NCBI GenBank assembly: GCA_964523765.1
Contig: CAZFZX010000005.1
Coordinates: forward strand, 329 to 64,328
From: an uncultured Enterobacteriaceae bacterium
GTDB taxonomy: Bacteria > Pseudomonadota > Gammaproteobacteria > Ga0077536
Direction of reading: 5' to 3'
Length of the DNA stretch: 64,000 nt
Shown: piece after piece, positions 1 through 64,000 of the stretch
Numbering within the stretch: position 1 is the stretch's first letter
How the letters are laid out: each line of letters starts with the position of its first letter
The notes under the pieces: model-generated
Seen by the model: only the letters and a program-made list of their open reading frames with translations
Told to the model about the DNA's origin: nothing
Databases searched by the model: none
Program-made: the position numbers and the translations under genes

Positions 1-27
1 TAACCAATCGAACCGGCCTACAAGCTT

Positions 28-378
28 CTAGCTGCCGTCCTCCCCCTTGGCGCCGGTTACCCGCCGACTGCCATCTGAGAACCGTTTCACCTTCACTGCG
101 ATCGTGGCGCCAACGGAAACTTTGGAAAGCGGCGCGAATACGCGAACGCGGCCGCCGTCCGGCAGTTCGACCAAAACGATACCGATGCGCTTGTTGTCCT
201 CGGCCGAAGGCTCGCCGGTCATACGACCTACGCCTACGATTTTGGCGTTTACCGTTTCCTCCCCGATTAACTCCACGGTTGGCCCGCGCATCACGAACCA
301 GGAAGTCGCGATCACAAAGGTGAGTCCGACTAAGATCGCGAGTCGGTTTTTCGCACCACGTTCAGACAATCTAGCCAT
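28..378 (-). CDS. hypothetical small membrane-anchored protein
   Basis: 116-aa ORF with one N-terminal hydrophobic helix (LAILVGLTFVIATSWFV) and a soluble tail. No family recognised. Confidence 0.4.
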   Translation of the reverse strand: MARLSERGAKNRLAILVGLTFVIATSWFVMRGPTVELIGEETVNAKIVGVGRMTGEPSAEDNKRIGIVLVELPDGGRVRVFAPLSKVSVGATIAVKVKRFSDGSRRVTGAKGEDGS

Positions 379-463
379 CGCTTTCCAAACTCCTCCCCGG
401 ACGTCACCATTTTCGCACCCCGCAAAGGCCGTTCTGGGCAGCCGCGGTTCGGGCAGGGTGACT

Positions 464-1624
464 TCAGACTCGTATCACGTGAGCGCATACTTTCAGTCCG
501 GCGACGGTCCACAAATTCAATATGAACGCCGTTATGATCACCACGGTGAACGAGTCGTTGTCGAGGAGCTGATATTGCAAACCGAGTGCGGCGAGGATGA
601 ATGCCATTTCGGCACGACCGCACATACCGACACCCACGGTGAATGCCTGCACCGGCGGCAACTCGATACGAAGCGCCATGCCGCCCGCGCTTAAGATCTG
701 ACCGACAAATACGGCGCTGGTCAGAACCAGGATCATCCAAACGCCTTCGCCGGCAAAGATTTCGAAGGTGACATGAAACCCGAGCGAGATAAAAAAGATG
801 GGCCCGAGAAACGAATAGGCGATCCCGTAGAGTCGGTCTTTTACTTTTTGCACCAGCGCAGGGTGAGCGACCTCGGGTTCGAAAAAAAGACCAGCGATAT
901 ACGCACCGATGATCATATGCAGACCAATCCATTCCGCAAATAACCCGGCCGCGAGCGCGATGAGCAATACGAAGGTAAATCCCTTGCCGCTGATATGGGT
1001 GAAGGGAAACTTCAATAGGGGGTAAATGTAGTAACCAATGGTGAGCGAGGTCGCGAAGAACACAATGACCTTGCCGCAGGTAATAGCGATTTCTGCGGCA
1101 TTCACCGCTTGTCCCTGGAGTACGCCGAGAATAATGCTGAAGAGCACGAGAGTCAGGAGATCGTCGATTACACAAGAAGCGACGATGATCCGTGCAAATT
1201 TCGCATCCTGGAGACCGAGATCCTGTAATGCTTTGATCGTTATCACGACCGCCGTAGCGGTCATGGTGAGGCCGATGAAAATCGAAGACTGGACGCTGAG
1301 TCCGAAGGCCAGCCCTGTGGCGAAGGCAATTGAAAAGGGCACGATTGCACCGACGAGTGCGACACCGAGGGAACTTCGAAGTGCGGATAGAAACTCGCGC
1401 GGACGCGTTTCGACGCCGGCGTGCAGCATCAGGAAGAAGATCCCCATCTGCGCCAGCACTTCGATCATTTCCGTCGGTTCGACCCAGCCGAGGATTGCCG
1501 GACCCACGATGACTCCGCCGACAAGCTCGCCCATAACTGTCGGCAACCCGAAGCTGCGGAAAACGACCGCTACCGTCCAGATGACGCCGAGTAAGATCAG
1601 TAGGGTGATGAATATCGAATGCAT
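464..1624 (-). CDS. cation:proton antiporter (Na+/H+ exchanger, CPA family)
   Basis: 386-aa polytopic membrane ORF. The N-terminus (LPTVMGELVGGVIVGPAILGWV) is typical of the Na+/H+ exchanger (Kef/NapA-like) fold. Confidence 0.85.
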   Translation of the reverse strand: MHSIFITLLILLGVIWTVAVVFRSFGLPTVMGELVGGVIVGPAILGWVEPTEMIEVLAQMGIFFLMLHAGVETRPREFLSALRSSLGVALVGAIVPFSIAFATGLAFGLSVQSSIFIGLTMTATAVVITIKALQDLGLQDAKFARIIVASCVIDDLLTLVLFSIILGVLQGQAVNAAEIAITCGKVIVFFATSLTIGYYIYPLLKFPFTHISGKGFTFVLLIALAAGLFAEWIGLHMIIGAYIAGLFFEPEVAHPALVQKVKDRLYGIAYSFLGPIFFISLGFHVTFEIFAGEGVWMILVLTSAVFVGQILSAGGMALRIELPPVQAFTVGVGMCGRAEMAFILAALGLQYQLLDNDSFTVVIITAFILNLWTVAGLKVCAHVIRV

Positions 1625-1720
1625 AACCCGTGCTTAAGCTTTTTCGTCGCGATCCACATCAACCGACATGTTACACCACCAGCCGGTTCATACTGTTGGG
1701 CGGTATCTACCGAACTCGGA

Positions 1721-1894
1721 CTAGATCATTGATCCGAAATATCGATCACTTTCGTCATGCCGGACTTGATCCGGCATCCAGTAGAAAAAGCCCGCCGCAG
1801 GCGGACATTTTTTGACTGGACCCCGGATCGAGTCCGGGGTGACGGCAAGCGGGCCTACGAACACCGTGAAGCGCATTTCGGATCAATTATCTAG
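1721..1894. mobile_element. MITE-like element, family A copy 1 (about 174 bp, complete)
   Basis: Terminal inverted repeats ctagatcattgatccgaaat / atttcggatcaattatctag. Interior has three GC-rich hairpin modules (gccggacttgatccggc; gcccgccgcaggcgg; ccccggatcgagtccgggg). No ORF. Confidence 0.75.
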
Positions 1895-2102
1895 TCATCC
1901 GGAATCTGCGTGTACGAATGGTCTTGGGCGCCGGCAGTTGGCAGCGCGCCCCGGTTTCTGAATTAGTCAGCGGTTCTCCCGGAGAAACTGATAGAATCGA
2001 ATTGCAATTCTCCGCAGTCGTTTCGTTTCATGCCCGTAATGACGTTTCAAATGATGACGTGGCTATTCCGGTGTCGGCGTTTGGCCCTGAGATGGCGACG
2101 CT

Positions 2103-3635
2103 GTGGGCCGGTCTAACCCGATCGTCATGGAAGTCGATGAACTCGCACAGAGGGTAGAGGATCTCGAAGCACGTACGCGCGGGATATTAAACGCCGTGGT
2201 CGACGGGGTTGTCCTTACCGACGATCACGGAATCATCGAGCTATTCAATCCCGGGGCGGAGCGGATCTTCGGTATTCCCACCGCCGAGGCGGTGGGAATG
2301 AGTATCAACGAACTGATGCCCGAAGCGGACCGCGTCCCGCATAGCCGGTACATGGAGCGTTACCGCGAAGGAGAACCGCCGCATATCCTAGGGATCGGCC
2401 GGGAAGTCGTCGGGCGGCGTATAGACGGTGAAACCTTTCCGATGGAAATAGCAGTCGGTGAAGTGACGGGGACCGATGGTCGACATTTCGTCGCAGTAGT
2501 ACGTGATATTTCGCAAGGACGCGCCATCGAGGAGGCCCTCAGGCGCAGCGAAGAAGGCTTTCGGCTAGTATTTCAAAATGCACCGATCGGTATTTTGACC
2601 GCCGATTTCGATGGCAAAATCAATAGTTGCAATCCGGCTTTGCTAGCAATGCTGAGATCCGTCGAACACGAGATCGTCGGTCATTCGGTATTCGAATTCG
2701 GCGTGGCCGGCGATGAAAGAACCCTGCCGCCCTTATTCGAGGATATGGCGACCGGCGTCTGCGATGTGTGTTACGCCGAGCTGCGCTGGCGCGGTGGTAT
2801 GGGCGCGACGCGCTATCTGGCGATTCATTTCAGCGCTGTTCGTTCCGAGGAAGGTGCGAGCTTCGTTATTGGGCAGGTCGTCGACCGCACCGAACAAGTG
2901 TTTTCAGAGGAAGCGACGAATGCGGCCCGCGAGCAACTCACCCACGTTGGCCGTCTGACAACCTTGGGTGAAATGGCCTCCGCTATCGCACACGAAATCA
3001 ATCAACCCCTGACCGCGATCGCGACGCATGCCCAGGCCTGTCGCCGCATCACCGACCAGGGCGTTCCCGATCCCGAGTTCCTCGCCGAAGCGTTCGAGCA
3101 TATCGCCAACCAGGCCTTGCGCGCAGGGGAAGTCGTGAAACGAATCAGGGGGTTCGTTACCAAGCGCGATAGCGAACGGTCTGCGGTTAGGCTCACGGAG
3201 GTCATCGAGACCGTCCTGGATCTGGCAGAAGCGGATGCCAGATCCGCTCAGGTTAAAATAGAAATCATGAACCGCAACGTCTTTCCAGCCGTGGTCGTCG
3301 ACCCCGTTCAGATCCAACAGGTCTGTCTCAACCTCATCCGCAATGGCATCGACGCGATGGCCGACAAAGAACCGTCCGAGCGGGTCATTTCCATTTCGAG
3401 AGAGCTGGTCGACGACCGCGTGGTGGCTCATTTTGATGACCGCGGGGACGGCGTACCGGAAGAAGTCCTGGACCGGTTGTTTCATCCGTTTTTTACGACC
3501 AAAGAAACGGGTATGGGCATGGGGCTGTCGATTAGCCGCTCGATCATCGCCGCGCACGACGGAGAACTGACCTACGAAAAGAATCAATTCGGCGGCGCGA
3601 GATTCAGTTTTTCGCTACCGGTTGCCATCGAGTAG
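2103..3635 (+). CDS. fixL: FixL-type oxygen sensor histidine kinase (heme-PAS, PAS, HisKA, HATPase)
   Basis: 510-aa ORF with a GTG start (alternative ATG at 2127). The first PAS carries the FixL heme-pocket signature LMPEADRVPHSRYMERY...HILGIGREVVGRRIDGETFPMEI. H-box is AHEINQPLTAI. G-boxes are DDRGDGVP and GMGMGLSISRSI. Confidence 0.9.
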   Translation: MGRSNPIVMEVDELAQRVEDLEARTRGILNAVVDGVVLTDDHGIIELFNPGAERIFGIPTAEAVGMSINELMPEADRVPHSRYMERYREGEPPHILGIGREVVGRRIDGETFPMEIAVGEVTGTDGRHFVAVVRDISQGRAIEEALRRSEEGFRLVFQNAPIGILTADFDGKINSCNPALLAMLRSVEHEIVGHSVFEFGVAGDERTLPPLFEDMATGVCDVCYAELRWRGGMGATRYLAIHFSAVRSEEGASFVIGQVVDRTEQVFSEEATNAAREQLTHVGRLTTLGEMASAIAHEINQPLTAIATHAQACRRITDQGVPDPEFLAEAFEHIANQALRAGEVVKRIRGFVTKRDSERSAVRLTEVIETVLDLAEADARSAQVKIEIMNRNVFPAVVVDPVQIQQVCLNLIRNGIDAMADKEPSERVISISRELVDDRVVAHFDDRGDGVPEEVLDRLFHPFFTTKETGMGMGLSISRSIIAAHDGELTYEKNQFGGARFSFSLPVAIE

Positions 3636-3664
3636 CCGATCGGTAGTTGGAGCCGCCCGTACTT

Positions 3665-4291
3665 ATGACGGTAATAGATGCAAGCCAGACCGTATTCGTC
3701 GTCGACGACGACGCGGCCGTGCGGCATTCTTTGGCACTGTTGATCCGTTCCATGTCCCTGAGGGTGGAATTGTTTGATTCTGCCGCGGCATTCTTGGACC
3801 GTTATGACGAAAGCTGCTGCGGCTGCCTGATTCTGGATATTCGAATGCAAGGGATGAGCGGGATGGAACTGCAGCAGGCGATCAAACAAAAAGGCCGAGG
3901 CATCCCGATTATCTTCGTCACCGGCCACGGCAGTGTCCAGATGGCGGTACAGGCGATGCGCCGAGGCGCAGTTGATTTTCTCGAAAAGCCGTTCGACGAC
4001 CAGGAATTGCTCGATCGTATCAACCAGGCGCTCGATATTGACCGTACCAGCCGCGAACTGCAGCGCGAATTGTCGTCGGCACGCGCGAAGATCGACAGCT
4101 TGACGCCCCGAGAGCATCAGGTGATGGAGCGCATCGTCAACGGTCAGCCGAACAAGGTAATCGCCGCGGAACTGGCCTTGAGCGAGCGTACCGTCGAGAT
4201 CCACCGGTCCAAAGTAATGGCCAAAACCGGTGCTGCTTCCTTGGCGGAGTTGGTGGCGATGGTGACGAAGCTGAATTCGGAGACGATCTGA
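3665..4291 (+). CDS. fixJ: FixJ-family response regulator (receiver plus LuxR-type HTH)
   Basis: Receiver motifs VFVVDDD, LILDIRMQGMSG and EKP. C-terminal LuxR HTH is LTPREHQVMERIVNGQPNKVIAAELALSERTVEIHRSKVM. ATG at 3665; the ORF track starts at TTG 3647. Confidence 0.9.
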   Translation: MTVIDASQTVFVVDDDAAVRHSLALLIRSMSLRVELFDSAAAFLDRYDESCCGCLILDIRMQGMSGMELQQAIKQKGRGIPIIFVTGHGSVQMAVQAMRRGAVDFLEKPFDDQELLDRINQALDIDRTSRELQRELSSARAKIDSLTPREHQVMERIVNGQPNKVIAAELALSERTVEIHRSKVMAKTGAASLAELVAMVTKLNSETI

Positions 4292-4419
4292 CCCGTTCGC
4301 TTTCACTTTTTTCTAGACTACGTAGTTTCCGAAATCAATTACGCAGATCCGCTAATTACGCGGCCGGCCCGGCATGACATATAACTCTTCTGAAAGACGG
4401 TCCGCTACGGGGTAAGCTA

Positions 4420-5163
4420 ATGCTGCACAACATCCTCGATTTCCCTGCGATTACGCAGTTTTGTGGCGATTGTGGTTGGTCTGGTTGTTGCGTCAATCTC
4501 CGAATGAAACGGTGCAAGCAGCCCGGTCCTAAAACCGGTCGGAGCTTGCCCTATCGGCGCAACACTCACCTCTTTCGCCAGGGTGACGAACTCGACAGCC
4601 TGTACTTCCTCCGGTCGGGGTCGATGAAAACGGTGGTCAGTACCAAGGGCGGGTCTGAGCAGATCGTGACGTTCCACTTCCCCGGGGATCTGATCGGATT
4701 CGACAGCATCGCCAGCGGCCGTCACCAAAGTACCGCCGTTACGCTCGAGACCTCCGGCGTTTGCCGGATCCCGCTGGTAAAGCTGATGAGTGCATCGACC
4801 AATAATTCAAAACTCTGGGAAGCGATGATCCGTACGGCGGGTGCCCAGATCGCCGAGAAGCAAAATTATGCGCTGCTGCTGGGACAGAAATCGGTCCATG
4901 CGCGATTTGCGACCTTCCTCGTCTATCTCTCCGGCAAGTACAGTAGTCGCGGTTGTTCCGACGCAGAATTCAATCTGAGTATGTCGCGGCAGGACATTGC
5001 CAATTATCTCGCGATGGCGGTCGAGACCTTGAGCCGGCTGATTGGTGATTTTCAACGCAAAGGCTTGATCAGTGTTGAGCGGCGTTTTGTGCGGATCAAA
5101 GATGCGCCGAAATTGCGAGAAATGGCGCAGGAGAATGTCGACCTCAGTCTCTCTTTCGGGTAG
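4420..5163 (+). CDS. fnr: FNR/ANR-type [4Fe-4S] oxygen-responsive Crp-family regulator
   Basis: Collinear with E. coli FNR as recalled from memory. N-terminal Cys cluster C-x2-C-x5-C (FCGDCGWSGCC) plus the fourth Cys in ETSGVCRIP. cNMP-like domain GDELDSLYFLRSG. HTH is RQDIANYLAMAVETLSRLI. Confidence 0.9.
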   Translation: MLHNILDFPAITQFCGDCGWSGCCVNLRMKRCKQPGPKTGRSLPYRRNTHLFRQGDELDSLYFLRSGSMKTVVSTKGGSEQIVTFHFPGDLIGFDSIASGRHQSTAVTLETSGVCRIPLVKLMSASTNNSKLWEAMIRTAGAQIAEKQNYALLLGQKSVHARFATFLVYLSGKYSSRGCSDAEFNLSMSRQDIANYLAMAVETLSRLIGDFQRKGLISVERRFVRIKDAPKLREMAQENVDLSLSFG

Positions 5164-5170
5164 GCCGCTG

Positions 5171-5623
5171 ATGGAGGCCATAAACGATGAGTCGGCCGCG
5201 GCCGCGCAGGCAGGCGTGATTGTCGTATGTGCAGAGTCGGACCGGTCGGCGGAGTATCTTCGTTTGTTACCCGACGACGCCTACGAGATCCGCCGTTATC
5301 ATCGCGCGCGCGAAGCGCTCGATAATCCTGAGTTCCCCGATAATGCGGTCATCATCGTCGACGAAACATTGAGCGATATGCATGGGGTCGATTTTGTACG
5401 CAAGGCGCGCGCGCAAGGGATAAAGGTCCCGATATTGATGACGGTACAAAAGGTTTCGATCCCCGAAGCGGTCGAAGCGATCCGCCTCGGCGCCGACAAC
5501 ATCCTGACAAAACCCCTCGACCGGCTAAAACTCGAGCAGGCAATCAAGTCCGCGTTGAACGAACCGGGGCCGATGGGAAGCGCGGCGCGAGCGCAATCGA
5601 GTCCTAATCTAAGGAAGTTCTGA
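5171..5623 (+). CDS. stand-alone CheY-like receiver protein with an atypical acidic pocket
   Basis: Receiver fold with phospho-Asp candidate (IIVDETLSDMHG), Thr (ILMTV) and Lys (LTKP). The usual DD pair reads CAES. Start is set at the ATG (MEAINDE); the upstream part of the ORF overlaps fnr. Confidence 0.7.
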   Translation: MEAINDESAAAAQAGVIVVCAESDRSAEYLRLLPDDAYEIRRYHRAREALDNPEFPDNAVIIVDETLSDMHGVDFVRKARAQGIKVPILMTVQKVSIPEAVEAIRLGADNILTKPLDRLKLEQAIKSALNEPGPMGSAARAQSSPNLRKF

Positions 5624-5662
5624 TTGATTCATGGGCCGCCACGTCGCATGGAGTGAAATTCG

Positions 5663-6202
5663 ATGAGTGCGATACTCGATCACATCCACCAGGACCACCG
5701 CAACATGAGCCGGTTGCTCGATGTGCTCGATAAAGAGGTCGGCGATCTGGCCGCAGGGGACGACCACGATTACGCTTTGATGTCCGACGTCGTTTCCTAT
5801 TTCAATCATTATCCGGCGCGCTTCCACCATCCCTACGAGGACGAATTATTCGGTTGGATCAGCGGCGAACAGCCAGTGCTGGCGGGTCTGGTCGAGGAAC
5901 TCCGTCTGGAGCATGCATCGCAGGCTAAACTCGGCCGCGAAGTGTCGATGTTTCTGAAAGCGATCCAGGCAGGACATATGGTTCCGCGCGATAAAGTAGT
6001 GAGCCGGCTCACCGATTACATCAAAGTCCAACGGCGCCATATAGACAAGGAGGAGGGCAAGCTGCTGAAGGGCACCGAAGAATTGCTGGCCGATCACCAC
6101 ATGATCGAGATCCCGATTCCGGATCGCTCCGAACTGGATCCACTGTTCGGGGACGAAATCGATATCGCTTTTTCGGCGCTTGCAGAAGCGCTCGAGCGCT
6201 GA
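5663..6202 (+). CDS. hemerythrin-like (HHE cation-binding) domain protein
   Basis: 179 aa with His/Glu ligand patterns: HIHQDHRNMSRLL, FHHPYEDELF and QRRHIDKEE. Confidence 0.8.
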   Translation: MSAILDHIHQDHRNMSRLLDVLDKEVGDLAAGDDHDYALMSDVVSYFNHYPARFHHPYEDELFGWISGEQPVLAGLVEELRLEHASQAKLGREVSMFLKAIQAGHMVPRDKVVSRLTDYIKVQRRHIDKEEGKLLKGTEELLADHHMIEIPIPDRSELDPLFGDEIDIAFSALAEALER

Positions 6203-6223
6203 AGCGCCGCAGATGCGAGCTCG

Positions 6224-8086
6224 TTAGCGGGGTTTGTCTTTCGCCGGCTCGAAGGCGAGAACCACGTTGCCGCCGCGAGCCCCCCATTTACTGTACCCAG
6301 AGTTGAAGTAGAGCATACCGTCGACGATAACCGGACCGGCCTGATCGATGCTGCCCCCGTAACCCCGTGCCCCGTTGACCGTCTGGTACTCGCCGACCGC
6401 GTCGAAGCGCCAGATCTCTTCTCCCGTGCGGCTGTCGAAGGCGCGCATTTCACCGCTCTGCGAGCCGGCGAAAACGACACCGGGGATCGCCGTCACGGCC
6501 GCGGTCTGCGCCGGGCTGCATTGCTCGCGCCCGTCGCAGCTGACCGGGGGCGCATCCCACGCGACTTCGCCGTTGTCGAGGTTTACCGCGACCAAGCCGC
6601 CGCCTTGCTTCGGATCGATTTTGGGCTCGGGTCCGTAGACGCCTGCGTCGAGCCAATTCAAGTCCGACCTCGAGGCATAAAGAAACTCGCCGTCACTCGA
6701 CTGACCCCACTGCAGGCCTCCCTGCACGCCTCCCTCGGCGAGCTTCTTTTTCCACAAAACCGCGCCGTCGCGATCCGGGTCGAGGGCATGAGCGATGCCG
6801 CTCTTTTGCGCGCCGATGAGGACGCGGCTGCCGTCTGTACGGGTGATGAGTATGGGCGATGCGCCCATGTCCTGGTCCGGGCCCGCCTGTTCGGGGCAAC
6901 TGGTTTGCGATTCAGTAACGCAGCCAATGTTCCAGGCGTCTCCACCCAGGCCCTGGTAGTGCCAAATGTACTCACCGGTGTCCAAGGAAAGTGCGACAAT
7001 AGCGTCGCTCATCGCGCTCGGTGGGTTTGAGTAATTATCTCCCGTGCCGATATAAATCCGCCTGAGTTTGGCGTCGATCGTGACCGCGGACCACACCGAC
7101 GCACCGGACGGTCCGACCATCGGCCTGCCGGCTTTGCCGATACTTTTTTGCACGGGTTTCTGCGCAATGGTGTGGCGTTTCCAGATCCGTTTTCCGCTGG
7201 CGGCGTCGTAGGCAAGAACGCTGCCGCGGAAGACACAGCATTTGTAATCCGGATCCATCGTCATTAATTCTTCGAGTGACGACATCGGCGCGTACGCCCG
7301 GCCTTCGAAGACCTGGACCCCACCCGTGACGCGTGCACTCGGATGATCATCGCCGAGGTCCTTCCAGATCAACGCGCCGCTTGCGGCATCGACGGCATAA
7401 ACCCAGCCGCTTTGATCGCCGAAATAGGCGACGTAGCGTTGCGGGCCACCGATGACGCCGATCGTTACTGGAGCCTTGACCCCGGCCGCGGCCGTGAACG
7501 TCCACACCGTGCAACCCGTTTTGGCGTCCAGCGCATAGACGGCGCCGCTGGGGCTGCCGACAAACAGTCGGCCATCGACGATGGTTGACTGCGATTCGGT
7601 GAACGTCTCGCCGGGAAAGGCGAATGCCCACTTGAGCTCTAGTTTCGGCACGTCTGTGCGGGTCAGCAGTGCCATGCGTTCGGTCTGAAACCGGGCGTTA
7701 CCGAGCGCTCCCCCCCAGCCGTTCCAATGAGGCCGTGAGAATGGATCCGCGCCCGGCCATGGCGCCGGCTCGCAGGTGCTGCCGCTCGCCCCGCGCCAGG
7801 CCGGATCGTACGGCTTGCCGCCGACGAATTCGGCAACGGCGATGCGTTGTGGACCATTGAGCGCGAAGGTGCCGATGACCCGCATCACGCCCGACTCGAG
7901 CGCGTGCACGATGCGGCCGGTTTCCAATTTCTGCAGGTTGCCCAGGCTCGGCGTACGCGGCGAGCCGGAGCTGTGGCACGTCGCGCAGTGCTCTTTATAG
8001 ATCGACTCCCCGTCCGGGCCGTCGCCGTGCGCAGCACCAATCAATAGTGCCGCCGCAAATGCCAAATACTTTCTACGATCCCCCAC
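6224..8086 (-). CDS. PQQ-repeat beta-propeller dehydrogenase with N-terminal cytochrome c domain (polyvinyl-alcohol-dehydrogenase-like)
   Basis: 620 aa. Signal peptide, then heme c motif CATCH, then repeated PQQ-propeller-type blades (e.g. GRLFVGSPSGAVYALDAKTG, GWVYAVDAASG, GEMRAFDSRTGEEIW). Confidence 0.8.
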   Translation of the reverse strand: MGDRRKYLAFAAALLIGAAHGDGPDGESIYKEHCATCHSSGSPRTPSLGNLQKLETGRIVHALESGVMRVIGTFALNGPQRIAVAEFVGGKPYDPAWRGASGSTCEPAPWPGADPFSRPHWNGWGGALGNARFQTERMALLTRTDVPKLELKWAFAFPGETFTESQSTIVDGRLFVGSPSGAVYALDAKTGCTVWTFTAAAGVKAPVTIGVIGGPQRYVAYFGDQSGWVYAVDAASGALIWKDLGDDHPSARVTGGVQVFEGRAYAPMSSLEELMTMDPDYKCCVFRGSVLAYDAASGKRIWKRHTIAQKPVQKSIGKAGRPMVGPSGASVWSAVTIDAKLRRIYIGTGDNYSNPPSAMSDAIVALSLDTGEYIWHYQGLGGDAWNIGCVTESQTSCPEQAGPDQDMGASPILITRTDGSRVLIGAQKSGIAHALDPDRDGAVLWKKKLAEGGVQGGLQWGQSSDGEFLYASRSDLNWLDAGVYGPEPKIDPKQGGGLVAVNLDNGEVAWDAPPVSCDGREQCSPAQTAAVTAIPGVVFAGSQSGEMRAFDSRTGEEIWRFDAVGEYQTVNGARGYGGSIDQAGPVIVDGMLYFNSGYSKWGARGGNVVLAFEPAKDKPR

Positions 8087-8716
8087 GCCCTTGCACCTCC
8101 TCGCGCTCGTTTATATCGGCGTTTCCGCGTTTCGGAAGTACCGCCCTGCAGGTTAACATGAGTCTTAGGACCCGCCGCGCGCCGGGATGAAGCCGGACGG
8201 AGCCCCAACGTGCTCGAACCAAATAGCAGGGAGTTCGTTATACTGGCTGTCTTGAAATCACGCACCGGACGACGCCGGGCAAAGACCGGATTGGCGCAGC
8301 GTACAAGTTTCGGTGAGACGCCGTCGGCGGCGCCGAGGCACAAGGAACTCCATATTACTAAAGCGATATTGCGCCGGCGCTAGGGCGGAGCGAGGGCGGT
8401 TCGAAATTGCACCGAGCGGGTGTGACAATTTCGACGGAGCGCCGTGCTGGTGCGACCCTATTGCGCGGCGGTTCTGGTTGGGAAACGCGGGTGCGCAGGC
8501 ACAATCAACTCGGCGAAACCGGACGCTTAGAAAAACCGCCGTGTCGCAAAAACCGTCGGCGCCTTGAAACGTTGGTAATGTTGACGTCTAATGAGTACCG
8601 GCCCCGGGCGTCGCTTCTTCCAACGCGTCATCCTAGAGCGGCCGATTGGCGGACGCCGAGAGGCTTCAACTAAATAAAGACGGACTATTCGCCGGCCCGC
8701 GGAGGACGACATAAAC

Positions 8717-10645
8717 ATGGGCATCCTGGTAAATATCGATAACGGCGGCACGTTTACCGATGTCTGCATCAGTGACGGCGACCGGATCGTATATGCAAAA
8801 TCGACCACGACTGCGCACGACTTGACGCAATGTTTTGTCGACGTACTGACCCGCGGTTCGCGGGAACTCTACGGGACAGAAGACCTCGGCCGATTGATCC
8901 GCGATACCGATTGCTTGCGCTATTCGACGACCGCCGGAACCAATGCGGTCATTGAGCACAAGGGCACCCCGGTGGCGGTCCTTGTCGAAGCCGGCGAAGA
9001 GGACGCGCTCTACGGCGCCAAAGATGCCCTAAACGATAATCAATTGTGGCAGGCGATGGTGCCGTATCGACCGGCCGGGATCACGGTAACGAGCGGTGGC
9101 GGCATCGACGGCGAAGAATTGACCAAGATCGTCAATGCGTTGTTGTCTGAAGGTGCGTTGCGTTTGATCGTGGCGTTGCGCTCGAAGGAAGCCGAGCAAA
9201 ACGTCAAGGCGGAATTGCTCGAACGTTATCCGCGGCACTTGCTCGGCGCGATACCCTTTCTGGTGTCCTTTGAACTGGTAGAGGATGCCGACGACGCGCG
9301 GCGCACGGTCACCGCGGTCGTCAATTCCTATTTACACCCCGGCATGGAACACTTTCTGTATGGCGCCGAGACGATCTGCAAGGATCACCACCTGCACCGA
9401 CCGCTTTTGATCTACCGCAACGACGGCGACTCCGCCCGCGTTGCTAAGACGACGGCGATCAAGACCTGGGGATCGGGGCCGCGCGGCGGGCTCGAAGGCG
9501 CGGTGGCGTATGCGCGGCTGTATGGGGATGCGTCCGTTTTGGCCATGGATATCGGCGGCACGACGACCGACCTGTCGCTGGTTCTCGACAAAGCCGTGCA
9601 GATGCGGCCATACGGCGCGGTCGGTGACGTTCGTACTTCGCTCGCGCTGCCGGACCTGCACAGTTTTGGGCTCGGTGGCAGTTCCGTCGTGACGGTCGAG
9701 GGCGGTACGTTCCGGATCGGACCGGAAAGCGTCGGCGCCTCGCCCGGTCCCGCGTGTTTCGCCCGCGGCGGTACCGACGCGACCTTGACCGACGCATTAT
9801 TGGTTTGCGGCGTGATCGATGCGAATGCATACCTCGGCGGCGAAATGAAACTCGACGTCGCTCGCGCCGAGCAGGCCCTGTTGAGCGCGATCGGCGAACC
9901 CCTGGGTATGGATGCAGCCGCCGCCGCTCTCGCGACGGTTCGCGCTTTCGAGAAAGCGTCCGGGGAAAACCTGGCGGCGGCCGTGCGCAATGCTGGCCGG
10001 GAACCTGGCGAGACCTGCCTCGTCGCCTACGGCGGCGGCGGTCCGATGATCGTAACCGGGATTGCCGAAGCCGCGGGCATAACACGGATCATCATTCCAC
10101 GTTTGGCCTCGGTATTCAGCGCCTTCGGTATCGGTTTCAGCCACCTGGCGCATGCCTATCAGGCCCGGCTCGATGGTGCGGCGCCGAAAACCGTCGAGGC
10201 CGAGCTCCGCGCCCGCGCCGAACGCGACATGTATGGCGAAGGCGTCGCGCCCGAAGACTGTCGCTACGAGTCGGGTCTATGGGGCGCAAAGGGCGAGAAC
10301 GTGATCGAAGCACCGCTGTCCGAGGCTGAGGAATTCTCCGCTAATGTCGATGATGCGCGAGTATCCGTGAAGGCGACTTTCGAGTTGCCGGCCTCCACGC
10401 TCGTCGGCGACGACGGGAAGAGCGGGAAAGCCGCGCAGGTGTCCGGCAGCACCGACGTGCTCCTTGGCGGCGAGACGGCGACGGAGGTTCGGACTTACGA
10501 TGACGCCGACCTCCGATCGGGGCAGACGATTGAGGGTCCGGGACTCATCCGCGGCGCCTATCTCACCTGTCTCATCGGCGCCGGCTGGGGCTTGAGAGTT
10601 ACGAGTAACTTAGACCTCGTCATTGAGGCAGACCGACATGACTGA
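8717..10645 (+). CDS. hydantoinase/oxoprolinase A-type (HyuA) subunit, paralogue 1 (alpha-prime-like)
   Basis: 642 aa. N-terminal ASKHA nucleotide motif NIDNGGTFTDV and second motif LAMDIGGTTTD. HyuA-family layout. Confidence 0.85.
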   Translation: MGILVNIDNGGTFTDVCISDGDRIVYAKSTTTAHDLTQCFVDVLTRGSRELYGTEDLGRLIRDTDCLRYSTTAGTNAVIEHKGTPVAVLVEAGEEDALYGAKDALNDNQLWQAMVPYRPAGITVTSGGGIDGEELTKIVNALLSEGALRLIVALRSKEAEQNVKAELLERYPRHLLGAIPFLVSFELVEDADDARRTVTAVVNSYLHPGMEHFLYGAETICKDHHLHRPLLIYRNDGDSARVAKTTAIKTWGSGPRGGLEGAVAYARLYGDASVLAMDIGGTTTDLSLVLDKAVQMRPYGAVGDVRTSLALPDLHSFGLGGSSVVTVEGGTFRIGPESVGASPGPACFARGGTDATLTDALLVCGVIDANAYLGGEMKLDVARAEQALLSAIGEPLGMDAAAAALATVRAFEKASGENLAAAVRNAGREPGETCLVAYGGGGPMIVTGIAEAAGITRIIIPRLASVFSAFGIGFSHLAHAYQARLDGAAPKTVEAELRARAERDMYGEGVAPEDCRYESGLWGAKGENVIEAPLSEAEEFSANVDDARVSVKATFELPASTLVGDDGKSGKAAQVSGSTDVLLGGETATEVRTYDDADLRSGQTIEGPGLIRGAYLTCLIGAGWGLRVTSNLDLVIEADRHD

Positions 10646-11009
10646 ACAAAGAATCGCGATCACCGAGTACCTCGAAATCGATCTGGCGAGCGAACGCTGG
10701 CACTGCCGCCGCTGCGGCTACGACATCGCGGACGCTCACTCGCCGTACAAGGAAGGCCTGTTGGTCTACGAGCGCGATCCGCGTGAGATACACGATTCGA
10801 TCATCGATGATCAGAAATACGAGTTCACTTATGCGCCGGATCCGGATTGGTGTCGGATCATCGAGTTCTATTGCCCGGGCTGCGGCACTATGGTGGAAAA
10901 TGAATACGTGCCGCCGGGACTGCCGTTGACAAACGATCTCGAACTCGATCTCGACAGCCTCAAGGAGCGCCACGCCGAAGCCAAAGGAGCCGCCGATGCG
11001 TCGAGTTAG
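10638..11009 (+). CDS. acetone/acetophenone carboxylase gamma-like Zn-ribbon subunit
   Basis: 123 aa from the ATG, which overlaps the upstream stop by 8 nt. Cys pairs WHCRRCGY and EFYCPGCGTMVENE match the AcxC-type pattern as recalled from memory. Confidence 0.8.
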   Translation: MTEQRIAITEYLEIDLASERWHCRRCGYDIADAHSPYKEGLLVYERDPREIHDSIIDDQKYEFTYAPDPDWCRIIEFYCPGCGTMVENEYVPPGLPLTNDLELDLDSLKERHAEAKGAADASS

Positions 11010-13125
11010 CGTAGATATCGGCGGGACGTTTACGGATTGCTTTCTGGCGTTCGACGGAAAGTACATCGAATCCAAGTCGCTCACGACGCATCACAATCTG
11101 GCGTCCGGCTTCATGGAAGCGTTGAATAAAGCGTGTGCGGAAATCGAATTGGAACTCGACGAAGTATTGAAGTCCGTAGACGCAGTACGCTATGGCACGA
11201 CCTTGGGTACGAATGCGTTGATCCAGCGCAATGGTCCGCGTGTCGGAGTTCTCACGACGGCGGGCTTCGAATCGTCCGTGCCGCTGATGCGCGCGAGGGG
11301 CTACGGCGACGGGCTCGACTTCGCTGATCAGACGAACCTGCCCGGCGCCGATCGGCCCGTCCCCTTGGTGCCGCCGCAGTTGATCGTCGGCATCGAGGAA
11401 CGCATCGATTACAAAGGCGGCGCTCTGCTCGATGTCGACGAACAGAACGTGCGTGAGCAAATCCGCCACCTCGTCGATATGGGTGCACAGGCCTTCGTCG
11501 TGTCACTGGTCAACTCGGTGGTCAACCCCGAACACGAAAAAGAGGTCGAACGGATCATTCTGTCCGAATACCCCACCCACGTGCTCGGAGCCATACCGAT
11601 CGTGCTCTCGCACCGCGTCGCCGGGCGCAAAGCCGAATACTCGCGCACCATGTCCGCCGTCCTCGACGCCTATCTGCATGATCAGATGTACCACGGTATG
11701 TCTTCGCTCGAAGTCGTTCTGCGCCAGAACGGTTACGCGCGTCCGATGCTGCTCGTGCACAACACCTCGGGCATGGCGCAGATGAATTCGACCCACGCGT
11801 TGCAGACCATCCATTCGGGGCCGGTCGCCGGGCTCGAAGCGACGGATTATCTGTCGAAGCAATTCGCGGAGCCGAACGTCATCGCGACCGATATGGGCGG
11901 GACGAGTTTCGACATTGGTCTTGTGACCGCCGACGGCGTCAAGTTCTACGACTTCAACCCCGTCATCGATCGCTGGCTCGTCAGCACGCCGATGACCTAC
12001 CTGCACACGCTGGGCGCGGGTGGCGGCTCGATTGCACGCTACGATCGGCTGTGGGAGGCGGTCGAGGTGGGGCCCGAAAGCGCCGGCTCCGATCCGGGAC
12101 CGGCATGCTATGGCCGCGGCGGCAAAATGCCGACGACAACCGACGCCAATTTGGTGCTCGGTTACCTCGATCCCGACAACTACGCCGGCGGCACGATCAA
12201 AGTGAGTATGCGCCGCGCCGAGCGCGCCATCGAAGAACACATCGGTAAAGCGACCGGCTTGTCGCTCGTGGATGCGGCGAAGGCGATCAAACGCAAGGTC
12301 GACGCCAACATGGCGAGTGCGATTTTCAAGGAGGTCGCGGTCAAGGGCTATAATCCGAAGAACTTCGTGATCCTGAGCTATGGCGGTGGCGGACCGATCC
12401 ACGCTTGCGGTTACGCTTCGAAGATCGGTATCTCGCGGATCCTCATACCGCCATTCAGCTCGGTTTTCTCGGCGCTGGGTGCCGGCAACATGGACCAGTT
12501 GCACATCCACGAAAAATCACTGTATCTCATGCTTTACGATGCGACTCGGCGTCACGTGCTCGACGACTACACCGTCGTCAACGAAACGATCGAGGAGCTC
12601 GAGGAACGCGGGCGCGAGGATCTCATCCGTCAGGGCGTCGCGGTCGAGGACATCAAGACGCGGGTCGAACTCGACATGCGTTACGGTAACCAACTTGCCC
12701 AGATCGGTATTGCGAGCCCCGTCAACCGAATGGAATCGCCGCACGACGTGATCAAGCTACTCGACATCTTCAGCGAAAACTACGCGCAGCGTTTCGGTGA
12801 GGGCTCGCAGGCCCCGGAGGCCGGCGTGCGCATCAATGTCATACGCGTCGTCGCCTACATCGAGCACGAGCGCTTGAAACTAGAGCGATCGAATAAGGAA
12901 GTCGATGCGAAACCGATCGCGCGTACCGAGCGGGAGTGTCACTACCCGGATCTCGAAGCTCCGTTGGCGACGCCGGTGTTCGATCACGATGCGGTCGCGG
13001 ACGGGATGAAGGTGGCCGGCCCGGCGTTGATCGAAACGCCGCGAACGACGTATCTGGTGGAACCGGGATGGACGCTCACGATGGGGCGCATGGGCTCGGC
13101 GATGATGGTGAAAGACGATGCGTAG
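10996..13125 (+). CDS. hydantoinase/oxoprolinase A-type (HyuA) subunit, paralogue 2 (acetone carboxylase beta / Apc-alpha-like)
   Basis: 709 aa with motifs VDIGGTFTDC and ATDMGGTSFD. The start overlaps the gamma gene by 14 nt. Confidence 0.9.
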   Translation: MRRVSVDIGGTFTDCFLAFDGKYIESKSLTTHHNLASGFMEALNKACAEIELELDEVLKSVDAVRYGTTLGTNALIQRNGPRVGVLTTAGFESSVPLMRARGYGDGLDFADQTNLPGADRPVPLVPPQLIVGIEERIDYKGGALLDVDEQNVREQIRHLVDMGAQAFVVSLVNSVVNPEHEKEVERIILSEYPTHVLGAIPIVLSHRVAGRKAEYSRTMSAVLDAYLHDQMYHGMSSLEVVLRQNGYARPMLLVHNTSGMAQMNSTHALQTIHSGPVAGLEATDYLSKQFAEPNVIATDMGGTSFDIGLVTADGVKFYDFNPVIDRWLVSTPMTYLHTLGAGGGSIARYDRLWEAVEVGPESAGSDPGPACYGRGGKMPTTTDANLVLGYLDPDNYAGGTIKVSMRRAERAIEEHIGKATGLSLVDAAKAIKRKVDANMASAIFKEVAVKGYNPKNFVILSYGGGGPIHACGYASKIGISRILIPPFSSVFSALGAGNMDQLHIHEKSLYLMLYDATRRHVLDDYTVVNETIEELEERGREDLIRQGVAVEDIKTRVELDMRYGNQLAQIGIASPVNRMESPHDVIKLLDIFSENYAQRFGEGSQAPEAGVRINVIRVVAYIEHERLKLERSNKEVDAKPIARTERECHYPDLEAPLATPVFDHDAVADGMKVAGPALIETPRTTYLVEPGWTLTMGRMGSAMMVKDDA

Positions 13126-13201
13126 GTCGGGTTAGGCGCGACAGTGCCGTAACCCGACAGTGAGTGGAATCGTCGGGTTACGCTGCACTAACCCGACCTA
13201 C
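13122..13201. repeat. REP-like palindromic element, family B copy 1
   Basis: gtaggtcgggttaggcgc..gccgtaacccgac ... gtcgggttacgc..ctaacccgacctac. This is a pair of inverted GTAGGTYGGGTTA units. It contains the TAG stop of the upstream gene. Confidence 0.7.
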
Positions 13202-13243
13202 GAGAGCTTAGTTAGTTAGTTAGGTATTTGAGAGGGTACAGCC

Positions 13244-15472
13244 ATGGGCGGTGACCAGGAAAAATCTGTCATAGAAAAGTTCCTCGAGGATAACGTGCTT
13301 TTCCTGGGACCCGATCCCGAGATCATGCGCGACCATTCCGTCGTCAAGGCCTCTGCGCGGGAAGAAGCCGCGCTCAAGCGCTTCGACGACCCCGACGAGA
13401 TCAATCTCATCCGCCACAAACTGCAGACGGCCTGCAATGAATCCTTCGATATGGTCGAGCAGATGGGGGCGGCGCCCGGCGCGAAGTGGGGCGATCTCAT
13501 CTCCGGTGTTTGGACCATGCACGGCGATTTGGCTATGGCCAGCATGGGCGGCGTGCTGATCTTCTCGGTGCTGACGCAACATCCCGTGAAATTCATTCTG
13601 AAGTATTGGAAAGACGAACCGACCGTCGGGCTCAAGGAAGGCGACGTTTTCATGCATAACGACGCGCGCTACGGCAACATCCATAACACCGACCAGAGCC
13701 TCGTCATTCCAGTTTTCCACGAGGGCGAACTCGTGTGCTTCACCGGGGCGATCGTGCACGAGGGCGAAAACGGCGCCACCGAGCCGGGCGGTATGCCGTC
13801 GGCGGCGGAATCGCCCTACGACGAAGGGCTTAAGATGTCGCCGCTGCTCGTTGGTGAGAATTACGAATTCCGGCGCGACATCATGACCTTTCTCCAGAAC
13901 TCGGTACGCGAACCCAAGCTGCAGCTCGAGGGAATGAAGGCTAAGCTGTTTGCGGCGATACGGATGAAGGCCAGGGTCGACGACGCGATTGCCGAGTATG
14001 GCATCGACGCGGTGGTTGCGACGCTGCGCAAAACGCTGACGGATACCGAGCTTGAAGTACGGAGAAAACTTCGCTCCTGGCCGAACGGAAAGGTGCGTAC
14101 GAACGTTTTTGCCGACGGCACCTTGCGCGAGAATTGCCTGATCCGGATCCGCTGCGAGTTGCACAAGCGCGATGACGAATTGGTGATCGACTTCCGCGGT
14201 TCGTCACCGGAATTCCTCAACCGCGCGAATAACACGATACTGGCTTCGGCCAAGGGCATGCTGGCACAGGAGTTTCTGAGTTTCGTGTGGCCCGACCTGC
14301 CGCGCAACCAGGCGGTGTTTGCGCCGATGACTGTGATAACCGACGAACGGTCCACGCTCAACTGTTCCCCCGAGGCGCCCAACGCCCAGAGCATGATGAC
14401 GTTCTTTCCGAGCTTCACCGCGGTCCAGATCGGGGTCCCGAAATTTCTCTACAGCGCCGGCGAACGCAGTACCGACATTATCGCCGGCTGGTACAACATG
14501 ATCGTGACGTTCATTTACGGCGGGGTGAACCAGTATGGCGAACTCGTGGGCAACGTGTGCGCCGACCTCAACGGTATGGGTGGCGCCGCTCGCTGGAATC
14601 GCGACGGTGAACATTCGATCGCGCCGATCTTCGCGCCGATGGCCGACATCGGAGAGCAGGAGCTCATCGAAGAAGAAGTCCCGCTGATGAAGCTCGTACC
14701 GAACAAATTGATGCGCGATTCGGAAGGGTTTGGAAAATTTCGCGGCGGTCACGGCTATCAGCAGATTGCGACGATGAAGGAATCGTCGATGTGGGGTTAC
14801 ATGTGTTGTTCGATCGGATCGAAATTCCCGACCACCTACGGCGTTTTTGGCGGTTACGCGCCGGGGTCCTATCCCTTATGTAAAGTAAAAGGCGTCAACG
14901 TTTTTGAAGTCATGGAAGACCGGCGCGATCTGCTGCGGTACTCCATCGAAGAGATCATGAACGAGCGGCCCTTTCCGGGGGCCACCTACACGTCTCACCA
15001 TATGGGTTTGCAATTAGAGTTTGCCGAGCCCGGCGAGTTATACATGATCACGCAGGGTTCTGGCGGCGGTTATGGTGATGTGCTCGAACGCGATCCCGAA
15101 CTCGTGGCGAAGGATTATCTCGATGGTTTGATCTCGATGCGTCCGGTGCAGCAGATCTACCACGTGATCCTCGACGAGAAAACTGGCGCGGTCGACGTCG
15201 AGGCGACTCAGAAAGCGCGTGATGCCGAACGCGAGAAACGCAAAGCACGTGGTAAACCTTACAAAGAATTCGTCAAGCAGTGGCAGACGGACACACCACC
15301 GGCCGATGTTCCGTTCTATGGTTCCTGGGACGACCGGGACACGATCTACATGGGGACGCCCGATAAGACGTGTCCGGCGGACGCGATCGAGCCGGTGATG
15401 ATGCCGGATCCGAAGGACGTTCGTATCGCGCAGCTCGAGTCAGAGTTGGCCTCACTGAAAGGTAGGAGTTAG
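13244..15472 (+). CDS. hydantoinase B/oxoprolinase (HyuB) subunit (acetone carboxylase alpha / Apc-beta-like)
   Basis: 742 aa with HyuB-type layout. A good RBS (gagaggg) precedes the ATG. Confidence 0.9.
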   Translation: MGGDQEKSVIEKFLEDNVLFLGPDPEIMRDHSVVKASAREEAALKRFDDPDEINLIRHKLQTACNESFDMVEQMGAAPGAKWGDLISGVWTMHGDLAMASMGGVLIFSVLTQHPVKFILKYWKDEPTVGLKEGDVFMHNDARYGNIHNTDQSLVIPVFHEGELVCFTGAIVHEGENGATEPGGMPSAAESPYDEGLKMSPLLVGENYEFRRDIMTFLQNSVREPKLQLEGMKAKLFAAIRMKARVDDAIAEYGIDAVVATLRKTLTDTELEVRRKLRSWPNGKVRTNVFADGTLRENCLIRIRCELHKRDDELVIDFRGSSPEFLNRANNTILASAKGMLAQEFLSFVWPDLPRNQAVFAPMTVITDERSTLNCSPEAPNAQSMMTFFPSFTAVQIGVPKFLYSAGERSTDIIAGWYNMIVTFIYGGVNQYGELVGNVCADLNGMGGAARWNRDGEHSIAPIFAPMADIGEQELIEEEVPLMKLVPNKLMRDSEGFGKFRGGHGYQQIATMKESSMWGYMCCSIGSKFPTTYGVFGGYAPGSYPLCKVKGVNVFEVMEDRRDLLRYSIEEIMNERPFPGATYTSHHMGLQLEFAEPGELYMITQGSGGGYGDVLERDPELVAKDYLDGLISMRPVQQIYHVILDEKTGAVDVEATQKARDAEREKRKARGKPYKEFVKQWQTDTPPADVPFYGSWDDRDTIYMGTPDKTCPADAIEPVMMPDPKDVRIAQLESELASLKGRS

Positions 15473-15486
15473 CCGGGCGCTGCCTC

Positions 15487-16314
15487 ATGTCAGCCGGGGT
15501 CCTGCGTGCATGGCTGGACGGCGATCGCGATCGCCTGGTCTGGATCGAGTTCGACGAGTATGCGCACCGGGTATTCGCCGGCGATGGCGACGACTGGTTG
15601 TCTGTCGCGAATGCGTTTGTCGGCGGCGTGAGCCAGGCCGCCGGTGTCGTTGTGACCGAAGTGCTGTCGGTCGACGCACTGGCGCCTTATCTTTTGAGCC
15701 TCGAGCGTAGTACCGATTCGCCGGCTGCGGCGGTGCAGGCCATGCTGCAACTCGAAGCGCCGCGGCAGTTTGTTTTCGAGGTGGTCGATGCCCTTGCTCA
15801 TCGTTTCGCTACGCGTGCCGATCTCGTGCTCAAGGTACCGTCCCCCGCGGGACTGCTGCGAGCGGCCGGGTCCGGACCCGAGCCGTCCTTCGACGATCTC
15901 GACGACGTCGGGATCGGACTTTCCGACGTGCTGCGGGAATTATCCACCAAGCCGTTTGCGGGCGTTCTCATCACGAGTCCCGAGTTCCCGGCCGCCGACG
16001 AAGCGGAAGCGATGGAGTCGGTTGCGAGCGCCGCTCGTCATTACGGATGGTGCGTCGCGCTGAGCCTCGACAACGTGACCACCGTACCCGATGAGCTGCC
16101 GGAACTCGATCTGGACCTGTTGTTGTTACCGTCCGTGGGGATCGCGGATTTAACGGCTGTCTCGGCGCCCCTCGGCGGTGGCCTCGGGCAGGACTATTGG
16201 CGGACGGACAATGTGGCCTCGATCCCGGAAGGCCGCCGCCTGTTGTATGGCTCGATACCGGCGGACGCACAACCCGAACTCGTGATCCAGCGGATCGCCG
16301 CTGCCCTGGGGTAG
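15487..16314 (+). CDS. hypothetical protein, possible accessory subunit of the carboxylase-like cluster
   Basis: 275-aa ORF, 14 nt after the HyuB gene on the same strand. It shows an alternating beta/alpha pattern (VWIEFDE, VVVTEVL, LVLKVPSP, GVLITSPE, WCVALSLD, LLLLPS). No family recognised. Confidence 0.55.
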   Translation: MSAGVLRAWLDGDRDRLVWIEFDEYAHRVFAGDGDDWLSVANAFVGGVSQAAGVVVTEVLSVDALAPYLLSLERSTDSPAAAVQAMLQLEAPRQFVFEVVDALAHRFATRADLVLKVPSPAGLLRAAGSGPEPSFDDLDDVGIGLSDVLRELSTKPFAGVLITSPEFPAADEAEAMESVASAARHYGWCVALSLDNVTTVPDELPELDLDLLLLPSVGIADLTAVSAPLGGGLGQDYWRTDNVASIPEGRRLLYGSIPADAQPELVIQRIAAALG

Positions 16315-16347
16315 GTCGGGTTAGGCGCGTCAGCGCCGTAACCCGAC
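16311..16347. repeat. REP-like element, family B copy 2 (half unit)
   Basis: gtaggtcgggttaggcgcgtcagcgccgtaacccgac. It contains the TAG stop of the 15487..16314 ORF. Confidence 0.65.
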
Positions 16348-16352
16348 AAGAA

Positions 16353-16493
16353 ACTGGATGCCGGGGCTAGGACCGCTCCTGCGGTCCCTGCGCACTTCCG
16401 CCATCCCTGGCGGTCGTAAATCCGGCATGACGGTAATGACGTTCATCGGGCAATCCCGGATTAGAAAATGATCCACATTTCGGAACAGTTAAG
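16353..16493. repeat. family A repeat copy 2 (partial, one terminal repeat)
   Basis: The gatgccgg...ccggcatgac hairpin has an extra module in its loop (gctaggaccgctcctgcggtcc...cacttccgccatc). It ends in atttcggaacagttaag, which contains the TAA stop of the TetR gene. Confidence 0.6.
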
Positions 16494-17118
16494 CGCCCGC
16501 GCCGGGGTGGACGAGCGCGTGCAAGAGCATTCGATAATATTCCTCGAAGGCTTCCGCTACCGTGAGGTCTGTGCTGCGGTAAAAATCGGGTTCGCGCAAG
16601 CGGTTCAGCCCAGCGAATACCATCTCCGCAACCAGTACCGAATTGATGTCCCTGAATATGCCGGTTTCGATCCCGCGCTCGATGAGTACGCGTAACCCAT
16701 CGACCCGCAGCCGGATGTGTTCCTGCCATATACGGCGCGCCGGTTCCCATTTATCGATGTCTGCAATCGCGACCGGGCTCAGGCGCAAAGCCGCGCGTAC
16801 ACCGACCTGCAGGTATTCGAATATCTGCTGCGCAGGATCGTGATCGCAATCCGCGGTGGCGAGCGCCGCGTCGGCGCGCAGCGTTTCGAAGAACATCGTG
16901 ATGACCTGCAATACGAGTTCGTTCTTGGTCGATGCGAGTTCGTAAATCGTGCGTTTGGAGCAACCGAGTCGCTGCGCCATCTCCGATACGCTGAGACGCG
17001 CGAACCCGTCCGCCAGGATGATGTCCTGCAAAGTGGCGCGCAGCCGGGTTTCGCGCTGCGACCCGGCGCGGTTCGCGTCTACGGCGGCCGTTGGTTCGGC
17101 TGCGGCGGGATCGTTCAT
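16489..17118 (-). CDS. TetR/AcrR-family transcriptional regulator
   Basis: 209 aa. N-terminal TetR HTH: FARLSVSEMAQRLGCSKRTIYELASTKNELV. Confidence 0.85.
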   Translation of the reverse strand: MNDPAAAEPTAAVDANRAGSQRETRLRATLQDIILADGFARLSVSEMAQRLGCSKRTIYELASTKNELVLQVITMFFETLRADAALATADCDHDPAQQIFEYLQVGVRAALRLSPVAIADIDKWEPARRIWQEHIRLRVDGLRVLIERGIETGIFRDINSVLVAEMVFAGLNRLREPDFYRSTDLTVAEAFEEYYRMLLHALVHPGAGA

Positions 17119-17368
17119 GCTATCTGCGTCTCGATGCTGGAGGTAACAAAGGTACCAGTAGTTTTACCTCAGTACCGACCGAACGCAAGCCAGACGTGTC
17201 GGCTACGGCCGGTACCGATCGGGTCGGGGCGGTCCCGCATTCCGGCACGACCCTAGCCGCTAGAATACGCTTCCGTAGGGATGCGGCATCGCAACACATT
17301 CTCTCTATTTATTAGCAGGTTGACAGGATTTGGGGACCAACCTATAGTCCTCGCTCGCTCCGCTGAAG

Positions 17369-17383
17369 GTACTCTGTTAGTAC
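17369..17383. promoter_or_regulatory. candidate operator: inverted repeat GTACT-N5-AGTAC in the tetR / RND divergent region
   Basis: Perfect 5+5 inverted repeat, flanked by further GGTAC motifs (17151-17178 and 17388-17393). No binding evidence. Confidence 0.2.
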
Positions 17384-17590
17384 AAAAGGTACCGGCCGGG
17401 GCCGGACGACAATCAAGAATTCGACGCGAGTACGATGATCCGGGCTGTGACCGTCGGCGTGGCTGCTGTAATGGAGCTACCCTGACGCGTTCGAAGCAAC
17501 CAACCAGAACCGGCCTAACTCCCGTAGATTTCTGCAAACAAATTAATCGTTCTGCAATCGCCGCCAGGACGTACGGAGTTGGCCTAAATC

Positions 17591-20005
17591 ATGAAAGGTA
17601 TGCGCTATCGCTTAGCCGAACTGACATTGAAGCATCGCGTGTTTTCGGCGTTGCTACTCTTTGGTGCCACGGTATTTTTCGCTGTGGGACTGAAAAACGT
17701 CGAGCTGAAGACCATCTTCTCCGATCTGTTTCCCAAGACCCATCCTTTCGTCGAGACGTATACGGCGCACCCGAACTTCGGTAATCCCTTGACCGTCACC
17801 ATGATGGTCAAGCGCACGGACGGTCAGGACATTTACAATTTCGAAACGATTTCCAAAGTGTGGCGGATGACGCGCGAGATCGATCTCACGCCCGGCGTCG
17901 ACCACGATCAGATCCTCTCGATCACCACGGAGAAAGCGCGTTACGCCGAAGCGACGCCGTTCGGGGTCGATCTGCGCCCGTTGATGGACGACAAGGCGCC
18001 GGAGTCCCCCGAGGCTATCGCCGACTTTAAAAAGCGCGTCGACAAGGCGCCGAACGTCAGGACGTTTCTAATTTCCGGGGACGAGACCGCGACGATCGTC
18101 CAGGCGACCTTCATCGAGCAGAAGCTCGAATACGGCGTGGTGTTCGATTTTGTCCAGGAACTCGCCGAGAACGAACGCGACGCCGAACACGAGATTTATG
18201 TGGCCGGGCAGCCGGTCCTCACCGGGTGGGTGTATTTTTACGAGCACCAGATGCTCGGTATTTTTGCCATGACGGCGGCCGCCTTGCTGCTCTCACTCAT
18301 TATCTACATGCAGAATATTCCCGGTGTCGTGACGCCGCTCGCGGTCAGTATCGTCGCCGCGATTTGGGGTTTCGGCTTCGTCGGCTGGATTGGCGATCCC
18401 ATCGAGCCGCTGATCATGGTCGTACCTTTGCTGTTGGTGGCGCGTTCGTTCAGCCACTGTGTGCAGTTCATCGAGCGCTATTATGAGATCTATCATCAGA
18501 TCGGGGACCGCCGGAAGGCGGCCGAACTCGCGCTCGGCGTCATGATGGCGCCGGGGGTGCTCGGAATTGTGACCGACTCGGCGGGTTTGTTCCTGATCGC
18601 GGTGGCGCCGATCCCGGTGATGGAGCGCTTCGCGCTCTTCTGCGGCTTTTGGGCCCTGATTCTCGTGCCGGCGATCCTGTTTTTGTCGCCGATTATGTTG
18701 TCCTGGTTTCCGGCGCCGAAAAATGTCGCCGTGCTGATCGGTAAATCCGAGGAACGCACCTGGCACGACAGCATTATCGATCTGCTGCAGGTGATCGGGC
18801 GCGTGAGCCACGGCGCGGCGGCACGCGTCACTACTGTCATCGTGATTATCCTGTTCGTCGTCGGTCTGTCGCTCGCGATCCAGATCAAAGTCGGCAACCC
18901 GACCGAGGGCAGTAACCTGCTGTTCGAGGATTCCGACTTCAATACCGCGGTGCGCGCGATCAACTCTCATTTCCCCGGCCTGATGACGTTGGAGATCGTG
19001 TTCGAGGCCAAGGAGGAGCAGTCAGAAGAGGGGCGCGTGTTGCGCGCGAACGAAACGATACAGACGATGTGGGCGCTGCAGCGCCGCCTCGAAGCGGCGG
19101 ACAATCCGCCCGAGGCGACGCTGTCCTTCGCCGATTATCTGCCCGAAGCAAACCGTTTGTTCAGCGGCGGCAATCCGAAATGGGGGCCGATCGATACCAA
19201 CGACGATGCCTCGAACGCGGCGGTCGGCGCCTTGCTGCTCGGGTCGAGCACCAAGAACTACAGTCACGTCAGTGACTTTCAGCTGGAAAACGGTACGGTC
19301 TCCCTCTGGTATAAGGACAATAAACAGGACACGGTCGATGTCGCGCTGGAGCAAACGCGAGAGGCCCTCGACGCGATCGGTATCGACAAGCGTCGCTTCC
19401 GTGTCCGCCTTGGCACCGGCGCGATCGCCCTGCAGCAATCGGTCAACGACACCGTGGACACCTATCAGTGGATCATCCTCGGTCTCCTGAACTTGGTGAT
19501 CCTGTTCACCTGCAGCTTCGCCTACCGCTCAGTAGCGGCCGGTATTCTGCTTCTCATCCCCGTGAATTTTTCCAACATGCTGTTGGGCGCCGTGATGGTG
19601 TTGATGGGCATCGGCCTCGACGTGAACAGCCTCCCGATCGCGGCTATCGGCATCGGCGTCGGTATCGACTACGGTATCTACCTCCTGAGCCGGATCTGCG
19701 AGGAATTCAGGGACAATCAGCACCACGGCGAGGCCATCCAGGCGGCGGTGACGACCACGGGGAAGGCGATCTTCTTTACTGCGACCATCGTGCTCATCGG
19801 GATCCTGCCCTGGTATTTTCTGTCGGAGTTGAAGTTTCTTGCCGATATGGGTCTACTGCTGGTGATGATCATGTTGATCAATATGATCATCGCCCTGGTC
19901 GTGCTGCCGCTACTGGTCTATCTGTTCAAGCCGGGCTTCGTCGAGCGCGAACATTTGATCATCTCGGAGAACACCGACATCTCCGAACTGCTCGATACCG
20001 AATAA
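17591..20005 (+). CDS. RND-superfamily MMPL/HpnN-like transporter (12 TM, two periplasmic loops)
   Basis: 804 aa with two blocks of about six hydrophobic helices separated by large soluble loops. This matches the COG1033-type layout. Confidence 0.85.
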   Translation: MKGMRYRLAELTLKHRVFSALLLFGATVFFAVGLKNVELKTIFSDLFPKTHPFVETYTAHPNFGNPLTVTMMVKRTDGQDIYNFETISKVWRMTREIDLTPGVDHDQILSITTEKARYAEATPFGVDLRPLMDDKAPESPEAIADFKKRVDKAPNVRTFLISGDETATIVQATFIEQKLEYGVVFDFVQELAENERDAEHEIYVAGQPVLTGWVYFYEHQMLGIFAMTAAALLLSLIIYMQNIPGVVTPLAVSIVAAIWGFGFVGWIGDPIEPLIMVVPLLLVARSFSHCVQFIERYYEIYHQIGDRRKAAELALGVMMAPGVLGIVTDSAGLFLIAVAPIPVMERFALFCGFWALILVPAILFLSPIMLSWFPAPKNVAVLIGKSEERTWHDSIIDLLQVIGRVSHGAAARVTTVIVIILFVVGLSLAIQIKVGNPTEGSNLLFEDSDFNTAVRAINSHFPGLMTLEIVFEAKEEQSEEGRVLRANETIQTMWALQRRLEAADNPPEATLSFADYLPEANRLFSGGNPKWGPIDTNDDASNAAVGALLLGSSTKNYSHVSDFQLENGTVSLWYKDNKQDTVDVALEQTREALDAIGIDKRRFRVRLGTGAIALQQSVNDTVDTYQWIILGLLNLVILFTCSFAYRSVAAGILLLIPVNFSNMLLGAVMVLMGIGLDVNSLPIAAIGIGVGIDYGIYLLSRICEEFRDNQHHGEAIQAAVTTTGKAIFFTATIVLIGILPWYFLSELKFLADMGLLLVMIMLINMIIALVVLPLLVYLFKPGFVEREHLIISENTDISELLDTE

Positions 20006-20032
20006 ACGAAATTGAACGATAGGACCAAAATA

Positions 20033-21067
20033 ATGACTAGCTTTGTTAACCGACTCGCGCGCGGGCGCATCGGAGGCGCACACGTGCGTGCCCTTCTCGT
20101 CTTGGCGATCGCGACGTTGCCGTTTGCGGCCGCCGCGGAGGATGCGATTAGCGAGGCGATCGAAATCGTCCGCACCGGGATCGCTCACGACGCGCTCTAC
20201 GCGCTCGACATGAACGGTGAGAAAGGGGTTGCCATCGGTAACTTCGGGCTGATCCTCGAAACGGCAGACAGCGGCGCCACTTGGAACGTGACGGAGCCGG
20301 TGACCGAACAGGCGCTGCTCGGCATTGCAACCGACGGGGAGCGCCAGATCATCGTGGGTCAGGCAGCGACCGTGTTAACGCGCGTCGGCGGCGGGCAATG
20401 GGAGCAACTAGAAAACGACCTCAGCCAGCGCCTGCTGAACGTGGATTTCGACGACAATAGCGGTCTCGTTGTCGCCGTCGGCGAGTTCGGCGCGATTCTG
20501 CGCTCGCGCGACCACGGTAAAACCTGGGAATCGATTACGATCGACTGGATGCAGTACAACGACGAGGGCTACGAGCCCCACTTATACGACGTCGTTGTCA
20601 AAGACGAAAACACCGTGGTCGTGACGGGCGAGTTCGGACTGATCCTGTGGTCCGAGGATGGCGGCGGCACGTTTACGGCTCGGCACCAGGGGGACGAGTC
20701 GATCTTCGACATCCATCTCGACGCCGACGGTACCGGGAAGGGCTGGGCGGTGGGCCAGGACGGCGAAGTGCTGCGCAGCCAGGATGCCGGTCAGACCTGG
20801 GAAAACATCGATGCCGGTTCGGTCGCCAATCTGCTTGGGGTCTGGTCCGGTCAAGGCGAGGTCGTCATTATCGGGATCCGCGAATTACTGCGATCCAGCG
20901 ACGACGGTGAGACTTGGCGCAAGGCCGATGATATCAAGATCGTCCGTACCTGGTATCAGGGAATCGATGCCGGCGTCGCCGAGATCGGAGGCGACAGCGG
21001 ATTCCTCCGTACCCAGATCGTGTATATCGCCGGCTACAACGCCACTATATCCCGGATCTTGGAATAA
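20033..21067 (+). CDS. Ycf48-like / BNR (Asp-box) beta-propeller protein, secreted
   Basis: Signal peptide followed by five Asp-boxes: TADSGATW, SRDHGKTW, SEDGGGTF, SQDAGQTW, SSDDGETW. ATG at 20033 has RBS aggacc; the ORF track starts at TTG 20012. Confidence 0.8.
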   Translation: MTSFVNRLARGRIGGAHVRALLVLAIATLPFAAAAEDAISEAIEIVRTGIAHDALYALDMNGEKGVAIGNFGLILETADSGATWNVTEPVTEQALLGIATDGERQIIVGQAATVLTRVGGGQWEQLENDLSQRLLNVDFDDNSGLVVAVGEFGAILRSRDHGKTWESITIDWMQYNDEGYEPHLYDVVVKDENTVVVTGEFGLILWSEDGGGTFTARHQGDESIFDIHLDADGTGKGWAVGQDGEVLRSQDAGQTWENIDAGSVANLLGVWSGQGEVVIIGIRELLRSSDDGETWRKADDIKIVRTWYQGIDAGVAEIGGDSGFLRTQIVYIAGYNATISRILE

Positions 21068-21308
21068 AGCCTTAAGGCGGTCTCTGAGATTTGCTTGTGG
21101 CAATAACGCCACATTAAGTTAGGCCGCTGCGGGCGCGTACGGAAAAACGCAAAAAACGCTGTCCATCCGTTTGAAATCCGTTATACTAGCAAGCGATTGA
21201 CGCTGGCAGCGCGACTGCCGGTTGTGACGGAGATACAACATTCAGGGGCGAAGTTGTGGCCGTCAGGGGTGATAAAAAAACTACAGTTCTATCTAGAGGA
21301 GAGCGGGA

Positions 21309-23558
21309 GTGAACAGAACTAAGCTCGCAACCATTTTCACCGCGGTGGGAATGCTGGCAATCTTTTTGGTACCGAACATCGCACTGGCCATCGACTGGAG
21401 CTTTACCGGCTTCGTCCGCCAGGAAATTGCGGTATCGATCACGAACGACAAGAACCCCAACAACGCGTCGACGAATGCGTATACGGAAGGTGCGACACCG
21501 GCGACGACGTCGAACCCGGCCGTATCCGGCCAAGCGCCGGCGGCGGTTGTGTTCAACCCGGGCGGCGCATTTTTCGCGGGCCTGCCGGCGGAAGAACGAG
21601 GCGTCTTCTCTTTCAGCCCCTCGACCTGCCCCTTCTTCGAAGGTACGGACCCCCTCGGCGCTGGCGGCTCTGAGACCCCGCTAGGGGCGCTTAACGCGGC
21701 GCTTATCGCCGCCGGCGGCGATCCCTGTGTACCGAATCTGGGCGGTGACGGCATCGCCGAAGACAAGACCATCAACATGTTCAACTCGCGCGCCGAGTTG
21801 GACATCCAGGCGAACAACATTACGGACAACATCAACGCCTTCATGAAGCTGCGTGTGTACTTCAACGGTACCAGCAACTTCAACGACGAGATCGTCGGCG
21901 ATCATTTCCAGGAAAACTTTTACGGCAATCGCGGCAACTTGCTCGAAGTGCAGTCCAACGACATCATGGTCGATATCCCTTCGCTGTATTTCGACTACAA
22001 CAAGGGCCCGCTCTGGATTCGGCTCGGTCAGCAGCAGATCGCCTGGGGCGAAGCGCTGTTCTTCCGCGTCTTTGACGTTGCCAACGGTCTGGATCTCCGC
22101 CGCCACTTTTTCCTCGACGTGGCCGCCGAAGAGTATTCCGACGAGCGGATCGCGAGCCCGGGAGTGCGCGTCAGCTACACGTTCAAGAACGGCATCGAAC
22201 TCGATGGCTTCGTGCAGATGTTCAGCCCGACCCTCCTGCCCGGCATGAACACGACCTACAATGTCGTCACCTCGGGTTTCTCCTGGGATAACCGGATCGA
22301 ACTCGACGAGGCGAAGAACACGCTCAACTACGGTATGCGTGCCATCTGGCCCGTCAACGACCAGTTGACCATGCAGGTGATGGCGGTCAACCGGCGCAAC
22401 CCGGACGGCGTAACGCGCTGGCACGATGCGCCGCGGACTCTGGATAACGGTCGGCCGAATCCGTTTTGTGCGGGTCGCACCTTAGCCCTCACGACCGCCG
22501 CGCTGGCTGGTGGCCCGGATTTCTCGGCGCTCCTTGGCTCGCCATTCGGCGGTACGATCGATCTGAGCGCGGCGGAAATCGGGATGCTGACGGGAGCTAC
22601 CCCGCTCAGCCGGACGAAATACACCGAGAACGGCTGCGGCTCCTTCTTCGCCCCCGACGCACTCGGCGGCAGCTCCGGCCATAACTGGTACAACCTTGCG
22701 CCGCAGGCCCGGATCGACTCCGCCGCCGCGGTGGCCGCGAGCATCAACCTGACGCAGATATCCAGCCTCGAGTCCCGCGAGGGCTTCGGTCTCCCGGATG
22801 AATACGGCCGGGCGAGCCGCGGGATCACGCTTGGGGTCGATGATGCCGTCACACGCTACGGTTCGATCAAAGCTGCCGCGCACAACACGCTCGATGCGTT
22901 CTATACCGGTTTCGGTTCGCTGCGCGGTTGGATCACGCGCGAGTTCAAGCGCGAATCGATCTTCGGTTTTGGCGGAACCTATATTTTCAACACCGAGGAC
23001 CAAGAGAGCTTTTTCAATCAGCTCATCCTCCGTGGCGAAATGAGTTACACGCCGGACAAGCGCTTCACGGCGATGGACTTGGGGGGTGATTGGATCGAAG
23101 AGGACGAGTTCACCGCCTCGGTTGTGGCGGAGAAATGGCATCGTTGGACGGACAAGGTGCCGGGAATGTACATGGTCGCGGAGTGGATGATCAAAACCGA
23201 GTCCGACCTTTACGGCCGCCACCTGAGTGGTTCGGAGAATACGCCAGGCTTGGGTCTGAATGCCGACGGCACCTATCAGGACGACGGGATCCCCGACGGT
23301 TCGGATTACTTCAACGCCGTGGTGTTTGCGTTCCAGCAACCGTTCCCGAACCTGGTGTGGCGCCTCGATTCGTCGTTCCTGCTCGACCTCGAGGGCGGCT
23401 GGTTCTTGCAAACCGGCGTCCGGTATCGGCCGAGCGCACACTTCCAGTTCGACATCTATGCGAACATTGCGCAGGACGGCGGCGACAAGAACGACGATAT
23501 CATTGAGACCACGGACTGGGCCGACGAAGTCTTCGTCCGCGCGACGTACTTCTTCTAA
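21309..23558 (+). CDS. DUF1302-family outer-membrane beta-barrel protein
   Basis: 749 aa. Signal peptide, hallmark LWIRLGQQQIAWGEALFFRVFDVANGLD, and an aromatic C-terminus (VRATYFF) typical of OM barrels. Confidence 0.75.
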   Translation: MNRTKLATIFTAVGMLAIFLVPNIALAIDWSFTGFVRQEIAVSITNDKNPNNASTNAYTEGATPATTSNPAVSGQAPAAVVFNPGGAFFAGLPAEERGVFSFSPSTCPFFEGTDPLGAGGSETPLGALNAALIAAGGDPCVPNLGGDGIAEDKTINMFNSRAELDIQANNITDNINAFMKLRVYFNGTSNFNDEIVGDHFQENFYGNRGNLLEVQSNDIMVDIPSLYFDYNKGPLWIRLGQQQIAWGEALFFRVFDVANGLDLRRHFFLDVAAEEYSDERIASPGVRVSYTFKNGIELDGFVQMFSPTLLPGMNTTYNVVTSGFSWDNRIELDEAKNTLNYGMRAIWPVNDQLTMQVMAVNRRNPDGVTRWHDAPRTLDNGRPNPFCAGRTLALTTAALAGGPDFSALLGSPFGGTIDLSAAEIGMLTGATPLSRTKYTENGCGSFFAPDALGGSSGHNWYNLAPQARIDSAAAVAASINLTQISSLESREGFGLPDEYGRASRGITLGVDDAVTRYGSIKAAAHNTLDAFYTGFGSLRGWITREFKRESIFGFGGTYIFNTEDQESFFNQLILRGEMSYTPDKRFTAMDLGGDWIEEDEFTASVVAEKWHRWTDKVPGMYMVAEWMIKTESDLYGRHLSGSENTPGLGLNADGTYQDDGIPDGSDYFNAVVFAFQQPFPNLVWRLDSSFLLDLEGGWFLQTGVRYRPSAHFQFDIYANIAQDGGDKNDDIIETTDWADEVFVRATYFF

Positions 23559-23587
23559 GCTAGAACCGGGGATTCAATCTCCCTTTC

Positions 23588-23620
23588 AGAGCCGGCCTTT
23601 TGGCCGGCTCTTTTATTTCT
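23588..23620 (+). terminator. rho-independent terminator after the DUF1302 gene
   Basis: agagccggcc-tttt-ggccggctct followed by tttatttct. Confidence 0.7.
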
Positions 23621-23649
23621 GGGCTAGCCTCAGTCAGGATTGTCGTTTA

Positions 23650-23903
23650 AGCTAATTGTTCGACCCCTCGTTCGCATCGAACCTCAATTCACGCCCGAGG
23701 TGAGTTCCTCCGTCATTCCTGCGAAAGCAGGAAACCAGTCAAAAAGGCCCGCTTCCAGCGGCCGTCATTTTACTGGATGCCGGAGCTAGGACCGTTCCTG
23801 CGATCCCGGCGCACTTCCGCCATCTGATGTGCATGGATGCACAAATGCCGCGATGGCAGGATGCCAGAGAGCGGGCATGGCGGTCGCAAGTTCGGCATGA
23901 CGG
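23650..23903. repeat. family A repeat copy 3 (composite, degenerate ends)
   Basis: Modules cgtcattcctgcgaaagcaggaa and actggatgccgg-[gctaggaccgttcctgcgatcc...cacttccgccatc...]-cggcatgacgg, shared with copies 2, 5 and 8. Confidence 0.55.
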
Positions 23904-23990
23904 GGGGCGGGGTCGGTCGGCGCGGCGTTTGCAGACAGCGATCGTGCTAATGTACTGCTAGCTATTCTCGTAGAGCCAGAGGGCCATTTG

Positions 23991-24650
23991 ATGGATGACA
24001 CAGCTATGAACCAACTCGGCGGAGACATGTGGGCCGCCGCGCGCTCGCTGCTCGAATTGGGCGGGCCCGTGGTGGCCGTTCTCATGGTGATCTCCGTGTT
24101 CGGGTTCGCCATTGCAATCTACAAATTCTTCCAGTTTTCCACCTTGAGCCCCGGCCGCTTCAAAGCGCTCCATACCGCGCTCGGCAAATGGCAGGCAAGC
24201 CCGGAGGAGTGTTTGCAGCGCCTCGAAAAGTCTCGGCTCGGCCTCGGCCCGATCATGAAATTCGGCCTCGACCATCGCGATGAGCCCGACACCGAGGAAT
24301 TGCGCGAAGAACTCGCCCGCCAGGCGACCAATTTCCTCCAACCCTATGGGCGCTACCTGCGGCCCCTGGAACTCATCTACTATCTCGCACCGGTGTTGGG
24401 CCTGCTCGGGACGGTGCTCGGGATGATCGAGGCCTTCCGCGGCCTCGAGGCGAGCTCCGGTCTGGACAAGGATTCGACCGCGCTCGCCGGCGGCATCTGG
24501 GAGGCATTGCTGACGACCGCGGTCGGTCTTTCGATCGCCATTCCTTTTACCGTGGTGCACGCGTGGCTCGAGACCCGCCTCGATGCCGCGACGGCGCAGG
24601 TATCCGATCTGCTCACGCGCGTCATGACCATCAACGTTGGGTCGAAGTAG
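23991..24650 (+). CDS. exbB: MotA/TolQ/ExbB-family proton channel
   Basis: About 219 aa with three TM helices. Signature APVLGLLGTVLGMIEAF and GGIWEALLTTAVGLSIAIPF. Confidence 0.85.
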   Translation: MDDTAMNQLGGDMWAAARSLLELGGPVVAVLMVISVFGFAIAIYKFFQFSTLSPGRFKALHTALGKWQASPEECLQRLEKSRLGLGPIMKFGLDHRDEPDTEELREELARQATNFLQPYGRYLRPLELIYYLAPVLGLLGTVLGMIEAFRGLEASSGLDKDSTALAGGIWEALLTTAVGLSIAIPFTVVHAWLETRLDAATAQVSDLLTRVMTINVGSK

Positions 24651-24657
24651 CGAATTG

Positions 24658-24775
24658 CGTGTTCGGAAAAATGCTTCACTTCTCTAGCTGTACCAGCGCC
24701 CGTCGTACCGGCGCCCGTCATACCGGGCTCGACCCGGTATCCAGTAAGAAAGCCCGCCGCAGGCGGACATTGCTT
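24658..24775. repeat. family A repeat copy 4 (partial)
   Basis: gtgttcggaaaaatgcttcac ... gtcataccgggctcgacccggtatccagtaagaaagcccgccgcaggcggacattg. It sits between exbB and exbD. Confidence 0.6.
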
Positions 24776-24789
24776 GGCTGCACCGCGCG

Positions 24790-25194
24790 ATGATCGCAAT
24801 CCAGCGCCGACGACGTTCGTCCAGGCTGTCGCTGACGCCGTTGATCGACGTCGTGTTCATTTTGTTGATCTTCTTTATGTTGGAGAGCGATTTTTTAAGG
24901 CCCTACGTCATGGAACTCGCGCAAGCCGGCGGCGGCGCCCGTGAAGCAGGCGCGAAGACGACGCCGATCTCGATCGAATTGCACAGCGACCGGACGATAT
25001 GGATCAACAAGGCGTCTTTTCCGATGCAGAACGTGGAGCATGCCATCGTTGAACTCAATCCCGCGGAGGATTCACCCGTGGTCGTCGCGGCCGATCCGGG
25101 CGTCCCGCTGCAGCGCGCGGTGAGCATCATCGATATCCTGCAACGCCGCGGACTGACCAACATCGCGCTCACCGAAGCGGAGCGCTTCGATTGA
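24790..25194 (+). CDS. exbD: ExbD/TolR-family protein (canonical TM Asp)
   Basis: 134 aa. TM segment is SLTPLIDVVFILLIFFM, with Asp20 encoded by GAC at 24847-24849. Confidence 0.85.
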   Translation: MIAIQRRRRSSRLSLTPLIDVVFILLIFFMLESDFLRPYVMELAQAGGGAREAGAKTTPISIELHSDRTIWINKASFPMQNVEHAIVELNPAEDSPVVVAADPGVPLQRAVSIIDILQRRGLTNIALTEAERFD

Positions 25195-25213
25195 GGGCAA
25201 AAAATAGAATAGT

Positions 25214-25265
25214 GGGGTCAGACCCCTTTAGTAGCTCATTAATGGGGTCTGACCCCATTTTTTCC
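25214..25265 (+). terminator. terminator-like hairpin built from two inverted GGGGTCAGACCCC units
   Basis: ggggtcagacccc (25214-25226) and ggggtctgacccc (25244-25256) form a 13-bp stem followed by attttttcc. It lies between the two exbD genes. Confidence 0.5.
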
Positions 25266-25273
25266 GTTTTCTT

Positions 25274-25696
25274 ATGTTAGATCCCAAAACGCGAAAATTT
25301 GGTTCGGTCGGCGGCAGGCACGTGAGTCCCTCGCACGAACGGCGTCCCGAAAATGTCGTGCCCATGATCAACATCGTCTTTTTGCTGCTGCTTTACTTCA
25401 TGGTCGCCGGTAATCTGCATATCGACTTGGAGGTGACCCCACCCACTTCCGCGGCCTCGACCCAGCCATCGCCGAACGTGCTCCAGATTGCGATCACGGC
25501 GGCCGGCAAGGTCCAGTACCGCGGCGGCAGCATCGCCATCCCGCAGATTGAACTCGAGCTTAAGAATGATTTCAAAGACCAGGTAGTCCAGCTTTCGGCG
25601 GATGCGCAGACCGATGCGATATTGGTCGCCCAGGCGGTTGCATCCCTGTCCAAGGTCGGCGTCAAGCAGATCACACTGTTGACATTGAAGCACTAG
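25274..25696 (+). CDS. ExbD/TolR-family paralogue with Asn in place of the TM Asp
   Basis: 140 aa. TM segment is VPMINIVFLLLLYFMV. Codon 33 is AAC (25370-25372) where ExbD/TolR normally carry the essential Asp. Confidence 0.8.
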   Translation: MLDPKTRKFGSVGGRHVSPSHERRPENVVPMINIVFLLLLYFMVAGNLHIDLEVTPPTSAASTQPSPNVLQIAITAAGKVQYRGGSIAIPQIELELKNDFKDQVVQLSADAQTDAILVAQAVASLSKVGVKQITLLTLKH

Positions 25697-25937
25697 ATAA
25701 TTGATCCGAAATGCGCTTCACGTTGTTCGTAGGTCCGTCTGCCGTCACCCCGGACTTGTGACCTACAGGGACGTAGGAAATGCGAAAGGATTGCAGGAGC
25801 AATCCTCGCTCCGGGGTCCAGTCAAACAATGTCCGCCCGCGGCGGGCTTTTTCTACTGGATGCCGGATCCGTCACCCCGGACTCGATCCGGGGCCGGCAT
25901 GACGAAAGTGATCGATATTTCGGAACAGTTATCTGAG
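25693..25937. mobile_element. MITE-like element, family A copy 5 (inverted relative to copy 1, with nested insertions)
   Basis: Collinear with the reverse complement of copy 1, plus two extra hairpin modules inserted into existing hairpin loops. The left end ctag contains the TAG stop of exbD2. Confidence 0.75.
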
Positions 25938-25993
25938 CCTAGCGAATCATCAGCCGATTTTCCTCGGGAGAACGCCCAACCCTTGGACGGTAG

Positions 25994-26078
25994 AACCACG
26001 GAGAACACGAAGATCAGTAAATCGAGATCCATTAGAACTATTCATTGAATCTCCGTGTTCTTCGTGTTCTCCGTGGTT
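25994..26078. repeat. long hairpin repeat, family C copy 1
   Basis: Perfect 20-bp arms aaccacggagaacacgaaga / tcttcgtgttctccgtggtt around an AT-rich loop of about 45 nt. Confidence 0.65.
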
Positions 26079-26171
26079 AAATGCATGCGATTATTAGTAA
26101 TTGGCTCGAACCCACCGAAAAGCCCCCGGTGGTGGATGTGACAGGCTCAGGGCTCACGAAGTAAGCGAACT

Positions 26172-27272
26172 ATGAAGCGACTGATTATTTGGCCCCTGTT
26201 GTTCGGCATCTCGCTGATCACCCATGCCATCATCTCGTGGCGGGTGGGGCAGGACATCGACAACGCAAAGTACGCGACCGAAGACGTCGAGATCCACATT
26301 ACGCTCGCGGATCCGCCGAAACCAAAACCCGTCGAACGGCCCCCCCCTGAGGACACGTTGGAGTTCGAGGAGGAGTTTGAGATCGAGCCGCCGGACATGT
26401 TGATCGCGCCGCAGGCGGTGACGCCGCCGCCGCCGGACGTACCGCTAGCTTTGCGTGCCGATTCCGGCGGCATGACCGGGTTTGAGTTGACCAACCCGGT
26501 CTCCGCGCTGCCGCTCGGCGAGGGTTTTGGTACGGCCGGTTTCGGTCGTGGCATCGGTAACGCACTTGGGAATTCTTCGAATCGCTTTGCCGCCTACGTG
26601 TCCGGACTGCGCAACGCCGGACTCGACGTCGTTTTCGTGATCGACGCGACTGGTTCCATGTCGTGGGCGATCGACGAGGTCAAGATCCGCATTCACGATA
26701 TCTTGCAGACCGTGCGTACCCTGGTTCCGGCCGCACGCTTCGGTCTGGTCGCGTTTCGCGATCGCAAAGATCCGGAATTCGTCGTCCGCACGCAGCCGCT
26801 GACCTACAGCACGGCGAAGCTGCGGCGTTTTCTCGACCCCCTCGAAGCGGTCGGTGGCGGTGATCAGTATGAGGACATCACCGAAGGTGTGGCCGCCGGC
26901 ATCGAGGAGAGCGGTTGGCGTGCCGGTGCGCGGCGCATCCTGATCGTCGTCGGCGATGCGCCGCCGCGGCGCGAGAAAGTCGGCCCCCTCGTTCACCGGA
27001 TCGAGAACTTCGCGGCGATCGGCGGTACGGTATCGACATTGGACATCGGTCCGCAGGCGAACCCGGGCCTGGTCGAGGCCAAGGTCGGTCGCTCGGTCAA
27101 CCGGGCTTTGTTTCGTAACGCACCCTTATACGAATTTCAGATCATGGCCGATGCCGGCGGTGGAGATGCCGCCACCCTGGACGGCGATGTGAAGATCACG
27201 AAGCGTCTGATCACTTTGATCATGGGCGAGCAGTTCGCCGCCGAGATGCGCGCACTGCTCGAGGTGATCTGA
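26172..27272 (+). CDS. TonB-like N-terminal anchor and Pro-rich spacer fused to a von Willebrand factor A (vWA) domain
   Basis: 366 aa. Single TM with an S-x3-H motif (GISLITHAII). Pro/Glu-rich linker (PPKPKPVERPPPED...VTPPPPDVP). vWA domain with a MIDAS-like motif (VVFVIDATGSMS ... ILIVVGDAPP). I recognised no TonB C-terminal domain. Confidence 0.8.
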   Translation: MKRLIIWPLLFGISLITHAIISWRVGQDIDNAKYATEDVEIHITLADPPKPKPVERPPPEDTLEFEEEFEIEPPDMLIAPQAVTPPPPDVPLALRADSGGMTGFELTNPVSALPLGEGFGTAGFGRGIGNALGNSSNRFAAYVSGLRNAGLDVVFVIDATGSMSWAIDEVKIRIHDILQTVRTLVPAARFGLVAFRDRKDPEFVVRTQPLTYSTAKLRRFLDPLEAVGGGDQYEDITEGVAAGIEESGWRAGARRILIVVGDAPPRREKVGPLVHRIENFAAIGGTVSTLDIGPQANPGLVEAKVGRSVNRALFRNAPLYEFQIMADAGGGDAATLDGDVKITKRLITLIMGEQFAAEMRALLEVI

Positions 27273-29533
27273 TGCGGCGCCGGCGCGGTTTGCCCAGTAG
27301 GTGTCTCCAGGTGTTGCTGTTCGTATGCCTGGCGACGCCGGTCGCTGCGCAGACCGTGCCTTCCGCGCCGGGGGAGGCCATCGCGCAGGCGCGTCAATTA
27401 CTGTCCGCTTTGACCGACGAGGCTGCGACCAGCCGTTTCGCTCAAGTTAGCCGCGAATACGGCCTGGTGGTCGACGGAGTACGCCAGGGTAAGGCGACGA
27501 TGGCGCAGTTGACCACGATGCGCGACATCACGCGGCGGATGCGCGAGCGCGCGACCGCGCGCCTGAAGGCGGCCGAGGCCGAGGCCGGCGAGAACGAAGG
27601 AGCCCTGGAAGGGCTCTACCGCTCGGTTACTTGGGACGATCTGAGCTTCGCGTTGGCCGCATTTCCGTACTGGGGCGCTTGGATTGATCTGGAGATCTCC
27701 AAGCGGCTCAAGGACCCCGACGAGAAGCGGAAATGGATCTGGGAGGCTAAGAAGGGGTTTCGATCCACCTCCGTGCAGGTCTTCCGGCCGAGTCTCATCT
27801 ACGGTGGTTGGCTCGGTCTTGGCTATGTCGCGGCGGCGGAGGGCAGGACCGATCGCGCGCTTTCGATCTTCGAGAGTCTGGAGAATTCGTTGGCCGATGA
27901 TCCGACTCATCCGCTCTATGACGTGGTCTCTCTGGAACTCCGTCTGCTACGCGCCAAGCAAGGCAAGGTTGTCGGTTCCGGCGGCACCGGGCGGATCGAT
28001 GCCCGGGAAGCGAAGCTGTTGCGCGTGGAGGCCTTTGCGTTGTTCGAGCAGTATCGAACCACCCAGTCCGGCGCGAACGAGGCGGCGAGCCGCTTGAAGC
28101 GGGTGATCGACGCGGGTTACATCGACGATGAATTGATCGCGTTGATCCTCAAGTACCGGGCCGAAATCGTCGCCCACAACCTCGGCCCTTATACCGCGCT
28201 CGCCGGCGCCGAATACGCCTTCGAATATGAACATTATTTCGACGCCGTGCGTAAGTACAAGGAGTTCTTTGCGACCGTCGAATTTCGCGGCGACGTCAAT
28301 TTTGACCGGATCCGTTACCGGCACGCGCTGGCGTGCTACAAAGCGAAGTTGAACGACGACGCCGCGATCATCGCGGAGAGTCTGCTGCGGAACAAAGAGC
28401 TCGATCCCGAGATCAAGAAAGCGGCGGTGAAACTCGCTTACGTCGCGCGGGCGACACGCAAAGGCAAGCCGACCAGAAGCTCGCGCGGCGCCATGCAACG
28501 GGCGGCCGAGCGTTTCGTCACCCACTACCCGAATGACGCCGACGCCGATGGCGCGCGGCTGCGCGTCGCGCAGCAAACGAGCGATTCGAATAAGGCGTTC
28601 TACATGCTCAACAGCGTTCAGAAACCGGCCAAGCTGAAAGGCGGCGTACAGCAGACAAAATTCTATATCGTGGCACGAGATTTCGCGAACGCGATTCGGC
28701 GCACCAAGAACAAACCACCGAAGGCCCTGGCCGCGCGGGGGATCAGCGCATACCGGCAACTGCCGAACAAGCAGCAGCGGATCCCGGAGAACAAGGCCAT
28801 CGTGATCCAAATGCGCGCGCTCGCCGACAAACGGCCGGCTGAGGTGATCGCGGCGATCGATGCCGCGGAAAAGGCGGGCGGACTCAGTTTGTCCGCTCGG
28901 CAGGCGATGCTGTGGGCGCGGCTGAAATGTCTGGAGCGGCTGCAGAATAACGATAACCTCATTGCTTTCCTCGGGCAGCTCGCCGGGTCGAGTCTGGAAG
29001 GTTGGCAGCTAGAGCAAATCTATCCGACGATCAAGTCGACCGAGGACGTAAATGTACGCTTGGCCGCCGCCAAGACTTTGCTACCGGCGTTGACTTCGGA
29101 CCCGGCGATGGAACGCCGTTTCAAGATCATTTTGATCGAGGCGATGTTGGACCTCGAACAATACGCCGAAGCCTACGAACAGGCGAAGCAGTTCCGGGAA
29201 GCCTATCCGAAAGCCGGCGATGCCTACCGTCTGTTTGCCATCGCGGCGGCCAAGACGGACAGACCGATAGAGGCCGATCGTGCCTGGCGAATCATTACCG
29301 ATCGAGCCGACCCACGCCGGGAGGTGTGGTGGGATGCGATGTTGCAGCGGATCGAAATCCGCGCCGGATCGACGCGGCCGAAAGCCGCTTGCGAAGTGCT
29401 GTCCGAAGTCGATGCCCGCGCACCATTGATGCCGGCGGCCGTGGCGCCGAAGTTTGAAGCGCTGCGCGGCACGTTACCGTGCGCGGCACAAAGGGGTCAG
29501 ACCCCTGCGCTCGAAGAGCGCGATAAGGGTTGA
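27272..29533 (+). CDS. large secreted all-alpha / TPR-like repeat protein
   Basis: 753 aa. The ATG overlaps the upstream TGA (TGATG). Signal peptide is LQVLLFVCLATPVAAQ. The rest is Ala/Leu/Arg-rich helical repeat composition. Confidence 0.7.
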   Translation: MRRRRGLPSRCLQVLLFVCLATPVAAQTVPSAPGEAIAQARQLLSALTDEAATSRFAQVSREYGLVVDGVRQGKATMAQLTTMRDITRRMRERATARLKAAEAEAGENEGALEGLYRSVTWDDLSFALAAFPYWGAWIDLEISKRLKDPDEKRKWIWEAKKGFRSTSVQVFRPSLIYGGWLGLGYVAAAEGRTDRALSIFESLENSLADDPTHPLYDVVSLELRLLRAKQGKVVGSGGTGRIDAREAKLLRVEAFALFEQYRTTQSGANEAASRLKRVIDAGYIDDELIALILKYRAEIVAHNLGPYTALAGAEYAFEYEHYFDAVRKYKEFFATVEFRGDVNFDRIRYRHALACYKAKLNDDAAIIAESLLRNKELDPEIKKAAVKLAYVARATRKGKPTRSSRGAMQRAAERFVTHYPNDADADGARLRVAQQTSDSNKAFYMLNSVQKPAKLKGGVQQTKFYIVARDFANAIRRTKNKPPKALAARGISAYRQLPNKQQRIPENKAIVIQMRALADKRPAEVIAAIDAAEKAGGLSLSARQAMLWARLKCLERLQNNDNLIAFLGQLAGSSLEGWQLEQIYPTIKSTEDVNVRLAAAKTLLPALTSDPAMERRFKIILIEAMLDLEQYAEAYEQAKQFREAYPKAGDAYRLFAIAAAKTDRPIEADRAWRIITDRADPRREVWWDAMLQRIEIRAGSTRPKAACEVLSEVDARAPLMPAAVAPKFEALRGTLPCAAQRGQTPALEERDKG

Positions 29534-29576
29534 TAAGTTAGTTCTCGAGCCCGCAATACCCTGTGCAATGGAGATT

Positions 29577-29666
29577 AGCCACGAAGAGCACTAAGAACAC
29601 GGAGATGGGGATGTGAAATTCCTGTACAAAAACATCCCCTCCGTGTTGTTAGTGCTCTCCGTGGTT
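29577..29666. repeat. long hairpin repeat, family C copy 2
   Basis: Imperfect arms of about 30 bp, agccacgaagagcactaagaacacggag / ctccgtgttgttagtgctctccgtggtt. Shares the ccacggaga...aacacggag core with copy 1. Confidence 0.6.
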
Positions 29667-29793
29667 TCATTCTTTACGCGCGCCATGTCTGCGGTTCTAT
29701 TGAGGCGCTAAGATCCGACCTATGAATAGGGGTTAGAAAACGATTAAGCGATTAAACGAGTCTGACCCTTTTCCAAAAGTAACGCCAGTTTCG

Positions 29794-30750
29794 TTGTTGT
29801 GCGGGTTTCTCGGCAGCGGCAAGACCACACTTTTAGGCCGGGCGCTCGGACACCCGTCGCTTGCTAACGCGGTGGTCATCGTCAACGAGTTTGGCGAGGT
29901 CGCCATCGATCATCTCGTGGTGGCCGACCTCGCCGAGAACGTTCTCGAACTGCGCAACGGTTGTCTATGCTGCACGATCCGCGGCGATCTGGCGCTGACG
30001 CTCCGCGCGCTCTACCATCGGCGGCAGTTGGGCGACATCAACGCATTCGATCACGTGGTCGTCGAAACCAGTGGGCTCGCCGATCCCATTCCCTTGGCGC
30101 ACACATTGATGGCGAACCCGCCGTTGATGAAAGCGTTTTTCCTGGACGCCATTATCTGCGTGGTCGATGCGATCAGCGGAGCCGCGACCGTAGACGAGCA
30201 TGACACCGCCGCAAACCAGGTTGTCTTGAGCGACCTCATCGTCGTCAGCAAATCCGATATCGCAAAACCGGCCGATCTCACCCGGACCCTGGCCGCCGTT
30301 GCCAGGATCAATCCGGGCGCCGAGGTCCGCGAGGTAGTGAAAGGCGAAGTCGATTGTGGGGAAATATTTGGCCGCCGCTTGTTCAACCCCGAGACGCGCA
30401 CGGGCGCCATCGCACAATGGGTGTCGACCCACGTCGGACACCGTCACAACCATACTTACGGCACCCACACTATCGTCCGCGAAGAACCGTTAAGTCTTGC
30501 CGGAACGTCCGTGTTCTTGAACCACGTCGTCAACGAACAACGACTGCAGATGTTGCGCATCAAAGGCTTAGCGGGGTTTCGAGAAAAGGACGGTGCGCCT
30601 GCGCTGCTTCACGCGGTCGGCGATAAGTTTTATCCTATTAGGTGGCTGACGGAATGGCCGAGTACCGATCGCTCGAGTCGGTTGGTTTTCATCGGCCGTG
30701 ATTTGGACACGGAATGGCTGGATGCAAAGTTTGAGGCGCTCTGTAATTGA
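29794..30750 (+). CDS. COG0523 (CobW/YjiA/ZigA-like) G3E-family metallochaperone GTPase
   Basis: P-loop GFLGSGKTTL, metal motif GCLCCT, switch ETSGLADP, SKSD, and a His-rich stretch HVGHRHNHTYGTH. Only a TTG start is available, three codons before the P-loop. Confidence 0.8.
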   Translation: MLCGFLGSGKTTLLGRALGHPSLANAVVIVNEFGEVAIDHLVVADLAENVLELRNGCLCCTIRGDLALTLRALYHRRQLGDINAFDHVVVETSGLADPIPLAHTLMANPPLMKAFFLDAIICVVDAISGAATVDEHDTAANQVVLSDLIVVSKSDIAKPADLTRTLAAVARINPGAEVREVVKGEVDCGEIFGRRLFNPETRTGAIAQWVSTHVGHRHNHTYGTHTIVREEPLSLAGTSVFLNHVVNEQRLQMLRIKGLAGFREKDGAPALLHAVGDKFYPIRWLTEWPSTDRSSRLVFIGRDLDTEWLDAKFEALCN

Positions 30751-30795
30751 GCGCCGTCTCGGTAAAAGGACCCGACCTCTGCTGTGAACTTGCAT

Positions 30796-30943
30796 CGTCA
30801 CCGTCATACCGGGCTTGACCCGGTATCCAGTAGATAAAGCCCGCCGCAGGCGGACATTGTTTAACTGGACCCCGGATCGAGTCCGGGGTGACGGGCGCGG
30901 GTATAAGCACGAAAGTGAAGCATCTTTTGGAACGCATATCTAG
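30796..30943. repeat. family A repeat copy 6 (right end intact, left end missing)
   Basis: gtcataccgggcttgacccggtatccagtagataaagcccgccgcaggcggacattg..ccccggatcgagtccggggtgacgg...cgaaagtgaagcatcttttggaacgcatatctag. Confidence 0.65.
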
Positions 30944-30969
30944 ACAGTAGACAATTGAGGTAGACGACG

Positions 30970-32343
30970 ATGCGAATTCGAAAATACGACCGCGGCTATA
31001 GTAGGCGCCGTTTTCTGGAGCTAACCTCCAAGGGTACGCTCGGCGCCGGCGTGCTGTCGCCCGTATGGGACGCCGTCGCGGCGAACGGCGGTTTCGAGGC
31101 CAGCTACCCAGACGAGTTGTTGTCGATAGAAGAATACACCAAAGGGGCGCTGAAGCCTGGCGACACGATCGACGCCGACAACGTCGATCTGGTCCAGGAT
31201 CTGCTCGATCCGATCCGCTTCACGCAGATCAAGCAAATGGGGCGCAAGCTCGAACTGGTCCCCACCGTCACCGATATGACACGCCTGAGTCCCGTCGATT
31301 ACATCGAGGCGACCTTGCGCAACCGCGGCCGGGCAACCTTCGATGCGAAGGGTAACGTTGTCACCGACGACGGAAAACCGTGGATCGGCGGACTGCCGTT
31401 TCCGGAGCCGAAAAACGGGCTCGAAGTCTTCGTCGGGATAACGCTTTCATGGGGCCGGCACGACGTGTCGTTTTATCCGGTCAAGGACTATGAGATCAAC
31501 CCGGACGGAACCCAAGGGTATTACTACGAAGTCGTTTGGGTCGAGTATCAGCCGGTCGGACGGGTGACCATCGATCCCAAGCCGTACTGGCCCGGACACG
31601 AGCACATGCTGCGCTACCAGTCGGTACTTTTCACATTTCCCAATGACGCCAAGGGTACTTCGTTCCTGAATTCGTGGTATTACGACCAGTCGAAGTTTCC
31701 GAAACTGCAGGGCTACCTGCCGCAGTTCAAGCGCGTTCGCAAGTTTCCCGCCAGCCAGCGATTCGAACCTTTGATCGCCGGTTCGACGCTCTACCTGTCG
31801 GATGCATGGGCGGCGGGTGATCCCTACCTGACTTGGGGAAACTACAAGATAATAGCCCGCGGTCCGTTTCTGTCCGGCTTGTCCGAAAACTGGCACAGCG
31901 AGGATGAGAGCTGGGAAGGCGGCGTCCACGGCGGGCCGAAAGGGATCACCTTCTGGGATACAAAAGTCGAGCTGATCCCGGAGGTGATCGTCGTCGAAGC
32001 GGAGCCGACCTCGTATCCGCGGGCGCCGATCAGCAAAAAACGCGTCTGGTTCGACGCACGGACATTGCTGCCGGTGAACATGGTGAGTTACGACCGGCGC
32101 GGTGAACCCTTCAAGTCGTTCGACGGGAGCTATTCATTGTATGAGAACGGGTCGCAATCCGTCGCGGACGGCAGCCGGCCCTACTGGTCTTGGTGCAACG
32201 TCCACGCGCACAACGTACAAAGCGACCGCATGACTCGTCTCGTGCAGGTGAAAAATCTGCGCGGTTACGAAATGAGCGTCAACGATCCCAGCGTCTACGA
32301 AAACTTTCTGACGGTGCAGGCGCTGCGGCGGATGGGCACCTGA
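30970..32343 (+). CDS. DUF1329-family (LolA-like) periplasmic protein with a twin-arginine-type signal
   Basis: 457 aa. Tat-like motif SRRRFLELTSKG. DUF1329 hallmark is GKPWIGGLPFPEPKNGLEVF. Confidence 0.8.
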   Translation: MRIRKYDRGYSRRRFLELTSKGTLGAGVLSPVWDAVAANGGFEASYPDELLSIEEYTKGALKPGDTIDADNVDLVQDLLDPIRFTQIKQMGRKLELVPTVTDMTRLSPVDYIEATLRNRGRATFDAKGNVVTDDGKPWIGGLPFPEPKNGLEVFVGITLSWGRHDVSFYPVKDYEINPDGTQGYYYEVVWVEYQPVGRVTIDPKPYWPGHEHMLRYQSVLFTFPNDAKGTSFLNSWYYDQSKFPKLQGYLPQFKRVRKFPASQRFEPLIAGSTLYLSDAWAAGDPYLTWGNYKIIARGPFLSGLSENWHSEDESWEGGVHGGPKGITFWDTKVELIPEVIVVEAEPTSYPRAPISKKRVWFDARTLLPVNMVSYDRRGEPFKSFDGSYSLYENGSQSVADGSRPYWSWCNVHAHNVQSDRMTRLVQVKNLRGYEMSVNDPSVYENFLTVQALRRMGT

Positions 32344-32386
32344 TAGTTTTGGGCGCTAACGCTGCCGAAAAAAATGTTTTAGACCT

Positions 32387-32537
32387 CTCCTATTGAGGTT
32401 TACACAAAGATTGAACACCTGTGCACCGTAGGTTGGATTAGGCGCAAAGGCGCCGTAATCCAACTATTGGTCTATCGTGTTGGGTTACGCCCTGCGGGCT
32501 AACCCAACCTACAGGTTCACGAATTGTGAAAGCCTCA
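32387..32537. mobile_element. MITE-like element, family B long form, copy 3 (about 150 bp)
   Basis: Terminal inverted repeats tgaggtttacacaa / ttgtgaaagcctca enclose a pair of GTAGGTTGG(A/G)TTAGG REP units. About 88% identical (by eye) to 50517..50670. The right end contains the thiolase stop codon. Confidence 0.75.
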
Positions 32538-33776
32538 GTATTGCCCCAAGATCGTCAGGCAGGCGACGGCTTCTTCGACGCCGACGATTCCGCCACCGTT
32601 TTGCGCCATCGCCAGCTTTGCACCCTCGACCTGTCTCGCACCCGCCTCGCCTCTTAATTGAGTCACCAACTCGTAGATCTGCCCGAGCCCGGTCGCGCCG
32701 ATCGGATGACCTTTCGACTCCAAGCCACCGGAGGTGTTGATCGGAATTCGGCCGCCCAGCGCCGTTTCGCCGCGCTCGGCAACGACGCCGCCTTCGCCGA
32801 CCGGACAAAACCCCAATGCTTCGGATTCGATGACTTCGCCGGTCGCGCTGGCGTCATGAACTTCGGCGACGTCGATATCTTCCGGGCCCACGCCTGCCTG
32901 CTCGTAAGCCTGGCGGGCGCCTAGGTGGCTGCAATGACGGCTGAAATCGGTGGCGGGGCGATTGGAGCCGGTGCGGATCACGGTCGCCATGACCCGCATC
33001 ATCCGTGCCCTGGTATTCGTGAGCCGTTTGAGGCCCTCGGTATTGCAGACGATTGCCGCGGCCGCGCCATCGCTGATCGGTGAGCACATGGGGATGGTCA
33101 ATGGGTAAGTGATCGGCGCCGCGCCGAGTACTTCCTCCACGCTAAACGCTTTCGTGTATTGCGCAAGCGGGTTCATCGTCGAATGGCCATGGTTCTTCGA
33201 CGCGACGGCCGCGAGCTGCCGCTGCGTCGTGCCGAATTCCCGCATGTGCATCCGCGAGAATCCCGCGTAGACGTCCATGAATATGCTGTAGGGTCGCGGT
33301 GAGGTCGAGCCCTCCGGGATTTCGACCCCATCGCCCATAGCGCTCCATTGTCGAACGAGGTTGTCGACGTTATGCACGTCCCACGCGCCGTCGAAGGCGC
33401 TGAACATCTTGGCCTTGTCTTGTGAGTACATTTTTTCCGCCCCGATGGCGAGCGCAATATCAGCCGCTCCCGCCTTCACATAATTGACGGCGAGATGGAA
33501 TGCGGTGATTGCCGTCGCACACGCGTTCTCGACATTGACGACCGGTATGCCTTCGATCCCGAGCGATCGCAGTGCGACTTCGCCGCGCACCATGTCCTGC
33601 CCTTCCATATGGCCCTGGACACAGTTACCGAAAAATGCCGCTCCTATCGATTCTTTGTCGCCGCCGGCGTCTGTAAGGACACCGGCGAGCGCTTCGCCGG
33701 TGAGCGCTTTAAGGCTCTTGTTCAGGTGCTTCCCGAAGTGGGTCATGCTAACGCCGGCAATGTAAATGTCGCTCAT
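32535..33776 (-). CDS. thiolase-family protein (SCP-x / lipid-transfer-type thiolase)
   Basis: 413 aa. IYIAGVSMTHFGK at the N-terminus, active-site region VENACATA, and C-terminal GGLESKGHPIGATG and NGGG motifs. Confidence 0.85.
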   Translation of the reverse strand: MSDIYIAGVSMTHFGKHLNKSLKALTGEALAGVLTDAGGDKESIGAAFFGNCVQGHMEGQDMVRGEVALRSLGIEGIPVVNVENACATAITAFHLAVNYVKAGAADIALAIGAEKMYSQDKAKMFSAFDGAWDVHNVDNLVRQWSAMGDGVEIPEGSTSPRPYSIFMDVYAGFSRMHMREFGTTQRQLAAVASKNHGHSTMNPLAQYTKAFSVEEVLGAAPITYPLTIPMCSPISDGAAAAIVCNTEGLKRLTNTRARMMRVMATVIRTGSNRPATDFSRHCSHLGARQAYEQAGVGPEDIDVAEVHDASATGEVIESEALGFCPVGEGGVVAERGETALGGRIPINTSGGLESKGHPIGATGLGQIYELVTQLRGEAGARQVEGAKLAMAQNGGGIVGVEEAVACLTILGQY

Positions 33777-34148
33777 TTCGCTTACTCCGAAAGCCTGGGA
33801 TACAGGTTTGAACTCCGTCCCGACGGTTTGCTAGGGTCTGCCACCGAGGATGGCGGACCGGTACCTGTCAAATGGTACTGCGATTAGCAACCGCGCGCGC
33901 GTCGCGCCGATGAGGAATGCGGGATAGTATGGGTATTCAGGCGGGGCCGTAGCCGAGCCGCCATAAAACGAGAAAGCGAAACGCGGGAATTCAAGCATGT
34001 TGCGTATCGAAACTGGAGCCGCTGCTGCATTCGCCTACCTGCCGCTACGCGAGACGGGATGCCGAAGCGGTCGTGACGGCGGTGCGGAGTTGGCGGTGTC
34101 GCTGGCGCTCCTTTCTTCGCGGCGCCCGCATTCGTATGCCTCAACGCT

Positions 34149-34895
34149 TTGAACGCATCGATTCAGGACGGGGCTCGGATCGCATGCCCGATTTGCGGCG
34201 GTAGACGATTCGAGCCTTTGTTCGTTAAGCGAGGCGAGGCCTTCGTTCGTTGTCTGGATTGCACGTTCGTCTTGATCAATCCGCCGCCGGACCTGTCCTC
34301 GAGTACCGCTACTTACGACGAAGAGTACAGCCGGGCGTATATTCGCAAGGCCGACAAGAAGTTGAAGCGCTGCCGGCGCTGGGTGGACCGGGTGCGGCGA
34401 CGCTTCGTGTCGCATGGGCGATGGCTCGATATCGGATGTTCGGCCGGATTTGTCGTCAAGGCGGCCGACGAAGCCGGTTTCGACGCCTATGGCGTCGAAG
34501 TCGAGCCGGCAGCGGTTGCTTATGGGCGCGATGCGATGAACCTGGAGAATTTGCGCTGTGGCTATTTGGAGGAGCAGGGCTACCCGAGCGGCTATTTCGA
34601 CGTCGTATCGTTGTACGATGTGATCGAGCACGTTCGCGATCTCAACGGTCTCGCGGCCGAACTCCTCCGCATCATTGCGCCCGGCGGTGTCGTCGAGATC
34701 CGCACCCCCAACGTCGATCATTGGCAGACGCCGCGCGACCTGTCCTTGTGGAAAGAGGTCAAACCCTCGGAGCACCTTTATTACTTCAATTACCGTACTC
34801 TGAGAGCGCTGTTCGAGAAGCATGGTTTTCGGATGGCAGCGAAACGCCTCATGATCAAACCCGCGCTCGTCTTGTTCTTCTCCAAGGTCGAGTAG
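34149..34895 (+). CDS. class I SAM-dependent methyltransferase with an N-terminal Zn-ribbon
   Basis: CPICGG...CLDC, then motif I WLDIGCSAGF and post-I/II DVVSLYDVIEHV. TTG start in the ORF track. Confidence 0.8.
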   Translation: MNASIQDGARIACPICGGRRFEPLFVKRGEAFVRCLDCTFVLINPPPDLSSSTATYDEEYSRAYIRKADKKLKRCRRWVDRVRRRFVSHGRWLDIGCSAGFVVKAADEAGFDAYGVEVEPAAVAYGRDAMNLENLRCGYLEEQGYPSGYFDVVSLYDVIEHVRDLNGLAAELLRIIAPGGVVEIRTPNVDHWQTPRDLSLWKEVKPSEHLYYFNYRTLRALFEKHGFRMAAKRLMIKPALVLFFSKVE

Positions 34896-35519
34896 CCCAG
34901 CGACGGAGCGCCTACGTTCGCTATGCCTCGACGGTGCGCGCGCTTACATGGTCGCGCTCTGGCTTCCTGCGTCGCTCTCGACTTCCGTTCCTGACTCAGT
35001 TCTACCTCGTCCATCCTTGGACTCGTACCCCCCGCATCCATGGGGTCGCACCTCCGACATCCATGCGCCCATGCAGTCGTAGCATCGCGGCAGTGTTGCA
35101 TCTCTGCTCATCAGATACAGGAGCAGTTGCCCCGACGAATCGATCAAGGTCCGACCGGCTCCTCGGCGACAAACGCCATATCTGTGCGCAATTACCGGAA
35201 ATTGCCGCCGATAGGCCGGTACTTTGACAACGTCTACGCTAGAGTACCGGTTCGCCGACAAGGTCGATCGTATTCAGCAAGGGTTAAGCCGCATACGAGC
35301 CATAATGCCGCGGTATTGCGTCTGACCGCGTCGCTCTAAAGGTCGCGCCGGTGCGAACCGACAAGGGCTCTGGGGACAGTCGGATTGTGATTCAAAATGG
35401 TTCGACTCAAGGCACGGATCGCAGGTAATAGCCGGGACCATTGGCAAGCGCCGCAACGTCGAGACGGACGGTTTTGAACCCAAGGCGGCGTTCCACGAAT
35501 TAAGCAGAGGTTCCCTTAG

Positions 35520-37445
35520 GTGGGCTGTAACGTTTTGAATCTTGCCTGTGCTCTCAATCCGCGGGATAGTGTAAGTACTCTCCTAAGCCGTATTTTAGAT
35601 GCGATCGCAGGCCGTTGTAGCTCGATTTCGGTTTTTCTATTGCTCCTCATCTCCCTTGGACTTCCGGCCTTCGGAGAGCCTATCGCCTATTCGATAATCG
35701 AAACCGCCGACTCGGGTCTGCTCGACATGATCGACTACGTCGAAGTCGCAGAAGATGAGACGCGGAACCTGGACGTGAGTGCCGTAGCCGATGGTAGTCT
35801 CGAGGGAAGGTTCCACCCCGCGACGAGAACGAACACCAATATGGGTTTTACGTCTTCGGCTTATTGGGCGCGCTTCGAAATTGCTTTCGATTCTGTGGCC
35901 GAAGACACGATCTATGTCGTCGCGGAACATCCGTTGATCGATCACATCGAGTTCTATGCGCCACGCCCTGACGGCTCGTACGTTCGCACCGTTGCGGGAG
36001 ACCGCGAGCCCTTCGCGGACCGGGTCCACGATTACCGCAACTTCGTTTTTGAGATCGAACCGGCACCGGATACGATACAGACGTACTATGTTCGGGTAGA
36101 AAGTGACGATAGTGCGCTATCGCTGCCCCTCTACGCCTATTCGCGGGGCGACCTCGCGCGGCATGTGCACGGAACGCAATACGTGTTCGGTGTCTACTAC
36201 GGGGTAATGCTGTTGGTAGCCGCGAGCAGCCTCGTCATATTTTTTCTCGTCCGAGACATTGTGTTGCTGGCCTATTTCGCGTACATCGTCCTTTATACGA
36301 TGCTCTTGCTTTCGCTAAATGGGTTCGGTTACCAGTACCTGTGGCCCGAACATCCAGATTTTCAGGCAGGCGCAGGAACATTGTTCGCGGTATTCGCGCA
36401 GGTCGCCGCCATAATCTTCATACGGCTCTGTCTTGATACAAAGCGGCTCTTACCGCGAACGGATAGGCTATTCAAGGCAGTAATCTTGGTTCCGTTAGCC
36501 GCTGGAGTCTATCATCTAGCCGCATCCGATAATCTTGGCACCGTCGTAGCCGTCCATTTCGGCTTGGTATTGCCCGTGATCGTGTTGCCGGTGGCGTTTG
36601 CCTGCATGGCAATGGGCTACCGGCCCGCGCGGTACTTTCTCGCGGGTTGGGCCCTGCATGCGGTTGGGATCTTTGTAACATCTTTCTACTACTCGGGCAT
36701 GCTACCCAATCTGATGCTGTTCAAACACGCCATGCAAATCGGATCGATGGGAGAGTTCGTTTTGCTTACGTTCGCCATAGGCGATCGCATCGCCCTGATG
36801 AAACGCGACAAGGAAAATGAAATTTCGGCAGTGAACCGAGAACTGACCGATCTCAATCAGAATCTCGAGGCGTTGGTGCACGAGCGGACCACGGCGCTGG
36901 AAGAAAAGAATGCCGAGCTACAGGACCTCGCGGTGCGTGACAGTCTCACAGGTCTGTACAATCACAGTACGACGATCGAGCTCATGGAGCAGTTCGGCAA
37001 ACAGAGCCAGAGGTACGATTTTCCGATGGCGATTATCATGCTCGACCTCGATCACTTCAAGAATATCAACGATGATTTCGGCCATCTCGTGGGTGATGCG
37101 GTACTGAAGCGCGTGACGCACGAACTGGAGAACTCATTGCGCGATTCGGACATCATCGGTCGTTACGGTGGAGAGGAATTCGTCGTGATCCTGCCGCATG
37201 CAGATGCTGCGGCGGCGAAGGACTACGGGCGGCGATTGCTCGCCAACATCCGTGCTCTCGAAATTCCCGAGATGGGTGCGCGGCGAGTTACTGCGAGTGC
37301 CGGCATTTCGGTATCGCATCCGCACAAGCGGCGATTCTTATCGGAGGAACTGATCAAACGGGCCGATGATGCGCTCTACAAATCGAAACGCGACGGCCGT
37401 AATCGACTCACGGTCGCTAATCTTGACTTGGTCTCAAGCGGTTGA
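35520..37445 (+). CDS. 7TMR-DISM sensor diguanylate cyclase (GGDEF with I-site)
   Basis: 641 aa. Extracellular 7TMR-DISMED2-like region (FTSSAYWARFEI), seven TM helices, a coiled coil, and GGDEF with an RDSD I-site five residues before GGEEF. GTG start is uncertain. Confidence 0.85.
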   Translation: MGCNVLNLACALNPRDSVSTLLSRILDAIAGRCSSISVFLLLLISLGLPAFGEPIAYSIIETADSGLLDMIDYVEVAEDETRNLDVSAVADGSLEGRFHPATRTNTNMGFTSSAYWARFEIAFDSVAEDTIYVVAEHPLIDHIEFYAPRPDGSYVRTVAGDREPFADRVHDYRNFVFEIEPAPDTIQTYYVRVESDDSALSLPLYAYSRGDLARHVHGTQYVFGVYYGVMLLVAASSLVIFFLVRDIVLLAYFAYIVLYTMLLLSLNGFGYQYLWPEHPDFQAGAGTLFAVFAQVAAIIFIRLCLDTKRLLPRTDRLFKAVILVPLAAGVYHLAASDNLGTVVAVHFGLVLPVIVLPVAFACMAMGYRPARYFLAGWALHAVGIFVTSFYYSGMLPNLMLFKHAMQIGSMGEFVLLTFAIGDRIALMKRDKENEISAVNRELTDLNQNLEALVHERTTALEEKNAELQDLAVRDSLTGLYNHSTTIELMEQFGKQSQRYDFPMAIIMLDLDHFKNINDDFGHLVGDAVLKRVTHELENSLRDSDIIGRYGGEEFVVILPHADAAAAKDYGRRLLANIRALEIPEMGARRVTASAGISVSHPHKRRFLSEELIKRADDALYKSKRDGRNRLTVANLDLVSSG

Positions 37446-37455
37446 CCCGCGACAC

Positions 37456-39735
37456 CTACCCGACCGACACATCCGTCAGGATCGGGTCTGAGTCGACGGC
37501 CACCTCGTTGTCGATCAAGGTGCCGCAACCCGGGCAGAAAAACTGTCGGAACTCGACCGTATCGTCGATGAAGCGCGTCGGTTCGCCGATCAAAGGATTG
37601 GATGCAGAGACCGGTTGGTCTTCGCAAATACATCCGTCTTTGTAGTTTTCCGCGGTCGCGCCGAGCGGCGCCGAGCATTTGCCGCAGGCCCAGTATCGAC
37701 CCTCGCCGTCGACCAATACATTAAGACAGCTTCCGGCTTCGAAGACGAGTGCACCGGGGCGCGCTTTTTGCGCTGCGCCGTGTTTGCGAACGCGCCCGGC
37801 ACGCACTCTTGCACGATGCGCCTCAGTGGCTCCGGCATCTACCGTGCCTTCGTCGTCGATAACGGCACCATAGATAGCCCGTGCCGCCGCCGCCGTGATC
37901 GAACGGTCTTCGAGGTCTCGCTCGATATCGAGCGGCGACCGGTCCATCGGATCTCCAAAGCCCCCGCCGCCGGTCCAACGCACCGCGTAAACATCGCGTC
38001 CGTGCTGCAGAAAGTTTTCTTCGCGCAGTTGCAAGGTGATCGGATCGCCGTTCAACTCGGTGCTGTCGTCCGGCATCTCCGCGGCTTCCATGCGCTCGAA
38101 GATATCGCTGTCGCGAATAAACGTGTAGGCGTTGGTCGTTGATGGGTAGCCGCCCATCATGCCGGAGGATGTTGGGGTCGCGTTGCCAGAGGACAGCGTA
38201 TCCTGGGTAATGACGTCGGTGTTGTGCGGAATGAAGCAGCTTTCGGCCGATAGCCCCCCGCGGTAGCGTCCGGCGCCGCCGGAGTCCGGCAGTTCCTTGC
38301 GGTAGAGAAACAGGACCGGGAAACTCTGTTCGGTATGTTCGATGTTCGGCAGTTGACAAATAGGGGTGCGCGCCTGCCCGCCCGTATTGATACCGTCGGC
38401 GGTCGAGAATGCACCGATTGCGCCGCCGATCGGATCGATTAGCAGGTAGCCGAAGCGCTCGCCCCATTGGTCGACGCCGCGGAAGAGCGTAGCCGGCCAT
38501 TGGCTGGTGCCGCCGATGCACATGATGTCCTTCCTCATCTCTGGATCCGGATAGATCATTTTCGACAGCACGTTGTATGCCGGATAGAGCGATATCTCCA
38601 TCGATTGGATCGGCGCGGTGGAAACCGATGCGGGGAAATCGGCGCAGTTGAATGTTCCGGGTGTCGGGTCGAATTCGATGTGGCGCAGGGCGCCGCCGCA
38701 AGCAAAGTACTGATCCCAACACAACAATTCGTTGACCGCGACCATGATCGAACCGCGCCAGCCCGAATACGTCGCGTTCATCGCACCGTCCTGGTCCGCG
38801 GAGCCGTCGTTCGTGAAGCACAGCTTAGTGCCCTCCTTGCGGAGGCCGATCATCACGCGGTGGGTTCTGCGGTCGCCCGGCCGGCAGGCTTCGACGTAGG
38901 TTCTATCCTGCCAGAACCCGTCGGGCAGGCGCGCCATCTTCTCGAGAAACGACTTCTCTGAATTGTCGATGACGCGCTTCATCACTCCCTTTACGGTGCC
39001 AGCCCCGTAGCGTTCGATCAGCGCCAACACCCGCCCGCGCGCCGTCGTGTTACCGGCCATTTGTGCGCGAAAATCGAGCGCGACCAAGTCGGGTTTGCGC
39101 GATGAACGCAGATAGACGGCTTCGATATCCTTACGAATTTCATGGTTTTCGATGATTTTGAGCGGCGGAAGAAGGATCCCTTCCTCGAACGCCGATTCAG
39201 CCGACGGACAGAAGCTGCCGGGGGTGATACCGCCGATGTCGTACTGGTGCAGGCAGTTGGTGACCCAGCAAAACAGTTCGTTCTCCCAGAACACCGGACA
39301 CAGTAGCATCACATCCTGTTGGTGGGCCGCGCCTACCCAAGGGTCGTTGGCGATGAACATATCGCCGGCGCTGATGCCCGGGTTGTCGCTACGGTTCTCC
39401 AGCGTCCACTTTACCTGGACGTCGGTGACCCCGGACATGTATTGCATGTAAGGGCCGAAGTACACAAACTCCGCGTCTTCGGTCAGTATCGACGGATTCA
39501 GATCGAGCGCGTAGGTTGCTACCGGCGAACCAGAAATACGTTGGATCGTAGCGCCGTGTTCTTCATTGATCTGCCAGAGGTTGTGGCGTATCACTTCGTA
39601 GGTAATCGGGTCGATATCGTTATCCCACGCGCGGTGCATCGTCAGTTTGTCGGATATCGACAGAACCTTCGGCGGCACATACGGTTGTTCGACGCCGTTG
39701 AAGTCTACGTCCGTCATTTCGCTGATTCTAGGCAT
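37456..39735 (-). CDS. HyuB-type subunit with a C-terminally fused acetone-carboxylase-gamma-like Zn-ribbon domain
   Basis: HyuB-like body. The last ~100 aa carry WACGKCSAP...FFCPGCGTLIDNEV, the same pattern as the free gamma gene at 10638..11009. The ATG at 39735 overlaps the upstream stop by 8 nt; the ORF track starts at 39810. Confidence 0.85.
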   Translation of the reverse strand: MPRISEMTDVDFNGVEQPYVPPKVLSISDKLTMHRAWDNDIDPITYEVIRHNLWQINEEHGATIQRISGSPVATYALDLNPSILTEDAEFVYFGPYMQYMSGVTDVQVKWTLENRSDNPGISAGDMFIANDPWVGAAHQQDVMLLCPVFWENELFCWVTNCLHQYDIGGITPGSFCPSAESAFEEGILLPPLKIIENHEIRKDIEAVYLRSSRKPDLVALDFRAQMAGNTTARGRVLALIERYGAGTVKGVMKRVIDNSEKSFLEKMARLPDGFWQDRTYVEACRPGDRRTHRVMIGLRKEGTKLCFTNDGSADQDGAMNATYSGWRGSIMVAVNELLCWDQYFACGGALRHIEFDPTPGTFNCADFPASVSTAPIQSMEISLYPAYNVLSKMIYPDPEMRKDIMCIGGTSQWPATLFRGVDQWGERFGYLLIDPIGGAIGAFSTADGINTGGQARTPICQLPNIEHTEQSFPVLFLYRKELPDSGGAGRYRGGLSAESCFIPHNTDVITQDTLSSGNATPTSSGMMGGYPSTTNAYTFIRDSDIFERMEAAEMPDDSTELNGDPITLQLREENFLQHGRDVYAVRWTGGGGFGDPMDRSPLDIERDLEDRSITAAAARAIYGAVIDDEGTVDAGATEAHRARVRAGRVRKHGAAQKARPGALVFEAGSCLNVLVDGEGRYWACGKCSAPLGATAENYKDGCICEDQPVSASNPLIGEPTRFIDDTVEFRQFFCPGCGTLIDNEVAVDSDPILTDVSVG

Positions 39736-41872
39736 GACGGTTTTCCTCGCTGACCTCGGAGCCGGCGTTTTCGTCGGGGGCGATAAGGAAATTGCCCAAG
39801 GCATCGACACCTACGGCCTGGCCGGGATGTATGACCATCGACGTCGTGTTTGTTTCTACGACGCACGGACCGGCGATGGCATTGCCGGGGGCCAGCTTGT
39901 AGCCGTCGAAGATCGGGGTAGCGGAGATCCGTTTGTTTTCGGCCCAGTAGATGTCGCGCGAACCGGTCCTGGCCGACGGGTCTAATTCACTGCTCAAGTC
40001 CGTTGCTTCGACTAATCTCGGCTTGCGCGAGTGCGCGCTCGCGCGACAGCGTAACGTCACGATCTCCAGCCGCGCGCCCGGTAGCGCCGCGCCGCGGCCG
40101 TAAAGCCGCTCGTAGCAGGCAACAAAACGTTCGCGCAGTGTATCTACGTCGCTGGCGGACAGGACGCCGGCGTCGAGGCCGACTTCGACCTCGTTAATCT
40201 GGCCCCGATGGCGCATGTCGAGCGAGAGTGCAAACTGGTGTCGATCGGGATCGATGCCGTCCTCGTGCAGCTGGCGGCGGCCACGATCCTCCAATGCTTC
40301 GATTAGGGCACTAATCTTTTCCCGATCGAAAGGCGACGACATGATGTTGACCTGCTCGTTGACGTGCAGAATATCAGCCGACGCTGCCCCGAACGCACAC
40401 CACACGGCCGCGGTGTCACCCTGCGGCACAATCACTTTCTGTACGCCGAGTTCGCGCGCCGCGACACCCATATGGACCGGCCCGGCGCCGCCGAACGCGA
40501 AAACCACGAACTCCCGCGGGTCGAGGCCTTTCTGAACGGTGACTTTGCGGATCAGATCGGCCATCTGAAACTCGGCTATTTGAGCAATTCCGCTGGCGAG
40601 TTCGAGCAGCTCCAGTTCGAGTTCGTCGGCGAGCAACTGTAGCGCCGCAGCCGCCGCGTCGCGATCCAGTTTCATCGTACCACCGGCGAAACTGTCGGCG
40701 TCGAGGTAACCGAGGACCAGATCCGCGTCTGTCGTCGTCGGCACCGCACCACCACGACCGTAGCATACGGGTCCCGGGTCGGCGCCGGCACTTTCGGGCC
40801 CCACTTTGAGGGTCCGCGTCGTTTTGTCGATCCACACTTTGCTGCCGCCGCCGGTGCCCAGCGTCTGGACGTCGACCTTGGGTAGAAAATACTCGTACTG
40901 ATGTACGAGGCTGCGATAGGACACGGCCGGGCGGCCCTCGTGGATCACGCCCACGTCGAACGAAGTTCCGCCCATGTCGGTGGTGATCACATTGCGGTAG
41001 CCCATCAACGCCCCGAGGTAGACCGAGCCCGTTACTCCGGATACCGGACCCGAGTCCAGTGTGAGCAGCGGCGCTTCGCGGGCCTTGTTCACCGAAATGG
41101 TCCCGCCCGCGCATTGTGTTATCTGCAGTGGTTGTTGATAGCCCAAGTCTTTCAAGCGGCCGTCGAGCCGGGTGATGTAGCCGACCGTGCTCGGTCCGAT
41201 ATAAGCGTTCAATGCGGCTGCCGTCGTGCGTTCGTATTCGCCCCATTTCGGCGCAAGGTCGGCGGAGCAGGTGACATACAGGGTTGGCGCCAGCTCCTCG
41301 GCGATTTCCTTGATCCGGCGTTCGTGGGTCGGATCGAGGAAACTCCAGAGCAGGCAGATAGCGAGTGCTTCGCACCCTGCATCACGGAGTTGGCTGATCG
41401 CGGTGCGTACCTCCTTTTCATTGAGCTCGACGACCACCCGGCCAAAGCAGTCGACGCGTTCGGAGACGCCGCGGATGAAGCGTTTCGGTACGATCGGCTC
41501 CGGTTTGCTGCTTTCGGGAAAATGCACGATGAGCTTGATATCCTGGCCGCTCAGGCCCCGCGACCCGCGCATGATATGAATTACGTCGTTGTGGCCCTTC
41601 GTGGTTACCAGGCCCACCTTCGCCCCGCGTCGTTGAATCACTGCGTTGGTCCCGATCGTCGTCCCGTGCGCGAGGACCGCTATCGAATCGAGCAATACCT
41701 GCAATTCAACCCCGATTTCGGCGGCGGCGCGTGACAGCGCTTCAATGACGCCGTCGGCGAAATTGGCGGGTGTCGAAGGCGCTTTGGCAATCGTCAACCT
41801 GCCTTCGTCATCGATCAGGACGCAATCGGTGAAGGTGCCTCCGATATCGAGGCCGCACAAATAGGAAGACAT
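39728..41872 (-). CDS. HyuA-type hydantoinase/oxoprolinase subunit
   Basis: LDIGGTFTDC and TTDMGGTSFD motifs. Start is set at MSSYLCGLDIGG (ATG 41872). The extra 25 codons in the ORF track run through an intergenic hairpin. Confidence 0.9.
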   Translation of the reverse strand: MSSYLCGLDIGGTFTDCVLIDDEGRLTIAKAPSTPANFADGVIEALSRAAAEIGVELQVLLDSIAVLAHGTTIGTNAVIQRRGAKVGLVTTKGHNDVIHIMRGSRGLSGQDIKLIVHFPESSKPEPIVPKRFIRGVSERVDCFGRVVVELNEKEVRTAISQLRDAGCEALAICLLWSFLDPTHERRIKEIAEELAPTLYVTCSADLAPKWGEYERTTAAALNAYIGPSTVGYITRLDGRLKDLGYQQPLQITQCAGGTISVNKAREAPLLTLDSGPVSGVTGSVYLGALMGYRNVITTDMGGTSFDVGVIHEGRPAVSYRSLVHQYEYFLPKVDVQTLGTGGGSKVWIDKTTRTLKVGPESAGADPGPVCYGRGGAVPTTTDADLVLGYLDADSFAGGTMKLDRDAAAAALQLLADELELELLELASGIAQIAEFQMADLIRKVTVQKGLDPREFVVFAFGGAGPVHMGVAARELGVQKVIVPQGDTAAVWCAFGAASADILHVNEQVNIMSSPFDREKISALIEALEDRGRRQLHEDGIDPDRHQFALSLDMRHRGQINEVEVGLDAGVLSASDVDTLRERFVACYERLYGRGAALPGARLEIVTLRCRASAHSRKPRLVEATDLSSELDPSARTGSRDIYWAENKRISATPIFDGYKLAPGNAIAGPCVVETNTTSMVIHPGQAVGVDALGNFLIAPDENAGSEVSEENRHA

Positions 41873-41904
41873 GGGGGGAATAGTCCTTTTCGCGAATAGT
41901 CGCG

Positions 41905-41936
41905 AAAAGGGGTCGGATTCAAATCCGACCCCTTTT
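41905..41936. other. symmetric A-tract/stem/T-tract hairpin in a divergent promoter region
   Basis: aaaaggggtcgga-ttcaaa-tccgacccctttt. It resembles a bidirectional terminator but lies between two divergent gene starts. Confidence 0.4.
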
Positions 41937-42060
41937 TCTTTGTTCAAAATTATACGATCGTTAAACCGCTTTCAAGTACTATTGCCGGGTGCGGCGAGCG
42001 ATCGAAAGCACCTATTGGCTCTGTCAGTCCGCCTTACACACGATCGGAGGTATACGTACG

Positions 42061-42867
42061 ATGAGTGAAATGTTCAAACCGTCCGGGGTCATTACGATCA
42101 CCACCGATTTCGGCCACCGCGGACCGTTCGTCGGGACGATGAAGGGCGTCGTTCTCGACCGTTATCCGGATGCCAAGATCGTCGATCTAACCCATGAGGC
42201 CTACGTGCACTGGCCGGCAGAAGCAGGATTCTGGTTGGAGCGATCCTTCCGATACTTCCCGGTCGGCACGGTCCACCTCGCCGTCGTCGATCCGGGGGTC
42301 GGGACCGACCGATCGGTGTTGCTCGTGGTCGGCGCCGGGCACGTGTTTCTCGCTCCGGACAATGGCCTGCTGGCCGGCGTGATCGACGCGATAGACGCGA
42401 CGGTGATCAAAGTAGAAGAACACCAAATCGCTCGCTTTGCTTTGGAATCGGTGAGTGCAACATTTCACGGGCGCGACATATTCGCCCCGCTCGCCGGCGA
42501 ACTCGCCTCCGGAAAACTATCTCCCGAGGCGCTGGGCTCGCCGACGCGCGATTACATTCCATCCCTTATCGAGCCGCCAGAGTACCGCGGTGGAGAACTG
42601 CACGGCGTGGTGATCACGACCGACAATTTTGGAAATCTGTTCACCAATATCGACGGGCCGGCGCTGGCGGCGTTCCAGCGGCCGATGGTGCGCGCCGGCG
42701 GGCACGACATCGCGCTTCGCCGCACCTATGCTGATGTCTCGCCCGGAGATTTGCTGGCGCTGCTCAATTCTTACGGCGTCGTCGAGATCGCTCGCGCCGA
42801 ACAGAGCGCGGCGGAACTTCTCGGACTTGGTCGCGGCGCGCCTGTGGTCGTCATTGAGGGCGGTTGA
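42061..42867 (+). CDS. SAM hydrolase / SAM-dependent halogenase family protein (DUF62, S-adenosyl-L-methionine hydroxide adenosyltransferase-like)
   Basis: N-terminal ITITTDFGHRGPFVGTMKGV and DPGVGT motifs. ATG at 42061. Confidence 0.8.
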   Translation: MSEMFKPSGVITITTDFGHRGPFVGTMKGVVLDRYPDAKIVDLTHEAYVHWPAEAGFWLERSFRYFPVGTVHLAVVDPGVGTDRSVLLVVGAGHVFLAPDNGLLAGVIDAIDATVIKVEEHQIARFALESVSATFHGRDIFAPLAGELASGKLSPEALGSPTRDYIPSLIEPPEYRGGELHGVVITTDNFGNLFTNIDGPALAAFQRPMVRAGGHDIALRRTYADVSPGDLLALLNSYGVVEIARAEQSAAELLGLGRGAPVVVIEGG

Positions 42868-42928
42868 TGCTCGGGGAAGTGCGTTTTGCGTCGGGCAGAT
42901 GCGCTAAGCAATCGATGGAGGTGCCCTA

Positions 42929-43705
42929 ATGAGTGTTCTTGGCTGGATCATCGCCTTCAGCGTCATCGGCAGCCTCCTCAGCGTCGGCACCGCGGCAGCG
43001 TATCTGTTGTTGCCACAGCGGTTGCGTGATCGCAGTTTGTCGATGCTGGTCAGCTTCGCTACCGGCGTCCTGCTCGGTGTCGCATTCATCCATCTCCTTC
43101 CGCACGCGCTCGACCACGAGGCTACGCGAGGCTCGAGCGCGATCATGGCGACCGTTCTAGCCGGCATCTTTGTATTTTTCGTACTCGAGAAAGCCTTGAT
43201 ATGGCGTCATGCGCACCACCATCGCCATGATCCGGCATACGAACACGGCGGTGCGAAATCGGCCGGGCCATTGATCGTCGTCGGCGACACCTTTCATAAC
43301 TTTCTCGACGGGATATTGTTGACAGCTGCGTTTGTCACCGACGTTCATCTCGGGATCGCAACCGGGTTTGCGTTGATCGCCCACGAGATCCCGCAGGAGC
43401 TAGGGGATTTCGCGATCTTGTTGAACAGCGGGCTTTCGCGTTTCCATGCTTTCGTCCTGAATGGAGTATCGAGCCTGGCGATGGTCATCGGCGCGCTTCT
43501 GGCGTGGTGGGGGATCCAGTACGTACAAGCCGTACTGCCTTACATTCTTGCGTTTACAGCCGCGAGTTTCATCTACATCGCCGTTGCCGATCTGATCCCG
43601 ACGCTGCATCGCGGTGTCCGCCTGAAAGATACCGTAGCCCAACTGACGCTCATTACCGCGGGGATCCTGCTGATCATCGCTTTTCAGCACGCCGAGGTGG
43701 GCTGA
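42929..43705 (+). CDS. ZIP-family divalent metal (Zn/Fe) transporter
   Basis: 258 aa with about 8 TM helices. His-rich loop HAHHHRHDPAYEH. Signature HEIPQELGDFAILL. Confidence 0.85.
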   Translation: MSVLGWIIAFSVIGSLLSVGTAAAYLLLPQRLRDRSLSMLVSFATGVLLGVAFIHLLPHALDHEATRGSSAIMATVLAGIFVFFVLEKALIWRHAHHHRHDPAYEHGGAKSAGPLIVVGDTFHNFLDGILLTAAFVTDVHLGIATGFALIAHEIPQELGDFAILLNSGLSRFHAFVLNGVSSLAMVIGALLAWWGIQYVQAVLPYILAFTAASFIYIAVADLIPTLHRGVRLKDTVAQLTLITAGILLIIAFQHAEVG

Positions 43706-43772
43706 TCGTGGGTGCGTGCGCGCGGAACCAGGTGAGCGGAGAAATCCATATCCAGACGATGGACGACAACGA

Positions 43773-44942
43773 ATGAACATTGGCGCGCTCGATATTGACC
43801 GCCTGCGGCTTCGTGCCGGCGAAAAGTGGTCGCATTACCCGCCGGACGTATTGCCGTCGTGGGTGGCGGATATGGATTTCGAAATAGCGGCGCCGATCCG
43901 CGCGGCGGTGGAGCATTGCCTGTCGGTCTCGGATTGCGGTTATCCGGTCCCGGCGGACCGCACCGGGTTGGCGGAAATATTGAGCGAGCGGGTCGCAGAA
44001 CGTTTTGGTTGGCGGATCTCCCCCGACCGGGTCGAACTCTTCACCGATGTAGTGCAAGCGATCTATTTCGGACTTCTGGCTTTGGCCGATGACGGCGAAG
44101 GGGTTGTCATTCAGACCCCGATTTATCCGCCTTTTATCAGCGCGACGAACACGACTGAGCGCCGTTTGGTGTTCTGTCCGCTCAGCGTGGGCCCCGGCGG
44201 CTTCGAGATCGATTTCGATCAGATGCGCGAACGAATCGATGCCGGTACCCGGGTGCTGTTGTTGTGCAACCCTCATAATCCGAGCGGCCGGTGCTTCACG
44301 CGCGTCGAACTCGAGGGTCTCGCCAGCATCGCTCTCGACCATGATCTTGCGATCATTTCCGATGAAATTCACGCGGATCTCGTGTTCCAGCCGCACCGGC
44401 ATATTCCGATCGCCAGCCTCTCGCCCGAGGTTGCCGAGCGTACCGTGACCCTCATGTCGGCGAGCAAAGCGTTCAATATCGCGGGGATCTGCATGGCCTT
44501 CGCGGTCTTCGGTGGCGATTCGATCAGAAAAAGATTCGCGAAGATCCCCCGGCGGCTACGTGGTGGCGTATCCGCGCTCAGCATCGCGGCGGTGACGGCC
44601 GCCTTGACCGACGGCCAGCCCTGGCTGGACGAGGTCCTCCGGTACCTGCAGGCGAACCGGGACTTTGTCCGTAGCCATGCGACCGCCAATTGGCCGCAGG
44701 CGGTGCATTTCCCACCGCAAGCGACCTACCTCGGGTGGTTCGATTTTCGCCGCTACGAGCTGTCGCCGAGCCCCTACGCCTTTTTTCTCGACCACGCCAG
44801 GGTGGCGCTCGGGGACGGGGCTCGGTTCGGTGATCCGGGTCGGGCCTGCGTTCGATTGAATTTCGCCACCTCGCGCAGCATTCTGGAGCAGATCACCGGC
44901 AGGATGGATAATGCGCTTGCCGCCCACCCCAGGGAATCTTAG
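43773..44942 (+). CDS. PLP-dependent C-S lyase / aminotransferase class I-II (MalY/PatB-like)
   Basis: WVADMDF near the N-terminus. NPHNPSG. PLP-Lys motif SASKAFNIAG. ATG at 43773. Confidence 0.8.
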   Translation: MNIGALDIDRLRLRAGEKWSHYPPDVLPSWVADMDFEIAAPIRAAVEHCLSVSDCGYPVPADRTGLAEILSERVAERFGWRISPDRVELFTDVVQAIYFGLLALADDGEGVVIQTPIYPPFISATNTTERRLVFCPLSVGPGGFEIDFDQMRERIDAGTRVLLLCNPHNPSGRCFTRVELEGLASIALDHDLAIISDEIHADLVFQPHRHIPIASLSPEVAERTVTLMSASKAFNIAGICMAFAVFGGDSIRKRFAKIPRRLRGGVSALSIAAVTAALTDGQPWLDEVLRYLQANRDFVRSHATANWPQAVHFPPQATYLGWFDFRRYELSPSPYAFFLDHARVALGDGARFGDPGRACVRLNFATSRSILEQITGRMDNALAAHPRES

Positions 44943-44968
44943 CCCGGGCCCGTTCGTGGGGTCGTCGA

Positions 44969-46396
44969 CTATTGACGATGCACCCAAGTGAGCAAGGCGT
45001 CTTGGATTTTCCGCCCCGGCCCCCGATGCACGTCCGTGTGGTTGATCATCAGCACGACCGAATAGGTAGTCCCGCTCGCGGCGACTACGTAACCGGCGAT
45101 CGCGGCGACGTCGTCCAGGCGGCCCGTCTTGAGGTGCATTCGACCGAACTCCGGCGGGTCGCGCAGTCGTCGTCGCGTAGTTCCGTCCAAGCCGTTGATG
45201 GATAGGGAGGCGATGAATTCCGGCATGTAGGGATCGCGATACGCGTGTCGCAATAGATCGTTCATCAATTCGGCCGTGACTCGCGTATTTCGGGACAGGC
45301 CGGAACCATTGTCGATCGTCAAGTCGGTGTCGTCGAGGTTGCTTTGCTTCAGGTAATCGCGCAGCACTTCGATCCCCTGTTCCTTTGTCACCGGCGGGTC
45401 GAACTTCGATACCGCGAGCGAATAGAGCAGCAAACGCGTCATCACGTTATTGCTCCACTTATTGACCGCTCGAATGATTTCGGCCAGCGGGGGCGATTGC
45501 CAGACAACGAGCGGCCGCTTTGTTGGTGGCGCCAGCCCCTGGCGGACCCCCCCCGAAATAGTGCCCCCCCAATGGCCCCACAGTCGCTGAAACGTTCCGA
45601 ATGCATAGGACGCGGGGCGTAACACGCTACGATGCAAAGAATGCGATCGGCAAGCCGATGGAAATGAGCCGGAAAAGACGACCCGATCGGCCGTGGCGGG
45701 CGCCGGGACGTCCATCTTTATGCCCATTTGGTAGCCGCGGCAGGGGCCCTTTTTTATCGATAGACGATTCGTAATGTCGAGATTGGGAAGCGCAGGGTTG
45801 ACACTGATTCGAACGGTCCGCCCGTCGCCGGTGGGGGTGAACTGAAATTCGACCGCCTGGAAATTGACCAGCGCCGCGTTCGGGATCACATTGTAGAGTC
45901 TGTATGGCTGGCGATCGAAAGCGGCGGGGTCCAACGTCGGTATCGAGAAGTGGGAATCGTCGATCACGAGGTCGCCATTGATGGTATCGATACCGCGGGA
46001 GCGAAGTGCGCCCAGCATCTTCCAGAACTCTTCGACGACCAGATAAGGGTCGCCGTACCCTTTCATAAGGAGACTGCCGTCGAGCACGCCATCCTTTATC
46101 GGTCCGAGCGCGTAAAGCTTCGTCGGCCAGGTATACGTTGGACCGAGTACATCCAAAGCGACGAAAGTCGTCAATAGTTTGATGGTACTGGCCGGATTGC
46201 GCGGGCGCTTGGGATTGATATTCAACAAAGGAGTCGCCGAAGCGACGTCCTGAACGATCAGGCTGAACGAACCGTCCGGGATCTTGTAAGCGTCGATGGT
46301 CTTGCGCACCGGAACTGGGACGTTCTCGACAGCGGCCGCGATGGGGATCCAAAACGCCCACAGGAGGGCGCCCACTAGAAACCAGGTTTTAGACAT
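44969..46396 (-). CDS. dacB: D-alanyl-D-alanine carboxypeptidase/endopeptidase (PBP4 family)
   Basis: 475 aa. Signal peptide, SxxK (PASTIKLLT), SNN (KWSNNVMT) and KTG (LKTGRL) motifs. Confidence 0.85.
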   Translation of the reverse strand: MSKTWFLVGALLWAFWIPIAAAVENVPVPVRKTIDAYKIPDGSFSLIVQDVASATPLLNINPKRPRNPASTIKLLTTFVALDVLGPTYTWPTKLYALGPIKDGVLDGSLLMKGYGDPYLVVEEFWKMLGALRSRGIDTINGDLVIDDSHFSIPTLDPAAFDRQPYRLYNVIPNAALVNFQAVEFQFTPTGDGRTVRISVNPALPNLDITNRLSIKKGPCRGYQMGIKMDVPAPATADRVVFSGSFPSACRSHSLHRSVLRPASYAFGTFQRLWGHWGGTISGGVRQGLAPPTKRPLVVWQSPPLAEIIRAVNKWSNNVMTRLLLYSLAVSKFDPPVTKEQGIEVLRDYLKQSNLDDTDLTIDNGSGLSRNTRVTAELMNDLLRHAYRDPYMPEFIASLSINGLDGTTRRRLRDPPEFGRMHLKTGRLDDVAAIAGYVVAASGTTYSVVLMINHTDVHRGPGRKIQDALLTWVHRQ

Positions 46397-46484
46397 CGTA
46401 CATCAGCCGGTGCAAAGCGATGAATTGACGACGGCGCGGATCCGTGTCGCCTCACCCCGCGATAATGCGACATGACAATCCTGT

Positions 46485-46916
46485 TCAAGTATTTTGATCT
46501 GGCCGGTCCTCCGGTTCCCGTGATAATCGATTTAAATAGCGGTTCAAACGGTCGCGGCGAAAGCGTTCGAGCCGCCATGGTTCCTCGCTAACGCGATGTC
46601 GGAAAGTAGCGGCGACGACGTAGGCGTAGGCACTACGGTGCGAGCTGGCCGAGAGTGTCACTTCGACCAGGCGACGCTCGTACAGATGCGACTCGAAGTT
46701 GTCCAATCGATCCCACTCGGTCGGCTCGATACCGGCGAACAGGCTACCGTGCGTATTCGTTCCCTGTTGTTGCACGATCGCCGGATAAGCGGCGCGACGT
46801 ACCCGGTAGCAGGCGTATCCAGGTAAGACCGCCGGGTCTCCCTCGACGGCACGGCCGATGACGGCCCCTCGTAACTCCGGCGCGAGCAAGGTGCCATAAG
46901 CGAACAATCGATCCAT
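46485..46916 (-). CDS. gamma-glutamylcyclotransferase-like (AIG2/GGCT fold) protein
   Basis: 143 aa with the N-terminal LFAYGTLL motif. Confidence 0.65.
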   Translation of the reverse strand: MDRLFAYGTLLAPELRGAVIGRAVEGDPAVLPGYACYRVRRAAYPAIVQQQGTNTHGSLFAGIEPTEWDRLDNFESHLYERRLVEVTLSASSHRSAYAYVVAATFRHRVSEEPWRLERFRRDRLNRYLNRLSREPEDRPDQNT

Positions 46917-46922
46917 TGGATC

Positions 46923-47074
46923 CTAAATGAGTGTTCCGAAATACGAATCAGTTTGGGATCGGTGACCGACGATCATACGCCGTCACCGTCATACCGGGCT
47001 TGCGACCGCAAGTCCGGGGTGACCACTGCTGGTGCAACTACGAAAGTGAAGCATTTTTCGGAACACCTATTTAG
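46923..47074. mobile_element. MITE-like element, family A copy 7 (complete, variant terminal repeats)
   Basis: TIRs ctaaatgagtgttccgaaat / atttttcggaacacctatttag. Interior shares the gtcaccgtcataccgggctt and aagtccggggtgac modules. Confidence 0.7.
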
Positions 47075-47084
47075 CCGGCGGTCG

Positions 47085-48299
47085 TCAGATAACGCCATTT
47101 TCGCGGAGTTCTGATTGTTCGTCTTCCGACAGTCGTAATATTTGCGAGAATACTTCGTCGTTATGGGAGCCGACGGCGGGTCCCGGCCAGTCAGTGGAGC
47201 CCGGCGTTTCCGACAAACGCGGTACGAGCGCGGGGATCGTCAGCGGTTCGCCATTTACCGTGACCCGTTGAAGCAAGCCCCGCGCCTCATACTGTGGGTC
47301 ATTGAAGATGTCTTCGACACTGTAGATCGGGCCGGCGGCGACGCCGGCGTCCTCTAGCCGAGCTAATGCCTCTGCCGCCGGGAACGATCCCGCCCAAGCC
47401 GCAATTCTCCCATCGATTTCGTCCTGATGCTCGACCCGGTTGTCGTTCGTCGAATACTTAGGGTCGTCACCTATCTCCGGCTGTCCCATGGTTTTCGCCA
47501 GTCGCTTGAACATCGATTCGGTGTTGGCCCCGATGACGATTAGTTTACCGTCGCCGCAGCGATAGGTATTCGACGGTACGATTCCAGTGATCGTTGATCC
47601 GGACGGTTCGCGGACGACCCCGGCGCCGTCATACTCAGGGACAACGCCTTCCAGCAGATTGAACACGGCCTCGAAAATAGCGACGTCGACGACCTGGCCT
47701 TTACCGTCTTCTTCGCGGCTACGGTCAATATAGGCGAGCAGGATCCCGAGCGCGGCATGGATCCCGGCCAGCGTATCCCCGATGCTCAGGTTTGGTCGGA
47801 TCGGGGCCTCGCCGGGAAGCCCGTTGACGTAGCGAAACCCGCCGAAGCCTTCACACACCGAAGCGAAGCCGGGTTTGGGTGCGGACGGACCGGTTTGGCC
47901 GTAGCCCGAAATGCGCGCGTAGATCAGTCCAGGGTTTGTCGGCTTGAATTCTTCTGGCCCCAGGCTCCACTGTTCCATCGTCCCGGGCCTGAAGTTTTCG
48001 ACAAGGATATCCGCCGTGTCGATGAGCGCGCGCATCAGTTCGCGCCCACGGGTGCTTTTGAGATCGAGCGTGACGCATTTTTTGTTGCGGGCGAGGCTCG
48101 ACCACCATAGCGACTGCCCATTCTTCAGTTTGCGCCAGCGCCGGATCGGATCACCGCTTCGTGGGGGCTCGACCTTGATCACTTCGGCGCCGAAATATCC
48201 GAGGATCGTACCGGCGAACGGACCGGCCAGAAGTTGTCCGGCTTCGATGACTCTCAGGCCGTGTAACGGGCGCCGTGCGGAATTATGCTTTGTCGTCAA
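47085..48299 (-). CDS. family III (CaiB/BaiF) CoA-transferase
   Basis: 404 aa. N-terminal LRVIEAGQLLAGPFAGTILGYFGAEVIKVEPP. Confidence 0.85.
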   Translation of the reverse strand: MTTKHNSARRPLHGLRVIEAGQLLAGPFAGTILGYFGAEVIKVEPPRSGDPIRRWRKLKNGQSLWWSSLARNKKCVTLDLKSTRGRELMRALIDTADILVENFRPGTMEQWSLGPEEFKPTNPGLIYARISGYGQTGPSAPKPGFASVCEGFGGFRYVNGLPGEAPIRPNLSIGDTLAGIHAALGILLAYIDRSREEDGKGQVVDVAIFEAVFNLLEGVVPEYDGAGVVREPSGSTITGIVPSNTYRCGDGKLIVIGANTESMFKRLAKTMGQPEIGDDPKYSTNDNRVEHQDEIDGRIAAWAGSFPAAEALARLEDAGVAAGPIYSVEDIFNDPQYEARGLLQRVTVNGEPLTIPALVPRLSETPGSTDWPGPAVGSHNDEVFSQILRLSEDEQSELRENGVI

Positions 48300-48360
48300 T
48301 GTAGTAGGGCCTGTTTACCGATATGCAGCGCGGCGGGGGTCTCCTCACCTCGCAGGGTCG

Positions 48361-48737
48361 CTATTTTGAGCGGGCAGAGCGGCCGGGTCCAGTCGTTAAC
48401 GCGAATGCGAAGGCCGCACCGAGGAGAATACCGCAAGCATTGGCAACTACATCGGCAATGGACGCGGTGCGATAAGGTAGTAGCGCCTGGCAGCATTCGA
48501 GCCCGGCGCCGAGGGTGAATAGCCTCAGTGCTCCCCGACCCAGGTCGAACGTGCCATGGCGACCGCGAACCAGGCTGTCAGCCCACCGTAGATTAGACCG
48601 TGGGCGAGCTTGTCGTCATAGCCTCCCGCGATCTGTAGCAGCGGCGCCGTCGGCACGAGTGAGAGCACGATTACCGCCGACACCATCAGCCAGCCGACCC
48701 GCCGATGGACGGTTGAGGACAGTAGGATCCTTCTCAA
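48361..48737 (-). pseudogene. VanZ-like membrane protein, apparently frameshifted
   Basis: The N-terminal 70 aa (DKLAHGLIYGGLTAWF) end at TGA 48525. A VanZ-like C-terminal part (RTASIADVVANACGILLGAAFAF) continues in another frame down to TAG 48361. Confidence 0.45.
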
Positions 48738-48778
48738 AAACTACACCCGGCGCTAGCGTGGATAATTTTGAGATCGCT

Positions 48779-49180
48779 CTAGTCGGTGTTCTCGACGATG
48801 TAGCGAAACAGGTCGGATTCCGAAAGCAGGCCGCAAAGCTCACCTTCCTCATCCACAACCGGTAACCCGCTGACCTTGAGCTGCAGCATCGTCTGTGCGG
48901 CCAGCCCCAGGGTCGCGCTTATCGGGATCGTCACGGGCGCCGGCGTCATCAGCGTCGCGACCTGCGTCTGCCGCATGTCATCAACGGTGCCGGCCGTTGC
49001 AGTCGCTTTGACGGCGCGAAGATCGCCGAGCGTCAGGACGCCCGTCAACCGGCCGTCGTCGACGACGGCAAGCCGTCTGATACCGTGCCGGTCCAGCAGC
49101 GTTTCGGCTTCATCCAGGGTCGCCTCCGAGCCAATGGAGACGACGGTCTGCGTCATCCAGTCTGCGACTAAATCTGTCAT
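48779..49180 (-). CDS. CBS-pair domain protein
   Basis: Two CBS motifs (VVSIGSEATLDEAETLLDRHGIRRLAVVDDGRLTGVLT and VTIPISATLGLAAQTMLQLKVSGLPVVDEEGELCGLLS). Start is set at MTDLV. Confidence 0.75.
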   Translation of the reverse strand: MTDLVADWMTQTVVSIGSEATLDEAETLLDRHGIRRLAVVDDGRLTGVLTLGDLRAVKATATAGTVDDMRQTQVATLMTPAPVTIPISATLGLAAQTMLQLKVSGLPVVDEEGELCGLLSESDLFRYIVENTD

Positions 49181-49301
49181 CGTGTTACCTCGTGCCGAGC
49201 TTCGAGCGGCATTTTCTCGCACTTGAGCAGCGACACACTATACTTTATGCCGCCTCTAGCCTGGTTGGAGAATTTAACCCATAGCGCCGATACCTTGAAT
49301 C

Positions 49302-50462
49302 ATGAAAGCGGGGAAAATGCGGATTTCATCGAAAATTACCCTATTTGGCCCGATTTGGCTGGTATTGGGGCTAACGTGGTATCACGCCGCAGCATCCGAT
49401 TTCAGCGGCGGGGTTGCCGCCTACAAACGCGGCGACTTCGCTGCTGCAATCGAGGTGTTTTCTGAGCTTTCGGCGACCGGCGACCCTCGAGCGCAGTTCG
49501 CATTGGGGCTGATATACGACAACGGAGAAGGCGTGGCGAGAGACCGTGCGAGCGCGAAGAACTGGTACACCAAGAGCGCAGAACAGGGGTATGCGAAAGC
49601 TCAGTATAACCTGGCTTTACTGCATCGCGACGGCGCGGATTTCGATGCCGACGAGGACTTGGCGCGCCGCTGGTTCATTCGCGCCGCCGAATCGGGAAAC
49701 GCCGATGGTGTGGCGCGGTTGCGAAAATACGCCGAGAGCGGCGACGTGGAGGCGCAGTTCCGTCTAGGACGGATGTACCTGCGGGCGCAACGGGTGCCCC
49801 GGAACCCGGCCGAGGGGTTCCACTGGGTACGCCTGGCGGCCGAAGCCGCGCACCCTCAAGCGTGCTACACCCTCGGAGTACTGTTTGAGGATGGCCGGGG
49901 TGCGAATCGTTCCGATCTCGACGCGGCGAAGTGGTATCAGGCCGCAGCCGACCACGGTCTTGCGGAAGCGTTCTACAATCTAGCGCGGCTGTATCGTCTG
50001 GGCCGAGGCGTCGTTCGTGATCTGGAGCGGGCTAGAACCTTGTACGAACGTGCGGCAGAAGCTGGTCTCGAGGAAGCACAATTGGCGCTCGCAATGTTAT
50101 ACGAGGCGGGCCAGGGTTGGCCGACGGATCCGGCCAGAGCTTTGCACTGGTATCGGGTTGCGGCCGAGGAGGGTAACTCCGATGCGCAGGTAAACCTCGG
50201 TTTCCTTTATGCCCAGGGGATCGGCGTGGCGAAAGACTTGGTTCAATCCTACGCTTGGTACACGCTGGCTGCGGCGTCCGGGCACCCGTTGGCGACGCCA
50301 AACCTCGCGGTTCTCGAACCGGGCTTATCGCCCGCACAAATCGAAGCGGCGCGTAACCGCGCCCCGGGGCTCCTAAGCAACCGAAAGCTATCGATCGCCG
50401 GCGGCCGGGACGGCGCAGCTGAAACGAGTCTGGCCCGCAGTTCTCACCCACCGACGCGATGA
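49302..50462 (+). CDS. Sel1-like repeat (SLR/TPR) protein, secreted
   Basis: 386 aa. Signal or anchor helix, then about 8 Sel1 repeats (e.g. A.NWYTKSAEQGYAKAQYNLALLH). Confidence 0.8.
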   Translation: MKAGKMRISSKITLFGPIWLVLGLTWYHAAASDFSGGVAAYKRGDFAAAIEVFSELSATGDPRAQFALGLIYDNGEGVARDRASAKNWYTKSAEQGYAKAQYNLALLHRDGADFDADEDLARRWFIRAAESGNADGVARLRKYAESGDVEAQFRLGRMYLRAQRVPRNPAEGFHWVRLAAEAAHPQACYTLGVLFEDGRGANRSDLDAAKWYQAAADHGLAEAFYNLARLYRLGRGVVRDLERARTLYERAAEAGLEEAQLALAMLYEAGQGWPTDPARALHWYRVAAEEGNSDAQVNLGFLYAQGIGVAKDLVQSYAWYTLAAASGHPLATPNLAVLEPGLSPAQIEAARNRAPGLLSNRKLSIAGGRDGAAETSLARSSHPPTR

Positions 50463-50516
50463 CCGCACAACCCATTGGAGCGAGCGAGGGTAATTCGCCC
50501 CGGCGAGAAATGCGGG

Positions 50517-50670
50517 CTCCTATAGAGGTTTACACAAAGACCGAACACCTGTGCACCGTAGGTTGGGTTAGGCTTGATCAGCGCCGTAACCCAACGATTC
50601 GGCCACCGTGTTGGGTTACGCCCTGCGGGCTAACCCAACCTACAGTGTTCACGAATTATGAAAGTCTCAG
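50517..50670. mobile_element. MITE-like element, family B long form, copy 4
   Basis: Near-identical to 32387..32537. It lies between convergent genes, and its right end contains the ubiA stop codon. Confidence 0.75.
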
Positions 50671-51551
50671 TAGGAGCCGGACATTAGTCCGTAGCTTCCG
50701 GCGATACCGGCAAAAACGACTGCCCCGTACCAGTTGTTGTTCATGAATGCGTCGAAGCATTTTTCCGGTGTTCGGTCGTGGATCAGATACTGTTGATAGG
50801 CGGCCATGCCGGCGCATACGAGCAAGGCGACGACATACGGCCACCCGAGCCGCGCTTCGCGTCCGATTATTGCCAGGCCGAAGAGCATCATGCACTGGAA
50901 CGCGGCGATGAATGTGCGATCGGCGTCGTCGAATAGTATCGCCGTTGACTTCATCCCCAGCCTCAGGTCATCGTCGCGGTCTACCATCGCGTATTCCGTG
51001 TCATAGATCATCGCCCAGAGAACCGCGGCAGCCATCACCGCCCACGTGATATTCGGTAGCGAATTTGTTTGGGCGGCGAATGCCATTGGTACGCCCCAAC
51101 CAAATGCTACTCCGAGAAATATCTGTGGGATGTAAGTGTGCCGTTTCATAAACGGGTAAATAATCGCGAGCGCGACACCGCCGAAGGCCAATTCTATGGT
51201 GAGACGATTCATCGTCAGCACCAACGTCGCTGATACGGCGACGAGCGCCGCGAACAAAACCAGGGCTTCCGTCGCCGATACGGTTTCGGTCGCGAATGGT
51301 CGGTCTTTCGTTCGTTCTACATGAGCGTCGATGTTGCGGTCGGCATAATCATTGATCACGCAGCCGGCCGAGCGCATGCTGAGTGTTCCCAAAAGGAATA
51401 CCGCCAACACCTGAAGGTCGGGAACCCCGGCCGCCGCTATCCAAAGGGCCCACAATACTGGCCACAACAATAGCAACGTGCCGATCGGCCGGTGTAGTCG
51501 CATCAAACGCCCGTAGGCTTGGGCGCGATCGATCAGATGATCCCAGTCCAT
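50667..51551 (-). CDS. ubiA: 4-hydroxybenzoate polyprenyltransferase
   Basis: RLMRLHRPIGTLLLLWP and the NDYADRNID Asp-rich motif. Start is set at MDWDHL; the longer ORF in the track runs into a repeat. Confidence 0.85.
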   Translation of the reverse strand: MDWDHLIDRAQAYGRLMRLHRPIGTLLLLWPVLWALWIAAAGVPDLQVLAVFLLGTLSMRSAGCVINDYADRNIDAHVERTKDRPFATETVSATEALVLFAALVAVSATLVLTMNRLTIELAFGGVALAIIYPFMKRHTYIPQIFLGVAFGWGVPMAFAAQTNSLPNITWAVMAAAVLWAMIYDTEYAMVDRDDDLRLGMKSTAILFDDADRTFIAAFQCMMLFGLAIIGREARLGWPYVVALLVCAGMAAYQQYLIHDRTPEKCFDAFMNNNWYGAVVFAGIAGSYGLMSGSY

Positions 51552-51604
51552 TGTTGCGGCAATTGTGAAAACCCAGATTTGCTTGGTAGTGGAAGATACA
51601 TCCC

Positions 51605-51779
51605 GTCCGTTCCATAACATCGATGACTTCCGTCATGCCGGATTCGCGCCGGCTTGGCGGTCGGCTAGGATTGCTCCTGCAATCCTTTTGCATTTCCTAC
51701 GTCCCCGTAGGTCACAAGTCCGGGGTGACGATAGTCGGACCTGCGCACAACGTGAGGCGCGTTCCGGACGGTCTCCTAG
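51605..51779. repeat. family A repeat copy 8
   Basis: catcgatgacttccgtcatgccgg...gctaggattgctcctgcaatcc...aagtccggggtgacg...cgtgaggcgcgttccggacggtctcctag. Collinear with copy 1 and carries the same extra module as copy 5. Confidence 0.65.
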
Positions 51780-51954
51780 CCTGCAATATTCATGAACCCA
51801 CGGCTGCGGACGCGGATCTGCCTGCATCTACGGCGTTGCGCGAACAAATCTGCGCTCAACGTACAGACAGTACGTCTTCGCGCAGATTTCCCCGCGCGCC
51901 TTGTATCTACAGGCATTTCCACGCCCTCGCTCGCGCGTTCATGAATAATGCAGG

Positions 51955-54042
51955 CTAGACGTTGCCGTATTCTATCCGATCCGTAAGCCACCGCCCGATG
52001 ATCTTGTCGACGACCGCGGGTTCCCGGCTGAGCAACTCCTCGGCGGTGCGCTGGATCAGGGGCAGCAGGGCGTGGTCTCTCGGCAGTTCCGCGATGCGGT
52101 ATTCGGATGCGCCTGTTTGCTTGGTTCCGAGCACCTCGCCGGGGCCGCGCAGTACCAGATCTCTCTCGGCGATGACAAATCCGTCCGTCGTTTCGCGCAC
52201 CGCCTGGAGGCGACTTTTAGCGGTGTCACTCAATGGTGTCTTGTATAGCAGTAGGCAATCCGAGGCCTCGGCACCGCGGCCTACGCGGCCGCGTAGTTGA
52301 TGCAACTGGGACAGACCGAGCCGCTCGGCGTTTTCGATGACCATCAGACTCGCGTTCGGGACGTCTACCCCGACCTCGATCACGGTCGTGGCGACCAGTA
52401 GATCCAATTCGTGAGCCGCGAATGCCCGCATCACTTCGGACTTTTCCTTTTCGGAGAGACGGCCGTGAACGAGGCTTATCCTTAAATCCGGTAGTGCTTC
52501 TACAAGGCGCGCGAGAGTGTCGGTTGCGGCCTGGGCCTCGAGTAGATCGGATTCGTCTATCAACGGGCACACCCAGTAAGCTTGGCGGTTACTCGCGCAC
52601 GCGTGCGCTATTCGCTGCACGACTTCGTCACGGCGCGAATCCGGGATCACCGCAGTTCGCGCGGGTTTTCGATTTGGCGGTAGTGCGTCCAATACCGATA
52701 CGTCGAGGTCGGCATACGCCGTCATCGCCAGGGTTCTCGGGATTGGTGTCGCGGTCATGATCAATTGATGGGGCCGCAGCGGGCCGCCAGTGCCCTTGTC
52801 CCTCAAAGCCAGCCGCTGATGAACGCCAAAGCGATGCTGTTCGTCGACGATGATCAACCCCAGTTTGGGGTATTCGACGTCATCCTGAAATAGCGCGTGC
52901 GTGCCGACGATGAGACAAGGGTTACCGAGGGCGATCCGTTCGATGACCGACCGGCGTTGTTTCGCGCTTAGTCGACCCGTAAGCGTTAGAACCTCGATGC
53001 CGAGCGGCGCGTACCAACGCTCGAAGTTGCCGCGGTGTTGATCCGCCAATAGTTCCGTCGGCGCCATTATCGTGGCCTGGGTTTTGCTTGCCACGGCGTT
53101 GAGAGCGATCGCGGCGGCGACGGCGGTTTTTCCCGATCCGACATCTCCCTGCAGCAGTCTGAGCATCGGCGCCGCCGCAGCCAGATCGCTATCGATCTCG
53201 GCGATAACGCGCTTTTGCGGCCCTGTTAGAGAGAATCCCAAACCCTCCAGGAATCTCCTGCGCAGAGCCGCCGGTCGTTTCAGACGCGGTGCGGTATGGG
53301 TCCGGATCCGTCGGCGGCGCTGCTTCAGGCTGAGTTGATGCGCGAGCAGTTCTTCGAACGCCAGCCGTTGTTGTGCTGGATGCGTTCCGTCCAGCAACTC
53401 CTCAACCGCGGCATCGGGGGGCGGCCGATGGAGGTAATGGAGAGCGAATTCCAGCGATGGCAACTCGAGTTGCTCGCGGATCCGGGCAGGAATGAAATCC
53501 GGGATCGCGCTTTCGGTATTTCGATTCAATAACGGGACGCATTGGTCTATGAGTTTGCGGAGTCGCGGCTGGTGGAGGCCTTCGGTCGTCGGATAGATCG
53601 GCGTCAGGCATTCTTCCATCGGCAACGGTGTGTCCGGGTCAACGACTTGACACTCCGGGTGGATCATTTCCAGGGATTGCGCGCCGCGTCTGATTTCGCC
53701 GTAGCAGCGGAAGCCGCGGCCGCGGGCGAAGCGATTTTGCTGCGCACGATTGAAATGAAAAAATCGCAAAACAATCGCGCCGGTTCCGTCGCTGATTCGA
53801 ACGACGAGTGCGCGCCGCCGGCCGTAAGTTACCTGCGCTAAGTCGACGAGACCTTCGACAACGGCTTCCGCGCCCGGAACGAGGCGACCGATCGCCGTTT
53901 TTCTGGTTCGGTCCTGGTAACGCAGCGGTAAGTGAAACAGGAGATCCCGGATGGAAGTGATATGAAGGCGAGCCAGTTTCTCCGTCAGGCTGGGGCCGAC
54001 GCCCTTAAGGACGCTTACGGTGTCGTCGAGGTTAACCGGCAT
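51955..54042 (-). CDS. recG: ATP-dependent DNA helicase RecG
   Basis: 695 aa. Wedge domain N-terminus (LKGVGPSLTEKLARLHITSIRDLLFHLPLRYQDRT), Walker A GDVGSGKT, and DEQHRFG. Confidence 0.95.
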   Translation of the reverse strand: MPVNLDDTVSVLKGVGPSLTEKLARLHITSIRDLLFHLPLRYQDRTRKTAIGRLVPGAEAVVEGLVDLAQVTYGRRRALVVRISDGTGAIVLRFFHFNRAQQNRFARGRGFRCYGEIRRGAQSLEMIHPECQVVDPDTPLPMEECLTPIYPTTEGLHQPRLRKLIDQCVPLLNRNTESAIPDFIPARIREQLELPSLEFALHYLHRPPPDAAVEELLDGTHPAQQRLAFEELLAHQLSLKQRRRRIRTHTAPRLKRPAALRRRFLEGLGFSLTGPQKRVIAEIDSDLAAAAPMLRLLQGDVGSGKTAVAAAIALNAVASKTQATIMAPTELLADQHRGNFERWYAPLGIEVLTLTGRLSAKQRRSVIERIALGNPCLIVGTHALFQDDVEYPKLGLIIVDEQHRFGVHQRLALRDKGTGGPLRPHQLIMTATPIPRTLAMTAYADLDVSVLDALPPNRKPARTAVIPDSRRDEVVQRIAHACASNRQAYWVCPLIDESDLLEAQAATDTLARLVEALPDLRISLVHGRLSEKEKSEVMRAFAAHELDLLVATTVIEVGVDVPNASLMVIENAERLGLSQLHQLRGRVGRGAEASDCLLLYKTPLSDTAKSRLQAVRETTDGFVIAERDLVLRGPGEVLGTKQTGASEYRIAELPRDHALLPLIQRTAEELLSREPAVVDKIIGRWLTDRIEYGNV

Positions 54043-54176
54043 CTTTCAGTAGGCGCGCCCAGTGGCGTTCGTAGGAGCGATGGTCACGCAATAGACGGAC
54101 ATTTTGCGCATCGGCGCCAAAGCTTGCCTGCAACGGAGAGACGCGGGTCGGGGCATCCGCGACCGGGCGGTTGGTT

Positions 54177-54563
54177 TCAGTCGGCGAACGACAGGACGGC
54201 GTCCATTTCGACTTCCGCGCCCTTTGGCAGCGCGGCGACGCCGACGGCGGCGCGCGCAGGGTAGGGCTCGGCGAAGAATTCCGCCATCGTTTCATTGACC
54301 GCGGCGAAATTGGTCAGATCGGTCAGGTACACGTTTAGTTTGACCACGTCAGCCAGGCTTCCGCCAGCCGCTTGAGCCACGGCTTCGAGATTCTCGAATA
54401 CCTGGCGGATCTGCGCTTCTATATCGCCCGTCACCAGCGTCATCGTCTCCGGTACCAGCGGGATTTGACCGGATAGGTATACGGTGTCACCGGAACGGAT
54501 CGCTTGCGAATAGGTCCCGATGGCACGTGGCGCCCGGTTCGTTGCAATCGTTTGCCTGCCCAT
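54177..54563 (-). CDS. ridA: RidA/YjgF-family reactive intermediate deaminase
   Basis: 128 aa with [12 protein letters not shown]...YLSGQIP...PARAAV. Confidence 0.85.
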
Positions 54564-54583
54564 TCCTTACACTCCGTTCGCGG

Positions 54584-56737
54584 TTAAGCCTTTTTGCGCA
54601 TGACGCGAGCGACCGTCTTGATTGCGCGGAGTTTGCGGATCAGATCCGCGAGGTGTTTGCGATTTTTCAACGCAACGACCACTCGCATATGCGAATGCCG
54701 TTCGTCGCGTTCGCTTAACTCGACTTCTTCGATGTTCGCGCTTTGATCGGCGACGGCGGCGGCGATCGTGGCGAGTACACCGCGCCGATTGACGACGTCG
54801 AGTGAGAGTTCGACGTTGAATTCCTGTTCGATGTCCCGCGCCCACTCGACGTCGATCCACTTGTCCTGATTGTCTCGGCCGTCTACGACGTTGGAGCAGG
54901 AGGGTTGGTGAACGACGATACCCCGGCCTGAAGTCAGAACTCCCACTATTGGATCGCCCGGGATCGGGTAGCAGCATTTCGGAAAACTGACCACCATGCC
55001 TTCGGTACCGCGGATCAGTAGTGGACTCGGCGCCGCCGATCTGCGCAATAGGCGGCGCCGCTTGGGCTTGGGCATTTCTTCCTGCACCCCGGCGAGCGCG
55101 CGGGCAACCAGCGGCGCCGGACGGTTACCGAGGCCGATTTCGGCTAGGAGTGCCTCGATACTTTCGAGTTTGAAGTTCTCCAACGTCGTTTGGACGCGTT
55201 CTTCAAAAAGCGTAGTCAGCGTCAAGGAGAAATAATCGAGTTCGCGTTCGAGCATCCGTTTGCCGAGGGTTCGAGCTTCGTCTACCTGGAGGTTCTTTAG
55301 AAAATGTCTGATGTTCGCTCGCGCTTTCCCCGTACTGACGAACGTCAACCAGGCCGGGTTCGGGCGCGCGCCGGGCGCGGTGACGATTTCGACCGTCTGT
55401 CCGGTTTCCAGCGGCGTTCGCAGCGGAGCGAGGCGCCGGTTAACACGACACGCGACGCAGGTATTACCGATATCGGTATGGATCGCATAAGCGAGGTCGA
55501 CCGCCGTCGCTCCGCGTGGCAACTCGAGAATTTCGCCTTTCGGGGTGAATACGTAGATGTCGTTCGGGAACAGATCCACCCTGATGTGTTCCAGAAATTC
55601 CTGTGAATCGCCGGCTTGGCTGTGCATTTCGAGAACCCCGCGCAACCACTCGCGAGCACGCTTATGCGCGCTTTTTGCGGCACTTCCTCCGGACTTGTAC
55701 AACCAGTGCGCGGCGATTCCCGCTTCGGCGACCTGGTCCATTTCGTTCGTTCTGATCTGGACTTCGATTGGTACACCAAAGGGACCGAATAGCACTGTGT
55801 GTAAAGACTGATAGCCGTTAACCTTGGGGATCGCGATGTAATCTTTGAATTTTCCCGGTACAGGCTTATAGAGCCCGTGGATCACGCCGAGCGCGCGATA
55901 ACAGGTATCAACAGAATCCACGACCACCCGAAACGCATAAACATCATGGACTTCCGAGAACGGGAGGTGCTTTTCCTGCATTTTGCAGTAAATGCTGTAG
56001 AGGTGCTTTTCGCGCCCGACAACACGCGCCACGAGGTGTTCCTGACGCAGGTTCCGCTTGATCCGATTATTGATCTTATTGACCACTTCCTTGCGGTTTC
56101 CACGAATACGGTGGATTTCGTGTTTGATGACCCGGTAGCGCATCGGGAAAAGCGCCGCGAACCCGAGTTCTTCCAACTCGAGTCGTATGCCGTTTATACC
56201 GAGACGTTGCGCGATCGGGGCGTAAATGTCGAGAGTCTCACGCGCAATCCTGCGACGCTTATCCGGCGCGAGCGCGCGGAGCGTACGCATATTGTGCAGG
56301 CGATCGGCTAGTTTCACGAGGATGACGCGGATATCGTCGGCCATCGCCATCAGCATCTTCTGGAAATTCGAAGCCTGTTTATCCGCGTGAGACTCGAATT
56401 CGATCTGCGTCAGCTTGCTCAGCCCGTCGACTATCGTCGCGACTTCGTCACCGAATTCACCGCTGATCTTTTCCTTTCCCGTCGTGGTGTCTTCAATGAC
56501 GTCGTGCAATATGGCGGCGACCAGGGTGTCCTGGTCCATGTGCATTTCTGCGAGAATATTTGCGACTTCAAGCGGATGCTGGATGTAGGGTTCGCCGCTG
56601 AGCCGTAATTGCCCGGAATGGGCATTGGCACCGAACTCGTAGGCTCGGCCTATTTTGTCGACTTGTTCGTCGGTTAGGTACGAACCGACGCGGTTACAGA
56701 GATCATCGATTGCCAGTAACTGCGTTTCGGCATGCAT
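54584..56737 (-). CDS. spoT: bifunctional (p)ppGpp synthetase/hydrolase
   Basis: 717 aa. Intact HD hydrolase motif (HPLEV...ILHDVIEDT), RelA/SpoT synthetase domain, TGS and ACT regions. Lies in the gmk-rpoZ-spoT-recG context. Confidence 0.9.
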   Translation of the reverse strand: MHAETQLLAIDDLCNRVGSYLTDEQVDKIGRAYEFGANAHSGQLRLSGEPYIQHPLEVANILAEMHMDQDTLVAAILHDVIEDTTTGKEKISGEFGDEVATIVDGLSKLTQIEFESHADKQASNFQKMLMAMADDIRVILVKLADRLHNMRTLRALAPDKRRRIARETLDIYAPIAQRLGINGIRLELEELGFAALFPMRYRVIKHEIHRIRGNRKEVVNKINNRIKRNLRQEHLVARVVGREKHLYSIYCKMQEKHLPFSEVHDVYAFRVVVDSVDTCYRALGVIHGLYKPVPGKFKDYIAIPKVNGYQSLHTVLFGPFGVPIEVQIRTNEMDQVAEAGIAAHWLYKSGGSAAKSAHKRAREWLRGVLEMHSQAGDSQEFLEHIRVDLFPNDIYVFTPKGEILELPRGATAVDLAYAIHTDIGNTCVACRVNRRLAPLRTPLETGQTVEIVTAPGARPNPAWLTFVSTGKARANIRHFLKNLQVDEARTLGKRMLERELDYFSLTLTTLFEERVQTTLENFKLESIEALLAEIGLGNRPAPLVARALAGVQEEMPKPKRRRLLRRSAAPSPLLIRGTEGMVVSFPKCCYPIPGDPIVGVLTSGRGIVVHQPSCSNVVDGRDNQDKWIDVEWARDIEQEFNVELSLDVVNRRGVLATIAAAVADQSANIEEVELSERDERHSHMRVVVALKNRKHLADLIRKLRAIKTVARVMRKKA

Positions 56738-56766
56738 GGCATTTCACTGGCGCCGTCCGGACAGGT

Positions 56767-57048
56767 TTAGAGCAGGTCGGCGGGCGGCTGTTCAAGCGCC
56801 GCGAATTCGGCCGCGAGTTCGAATTCCTCGGCGGCACGTTCTTTTGCTTCGATTTCGTCGAGAACCTCGGCGTTCATCACGCCGGCCGCGATCTCCCGCA
56901 AGGCGACGACCGTCGGTTTGTCATCTTCTTCTTCCACTAGGGACGGCGCACCCATCGATAGCTGCCGCGCTCGCCGAGCAGCCGCCAACACGAGGTCGAA
57001 ACGATTGTCTATGAACGGCAGGCAGTCTTCTACTGTCAGTCGGGCCAT
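56767..57048 (-). CDS. rpoZ: RNA polymerase omega subunit
   Basis: [30 protein letters not shown]. Confidence 0.9.
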
Positions 57049-57096
57049 TTCTTATTAACCTCTTGAAGATCCGGAAAAATTTGTCTTATAAGCATA

Positions 57097-57744
57097 TCAA
57101 AGTGCGTCGGCCGATGCCATCAAACCGGCGAGATTAGGGCGGAGCCGCCGCCGCTGGACTGCGGTTTTCAGGCGGCACGCTGTAACGATGGCGCAAACTT
57201 CCTCGAGCGCTTGATCGAAATCGTCGTTGATGACGAGGAATTCGTACTCCCCGAAATGGGACATCTCGCTCATCGCGGCTTCCATGCGTTGTTCGATAAC
57301 TTGCAGATTGTCGCCGCCGCGGCCGATTAGCCGCTCGCGTAGCACCTCCTTGGACGGCGGAAGAATGAATATCGACACAGCTTCTGGGAAGACTCGGCGG
57401 ACATTGCGCGCGCCTTGCCAGTCGATTTCGAGCATGAGGTCGATACCGTTGTCCAATGACCGTTGGACCTGCGCTCGGGAGGTCCCGTAGAGATTGCCGA
57501 AGACTTCCGCGTGTTCCAAAAAGTCGCCATTGGAAATCATTTGCCGGAATGCCTCTTTATCGACGAAAAAGTAGTCTTCGCCCTCGGTTTCGCCGGCGCG
57601 GCGCGATCTCGTCGTATACGACGTCGACGTTGAGACCGCGTCCGTGCTTGCTACCATTGCCCGGACGAGGCTCGTTTTGCCGGCGCCGGACGGCGCGGAT
57701 ATGACAATTAAGTTGCCGATGTCCCGATCCATCGTCTTACTCAA
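57097..57744 (-). CDS. gmk: guanylate kinase
   Basis: P-loop SAPSGAGKTSL and the YFFV...F motif. Confidence 0.9.
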   Translation of the reverse strand: MSKTMDRDIGNLIVISAPSGAGKTSLVRAMVASTDAVSTSTSYTTRSRRAGETEGEDYFFVDKEAFRQMISNGDFLEHAEVFGNLYGTSRAQVQRSLDNGIDLMLEIDWQGARNVRRVFPEAVSIFILPPSKEVLRERLIGRGGDNLQVIEQRMEAAMSEMSHFGEYEFLVINDDFDQALEEVCAIVTACRLKTAVQRRRLRPNLAGLMASADAL

Positions 57745-58603
57745 CGTTCTGGATCTGCTCGCGCATTTGCTCGATTAGGACCTTCAGTTCAACGGATGCC
57801 GTCGAAGTATCGATGTGTGAAGATTTAGACCCGACGGTATTCGCCTCGCGATTCAGTTCCTGCATGAGGAAATCCAACCGCCGACCGGCGGGAGAGCCCT
57901 GCTCGAGGACCCGCCGTACCTCTTCGACATGTGCATCGAGCCGATCCAATTCTTCTGCTACGTCAAGTTTTTGCATTAGCAACGCGCATTCTTGTTCTAC
58001 ACGACCTTTATCGAGATCCTGCAAGTAATCTTGAAGCCTTTGTACGTAACGTTCATGTATGAGGTCCATGATCTCCGGTACGCGGGTACGCAGTGCCGTG
58101 ACTTGGGCGGCGATTCCGTCGCAACGCTGGCCGATCAGATCGTCGAGTTTTTCACCCTCGCGCCGCCTCGTCGCGACGAGTTGGTCGACCGCGTCTTCGA
58201 AAGCCCGGCGGATCTCGAGCGAGATCTGCTGGGCGTCGAGCTTTTCGACCTCGAGGACGCCGGGCCATTTCAAGATCTCCATCGGATCCGGGGCGCCGCC
58301 GTCAACCGTCATGGAAGCGATCTGTCCAGCCGCGGTGACAACCGAGCGTGCAAGCGTCTGATTAACGACGAGCGAATTCGTCGTCGTCTCGTTCGGCTCG
58401 ACGCGCAGATTGCAGTCGATCTTGCCGCGTTTTAGACGGTCGAGCAGTATCGTACGAAGATCAGACTCAAGGCCGCGAAAATCTTCCGGCATACGAAAAT
58501 AGATCTCGGCGTACCGATGATTGACCGACCGCATTTCCCACGTAATCCGACCCACTTCACCTTCTCGGGTGCACCGGGCGAACGCGGTCATACTGAATAA
58601 CAT
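57737..58603 (-). CDS. yicC: YicC-family stress-induced protein
   Basis: 288 aa. MTAFAR...W.MRSVNHRY at the N-terminus and a C-terminal EQ.QNVE. Divergent from rph, as in E. coli. Confidence 0.85.
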   Translation of the reverse strand: MLFSMTAFARCTREGEVGRITWEMRSVNHRYAEIYFRMPEDFRGLESDLRTILLDRLKRGKIDCNLRVEPNETTTNSLVVNQTLARSVVTAAGQIASMTVDGGAPDPMEILKWPGVLEVEKLDAQQISLEIRRAFEDAVDQLVATRRREGEKLDDLIGQRCDGIAAQVTALRTRVPEIMDLIHERYVQRLQDYLQDLDKGRVEQECALLMQKLDVAEELDRLDAHVEEVRRVLEQGSPAGRRLDFLMQELNREANTVGSKSSHIDTSTASVELKVLIEQMREQIQNVE

Positions 58604-58812
58604 GGGTTTCTCCTGCCCTAACCTGCAATTGTCGCCTGGCGGCGAGTTCGGGTCACGATTCGGAATGAGTGGAAAGACACGTTGGATCTTGGTGCAACCT
58701 GCCGGCTAATAGCCGACATCTTAACGGTTCGAGATTATTCGGCAAAGCAGGGAAGCTGTTCCTAAACACAGGTATAATTCCTGCTCTTCACAATTAGGCC
58801 CTTTCCATAGAG

Positions 58813-59547
58813 ATGATAGACCGACCCAGCGGTCGCGCAGCCGATGAAATGCGCACGGTGAAGTTTTCGCGGCATTACACGATGCATGCCGAGGGTTCGG
58901 TAATGGTCGAATTCGGCAACACCAAGGTGCTCTGCAACGCGACGGTAGAGGACCGGGTGCCGGGTTTTCTCAAAGGCAAGGGAGAGGGCTGGGTCACCGC
59001 AGAATACGGGATGCTGCCGCGATCGACGAATTCGCGCATGCGTCGCGAAGCGTCGCAGGGTCGCCAAGGTGGACGGACACTGGAGATCCAACGGCTGATC
59101 GGACGATCCCTGCGCGCGGTGGTCGATCGGCGCGCGCTGGGCGAGCGGACCATCACCATCGACTGCGACGTTATCCAGGCGGACGGCGGCACCAGAACCG
59201 CTTCGATCACCGGAGGTTATATCGCGTTGGCCGACGCGGTGACGAGACGTCTCGCCGACGGGAGCCTGGCCCGTAATCCGCTTCACGGTACGGTAGCGTC
59301 GGTGTCGGTCGGGATCTACAACGGAGCGCCGGTCTTGGATCTCGACTATCTCGAGGACTCGAATGCCGAGACCGACATGAACGTAGTGATGAATAATGCG
59401 GGACATTTCGTCGAGGTGCAGGGGACGGCAGAAGGACATGCTTTCCGTCGGGATGAATTCGATGCGCTCCTCGATCTGGCGACGCACGGTATCGAACACT
59501 TGTTGATGTTGCAGGAGCACGTCCTGAAGGATACTGCCCCAGGCTGA
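58813..59547 (+). CDS. rph: ribonuclease PH
   Basis: Collinear with E. coli Rph as recalled from memory: [57 protein letters not shown]. Confidence 0.95.
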
Positions 59548-59595
59548 TCCTATCGGGTTCGTCGCGCAGCATTCTGGAACAGGGTCTGATAACCG

Positions 59596-60195
59596 GTGGA
59601 GGTCGTGCTGGCAAGCGGGAACCGCGGTAAGCTAGAAGAGCTGGCGGTGCTTCTCGAGGAAGTCCCGGTACACATCCGCGCGCAATCCGAATTCGAAGTA
59701 CCCGCGGTCCGCGAGAGCGGTTTCTCATTTATCGAAAATGCGATCATCAAAGCGCGCAATGCCGCCGCCCATTCGTCGCGCCCGGCTCTCGCCGATGATT
59801 CCGGTATCGCGGTGGACGCATTGGGCGGCGCTCCCGGGATCTATTCCGCGCGTTATGCCGGGGAAGGCGCGACCGATGCCGCGAATGTTGAAAAGCTGCT
59901 CGCCGACGCCGCGCACTTACCCGATGATCGGCGGCGCTGTCGGTTCATCTGCGTGGCGGCGTTTTTGCGTCACGAGGACGACTCGGTGCCGATCGTTTGT
60001 CAAGGCGCGTGGGATGGGCGACTCATGCGGCAACCGGTCGGGACTGGCGGGTTCGGTTACGATCCGGTTTTTTGGGTGCCGGAGCACAGTTGTTCGTCGG
60101 CGCAACTGCCGCTCGCGGTAAAGAATACGATCAGCCACCGCGCGCGCGCGATGCTTCAGATCGCCGAAGCGTTGCGAGGCGAAGTGGCCGGATAA
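59596..60195 (+). CDS. rdgB: dITP/XTP pyrophosphatase (RdgB/HAM1)
   Basis: VVLASGNRGKLEE, DDSGI.VDALGGAPGIYSARY, FGYDP.F. GTG start. Confidence 0.9.
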   Translation: MEVVLASGNRGKLEELAVLLEEVPVHIRAQSEFEVPAVRESGFSFIENAIIKARNAAAHSSRPALADDSGIAVDALGGAPGIYSARYAGEGATDAANVEKLLADAAHLPDDRRRCRFICVAAFLRHEDDSVPIVCQGAWDGRLMRQPVGTGGFGYDPVFWVPEHSCSSAQLPLAVKNTISHRARAMLQIAEALRGEVAG

Positions 60196-60210
60196 ACCGA
60201 ACCGCGTTTG

Positions 60211-61359
60211 ATGGGAGCCGCCCAAGACATTCCTCTCGGCCTATACGTGCATCTGCCTTGGTGCAAACGCAAATGTCCGTACTGCGATTTCAACTCGCAC
60301 GAAGCGACCCGTGACATCCCATTCACCCGTTACGTCGATGCGCTGCTGGCGGACCTGAAAACGGAGTTGGCCTACGTCGAAGGTCGGCCGGTGGATACAA
60401 TTTTCATCGGCGGGGGTACCCCAAGCCTGTTTTCCGGCAGCGCGATCCGGCGGCTACTCGATGGCCTCCGGAAACTGATCGAGTGGCGCGGCGATATCGA
60501 AATTACCTTGGAAGCCAACCCCGGAGCCGCCGACGCTGGACGGTTCGAAGCTTATCGCGCCGCCGGCGTCAACCGGCTTTCGATTGGCGTGCAGACCTTC
60601 AGTGACCGCCAGCTCGCTCGGATTGGTAGGATCCACGACGCGGCCGCCGCTTATTCGGCGCTCGATGCAGCTCGTGCCGCCGGATTCGAGAATATCAATA
60701 TCGATTTGATGTTCGGTTTACCCGGCTGCCGCGCTGATGACAGCCTCGTCGACTTACGGGCCGCGATTGCGTTGGGGCCGGAGCACATATCCTGGTACCA
60801 GCTAACCATTGAACCCGGCACCGCCTTCGCGCAAGAATCGCCCGAACTGCCGGCACACGACGCGATCGCGAGCACATTCGATTCCGGTCGGGGAATGCTC
60901 ACGGCCGCGGGTTACGAGCAATACGAAATCTCTGCGTATGCGCAGCCCGGGACGCGCGCGCATCACAATCTCAATTATTGGGAGTTCGGCGACTATATTG
61001 GTATCGGTGCCGGTGCACACGGTAAGCTGACGACGGCTCGCGGTGCATTTCGCACGGAGAAGTGCTGCGGCCCAGTTGCCTACATGGCGCGCGCGGGCGC
61101 CGCCGGCTGCGAGATCCGTAACGGGCCGCTGACCGATGCGCAGCTAGTCGCCGAATTCGCCATGAACGCGCTACGTCTTCGTCGCGGTTATCACGAGAAT
61201 CTGTTTACGGCACGTACCGGCCTCGCTGCCACAGCTGCCGCCGGACCGCTGCGGGAGGCTTGCAAACGCGGCTGGATAGAGCGCGAAGCCGGCGTCATCA
61301 GGCCAACGGAGCTGGGCTATCGATTCCTCGACGATCTGCAACTGTTGTTTGTCCAATAG
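60211..61359 (+). CDS. hemW: radical SAM heme chaperone HemW (YggW)
   Basis: LYVHLPWCKRKCPYCDF CxxxCxxC motif, GGGTPS, and a HemN_C-like tail. Follows rdgB, as in E. coli. Confidence 0.85.
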   Translation: MGAAQDIPLGLYVHLPWCKRKCPYCDFNSHEATRDIPFTRYVDALLADLKTELAYVEGRPVDTIFIGGGTPSLFSGSAIRRLLDGLRKLIEWRGDIEITLEANPGAADAGRFEAYRAAGVNRLSIGVQTFSDRQLARIGRIHDAAAAYSALDAARAAGFENINIDLMFGLPGCRADDSLVDLRAAIALGPEHISWYQLTIEPGTAFAQESPELPAHDAIASTFDSGRGMLTAAGYEQYEISAYAQPGTRAHHNLNYWEFGDYIGIGAGAHGKLTTARGAFRTEKCCGPVAYMARAGAAGCEIRNGPLTDAQLVAEFAMNALRLRRGYHENLFTARTGLAATAAAGPLREACKRGWIEREAGVIRPTELGYRFLDDLQLLFVQ

Positions 61360-61659
61360 CTCCGCTCAGGCGTGTCCGTGCGCTGGATGAGGCGCTCGCC
61401 GATCGGCCTTGGCGGGCCCTAAGGGCTTTTTCGGTTGTCGTTACGCGCACGGACCTCGAGCGCGCCTATAGCTGCCCGCGATCACCCATCCGGGAGATTT
61501 CGAAAACCTGATTTATCAGATAATTAGCTGCGCCGACGCGCAGAAATGCCGACGCTCTCCAGACGGCGCTACGCAGCCGCGTAGCGGTGTTTCGAACCCT
61601 CAAGTTTTGCCGCCGGCCGGCCGATAGATTCGTTGTTGCTACTTCACTCGGCGGCCTCG

Positions 61660-63306
61660 ATGGCATTGAACTTAGAAAGATACAAGATCCTGATCGTGGA
61701 TAACGTCCGCGAAATGCGGACTTCCCTGCGAGGGATCTCGAAGTCTCTGGGGGCACAAACGATTTACGAAGCGAAATCCGGCGCCGAGGCAATCGAACAG
61801 TTGCAGACTCACGATGTCGACATCGTTCTCAGCGACTACATGCTGGGAGCGGGTCGCGACGGGCTGCAGGTATTCGAGGAAGCCAAGGAGTTCGGGATGA
61901 TCGCGCCGCACGCGGCTTACATCATCATCACCGCCGAAGACACCAAAGACGTTGTCATGGCCGTTGTCGAGCATTCGCCGGACGACTATCTTGTAAAACC
62001 GCTCAATAAAGCAGCGTTGGAGGTTCGCCTGGAAAAGGTTCTCCACCGCAAACGCGTATTCAAGGAGATCGAGGCGCAGACGATGGCTGGCAACTTCGCC
62101 AAGGCGGCTGCAATCTGTGACCTCATGGTCGGACGAAACGCCGAGTTACATTTGGACCTGCTCCATGCGAAGGCGGAGGCGCTGATTCAAGCCGGGGATG
62201 CCGAACACGCCGCCGAACTCTCTGCCGGTATCCTGGTAGAACAGGAAGTTCCGTGGGCAACAGTATGCATGGGACGTGCGAGTTACCTCATGGGCAATAT
62301 CGTAAAAGCACGATTGTTGTTCGAAAAGGCTATCAAGCAAGATCTCACATTGATGGAGGCGTACGACAGGCTCGTTCACCTCGATCGCGAGACAGGCGAG
62401 CCGGAGTCTGCACAGAAAACGTTGCAGCAGGCCGTGGAACTGTCGCCGAAATCCATAAGACGGCACCAGCTGCTGGCCGACTTGGCCGTTGAAAACGGAG
62501 ATTATGAAACCGCTAGAGAGGCTTTCGAGGCAGCAGTTGATTTAGGTATTCATTCGTGTTTCTCACGTGTTGACGACCAAGTGGGGTTCGTCAACGCCGT
62601 TGCTGAAACCCGCGGCGCCGAGGCAGCGCTCGAAGTACTCATCGAATTGAGTGACTCCCCCGCTCGCACGGGTGCCTCGTCTCAAGCGGAACCGGACTGG
62701 AGGCTCGATTTGAGCCACGGAGAGATCCTGCTGGCCAACGAGCGCGCGGTTGATGCAAAAACCGCAATCGAGAAAGCGCTCAAAGGCTATCGCGCTGAAC
62801 CGCACGACACAGCGGGCCCGTCTGTGATTGCACTGGCCCAAGCTTGCTATGCCGTGGGGATGACCGTCGAAGCGCAGACATTGATGGATCGCATCGTCCG
62901 GGAAAACCACGATCGCGATGACATCCTCACCGCCGCGCGGGATATGTTTAGCGCGCTCGGCTTGGAAGGTGTGGGCAACGATCTCATCGAAAACGCCCGC
63001 CGCGCCGTCATCGAGATCAATAACCGCGGAGTGCAACTGGCGAAGGAACGTAAGTTGGACGATGCGGTAGACCTTCTGGCTCAGGCGTCGGACGAACTTC
63101 CGGGCAATCTCACCATCACCCTCAACGTACTGCGGGTGATACTGAGCCAAATGGGAGAGACTGGTTACACGAACCAGCGCCAGTACATGATTAACGAATA
63201 CATAAAGCGGGCCGAACGAATCGATGCTCGAAGTCCAAAGTTAGCGAAAATGCGCGAAAATGTATCCCATGTTCGGCAAATGGCAGAGCAGCAGGTGGTC
63301 GCCTAA
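61660..63306 (+). CDS. response regulator: receiver fused to a TPR-like helical domain
   Basis: Receiver motifs ILIVDN, IVLSDYMLG and LVKP, followed by about 420 aa of helical repeats. Confidence 0.8.
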   Translation: MALNLERYKILIVDNVREMRTSLRGISKSLGAQTIYEAKSGAEAIEQLQTHDVDIVLSDYMLGAGRDGLQVFEEAKEFGMIAPHAAYIIITAEDTKDVVMAVVEHSPDDYLVKPLNKAALEVRLEKVLHRKRVFKEIEAQTMAGNFAKAAAICDLMVGRNAELHLDLLHAKAEALIQAGDAEHAAELSAGILVEQEVPWATVCMGRASYLMGNIVKARLLFEKAIKQDLTLMEAYDRLVHLDRETGEPESAQKTLQQAVELSPKSIRRHQLLADLAVENGDYETAREAFEAAVDLGIHSCFSRVDDQVGFVNAVAETRGAEAALEVLIELSDSPARTGASSQAEPDWRLDLSHGEILLANERAVDAKTAIEKALKGYRAEPHDTAGPSVIALAQACYAVGMTVEAQTLMDRIVRENHDRDDILTAARDMFSALGLEGVGNDLIENARRAVIEINNRGVQLAKERKLDDAVDLLAQASDELPGNLTITLNVLRVILSQMGETGYTNQRQYMINEYIKRAERIDARSPKLAKMRENVSHVRQMAEQQVVA

Positions 63307-64000
63307 TGGGACATCGTGTCCAGGGACAAGGTCCCGATCCGGATTTCATGGAAGCCGTCGCCAATTGCGTTCACGACATAAAGAACTCGGCCGGCGCGCT
63401 CGTCCATAGCGCGGATTCAATACCGAGTAACGGAGTCGAACCCGAAACGCGACCACAATTAGCCGCCTTGCAAGTGCAAGCGCGGCAGATAAACCAGCAC
63501 ATAATTCAACTGCTGGCCCTCCATAAGACGCTTCGCTCGGAAGAAGGGATCTCTCCGGCCATAGTCGACTGCTGAGCACTGGTGATTGAGTTAGCCGCCG
63601 ATAACGAACTCTTGCTCGAGGCCCGCGGGATAAAATTCCTGCCCGACCACGGCGATCCGGTCGAGGGATATTTCGATCGCGAACTCGTGATCGAGATCCT
63701 GAATTCCGTAATCAATAGCGCGCAACGGCACGCCAAGAGCGCGGTTCGCCTTTCTTGCTGTATTGATGACGGGTACATCGTATTGGCCGTCGAGGATGAT
63801 GGCAACGGCTATCCAGAGGAGTTGCTCGGTCGCAGCGACGTCGACGTCAATTCGGCTGTGTCCGCGAAGTCTTCAGGTAGTACCGGATCGGCGTTACTTT
63901 TTGCTCGTCGTATTGCCGAACTCCACCGCTACCGAGATCGTATCGGTTGTGTAACCTTGTCGAACGACGGGATAGACGGCGGTGCTAGTTTCCGCCTGTG
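63306..64000 (+). pseudogene. sensor-less histidine kinase interrupted by an in-frame TGA (63573-63575); truncated by the window end
   Basis: H-box VHDIKNSAG lies upstream of the TGA. In the same frame downstream are the N-box EILNSVINSA, G1 VEDDGNGYP and G2 GSTGSAL. The ATG overlaps the upstream TAA (TAATG). Confidence 0.6.

Follow-up and report, generated by a model that had tools for sequence, protein, structure and literature searches.

A predicted five-subunit, ATP-dependent ketone carboxylase operon beside an AmeABCD-like transport block in an uncultured gammaproteobacterium

The five-subunit ketone carboxylases characterized to date are, to our knowledge, just two, acetophenone carboxylase (Apc) and Acr, and their substrates are very different. 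Apc is known from Aromatoleum aromaticum EbN1 (structures 5L9W and 9FOU; PMC5214803), and both the five-subunit architecture and the requirement for the epsilon subunit have been described (PMC5214803, PMC13677872), as has the fact that an ApcE-type subunit can be undetectable by sequence (PMC13677872). Acr of Rhodococcus aetherivorans, reported in 2026, carboxylates acetone and C4-C6 ketones, up to 2-hexanone, but not acetophenone and lets its host grow on acetone, and the same study describes uncharacterized “heterodecameric” proteobacterial branches (PMC13677872). The acetone carboxylase AcxABC (5M45, 5SVB), on the other hand, is encoded by the three genes acxABC, has a gamma subunit of about 168 aa, and lacks alpha' and epsilon, whereas HyuAB, OplAB, and CapAB consist of two subunits, with a beta of about 580 aa and no gamma.

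We analyzed a 64,000-nucleotide stretch of DNA (hereafter the window) from an uncultured gammaproteobacterium, in which five co-directional ORFs at 8717-16314 have the gene set and order alpha'-gamma-alpha-beta-epsilon of apcABCDE [Table 1]. This order recurs in at least 10 other, related loci, so that the five genes are a conserved unit and not a chance assembly. An earlier note on this DNA had described the cluster with an 8-nt and a 14-nt overlap, and the coordinates and overlaps were verified: genes 1 and 2 share ATGACTGA (10638-10645), made up of the stop of gene 1 and the start of gene 2, and gene 3 begins at 10996 while gene 2 stops at 11009. The gamma gene, called earlier as 128 aa from TTG at 10623, was corrected to start at ATG 10638, which gives the length of its homologues. 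A plausible Shine-Dalgarno sequence stands ahead of every start codon of the operon. The repeat of the hairpins in the alpha-beta spacer is found in three copies in the window (0 expected) and 12 in the genome, and the hairpin that follows the epsilon stop codon is the probable end of the operon.

Table 1. Coordinates of the carboxylase operon and of the neighboring genes and repeats in the window.
Feature	Position	Strand	Basis
alpha' subunit (gene 1), ApcA-like HyuA paralogue, 642 aa	8717..10645	+	Pfam Hydantoinase_A/Hydant_A_N
gamma subunit (gene 2), ApcB-like Cys4 zinc ribbon, 123 aa	10638..11009	+	Pfam Acetone_carb_G 9.8e-36
alpha subunit (gene 3), ApcC-like HyuA, 709 aa	10996..13125	+	Pfam Hydantoinase_A/Hydant_A_N
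Two REP-like palindromic hairpins, alpha-beta spacer	13126..13197	+	repeat GTCGGGTTA...TAACCCGAC
beta subunit (gene 4), ApcD-like HyuB, 742 aa; core and metal-site subunit	13244..15472	+	Pfam Hydantoinase_B
epsilon subunit (gene 5), URO-D-like TIM barrel, 275 aa	15487..16314	+	
REP-like hairpin immediately 3' of the epsilon stop	16315..16347	+	
TetR-family regulator; convergent with epsilon, divergent from the RND operon	16489..17118	-	Pfam TetR_N
AmeD-like HAE3 RND pump	17591-20005	+	Pfam, NCBIfam
AmeC-like BNR/Ycf48-like protein	20012-21067	+	Pfam, NCBIfam
AmeA-like DUF1302 outer-membrane protein	21309-23558	+	Pfam, NCBIfam
ExbB/ExbD, vWA, and TPR genes, then CobW/COG0523 GTPase (29794-30750)	23988..30750	+	Pfam
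DUF1329, AmeB-like periplasmic LolA-like protein	30970..32343	+	Pfam 2.9e-56
SCP-x-type thiolase	32535..33776	-	Pfam Thiolase_C_1

Searched against solved structures, all four core proteins scored best against their counterpart subunits of Apc (5L9W), in apcABCD order. For alpha', the apcA product came first (5L9W chain b, 6.5e-81) and the apcC product second (3.8e-63). Chain b is Apc alpha', though it is deposited under the name “alpha subunit”. The gamma protein matched Apc gamma (5L9W_C) at 1.4e-36 and Acx gamma only at 1.7e-8, which bears out a homology on which the earlier note had made its reading depend; it carries CxxC...CxxC and has the short Apc-type length (about 125 aa). The alpha subunit matched 5L9W_B at 9.6e-162 and Acx beta at 4.6e-90, and the beta subunit matched 5L9W_A at 1.4e-88, Acx alpha at 6e-39, and CapB at 1.9e-28, with all four metal ligands kept (D84, H147, D150, and H172, aligned with D65, H123, D126, and H148 of Apc). 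The PHOSPHATE1, PHOSPHATE2, and ADENOSINE motifs of the ASKHA fold are retained in both HyuA paralogues, as DNGGTFTD (8-15), DIGGTTTD (278-285), and GASPGP (340-345) in alpha', for which nucleotide binding had been an explicit question of the earlier note, and as DIGGTFTD, DMGGTSFD, and GSDPGP in alpha. The alpha subunit also has EERIDYKG, a near match to the R/KERiDsxG fingerprint in which E replaces R/K at the first position; this alpha-specific ERID fingerprint was looked for in alpha' and is absent. By analogy with Apc, alpha is predicted to be the ketone (enol) kinase and alpha' the bicarbonate kinase.

The fifth ORF, which had been called unrelated, gave no Pfam domain match and, in sequence searches, no matches in NCBIfam or the PDB either (phmmer and a 27-sequence profile against PDB sequences). 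Its AF2 model (pLDDT 94.5, pTM 0.92), however, folds into eight beta/alpha units as a URO-D-like TIM barrel, and a Foldseek search of the PDB with this model returned ApcE (9FOU) at the top (E 6.4e-9, TM 0.70/0.64). The word “unrelated” is therefore withdrawn, and the fifth ORF is, on its predicted model, a structural homologue of Apc epsilon, linked to it solely through fold comparison. An hhalign comparison with the ORF at the ApcE position of the canonical Apc-like cluster of the same genome (contig C37) was not significant (E 0.085). Epsilon is the fifth gene in every relative examined and belongs to a sequence family of 385 representatives, 12 closer members of which seeded our search for related loci; its HMM matched the fifth ORF of Neorhizobium at 7e-68, within a range of 1e-56 to 7e-68 over the plasmid clusters.

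A careful beta tree places the cluster within an Apc-type superclade (100/98), whose sister group is Acx (100/100); the Hyu and CapB types branch separately. The tree and the PDB matches group the subunits with Apc/Acx, not with the oxoprolinases/hydantoinases, and, along with the gene order, they agree with the Apc-like architecture (alpha, alpha', beta, and gamma plus epsilon) that the earlier note had proposed. Within the superclade, the beta subunit joins those of Halorientalis, Neorhizobium, and Rhodococcus RHA1/BH4 in a 100/100 clade, as sister to the RHA1/BH4 plasmid clusters and Neorhizobium, and it is 47-57% identical to the Rhodococcus/Neorhizobium branch, as against 29% to ApcD; the identity to Acx is 23%. 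The nearest named relatives are the cluster of Neorhizobium petrolearium (plasmid NZ_CP123001), which is closest (identities of 57% for alpha, 57% for beta, 55% for gamma, 39% for alpha', and 32% for epsilon), and those of Rhodococcus plasmids, including R. jostii RHA1 pRHL2; alpha is 55-57% identical to the pRHL2 and Neorhizobium proteins, and epsilon is of the same sequence family. The Acr-type architecture is the same, with subunits of similar sizes (about 640, 710, 740-775, 125-140, and 270 aa), a likeness judged from the Rhodococcus plasmid homologues and the agreement in subunit size.

The cluster shares with Apc the five subunit types and their order, the short Cys4 gamma, the ASKHA motifs of both kinase-type subunits, the beta metal ligands, and the epsilon fold. 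It differs in a beta that is about 58 aa longer (742 vs about 684 aa), in having no adjoining benzoylacetate-CoA ligase, and in forming a sub-lineage of its own. The truly Apc-like clusters of this genome are two others, whose ApcD homologues show 60-62% identity and fall with ApcD at 100/100. Its scores against the four NCBIfam Apc equivalogs amount to 22-57% of the cut-offs (bits/cut-off: ApcA 331/1250, ApcB 144/250, ApcC 575/1500, and ApcD 333/1500). The proposed substrate pocket of alpha reads T-I-H-P-I-Y-L, where Apc has L-F-N-P-I-Q-T (L81, F281, N282, P285, I333, Q344, and T345), so that five of the seven residues differ and Phe281 is lost. As judged from these sequence comparisons, i.e., the ApcD identity, the equivalog scores far under the cut-offs, and the changed pocket, the cluster is not an Apc orthologue; its lineage is separate from Apc proper and stands next to the five-gene clusters of Neorhizobium and Rhodococcus. 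Six of the seven pocket positions are identical to the Neorhizobium/Rhodococcus type, the exception being Tyr here for His there, and such a single difference would be compatible as well with the small ketones of that type.

Downstream of the operon, the TetR gene is kept at the same position in five related loci (L018, L024, L030, L031, and L032), nine of the 10 related loci have the RND/BNR/DUF1302 genes behind the carboxylase operon, and the ExbB/ExbD-vWA-TPR-CobW set is kept in L024, L030, L031, and L032. CobW homologues also adjoin the carboxylase genes in the Burkholderiaceae locus L020 (45%) and in Neorhizobium (35%). The whole series alpha'-gamma-alpha-beta-epsilon-TetR-RND-BNR-DUF1302-ExbBD-vWA-TPR-CobW is kept across five genera of the family, and further MAGs have it too, although the loci with the transport block are related by descent (alpha identities of 73-90%) and their synteny is largely inherited and does not count as independent evidence. 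The flank upstream of the five genes varies among relatives. The block contains the same four families (DUF1302, DUF1329 LolA-like, BNR/COG4447, and HAE3 RND) as AmeABCD, the hydrophobe (monoterpene) RND system of Castellaniella defragrans, which has been characterized as an efflux/tolerance system and not as an importer (PMC6394551) and is likewise tied to the catabolism of hydrophobic compounds; here, however, the block is split by the ExbB/ExbD/vWA/TPR set and the CobW GTPase and has the carboxylase operon in front. The SCP-x-type thiolase is a candidate for the cleavage of beta-ketoacyl-CoA, and related thiolase genes sit immediately 5' of the five-gene set in L017 and L019, with another one (38% identity) neighboring the set in Halorientalis. 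A PQQ-like cytochrome-c propeller encoded at 6224-8086 was considered as a ketone-supplying alcohol dehydrogenase and rejected, being conserved beside the cluster in no relative.

As the earlier note had observed, no sigma-54 activator (AcxR-type) and no CoA ligase gene lies next to the operon. Nor does a CoA transferase gene, and our scan of the 630-bp upstream region found no sigma-54 promoter either, matches across the window being at chance level. The context is thus non-canonical, as that note had it, relative to Apc, but the cluster has a conserved context of its own. No sigma-70 site was found upstream of gene 1, and a sigma-70-like promoter (11/12 matches) lies ahead of the RND pump gene at 17320-17348. 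A 13-mer, CGGTTCTGGTTGG, found once ahead of gene 1 (at 8469) and once, in inverted orientation, between the TetR and RND genes (at 17500), with about 0.01 such matches expected by chance, was considered as a shared TetR operator; since it is missing from the corresponding regions of all relatives, and since the footprint search among relatives found conservation only at the -10 region, co-regulation of the operon and the RND genes is unsupported.

The subunit identities, the epsilon fold, the motifs, the phylogeny, and the synteny indicate that the operon probably encodes an ATP-dependent, biotin-independent, five-subunit (alpha alpha' beta gamma epsilon) ketone carboxylase of the Apc/Acr class. 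The reaction type is probably the same as that of AcxABC, with which the cluster shares the superfamily, the gamma zinc-ribbon family, and the beta-type metal ligands. The chemistry that we infer follows Apc by homology: alpha would phosphorylate the enol form of the ketone, and alpha' would phosphorylate bicarbonate to carboxyphosphate; beta would form the dimeric core and hold the Asp/His/Asp/His metal site, which is conserved here, the Cys4 zinc ribbon of gamma would have a structural role, and epsilon, a TIM barrel that can detach, would have to be present for the two activated substrates to come together. The resulting beta-keto acid would next be activated with CoA and cleaved, and the SCP-x-type thiolase of the block is the probable enzyme for this cleavage.

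The earlier note had concluded from the architecture that the substrate is probably a bulkier methyl ketone, which does not follow, since Acr has the same architecture and takes ketones from acetone to 2-hexanone, and since the beta subunit is much nearer to the Rhodococcus/Neorhizobium branch than to Apc. Because the lineage stands apart from Apc and beside the Neorhizobium and Rhodococcus clusters, an aliphatic rather than aromatic substrate is most likely. That this aliphatic ketone is also more hydrophobic than acetone is a tentative reading, a little short of an even chance and drawn from context only: the genome has closer homologues of both Acx (an AcxA homologue on another contig, 66% identical to the solved acetone carboxylase) and Apc, and the clade is fixed beside the TetR gene and the AmeABCD-like block. 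The context weakly suggests a medium- or long-chain ketone or an isoprenoid methyl ketone.

The strongest competitor, which we consider unlikely though to be taken seriously, is an Acr-type acetone/butanone carboxylase with the transporter block as unrelated baggage kept by descent. Consistent with this, the five genes of Neorhizobium are adjoined by an acetoacetate-type CoA-transferase A/B, rpoN, and a sigma-54 activator, the alpha pocket is nearly that of the Neorhizobium/Rhodococcus type, the sole characterized non-Apc five-subunit enzyme supports growth on acetone (PMC13677872), and the sole copy outside the family (L020) has no transport block. The present locus, by contrast, has the TetR gene and the AmeABCD-like block in place of CoA-transferase, sigma-54, and AcxR-type genes, and neither here nor in nine syntenic relatives is an acetoacetate-converting gene or an AcxR-type activator adjacent; moreover, the AcxA homologue is already at hand in the genome, and the link to the hydrophobe module persists at epsilon identities down to 37% and despite a group II intron insertion. 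A genuine carboxylase of acetophenone or another aryl-alkyl ketone is very improbable: the apcABCDE order and subunit set, the best PDB matches to Apc subunits, and the EB_dh-type (ethylbenzene-dehydrogenase-like) gamma subunits encoded in the genome would suit it, and the equivalog scores, the low ApcD identity beside that of the two other clusters, the altered pocket, the longer beta, and the lack of a benzoylacetate-CoA ligase speak against it. About as improbable is an ATP-dependent lactamase/hydrolase of the hydantoinase superfamily, to which the large subunits do belong, or a kinase halting at a phosphorylated intermediate, for even with only two enzymes of this subunit set characterized, gamma, epsilon, and a second kinase-type paralogue are known from carboxylases only, the hydrolases being HyuA plus HyuB (PMC5214803), beta branches within the Apc and Acx group, a long way from CapB and the Hyu types, and each kinase-type paralogue has kept an intact ATP site, which the activation of two substrates would lead one to expect.

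Returning to the hydrophobic aliphatic ketone, a bolder version of this reading, which is speculative and has a low probability, is that the clade is the missing carboxylase of methyl ketones with long or isoprenoid chains, with an AmeABCD-type, Ton-like-powered transport apparatus of its own to feed it and with the COG0523 GTPase loading the enzyme with metal, and that the multiplied carboxylases of the family (up to 11-14 carboxylase gamma genes per genome), beside EBDH-type hydroxylases, would make up a modular “hydroxylate, oxidize, carboxylate” strategy for alkyl chains. Substrates under such a scheme could be 2-alkanones from oxygen-independent alkane hydroxylation or ketones derived from phytol; Rontani and co-workers reportedly described the anaerobic metabolism of an isoprenoid ketone in 1997.

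The enzyme type itself is already known, and this cluster leaves our knowledge of the type unchanged. As only two five-subunit enzymes with very different substrates have been characterized, each well-defined sub-lineage with a conserved context of its own is a lead to a new substrate, and in the clade described here a transporter is a constant partner and a COG0523 GTPase a recurring one. In essence, a genome that holds closer Acx and Apc homologues along with a member of this clade offers a clean test set for the determinants of substrate range, e.g., the Tyr/His position of the alpha pocket.

From our analysis of the five-gene operon, whose features are collected in the table, the overlaps of 8 and 14 nt read earlier among the first three genes were borne out by the ORF coordinates, and both the stop codon of gene 1 and the start codon of gene 2 lie within ATGACTGA. 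A Shine-Dalgarno-like sequence precedes all five start codons, and the most likely start codon of the gamma gene is the ATG at 10638, which gives a product of 123 aa, the same length as many close homologues. A small family of REP-like palindromes of the form GTCGGGTTA-N8-20-TAACCCGAC, with 12 exact copies genome-wide, has two copies in the 118 bp that separate gene 3 from gene 4 and a third immediately 3' of the stop codon of gene 5.

Features of the carboxylase cluster, its surroundings and related loci (window coordinates unless a contig or locus is named)
Feature	Coordinates	Strand	Basis or remark
Gene 1 (alpha')	8717-10645	+	ORF; Pfam Hydantoinase_A + Hydant_A_N
Gene 2 (gamma)	10638-11009	+	ORF; Pfam Acetone_carb_G
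Gene 3 (alpha)	10996-13125	+	ORF; Pfam Hydantoinase_A + Hydant_A_N
Gene 4 (beta)	13244-15472	+	ORF; Pfam Hydantoinase_B
Gene 5 (epsilon)	15487-16314	+	ORF; no Pfam domain
REP-like palindromes, two copies	13126-13197
REP-like palindrome, third copy	16315-16347
13-mer CGGTTCTGGTTGG	8469-8481		5' of carboxylase operon
13-mer CGGTTCTGGTTGG	17500-17512		inverted; TetR-RND spacer
Cytochrome/propeller gene	6224-8086	-	620 aa
CobW/COG0523 GTPase	29794-30750		within transport block
CobW/COG0523 GTPase	L020:10798-11910		Burkholderiaceae MAG; directly after epsilon
CobW/COG0523 GTPase	L027:17786-18994		Neorhizobium; beside rpoN
SCP-x-type thiolase	32535-33776
HyuA-HyuB pair	37456-41947	-	739 and 784 aa
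Reverse transcriptase gene	L022/L023:11427-12767		distant relative; group II intron type
Apc-type cluster	C65:7534-15057		own genome
Apc-type cluster	C138:1815-9321		own genome

The first four products found their best matches in the core structure (5L9W) of acetophenone carboxylase (Apc) of Aromatoleum aromaticum: gene 1 in the apcA product (alpha', 6.5e-81; next the apcC product, 3.8e-63), gene 2 in Apc gamma (1.4e-36; next gamma of acetone carboxylase, Acx, 1.7e-8), gene 3 in the apcC product (alpha, 9.6e-162; next Acx, 4.6e-90), and gene 4 in the apcD product (beta, 1.4e-88; next Acx, 6e-39, and caprolactamase B, 1.9e-28). The gene order is identical to apcABCD(E) (PMC5214803). The NCBIfam Apc equivalogs were the top matches of genes 1-4, yet their scores were far under the cut-offs (331/1250, 144/250, 575/1500, and 333/1500 bits, respectively), which is indicative that the core proteins are homologues and not orthologues of Apc. 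Signature motifs and residues were taken from PMC5214803. Alpha has intact ASKHA motifs (DIGGTFTD, DMGGTSFD, and GSDPGP) and carries the alpha-specific R/KERiDsxG fingerprint as EERIDYKG; this fingerprint was not found in the gene 1 product, alpha', in which the ASKHA motifs are likewise intact (DNGGTFTD, DIGGTTTD, and GASPGP). With these motifs retained, alpha', whose nucleotide-binding residues the earlier note had proposed for checking, should bind nucleotide. Two CxxC pairs are present in gamma, and D84, H147, D150, and H172 of beta are kept, aligning with Apc D65, H123, D126, and H148.

The product of gene 5 had no match in Pfam, NCBIfam, or PDB sequences; a search of 5.8 billion proteins gave 33 relatives, all unnamed, and a profile run against 1.84 billion representatives gave 385 matches, nearly all of 260-300 aa. 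An AlphaFold2 model built from 27 sequences was very confident (pLDDT 94.5, pTM 0.92) and consists of eight beta/alpha units. Its top Foldseek match in the PDB was ApcE, the epsilon subunit of acetophenone carboxylase (9FOU; E 6.4e-9, TM 0.70/0.64), followed by uroporphyrinogen decarboxylases. Sequence methods found no bridge between the gene 5 product and ApcE, in keeping with published work in which epsilon subunits had diverged too far to be recognised by pairwise comparison (PMC13677872). Since its best fold match is ApcE, gene 5 is, as judged from the model, the epsilon subunit and not the extra, unrelated ORF it had been taken for.

A careful IQ-TREE phylogeny of beta was built with own-genome paralogues, relatives, named plasmid sequences, and PDB ApcD, AcxA, and CapB from the alignment used for the beta metal ligands. 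In this beta run of the phylogeny that had been suggested, the window beta fell in an Apc-type superclade (100/98) sister to the Acx clade (100/100), with the gamma-fused and plain Hyu types outside. ApcD grouped with the betas of own-genome contigs C9 and C37 (62% and 60% identical to it), whereas the window beta, only 29% identical to ApcD, fell in a separate clade (100/100) with clusters of Halorientalis marina, Neorhizobium petrolearium, and the Rhodococcus jostii RHA1/BH4 plasmids. Identity to Neorhizobium is 57% for alpha, 57% for beta, 55% for gamma, 39% for alpha', and 32% for epsilon, and the epsilon HMM matches the fifth ORFs of Neorhizobium (7e-68) and RHA1 (1.5e-56). Downstream of the Neorhizobium cluster are CoA-transferase A and B, rpoN, a CobW-like GTPase, and a sigma-54 activator, the acetone-type context given for proteobacterial 'heterodecameric' carboxylases (PMC13677872); the Halorientalis cluster comes with two AMP-forming ligases and one thiolase/OB-fold pair. 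The window cluster belongs to a lineage that is separate from Apc and lies near the Rhodococcus/Neorhizobium type.

Paralogues are numerous. In its 4.3 Mb, the genome holds 11 matches to the gamma family and about 29 loci of the HyuA type, with five Apc-type clusters (among them those on C9, C37, C65, and C138) and Acx-type paralogues on C129, C153, C24, C6, and C9, of which C129 is a canonical-looking Acx (66% identical to AcxA of 5M45). Gene order differs on C65 (gamma-alpha-beta-epsilon-alpha') and on C138, where an epsilon-like ORF lies between gamma and alpha; apart from the window's own gene, the epsilon HMM matched just these two epsilon candidates in the genome (1.3e-6 and 0.004, respectively). 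Gamma copies numbered 1-14 per genome in 22 of the 24 sampled genomes of the family (14 in the relative G021) and were found in none of the 16 genomes that represented other families of its class. The window also holds a second hydantoinase-superfamily pair, whose HyuB has an Acetone_carb_G domain fused at its C-terminus and is sister to the Apc+Acx group in the beta tree; similar ORFs of ~770 aa occur in nearly all genomes of the family.

The earlier proposal of a bulkier methyl ketone as substrate, drawn from subunit composition, does not follow from it: the enzyme of Rhodococcus aetherivorans (AcrABCDE, G6039_RS23980-24000), of the same architecture and requiring epsilon, carboxylates ketones from acetone to 2-hexanone and not acetophenone (PMC13677872). 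This range, together with the context of the relatives, indicates that architecture alone is no sign of a bulky or aromatic ketone. At the seven positions that have been proposed as the lining of the Apc alpha pocket (81, 281, 282, 285, 333, 344, and 345), Apc has L, F, N, P, I, Q, and T, the clade of the window cluster has T, I, H, P, I, Y, and L, and Neorhizobium and Rhodococcus have T, I, H, P, I, H, and L; C9 and C37 are Apc-like. The Y at Apc position 344 is Tyr335 of the window alpha. The genome appears to encode acetone-type and acetophenone-type enzymes already, and for this reason the window cluster, a third type, probably serves another ketone. A hydrophobic aliphatic ketone is tentatively favoured, which we infer from the adjoining transporter block. 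About five EB_dh (ethylbenzene-dehydrogenase gamma-type) matches lie on contigs C13, C2, and C4, one pair on C4 being a few kb away from a further DUF1302 gene. These matches point to oxygen-independent hydroxylases of alkyl chains as a possible source of ketone for the carboxylases.

The same block (HAE3-RND, BNR, DUF1302, ExbB/ExbD, vWA, TPR, CobW, and DUF1329) lies 3' of the five genes in nine related loci, from five genera of one uncultured gammaproteobacterial family and further MAGs, with a divergent TetR gene ahead of HAE3-RND in most; these loci are kin, so that their shared gene order does not count as independent evidence. The block is still present where epsilon identity is down to 37%, while the 5' flank varies. 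In one distant relative, an inserted reverse transcriptase gene of the group II intron type lies between the epsilon and RND genes of an otherwise intact block. The sole out-of-family copy (Burkholderiaceae) has only the CobW gene of the block. The transporter genes fall into the four families of AmeABCD, the RND system associated with monoterpenes in Castellaniella defragrans (PMC6394551), and the Pseudomonas genes required on Tween 20 and fatty esters belong to these families as well (bioRxiv 10.1101/2020.07.04.188060). A thiolase gene of the SCP-x type recurs in the neighbourhood, directly 5' of the cluster in loci L017 and L019 and adjoining the Halorientalis cluster. The window has just two exact occurrences of the 13-mer CGGTTCTGGTTGG, which is not conserved in relatives, and no shared operator linking the carboxylase and RND operons was found. 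Upstream, a divergently transcribed gene, which relatives do not retain next to the cluster, encodes a protein with a c-type cytochrome domain at its N-terminus and a beta-propeller of weak PQQ-type similarity (115 bits). The CobW/COG0523 GTPase accompanies this clade in three arrangements, with 45% (Burkholderiaceae) and 35% (Neorhizobium) identity to that of the window, and is possibly a metallochaperone dedicated to the carboxylase, serving its zinc site or another metal site.

In essence, the window cluster is very likely a true and conserved representative of the known class of five-subunit ketone carboxylases, an architecture already surveyed in the literature (October 2026), and the points worth following are the transporter block conserved beside it, the COG0523 GTPase that recurs with it, and the expansion of paralogues.

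Follow-up and report, generated by a model that had tools for sequence, protein, structure and literature searches.

A five-gene ExbBD module with a von Willebrand A protein on a TonB-like anchor, set in an AmeABCD-type cassette: a candidate force transducer

What does a Ton/Tol-type motor act upon when its presumptive force transducer ends in a von Willebrand A (vWA) domain? The question is raised by five same-strand open reading frames, encoding an ExbB, two ExbD proteins, a vWA protein of 366 aa and a protein of 753 aa, in a stretch of 64,000 nucleotides from an uncultured Enterobacteriaceae bacterium (the window, that is, the whole stretch of DNA that was analysed):

23991..24650, + strand: ExbB/TolQ-like stator subunit (PF01618, E 2.6e-27; ATG at 23991, in-frame TTG at 23988)
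24650..24787, between exbB and exbD1: partial copy of an intergenic repeat element (repeat families D3, I8, I9)
24790..25194, + strand: ExbD1 (PF02472, E 6.9e-21)
25274..25696, + strand: ExbD2, its paralogue (PF02472, E 5.2e-17)
25692..25934, in the exbD2-vWA intergenic gap: complete copy of that element (repeat pairs I2-I7)
26172..27272, + strand: vWA force-transducer candidate, 366 aa (Pfam VWA_4, VWA_2 and VWA; AF2 and Foldseek; conservation)
27272..29533, + strand: secreted TPR-like alpha-solenoid, 753 aa (AF2, Foldseek, conserved adjacency to the vWA gene)

All five frames lie at the positions first given, and the Pfam assignments of ExbB and both ExbDs bear out the original prediction of a Ton/Tol-type motor. 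ExbB has three hydrophobic segments, and its nearest solved structures are ExbB (7ajq/6ye4, 8e-9) and TolQ (about 1e-6). In the window, inserted repeat elements space the module genes (gaps of 139, 79 and 475 bp); relatives have them end to end or overlapping, the median gaps being 2-9 bp. Reading the letters directly, the vWA stop overlaps the start of the 753-aa frame (TGATG, 27270-27274); the same overlap occurs at 56 of 77 loci and supports a tight coupling of the two.

The two ExbD proteins differ at the position of the proton-binding transmembrane aspartate. ExbD1 has kept it (D20, nt 24847-24849, TPLIDVVF), as have 68 of 68 orthologues, whereas ExbD2 carries an asparagine (N33, nt 25370-25372, VPMINIVF) that is present in 67 of 68 orthologues. 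This Asp/Asn pair occurs in every locus of the metagenome set with the order ExbB-ExbD-ExbD-vWA-TPR and, as judged from the sequences, implies an asymmetric stator in this lineage; it is one of three new points that emerged. The missing aspartate of ExbD2 had been overlooked in the earlier reading of the locus. As a counterpoint to force transduction, a stator of this type might run more slowly, or its role might be regulatory instead of mechanical.

The 366-aa protein combines four parts:

26181..26240, + strand: sole N-terminal transmembrane helix, about aa 3-23 (hydropathy)
26241..26561, + strand: Pro/acidic/Gly-rich linker, aa 24-130 (composition; disordered in AF2)
26562..27176, + strand: helix and vWA domain, aa 131-335 (AF2, Foldseek, MIDAS conservation)
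27192..27266, + strand: C-terminal amphipathic helices, aa 341-365, TKRLITLIMGxQFAxEMxALLEVI (conservation)

Within the transmembrane helix, S14 (26211-26213) and H18 (26223-26225) stand at the S-x3-H spacing of TonB and TolA. Both are invariant in all 82 close relatives having the N-terminus, which upholds the assignment of a TonB-like anchor, although the other two of the four SHLS positions are not kept. The motif lies inside a hydrophobic N-terminal segment in 103 of the best 148 50%-identity representatives, and 26 relatives of about 30% identity retain it together with the MIDAS invariants. The linker (Pro 16%, Glu+Asp 19%, Gly 10%) contains a conserved box, LEFEEEFELEPP-(D/E)xLIAPQAV-PPPPDVPL (aa 63-94, nt 26358-26453), with F65, P73, P74, L77, P80, P86 and P88 invariant, which we regard as a candidate 'motor box'. 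The Pfam matches VWA_4 (1.9e-12), VWA_2 (3.8e-8) and VWA (2e-5) all fall on aa 152-274, and AF2 modelled aa 150-335 confidently as a vWA fold (pLDDT about 86-95). The MIDAS is complete (D158-x-T160-x-S162, nt 26643-26657; T211; D262): D158, T160 and D262 are found in 83 of 83 relatives, with S/T at position 162 and T/S at 211. The C-terminal helices, of low pLDDT in the monomer model, have invariant T343, R345, L346, L349, I350, G352, F355, A356 and L362 and may represent a docking element.

Neither Pfam nor NCBIfam returned a TonB_C match in this protein, and no TonB C-terminal fold is among the Foldseek PDB matches listed for its AF2 model, which contradicts a canonical TonB/TolA with an unrecognised C-terminal domain and sustains the view that the globular domain is a vWA domain instead. 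A Zorya-type anti-phage motor, to which weak ZorA-like matches of ExbB alone point (E 1e-4), is likewise contradicted, as a ZorB/C/D-like protein is absent and PADLOC was blank for the other four proteins; we give these two options together next to no credence. The architecture itself, which had been taken as undescribed, has already been proposed from sequence as a TonB-anchor/vWA fusion, though it was not experimentally characterised there, and its function was guessed to be gliding or adhesion (Williams-Jones et al. 2025).

The 753-aa protein lacks a significant Pfam match and yielded only faint TPR_30 and faint YbgF matches. It has a signal peptide (aa 1-26), its AF2 model consists of 39 helices (mean pLDDT 87) and Foldseek matched this model to generic TPR solenoids alone, all of which agrees with a secreted helical-repeat protein as originally described. 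Cys707 and Cys737 are kept as a pair in about 77 of 78 cases. Even across gene orders and between distant modules the TPR proteins are homologous (hhalign probability 89-94%, E 2e-6 to 8e-8, 380-577 columns). A TPR protein, TtpD2, is essential to the Vibrio TonB2 system (PMC6957404).

The five-gene arrangement recurs in about 160 independent loci and is thus far beyond chance, and its conservation reaches well past the source genome; all carriers found are uncultured MAGs. With Q for ExbB, R/r for the two ExbDs, V for vWA and T for TPR, the components occur as QRrVT, VQRRT, TQRRV and VTQRR and as the divergent pair RRQ and VT, and the TPR gene adjoins the vWA gene in every locus with room. The comparisons show the module to be an old and widespread unit with permuted gene orders. 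Some MAGs that hold a full locus contain motor-less extra copies of vWA-TPR or vWA-TPR-DUF1329 in which S-x3-H is kept, a situation that resembles the sharing of one ExbBD by several TonBs. These data also bear on the very improbable reading of a Bat-like vWA/TPR membrane complex beside an ordinary ExbBD, with a coincidental S-x3-H and no force transduction. Pairs of vWA and TPR proteins are typical of Bat operons, BatB (3ibs, 1.2e-9) is the best Foldseek PDB match of the vWA model, ahead of integrin beta I-like domains, ANTXR2 and Rpn10, and the Bat-operon protein 4jdu was matched too. However, MoxR/DUF58 genes occur in no locus, the S and H do not vary even among relatives as distant as about 30% identity, the motor genes accompany the vWA and TPR genes in five permuted orders, and ExbD2 has diverged specifically in the lineage of the window.

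The following genes surround the module:

17591..20005, + strand: HAE3/MMPL-type RND inner-membrane transporter, AmeD-like, first cassette gene (PF03176, 3.6e-24; TIGR00921 HAE3, 1e-41)
20012..21067, + strand: BNR/Ycf48-like beta-propeller with signal peptide, AmeC/COG4447-like (PF14870 PSII_BNR, 5.7e-17; shares the MMPL loci)
21309..23558, + strand: DUF1302 outer-membrane beta-barrel with signal peptide, AmeA-like (PF06980, 1.3e-21)
29794..30750, + strand: COG0523/CobW-family GTPase (PF02492, 1.3e-43; PF07683, 5.6e-16)
30970..32343, + strand: DUF1329 LolA-like periplasmic protein, AmeB-like (PF07044, 2.9e-56; LolA_like, 4.2e-9), with a twin-arginine-like signal (SRRRFLE, aa 11-17)

The position of the module between the DUF1302 and DUF1329 genes had escaped earlier notice. 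The DUF1302 gene lies directly 5' of exbB in most loci, the MMPL gene is upstream of the module in at least 27 loci with full flanks, and the CobW GTPase gene, an optional member, separates the TPR gene from DUF1329 in about 31. A second new point is that an AmeABCD-type cassette encloses the module in most of the about 160 related loci, in two gene orders. The third is that a LolA-superfamily gene usually follows 3' of the TPR gene across four gene orders: DUF1329 lies within 4.5 kb in 46 of 62 genome loci, and in the metagenome set the gene after TPR encodes DUF1329 in 12-14 of 29 loci and another LolA_like protein of about 575 aa (PF17131, 1e-18 to 1e-35) in seven of 29.

It is unlikely that motor, vWA and TPR proteins form an autonomous envelope system, a Tol-Pal-like tether or an adhesion/gliding device, whose place in the cassette reflects co-regulation or hitch-hiking. 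Gliding or adhesion is the published guess, the TPR C-terminus gives a faint YbgF/CpoB-like and Tgl-like signal, and in several lineages modules stand alone, with 8-10 kb flanks that are unrelated (L047, L049, L051, L060, L063, L077, L081, L130, L139, L154, L155, L162), so that the transporter is not the sole possible client. Against this, the complete order MMPL-BNR-DUF1302-ExbB-ExbD-ExbD-vWA-TPR-(CobW)-DUF1329 is found in 27 genome loci, where the insertion exactly between DUF1302 and DUF1329 is kept across vWA identities of 45% to 88% while genes outside the cluster differ. The cassette link appears again in L092, L094 and L096, which have another gene order, a D/D stator and only 37% (vWA) and 31% (MMPL) identity to the window; the recurrent LolA-superfamily gene likewise speaks against autonomy, and Pal, TolB or gliding (Glt/Gld) genes occur in none of the locus tables examined.

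RND pumps are themselves driven by the proton-motive force, and a second motor is therefore not an obvious requirement. No motor is reported for most of the DUF1302/DUF1329 cassettes described (Pseudomonas, Shewanella, Castellaniella), so a cassette is able to function by itself. The four cassette genes co-fit (10.1101/072470), P. putida requires them to grow on Tween 20 and butyl stearate (10.1101/2020.07.04.188060), AmeABCD affects monoterpene tolerance (PMC6394551), and a DUF1302-DUF1329 complex has been predicted by AF-Multimer (PMC13499233, ipTM 0.84; PMC10866462). A PMF-driven vWA/TPR factor might also aid, chaperone-like, the insertion or maturation of the DUF1302 barrel or the RND complex without gating transport. 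Scaffolding is a typical role of TPR and vWA domains, relatives of BNR/Ycf48 act as assembly factors and the cluster often includes a COG0523 metallochaperone-type GTPase; nevertheless, we consider this improbable, because the conserved motor, S-x3-H and long linker point toward repeated mechanical work and, to judge from the literature, motor-less cassettes elsewhere assemble without the module.

While the architecture of the module is well supported, its client and mechanism are what we infer. We lean, with moderate confidence, towards a Ton-like, PMF-driven transducer that would act at the outer membrane on a LolA-like/DUF1302 step in the transport of hydrophobic substrates, with the DUF1329 protein as candidate client. 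The stator encoded here is of the Ton/Tol-type 5:2 kind, ExbB with an obligate ExbD1(Asp)/ExbD2(Asn) pair, and the bitopic vWA protein, with its S-x3-H motor-docking signature, would be the force transducer, its helix riding the edge of the ExbB pentamer in the fashion of TonB and its linker box engaging the periplasmic domains of ExbD. Co-translated with the secreted TPR solenoid of about 720 aa, the MIDAS-competent vWA protein could form with it a periplasm-spanning head, in which the MIDAS metal most likely would clamp the partner by one of its acidic side chains, a substitute for the strand pairing of a TonB box. The contacts of vWA with the motor, of vWA with TPR, and of either with DUF1329 and DUF1302 are putative and derive from gene context and motif conservation. 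In the gammaproteobacterial lineage the head would act on the DUF1329 LolA-like protein and the DUF1302 barrel of the AmeABCD-type transporter, either opening or un-capping the barrel or pulling a loaded LolA-like carrier off it. Genes for acyl-CoA synthetase, thiolase and acyl-CoA dehydrogenase are among the neighbours; these and the Tween-20 phenotypes speak for uptake, the C. defragrans data for efflux. Hydrophobic substrates would thus depend on the proton-motive force at one outer-membrane step of their movement, and the cassette context offers the first testable client for an orphan force transducer.

The module comprises five genes, all on the + strand between positions 23988 and 29533, and it is embedded in a cluster that contains all four families of AmeABCD-type transport systems (17591-23558 and 30970-32343). 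The original prediction, at 23991-29533, ended with the module; its flanks, however, tell more. The genes are listed here in window positions.

Genes of the module and of the surrounding cluster in the window
17591-20005, upstream of the module: HAE3/MMPL RND transporter
20012-21067, upstream of the module: BNR/Ycf48-like propeller
21309-23558, upstream of the module: DUF1302 barrel
23988/23991-24650, + strand: ExbB (PF01618, 2.6e-27)
24790-25194, + strand: ExbD1 (PF02472, 6.9e-21)
25274-25696, + strand: ExbD2 (PF02472, 5.2e-17)
26172-27272, + strand: 366-aa vWA protein (VWA_4 1.9e-12, VWA_2 3.8e-8, VWA 2e-5, all at aa 152-274; sole domain matches)
27272-29533, + strand: 753-aa TPR-like protein (no significant Pfam match)
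29794-30750, downstream of the module: COG0523/CobW GTPase
30970-32343, downstream of the module: DUF1329 LolA-like protein with twin-arginine-type signal

Inspection of the sequence showed that the stop of the vWA gene and the start of the 753-aa gene share TGATG. The unusually wide gaps within the gene cluster are due to three copies of an intergenic repeat family, the elements of which measure about 150-240 bp, contain several short hairpins each (REP/MITE-like) and occur in both orientations in the window (1723-1895, 24650-24787, 25692-25934, 30802-30943, 47009-47075 and 51611-51768). A spurious ORF encoding ...KQCPPAAGF... runs over each copy.

A single segment of the vWA protein is hydrophobic (aa 3-23), and the Lys-Arg pair just before it makes the orientation N-in/C-out. 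A set of 83 relatives from genome loci was compared: all 82 with an N-terminus retain S14 and H18, and all 83 retain the MIDAS residues D158, T160 and D262, while S162 is either S or T and T211 either T or S; the protein thus carries a complete D-x-S/T-x-S ... T ... D MIDAS signature. The SHLS motif of E. coli TonB is made up of S16, H20, L27 and S31. S14 and H18 have the correct spacing, whereas V25 and I29 of the vWA protein stand where L27 and S31 would be, and only half of the motif is therefore retained. The following 107 residues (aa 24-130) form a Pro-rich spacer with 16% Pro and 19% Glu/Asp. In an AlphaFold2 model built with 22 homologues, the TM helix is followed by disorder (aa 31-130) and a vWA fold (aa 150-335, pLDDT about 86-95). 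When this model was compared with the PDB using Foldseek, BatB (3ibs, 1.2e-9), integrin beta I-like, ANTXR2/CMG2, Rpn10 and ITIH domains were retrieved; all 50 matches listed are vWA-type domains and the TonB C-terminal fold is absent among them. The sequence itself retrieved only the ITIH4 vWA domain from the solved structures (E 0.005), which tells nothing beyond 'vWA'. Pfam and NCBIfam likewise yielded vWA models only. A TonB_C domain in the C-terminal half is thereby ruled out, as the original prediction had expected. With TonB_C missing from Pfam, NCBIfam and the Foldseek matches listed, and with PADLOC reporting nothing but weak ZorA-like similarity for ExbB and no hit for the other four proteins, the idea that the locus is a TonB system in disguise or an anti-phage Zorya system, which would require ZorA and ZorB together with ZorC/D or ZorE, is extremely improbable.

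BatA-E aerotolerance operons resemble the module in that they combine a membrane-anchored vWA protein bearing a MIDAS with TPR proteins (BatB vWA, BatC TPR), and BatB is the top structural match. Bat operons contain MoxR and DUF58 and lack ExbBD, whereas Pfam scans of the window region and of the related loci L001-L004 and L085-L086 show neither MoxR nor DUF58. A Bat-like complex next to which the motor stands by coincidence is further contradicted by the invariance of S and H among 26 members sharing about 30% identity, and we consider it very unlikely.

Two further parts of the vWA protein are conserved. The linker contains a box, LEFEEEFELEPP-xxLIAPQAV-PPPPDVPL (aa 63-94), with seven invariant residues; the linker is accordingly more than a mere spacer, and the box is a candidate for a 'motor box' strand comparable to that described for TonB and TolA. 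The final 25 residues are strongly conserved and modelled poorly as a monomer, which is why we regard them as a putative docking element.

When the vWA profile was searched against 1.84 billion representatives, 299 clusters were obtained at a cut-off of E<=1e-30. S-x3-H lies within a hydrophobic N-terminal segment in 103 of the 148 best representatives, many of the others being fragments or having G/A-x3-H. Across the 26 members with about 30% identity, the S, the H and the MIDAS D-x-T-x-S are conserved without exception. The window protein therefore belongs to a large family of vWA proteins with a TonB-like anchor. The comparison covered 84 loci, drawn from species-representative genomes and targeted look-ups, as well as 79 from metagenomes, where a narrow 8-sequence alignment served for the scan. 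The check whether the neighbourhood is conserved in other genomes came out positive, as the module was found at about 160 related loci. At every locus whose contig extends far enough the vWA and TPR genes are adjacent, and of 77 loci, 29 have a 4-nt and 27 a 1-nt overlap between the end of the vWA gene and the start of the TPR gene. The order of the genes differs, however, from that in the window (ExbB-ExbD-ExbD-vWA-TPR) at a number of more distantly related loci, which are designated here by L numbers.

Alternative arrangements of the module
TPR-ExbB-ExbD-ExbD-vWA: L088 (Candidatus Binataceae MAG)
vWA-TPR-ExbB-ExbD-ExbD: L089
vWA-ExbB-ExbD-ExbD-TPR: L090 and many others
Divergent ExbD-ExbD-ExbB / vWA-TPR: L132, L148, L151
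Module with a single ExbD (Asp type): L133, L135, L137, L157, L164, L167, L129, L141

The retention of gene content while gene order is permuted is strong evidence that the five components constitute a functional module. On the contig of L134, two module types occur together, vWA-ExbB-ExbD-ExbD-TPR with a LolA-like gene behind it, and then ExbB-ExbD-vWA. Transducer copies without a motor exist as well, either as vWA-TPR alone (L009, L011, L025) or as vWA-TPR-DUF1329 (L074, L078, L083, L034), and at L026, L029, L035 and L058 the cassette and the transducer are present without local exbBD. Some of the motor-less copies, which retain S-x3-H, are second copies in MAGs that also have a full locus. 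This resembles the sharing of one ExbBD by multiple TonBs and suggests that a single motor serves several transducers. All carriers found are MAGs of uncultured Gammaproteobacteria/Pseudomonadota, in which the proteins are annotated merely as 'vWA domain-containing protein', 'hypothetical protein' or 'ExbD'. The MAGs containing L014, L046, L067 and L069 are labelled Enterobacteriaceae, Klebsiella pneumoniae or Hydrogenophaga intermedia; the locus otherwise occurs only in environmental gammaproteobacterial MAGs, and these bins are probably mislabelled or contaminated.

Fusions of a TonB-like anchor with a vWA domain have been proposed before. On the basis of in silico work, vWA 'motor-driven force transducers' were described with Tichowtungia aerotolerans as the seed and with members, those from Proteobacteria unnamed, in Proteobacteria, Planctomycetes, Verrucomicrobia, Bacteroidetes and Rhodothermaeota; in the AF3 prediction the transducer His sits on the motor as in TonB and TolA, and the function, for which no phenotype was presented, was called 'unknown', with gliding as a suggestion (Williams-Jones et al. 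2025, Mol Biol Evol 42:msaf138). The original prediction, which knew of no described TonB-anchor/vWA fusion operating with ExbBD, is therefore out of date on this point, while the architecture that it read from the sequence holds. In the window as in the published transducers, S...H lies in a TM helix and a linker that is disordered or rich in Pro leads to a C-terminal vWA domain, and in both a tolQ/exbB-like gene, two differing tolR/exbD-like genes and a TPR gene lie alongside. The published synteny, i.e., a tolQ-like, two heterologous tolR-like and a TPR gene, is found in the window and at the approximately 160 related loci, and the published order TPR-TolQ-TolR-TolR-vWA recurs at L088. For comparison, we took the sequence of T. 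aerotolerans transducer 1 from the supplement of the paper. It has no detectable similarity to the window vWA protein (BLASTP E 2.7; hhalign E 0.23), and the Tichowtungia TPR938 protein is not alignable with the window TPR profile (26-column match, probability 8.5%), which rules out that the two belong to the same sequence family. Membership at the level of architecture is compatible with this, the published family being defined largely by fold. The seed has neither a MIDAS (DADKRM) nor a Pfam vWA match, whereas the MIDAS is intact in the window, and the seed locus encodes two tandem transducers and two Asp-type ExbDs, as opposed to the D/N stator (Asp in ExbD1, Asn in ExbD2) of the window. 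In the window, moreover, the TPR gene lies downstream and is translationally coupled, and the module sits within an RND/DUF1302/DUF1329 cassette, which is mentioned nowhere in the text of Williams-Jones et al. (2025) (0 occurrences). The module fits the published architecture, yet by sequence belongs to a different, much larger, MIDAS-bearing family set apart from the seed. It is the Asp/Asn stator and the setting among transporter and LolA-like genes that are new here, and not the vWA fusion itself.

The matches to PF01618 and PF02472 and the TM Asp of ExbD1 identify a 5:2 stator of the MotA/TolQ/ExbB type in which the Asp is present in one ExbD copy instead of both. D20 of ExbD1 (24847-24849; TPLIDVVF) is Asp in all 68 orthologues, whereas N33 of ExbD2 (25370-25372; VPMINIVF), located at the universally required Asp position, is Asn in 67 of 68. 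In the metagenome set, every ExbB-ExbD-ExbD-vWA-TPR locus is D/N, whether inside or outside an RND cassette; the other gene orders, the Tichowtungia locus included, have D/D or one Asp-type ExbD. Because Asp in ExbD1 and Asn in ExbD2 are both conserved, the stator of the ExbB-ExbD-ExbD-vWA-TPR lineage is predicted to be an obligate ExbD1/ExbD2 heterodimer with one protonatable site. A non-exhaustive search of the literature on ExbD1/ExbD2 pairs returned many Ton systems with two ExbDs and no description of an Asp/Asn pair. Such a pair constitutes a natural experiment on the number of protonatable sites that a 5:2 motor needs.

The 753-aa protein starts with a signal peptide, and two cysteines close to its C-terminus are conserved. 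Its model contains 39 helices (pLDDT 87) and is structurally similar to generic long TPR solenoids only; a search of PDB sequences with the TPR profile gave no match under E 0.29, and a match to YbgF is faint (E 0.03). The TPR proteins of L088, L089 and L090 are collinear with the window TPR profile over 380-577 columns (hhalign probability 89-94%, E 2e-6 to 8e-8). Tol-Pal with CpoB/YbgF is comparable insofar as it joins a TolQR-like motor to a bitopic transducer and has a downstream gene for a periplasmic TPR protein. The module differs in that its TPR protein is about three times larger, a vWA domain takes the place of TolA domain III, and TolB and Pal are missing: none of TolB, Pal and TolA was detected by Pfam and NCBIfam among the five genes of the module and the five directly adjoining it, or by Pfam among ten further ORFs (6224-16314, 32535-41947). 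Vibrio TonB2 has a normal TonB C-terminal domain and serves TonB-dependent receptors, in contrast to the module transducer, which lacks that domain. Its gene cluster resembles the module in encoding a TPR-motif protein, TtpD2 (425 aa compared with 753 aa), which is essential for function (PMC6957404). With Ton systems in general the module shares a motor of the ExbB/ExbD family, a bitopic transducer in N-in orientation whose helix bears S-x3-H and whose spacer is rich in Pro and Glu, additional transducer copies lacking a motor of their own and an adjacent outer-membrane barrel gene. It departs from them in lacking a TonB C-terminal domain and the L and second S of SHLS, in its DUF1302 barrel, in having two ExbD paralogues, one of them devoid of the Asp, and in its obligatory TPR partner.

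The RND, BNR, DUF1302 and DUF1329 genes that surround the module are co-fit in Shewanella, Kangiella and Pseudomonas (Price et al., 10.1101/072470), and P. putida needs the four-gene unit to grow on Tween 20 and butyl stearate (PP_0765/0766 and PP_2018/2019; 10.1101/2020.07.04.188060). In Castellaniella defragrans, deletion of AmeABCD, a 'tetrapartite' HAE3-RND system, lowers monoterpene tolerance (PMC6394551). AF-Multimer predicts a DUF1302-DUF1329 complex as well as a DUF1329-BNR-RND complex (PMC10866462; PMC13499233, ipTM 0.84), and DUF1302 is an 18-stranded barrel with AlgE and an A. baumannii carboxylate channel as nearest structural matches (PMC13499233). The DUF1302 barrel of the window has no Pfam match to TonB-dependent receptors. 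These clusters and the window share the four families and a setting of hydrophobic or ketone substrate catabolism. They differ in gene order, which in the window is D-C-A-[module]-B with the motor module inserted between the DUF1302 and DUF1329 genes, and in the motor, vWA and TPR genes of the window; the papers cited here on the unit do not mention ExbB, TonB, motor, vWA or TPR genes.

The position of the module is conserved. The full order MMPL-BNR-DUF1302-ExbB-ExbD-ExbD-vWA-TPR-(CobW)-DUF1329 occurs at 27 genome loci, with vWA identities to the window of 45%-88% and with varying genes beyond the cluster, and several more loci are short of one element. L092, L094 and L096 have a second arrangement, BNR-MMPL-DUF1302-...-vWA-ExbB-ExbD-ExbD-TPR; L092 (GC 68%) shares 37% vWA and 31% MMPL identity with the window. 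Between its DUF1302 and vWA genes lies a gene for a 390-aa HEAT-repeat lipoprotein-like protein (L092:8072-9244). DUF1329 is encoded within 4.5 kb downstream of the TPR gene at 46 of the 62 genome loci with room for it. Among 29 such metagenome loci, DUF1329 proper follows TPR in 12-14, and in seven a protein of about 575 aa, encoded directly 3' of TPR, combines a C-terminal LolA_like domain (PF17131, 1e-18 to 1e-35) and a weak DUF1329 match with an uncharacterised N-terminal half. Proteins of this family are encoded at L133:11765-13501, L145:15028-16905 and L151:11039-12754 and also at L127, L132, L134, L137 and L147. These proteins, to which the DUF1329 HMM is blind, were detected by a Pfam scan of the neighbours and occur in three other gene orders at loci first scored as stand-alone, so that the first counts overstated independence from LolA-like genes. 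A LolA-superfamily protein is therefore the most constant neighbour of vWA-TPR, across four gene orders, and is, by genomic context, the best candidate for a client of the pair. That the module is an assembly factor serving the cassette is an alternative reading, which we hold to be improbable. A dozen modules do stand alone amid unrelated genes, which counts against an exclusive link to the cassette and speaks for an autonomous Tol-like, adhesion or gliding device, a reading we judge unlikely.

Several features of the neighbourhood deserve mention. A twin-arginine-type motif, SRRRFLE, occupies aa 11-17 of DUF1329 (window 30970-31020) and the L074 and L078 orthologues likewise have a twin-arginine-type signal, the other periplasmic parts having Sec-type signals; this suggests that DUF1329 may be exported in a folded state. 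A gene for a COG0523/CobW metallochaperone-type GTPase stands between the TPR and DUF1329 genes at about 31 related loci (about 40%); as the GTPase is cytoplasmic, it has no evident connection with the MIDAS metal in the periplasm. At about 17 loci an AMP-binding (acyl-CoA synthetase-like) gene lies downstream of TPR, before CobW/DUF1329 (L004, L007, L008, L046, L050, L052, L055, L056, L059, L066, L068, L069, L073, L075, L080, L081 and others), a position hinting that an imported acid is acylated vectorially. Genes for thiolase and acyl-CoA dehydrogenase are also common in the vicinity. In the window, the cluster is flanked by two sets of hydantoinase A/B (acetone/acetophenone-carboxylase-like) genes (8717-16314 and 37456-41947), with a PQQ alcohol dehydrogenase (6224-8086) and a thiolase (32535-33776) nearby, and L001 (64% vWA identity) likewise has such sets on both sides (1-3159 and 15832-19697).

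We tentatively propose, as a possibility that we rate somewhat below even, that the vWA/TPR transducer represents, next to TonB-dependent receptors and Tol-Pal, a third kind of PMF-driven transport at the outer membrane. In it, a 5:2 motor with an asymmetric Asp/Asn ExbD heterodimer would pull through a MIDAS grip, and without a TonB box, on the LolA-like carrier or cap (DUF1329/PF17131) of a DUF1302 barrel other than a TonB-dependent receptor. We rate slightly above even the mechanism that we propose for the locus itself, in which ExbB5-ExbD1/ExbD2 would turn proton flow into rotation, the helix of the vWA protein would dock on the periphery of ExbB via S14 and H18, and the linker box would engage the periplasmic domains of the ExbDs. 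With some 105 residues and about 3 Å for each of them in the extended state, the linker could cross the periplasm. The vWA domain and the co-translated TPR solenoid would hold their partner via the MIDAS metal, and the target of the pull would be the DUF1329/DUF1302 complex at the outer membrane that belongs to the RND system. As to the direction of transport, the catabolic neighbours and the Tween-20 phenotypes speak for uptake, the dye and tolerance data from C. defragrans for export.

Ton/Tol-type force transduction has only two firmly assigned jobs at the outer membrane, namely the opening of TonB-dependent receptors and envelope maintenance by Tol-Pal. For vWA transducers, the locus and its roughly 160 relatives offer a concrete set of candidate partners, consisting of DUF1329/PF17131, the DUF1302 barrel and the HAE3 RND pump. 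If the proposal of a third kind of transport is true, orphan vWA force transducers would gain their first client and the unexplained DUF1302/DUF1329/BNR/RND system an energy source, and lipids and other hydrophobic substrates would pass the outer membrane actively. The link also bears on a cassette for which Tween 20, fatty esters and monoterpenes reveal clear fitness phenotypes, but for which neither a mechanism nor a transport direction is accepted. Should it be real, marine and freshwater Gammaproteobacteria would possess an energised outer-membrane route for hydrophobic carbon, which would matter for the turnover of lipids and hydrocarbons.
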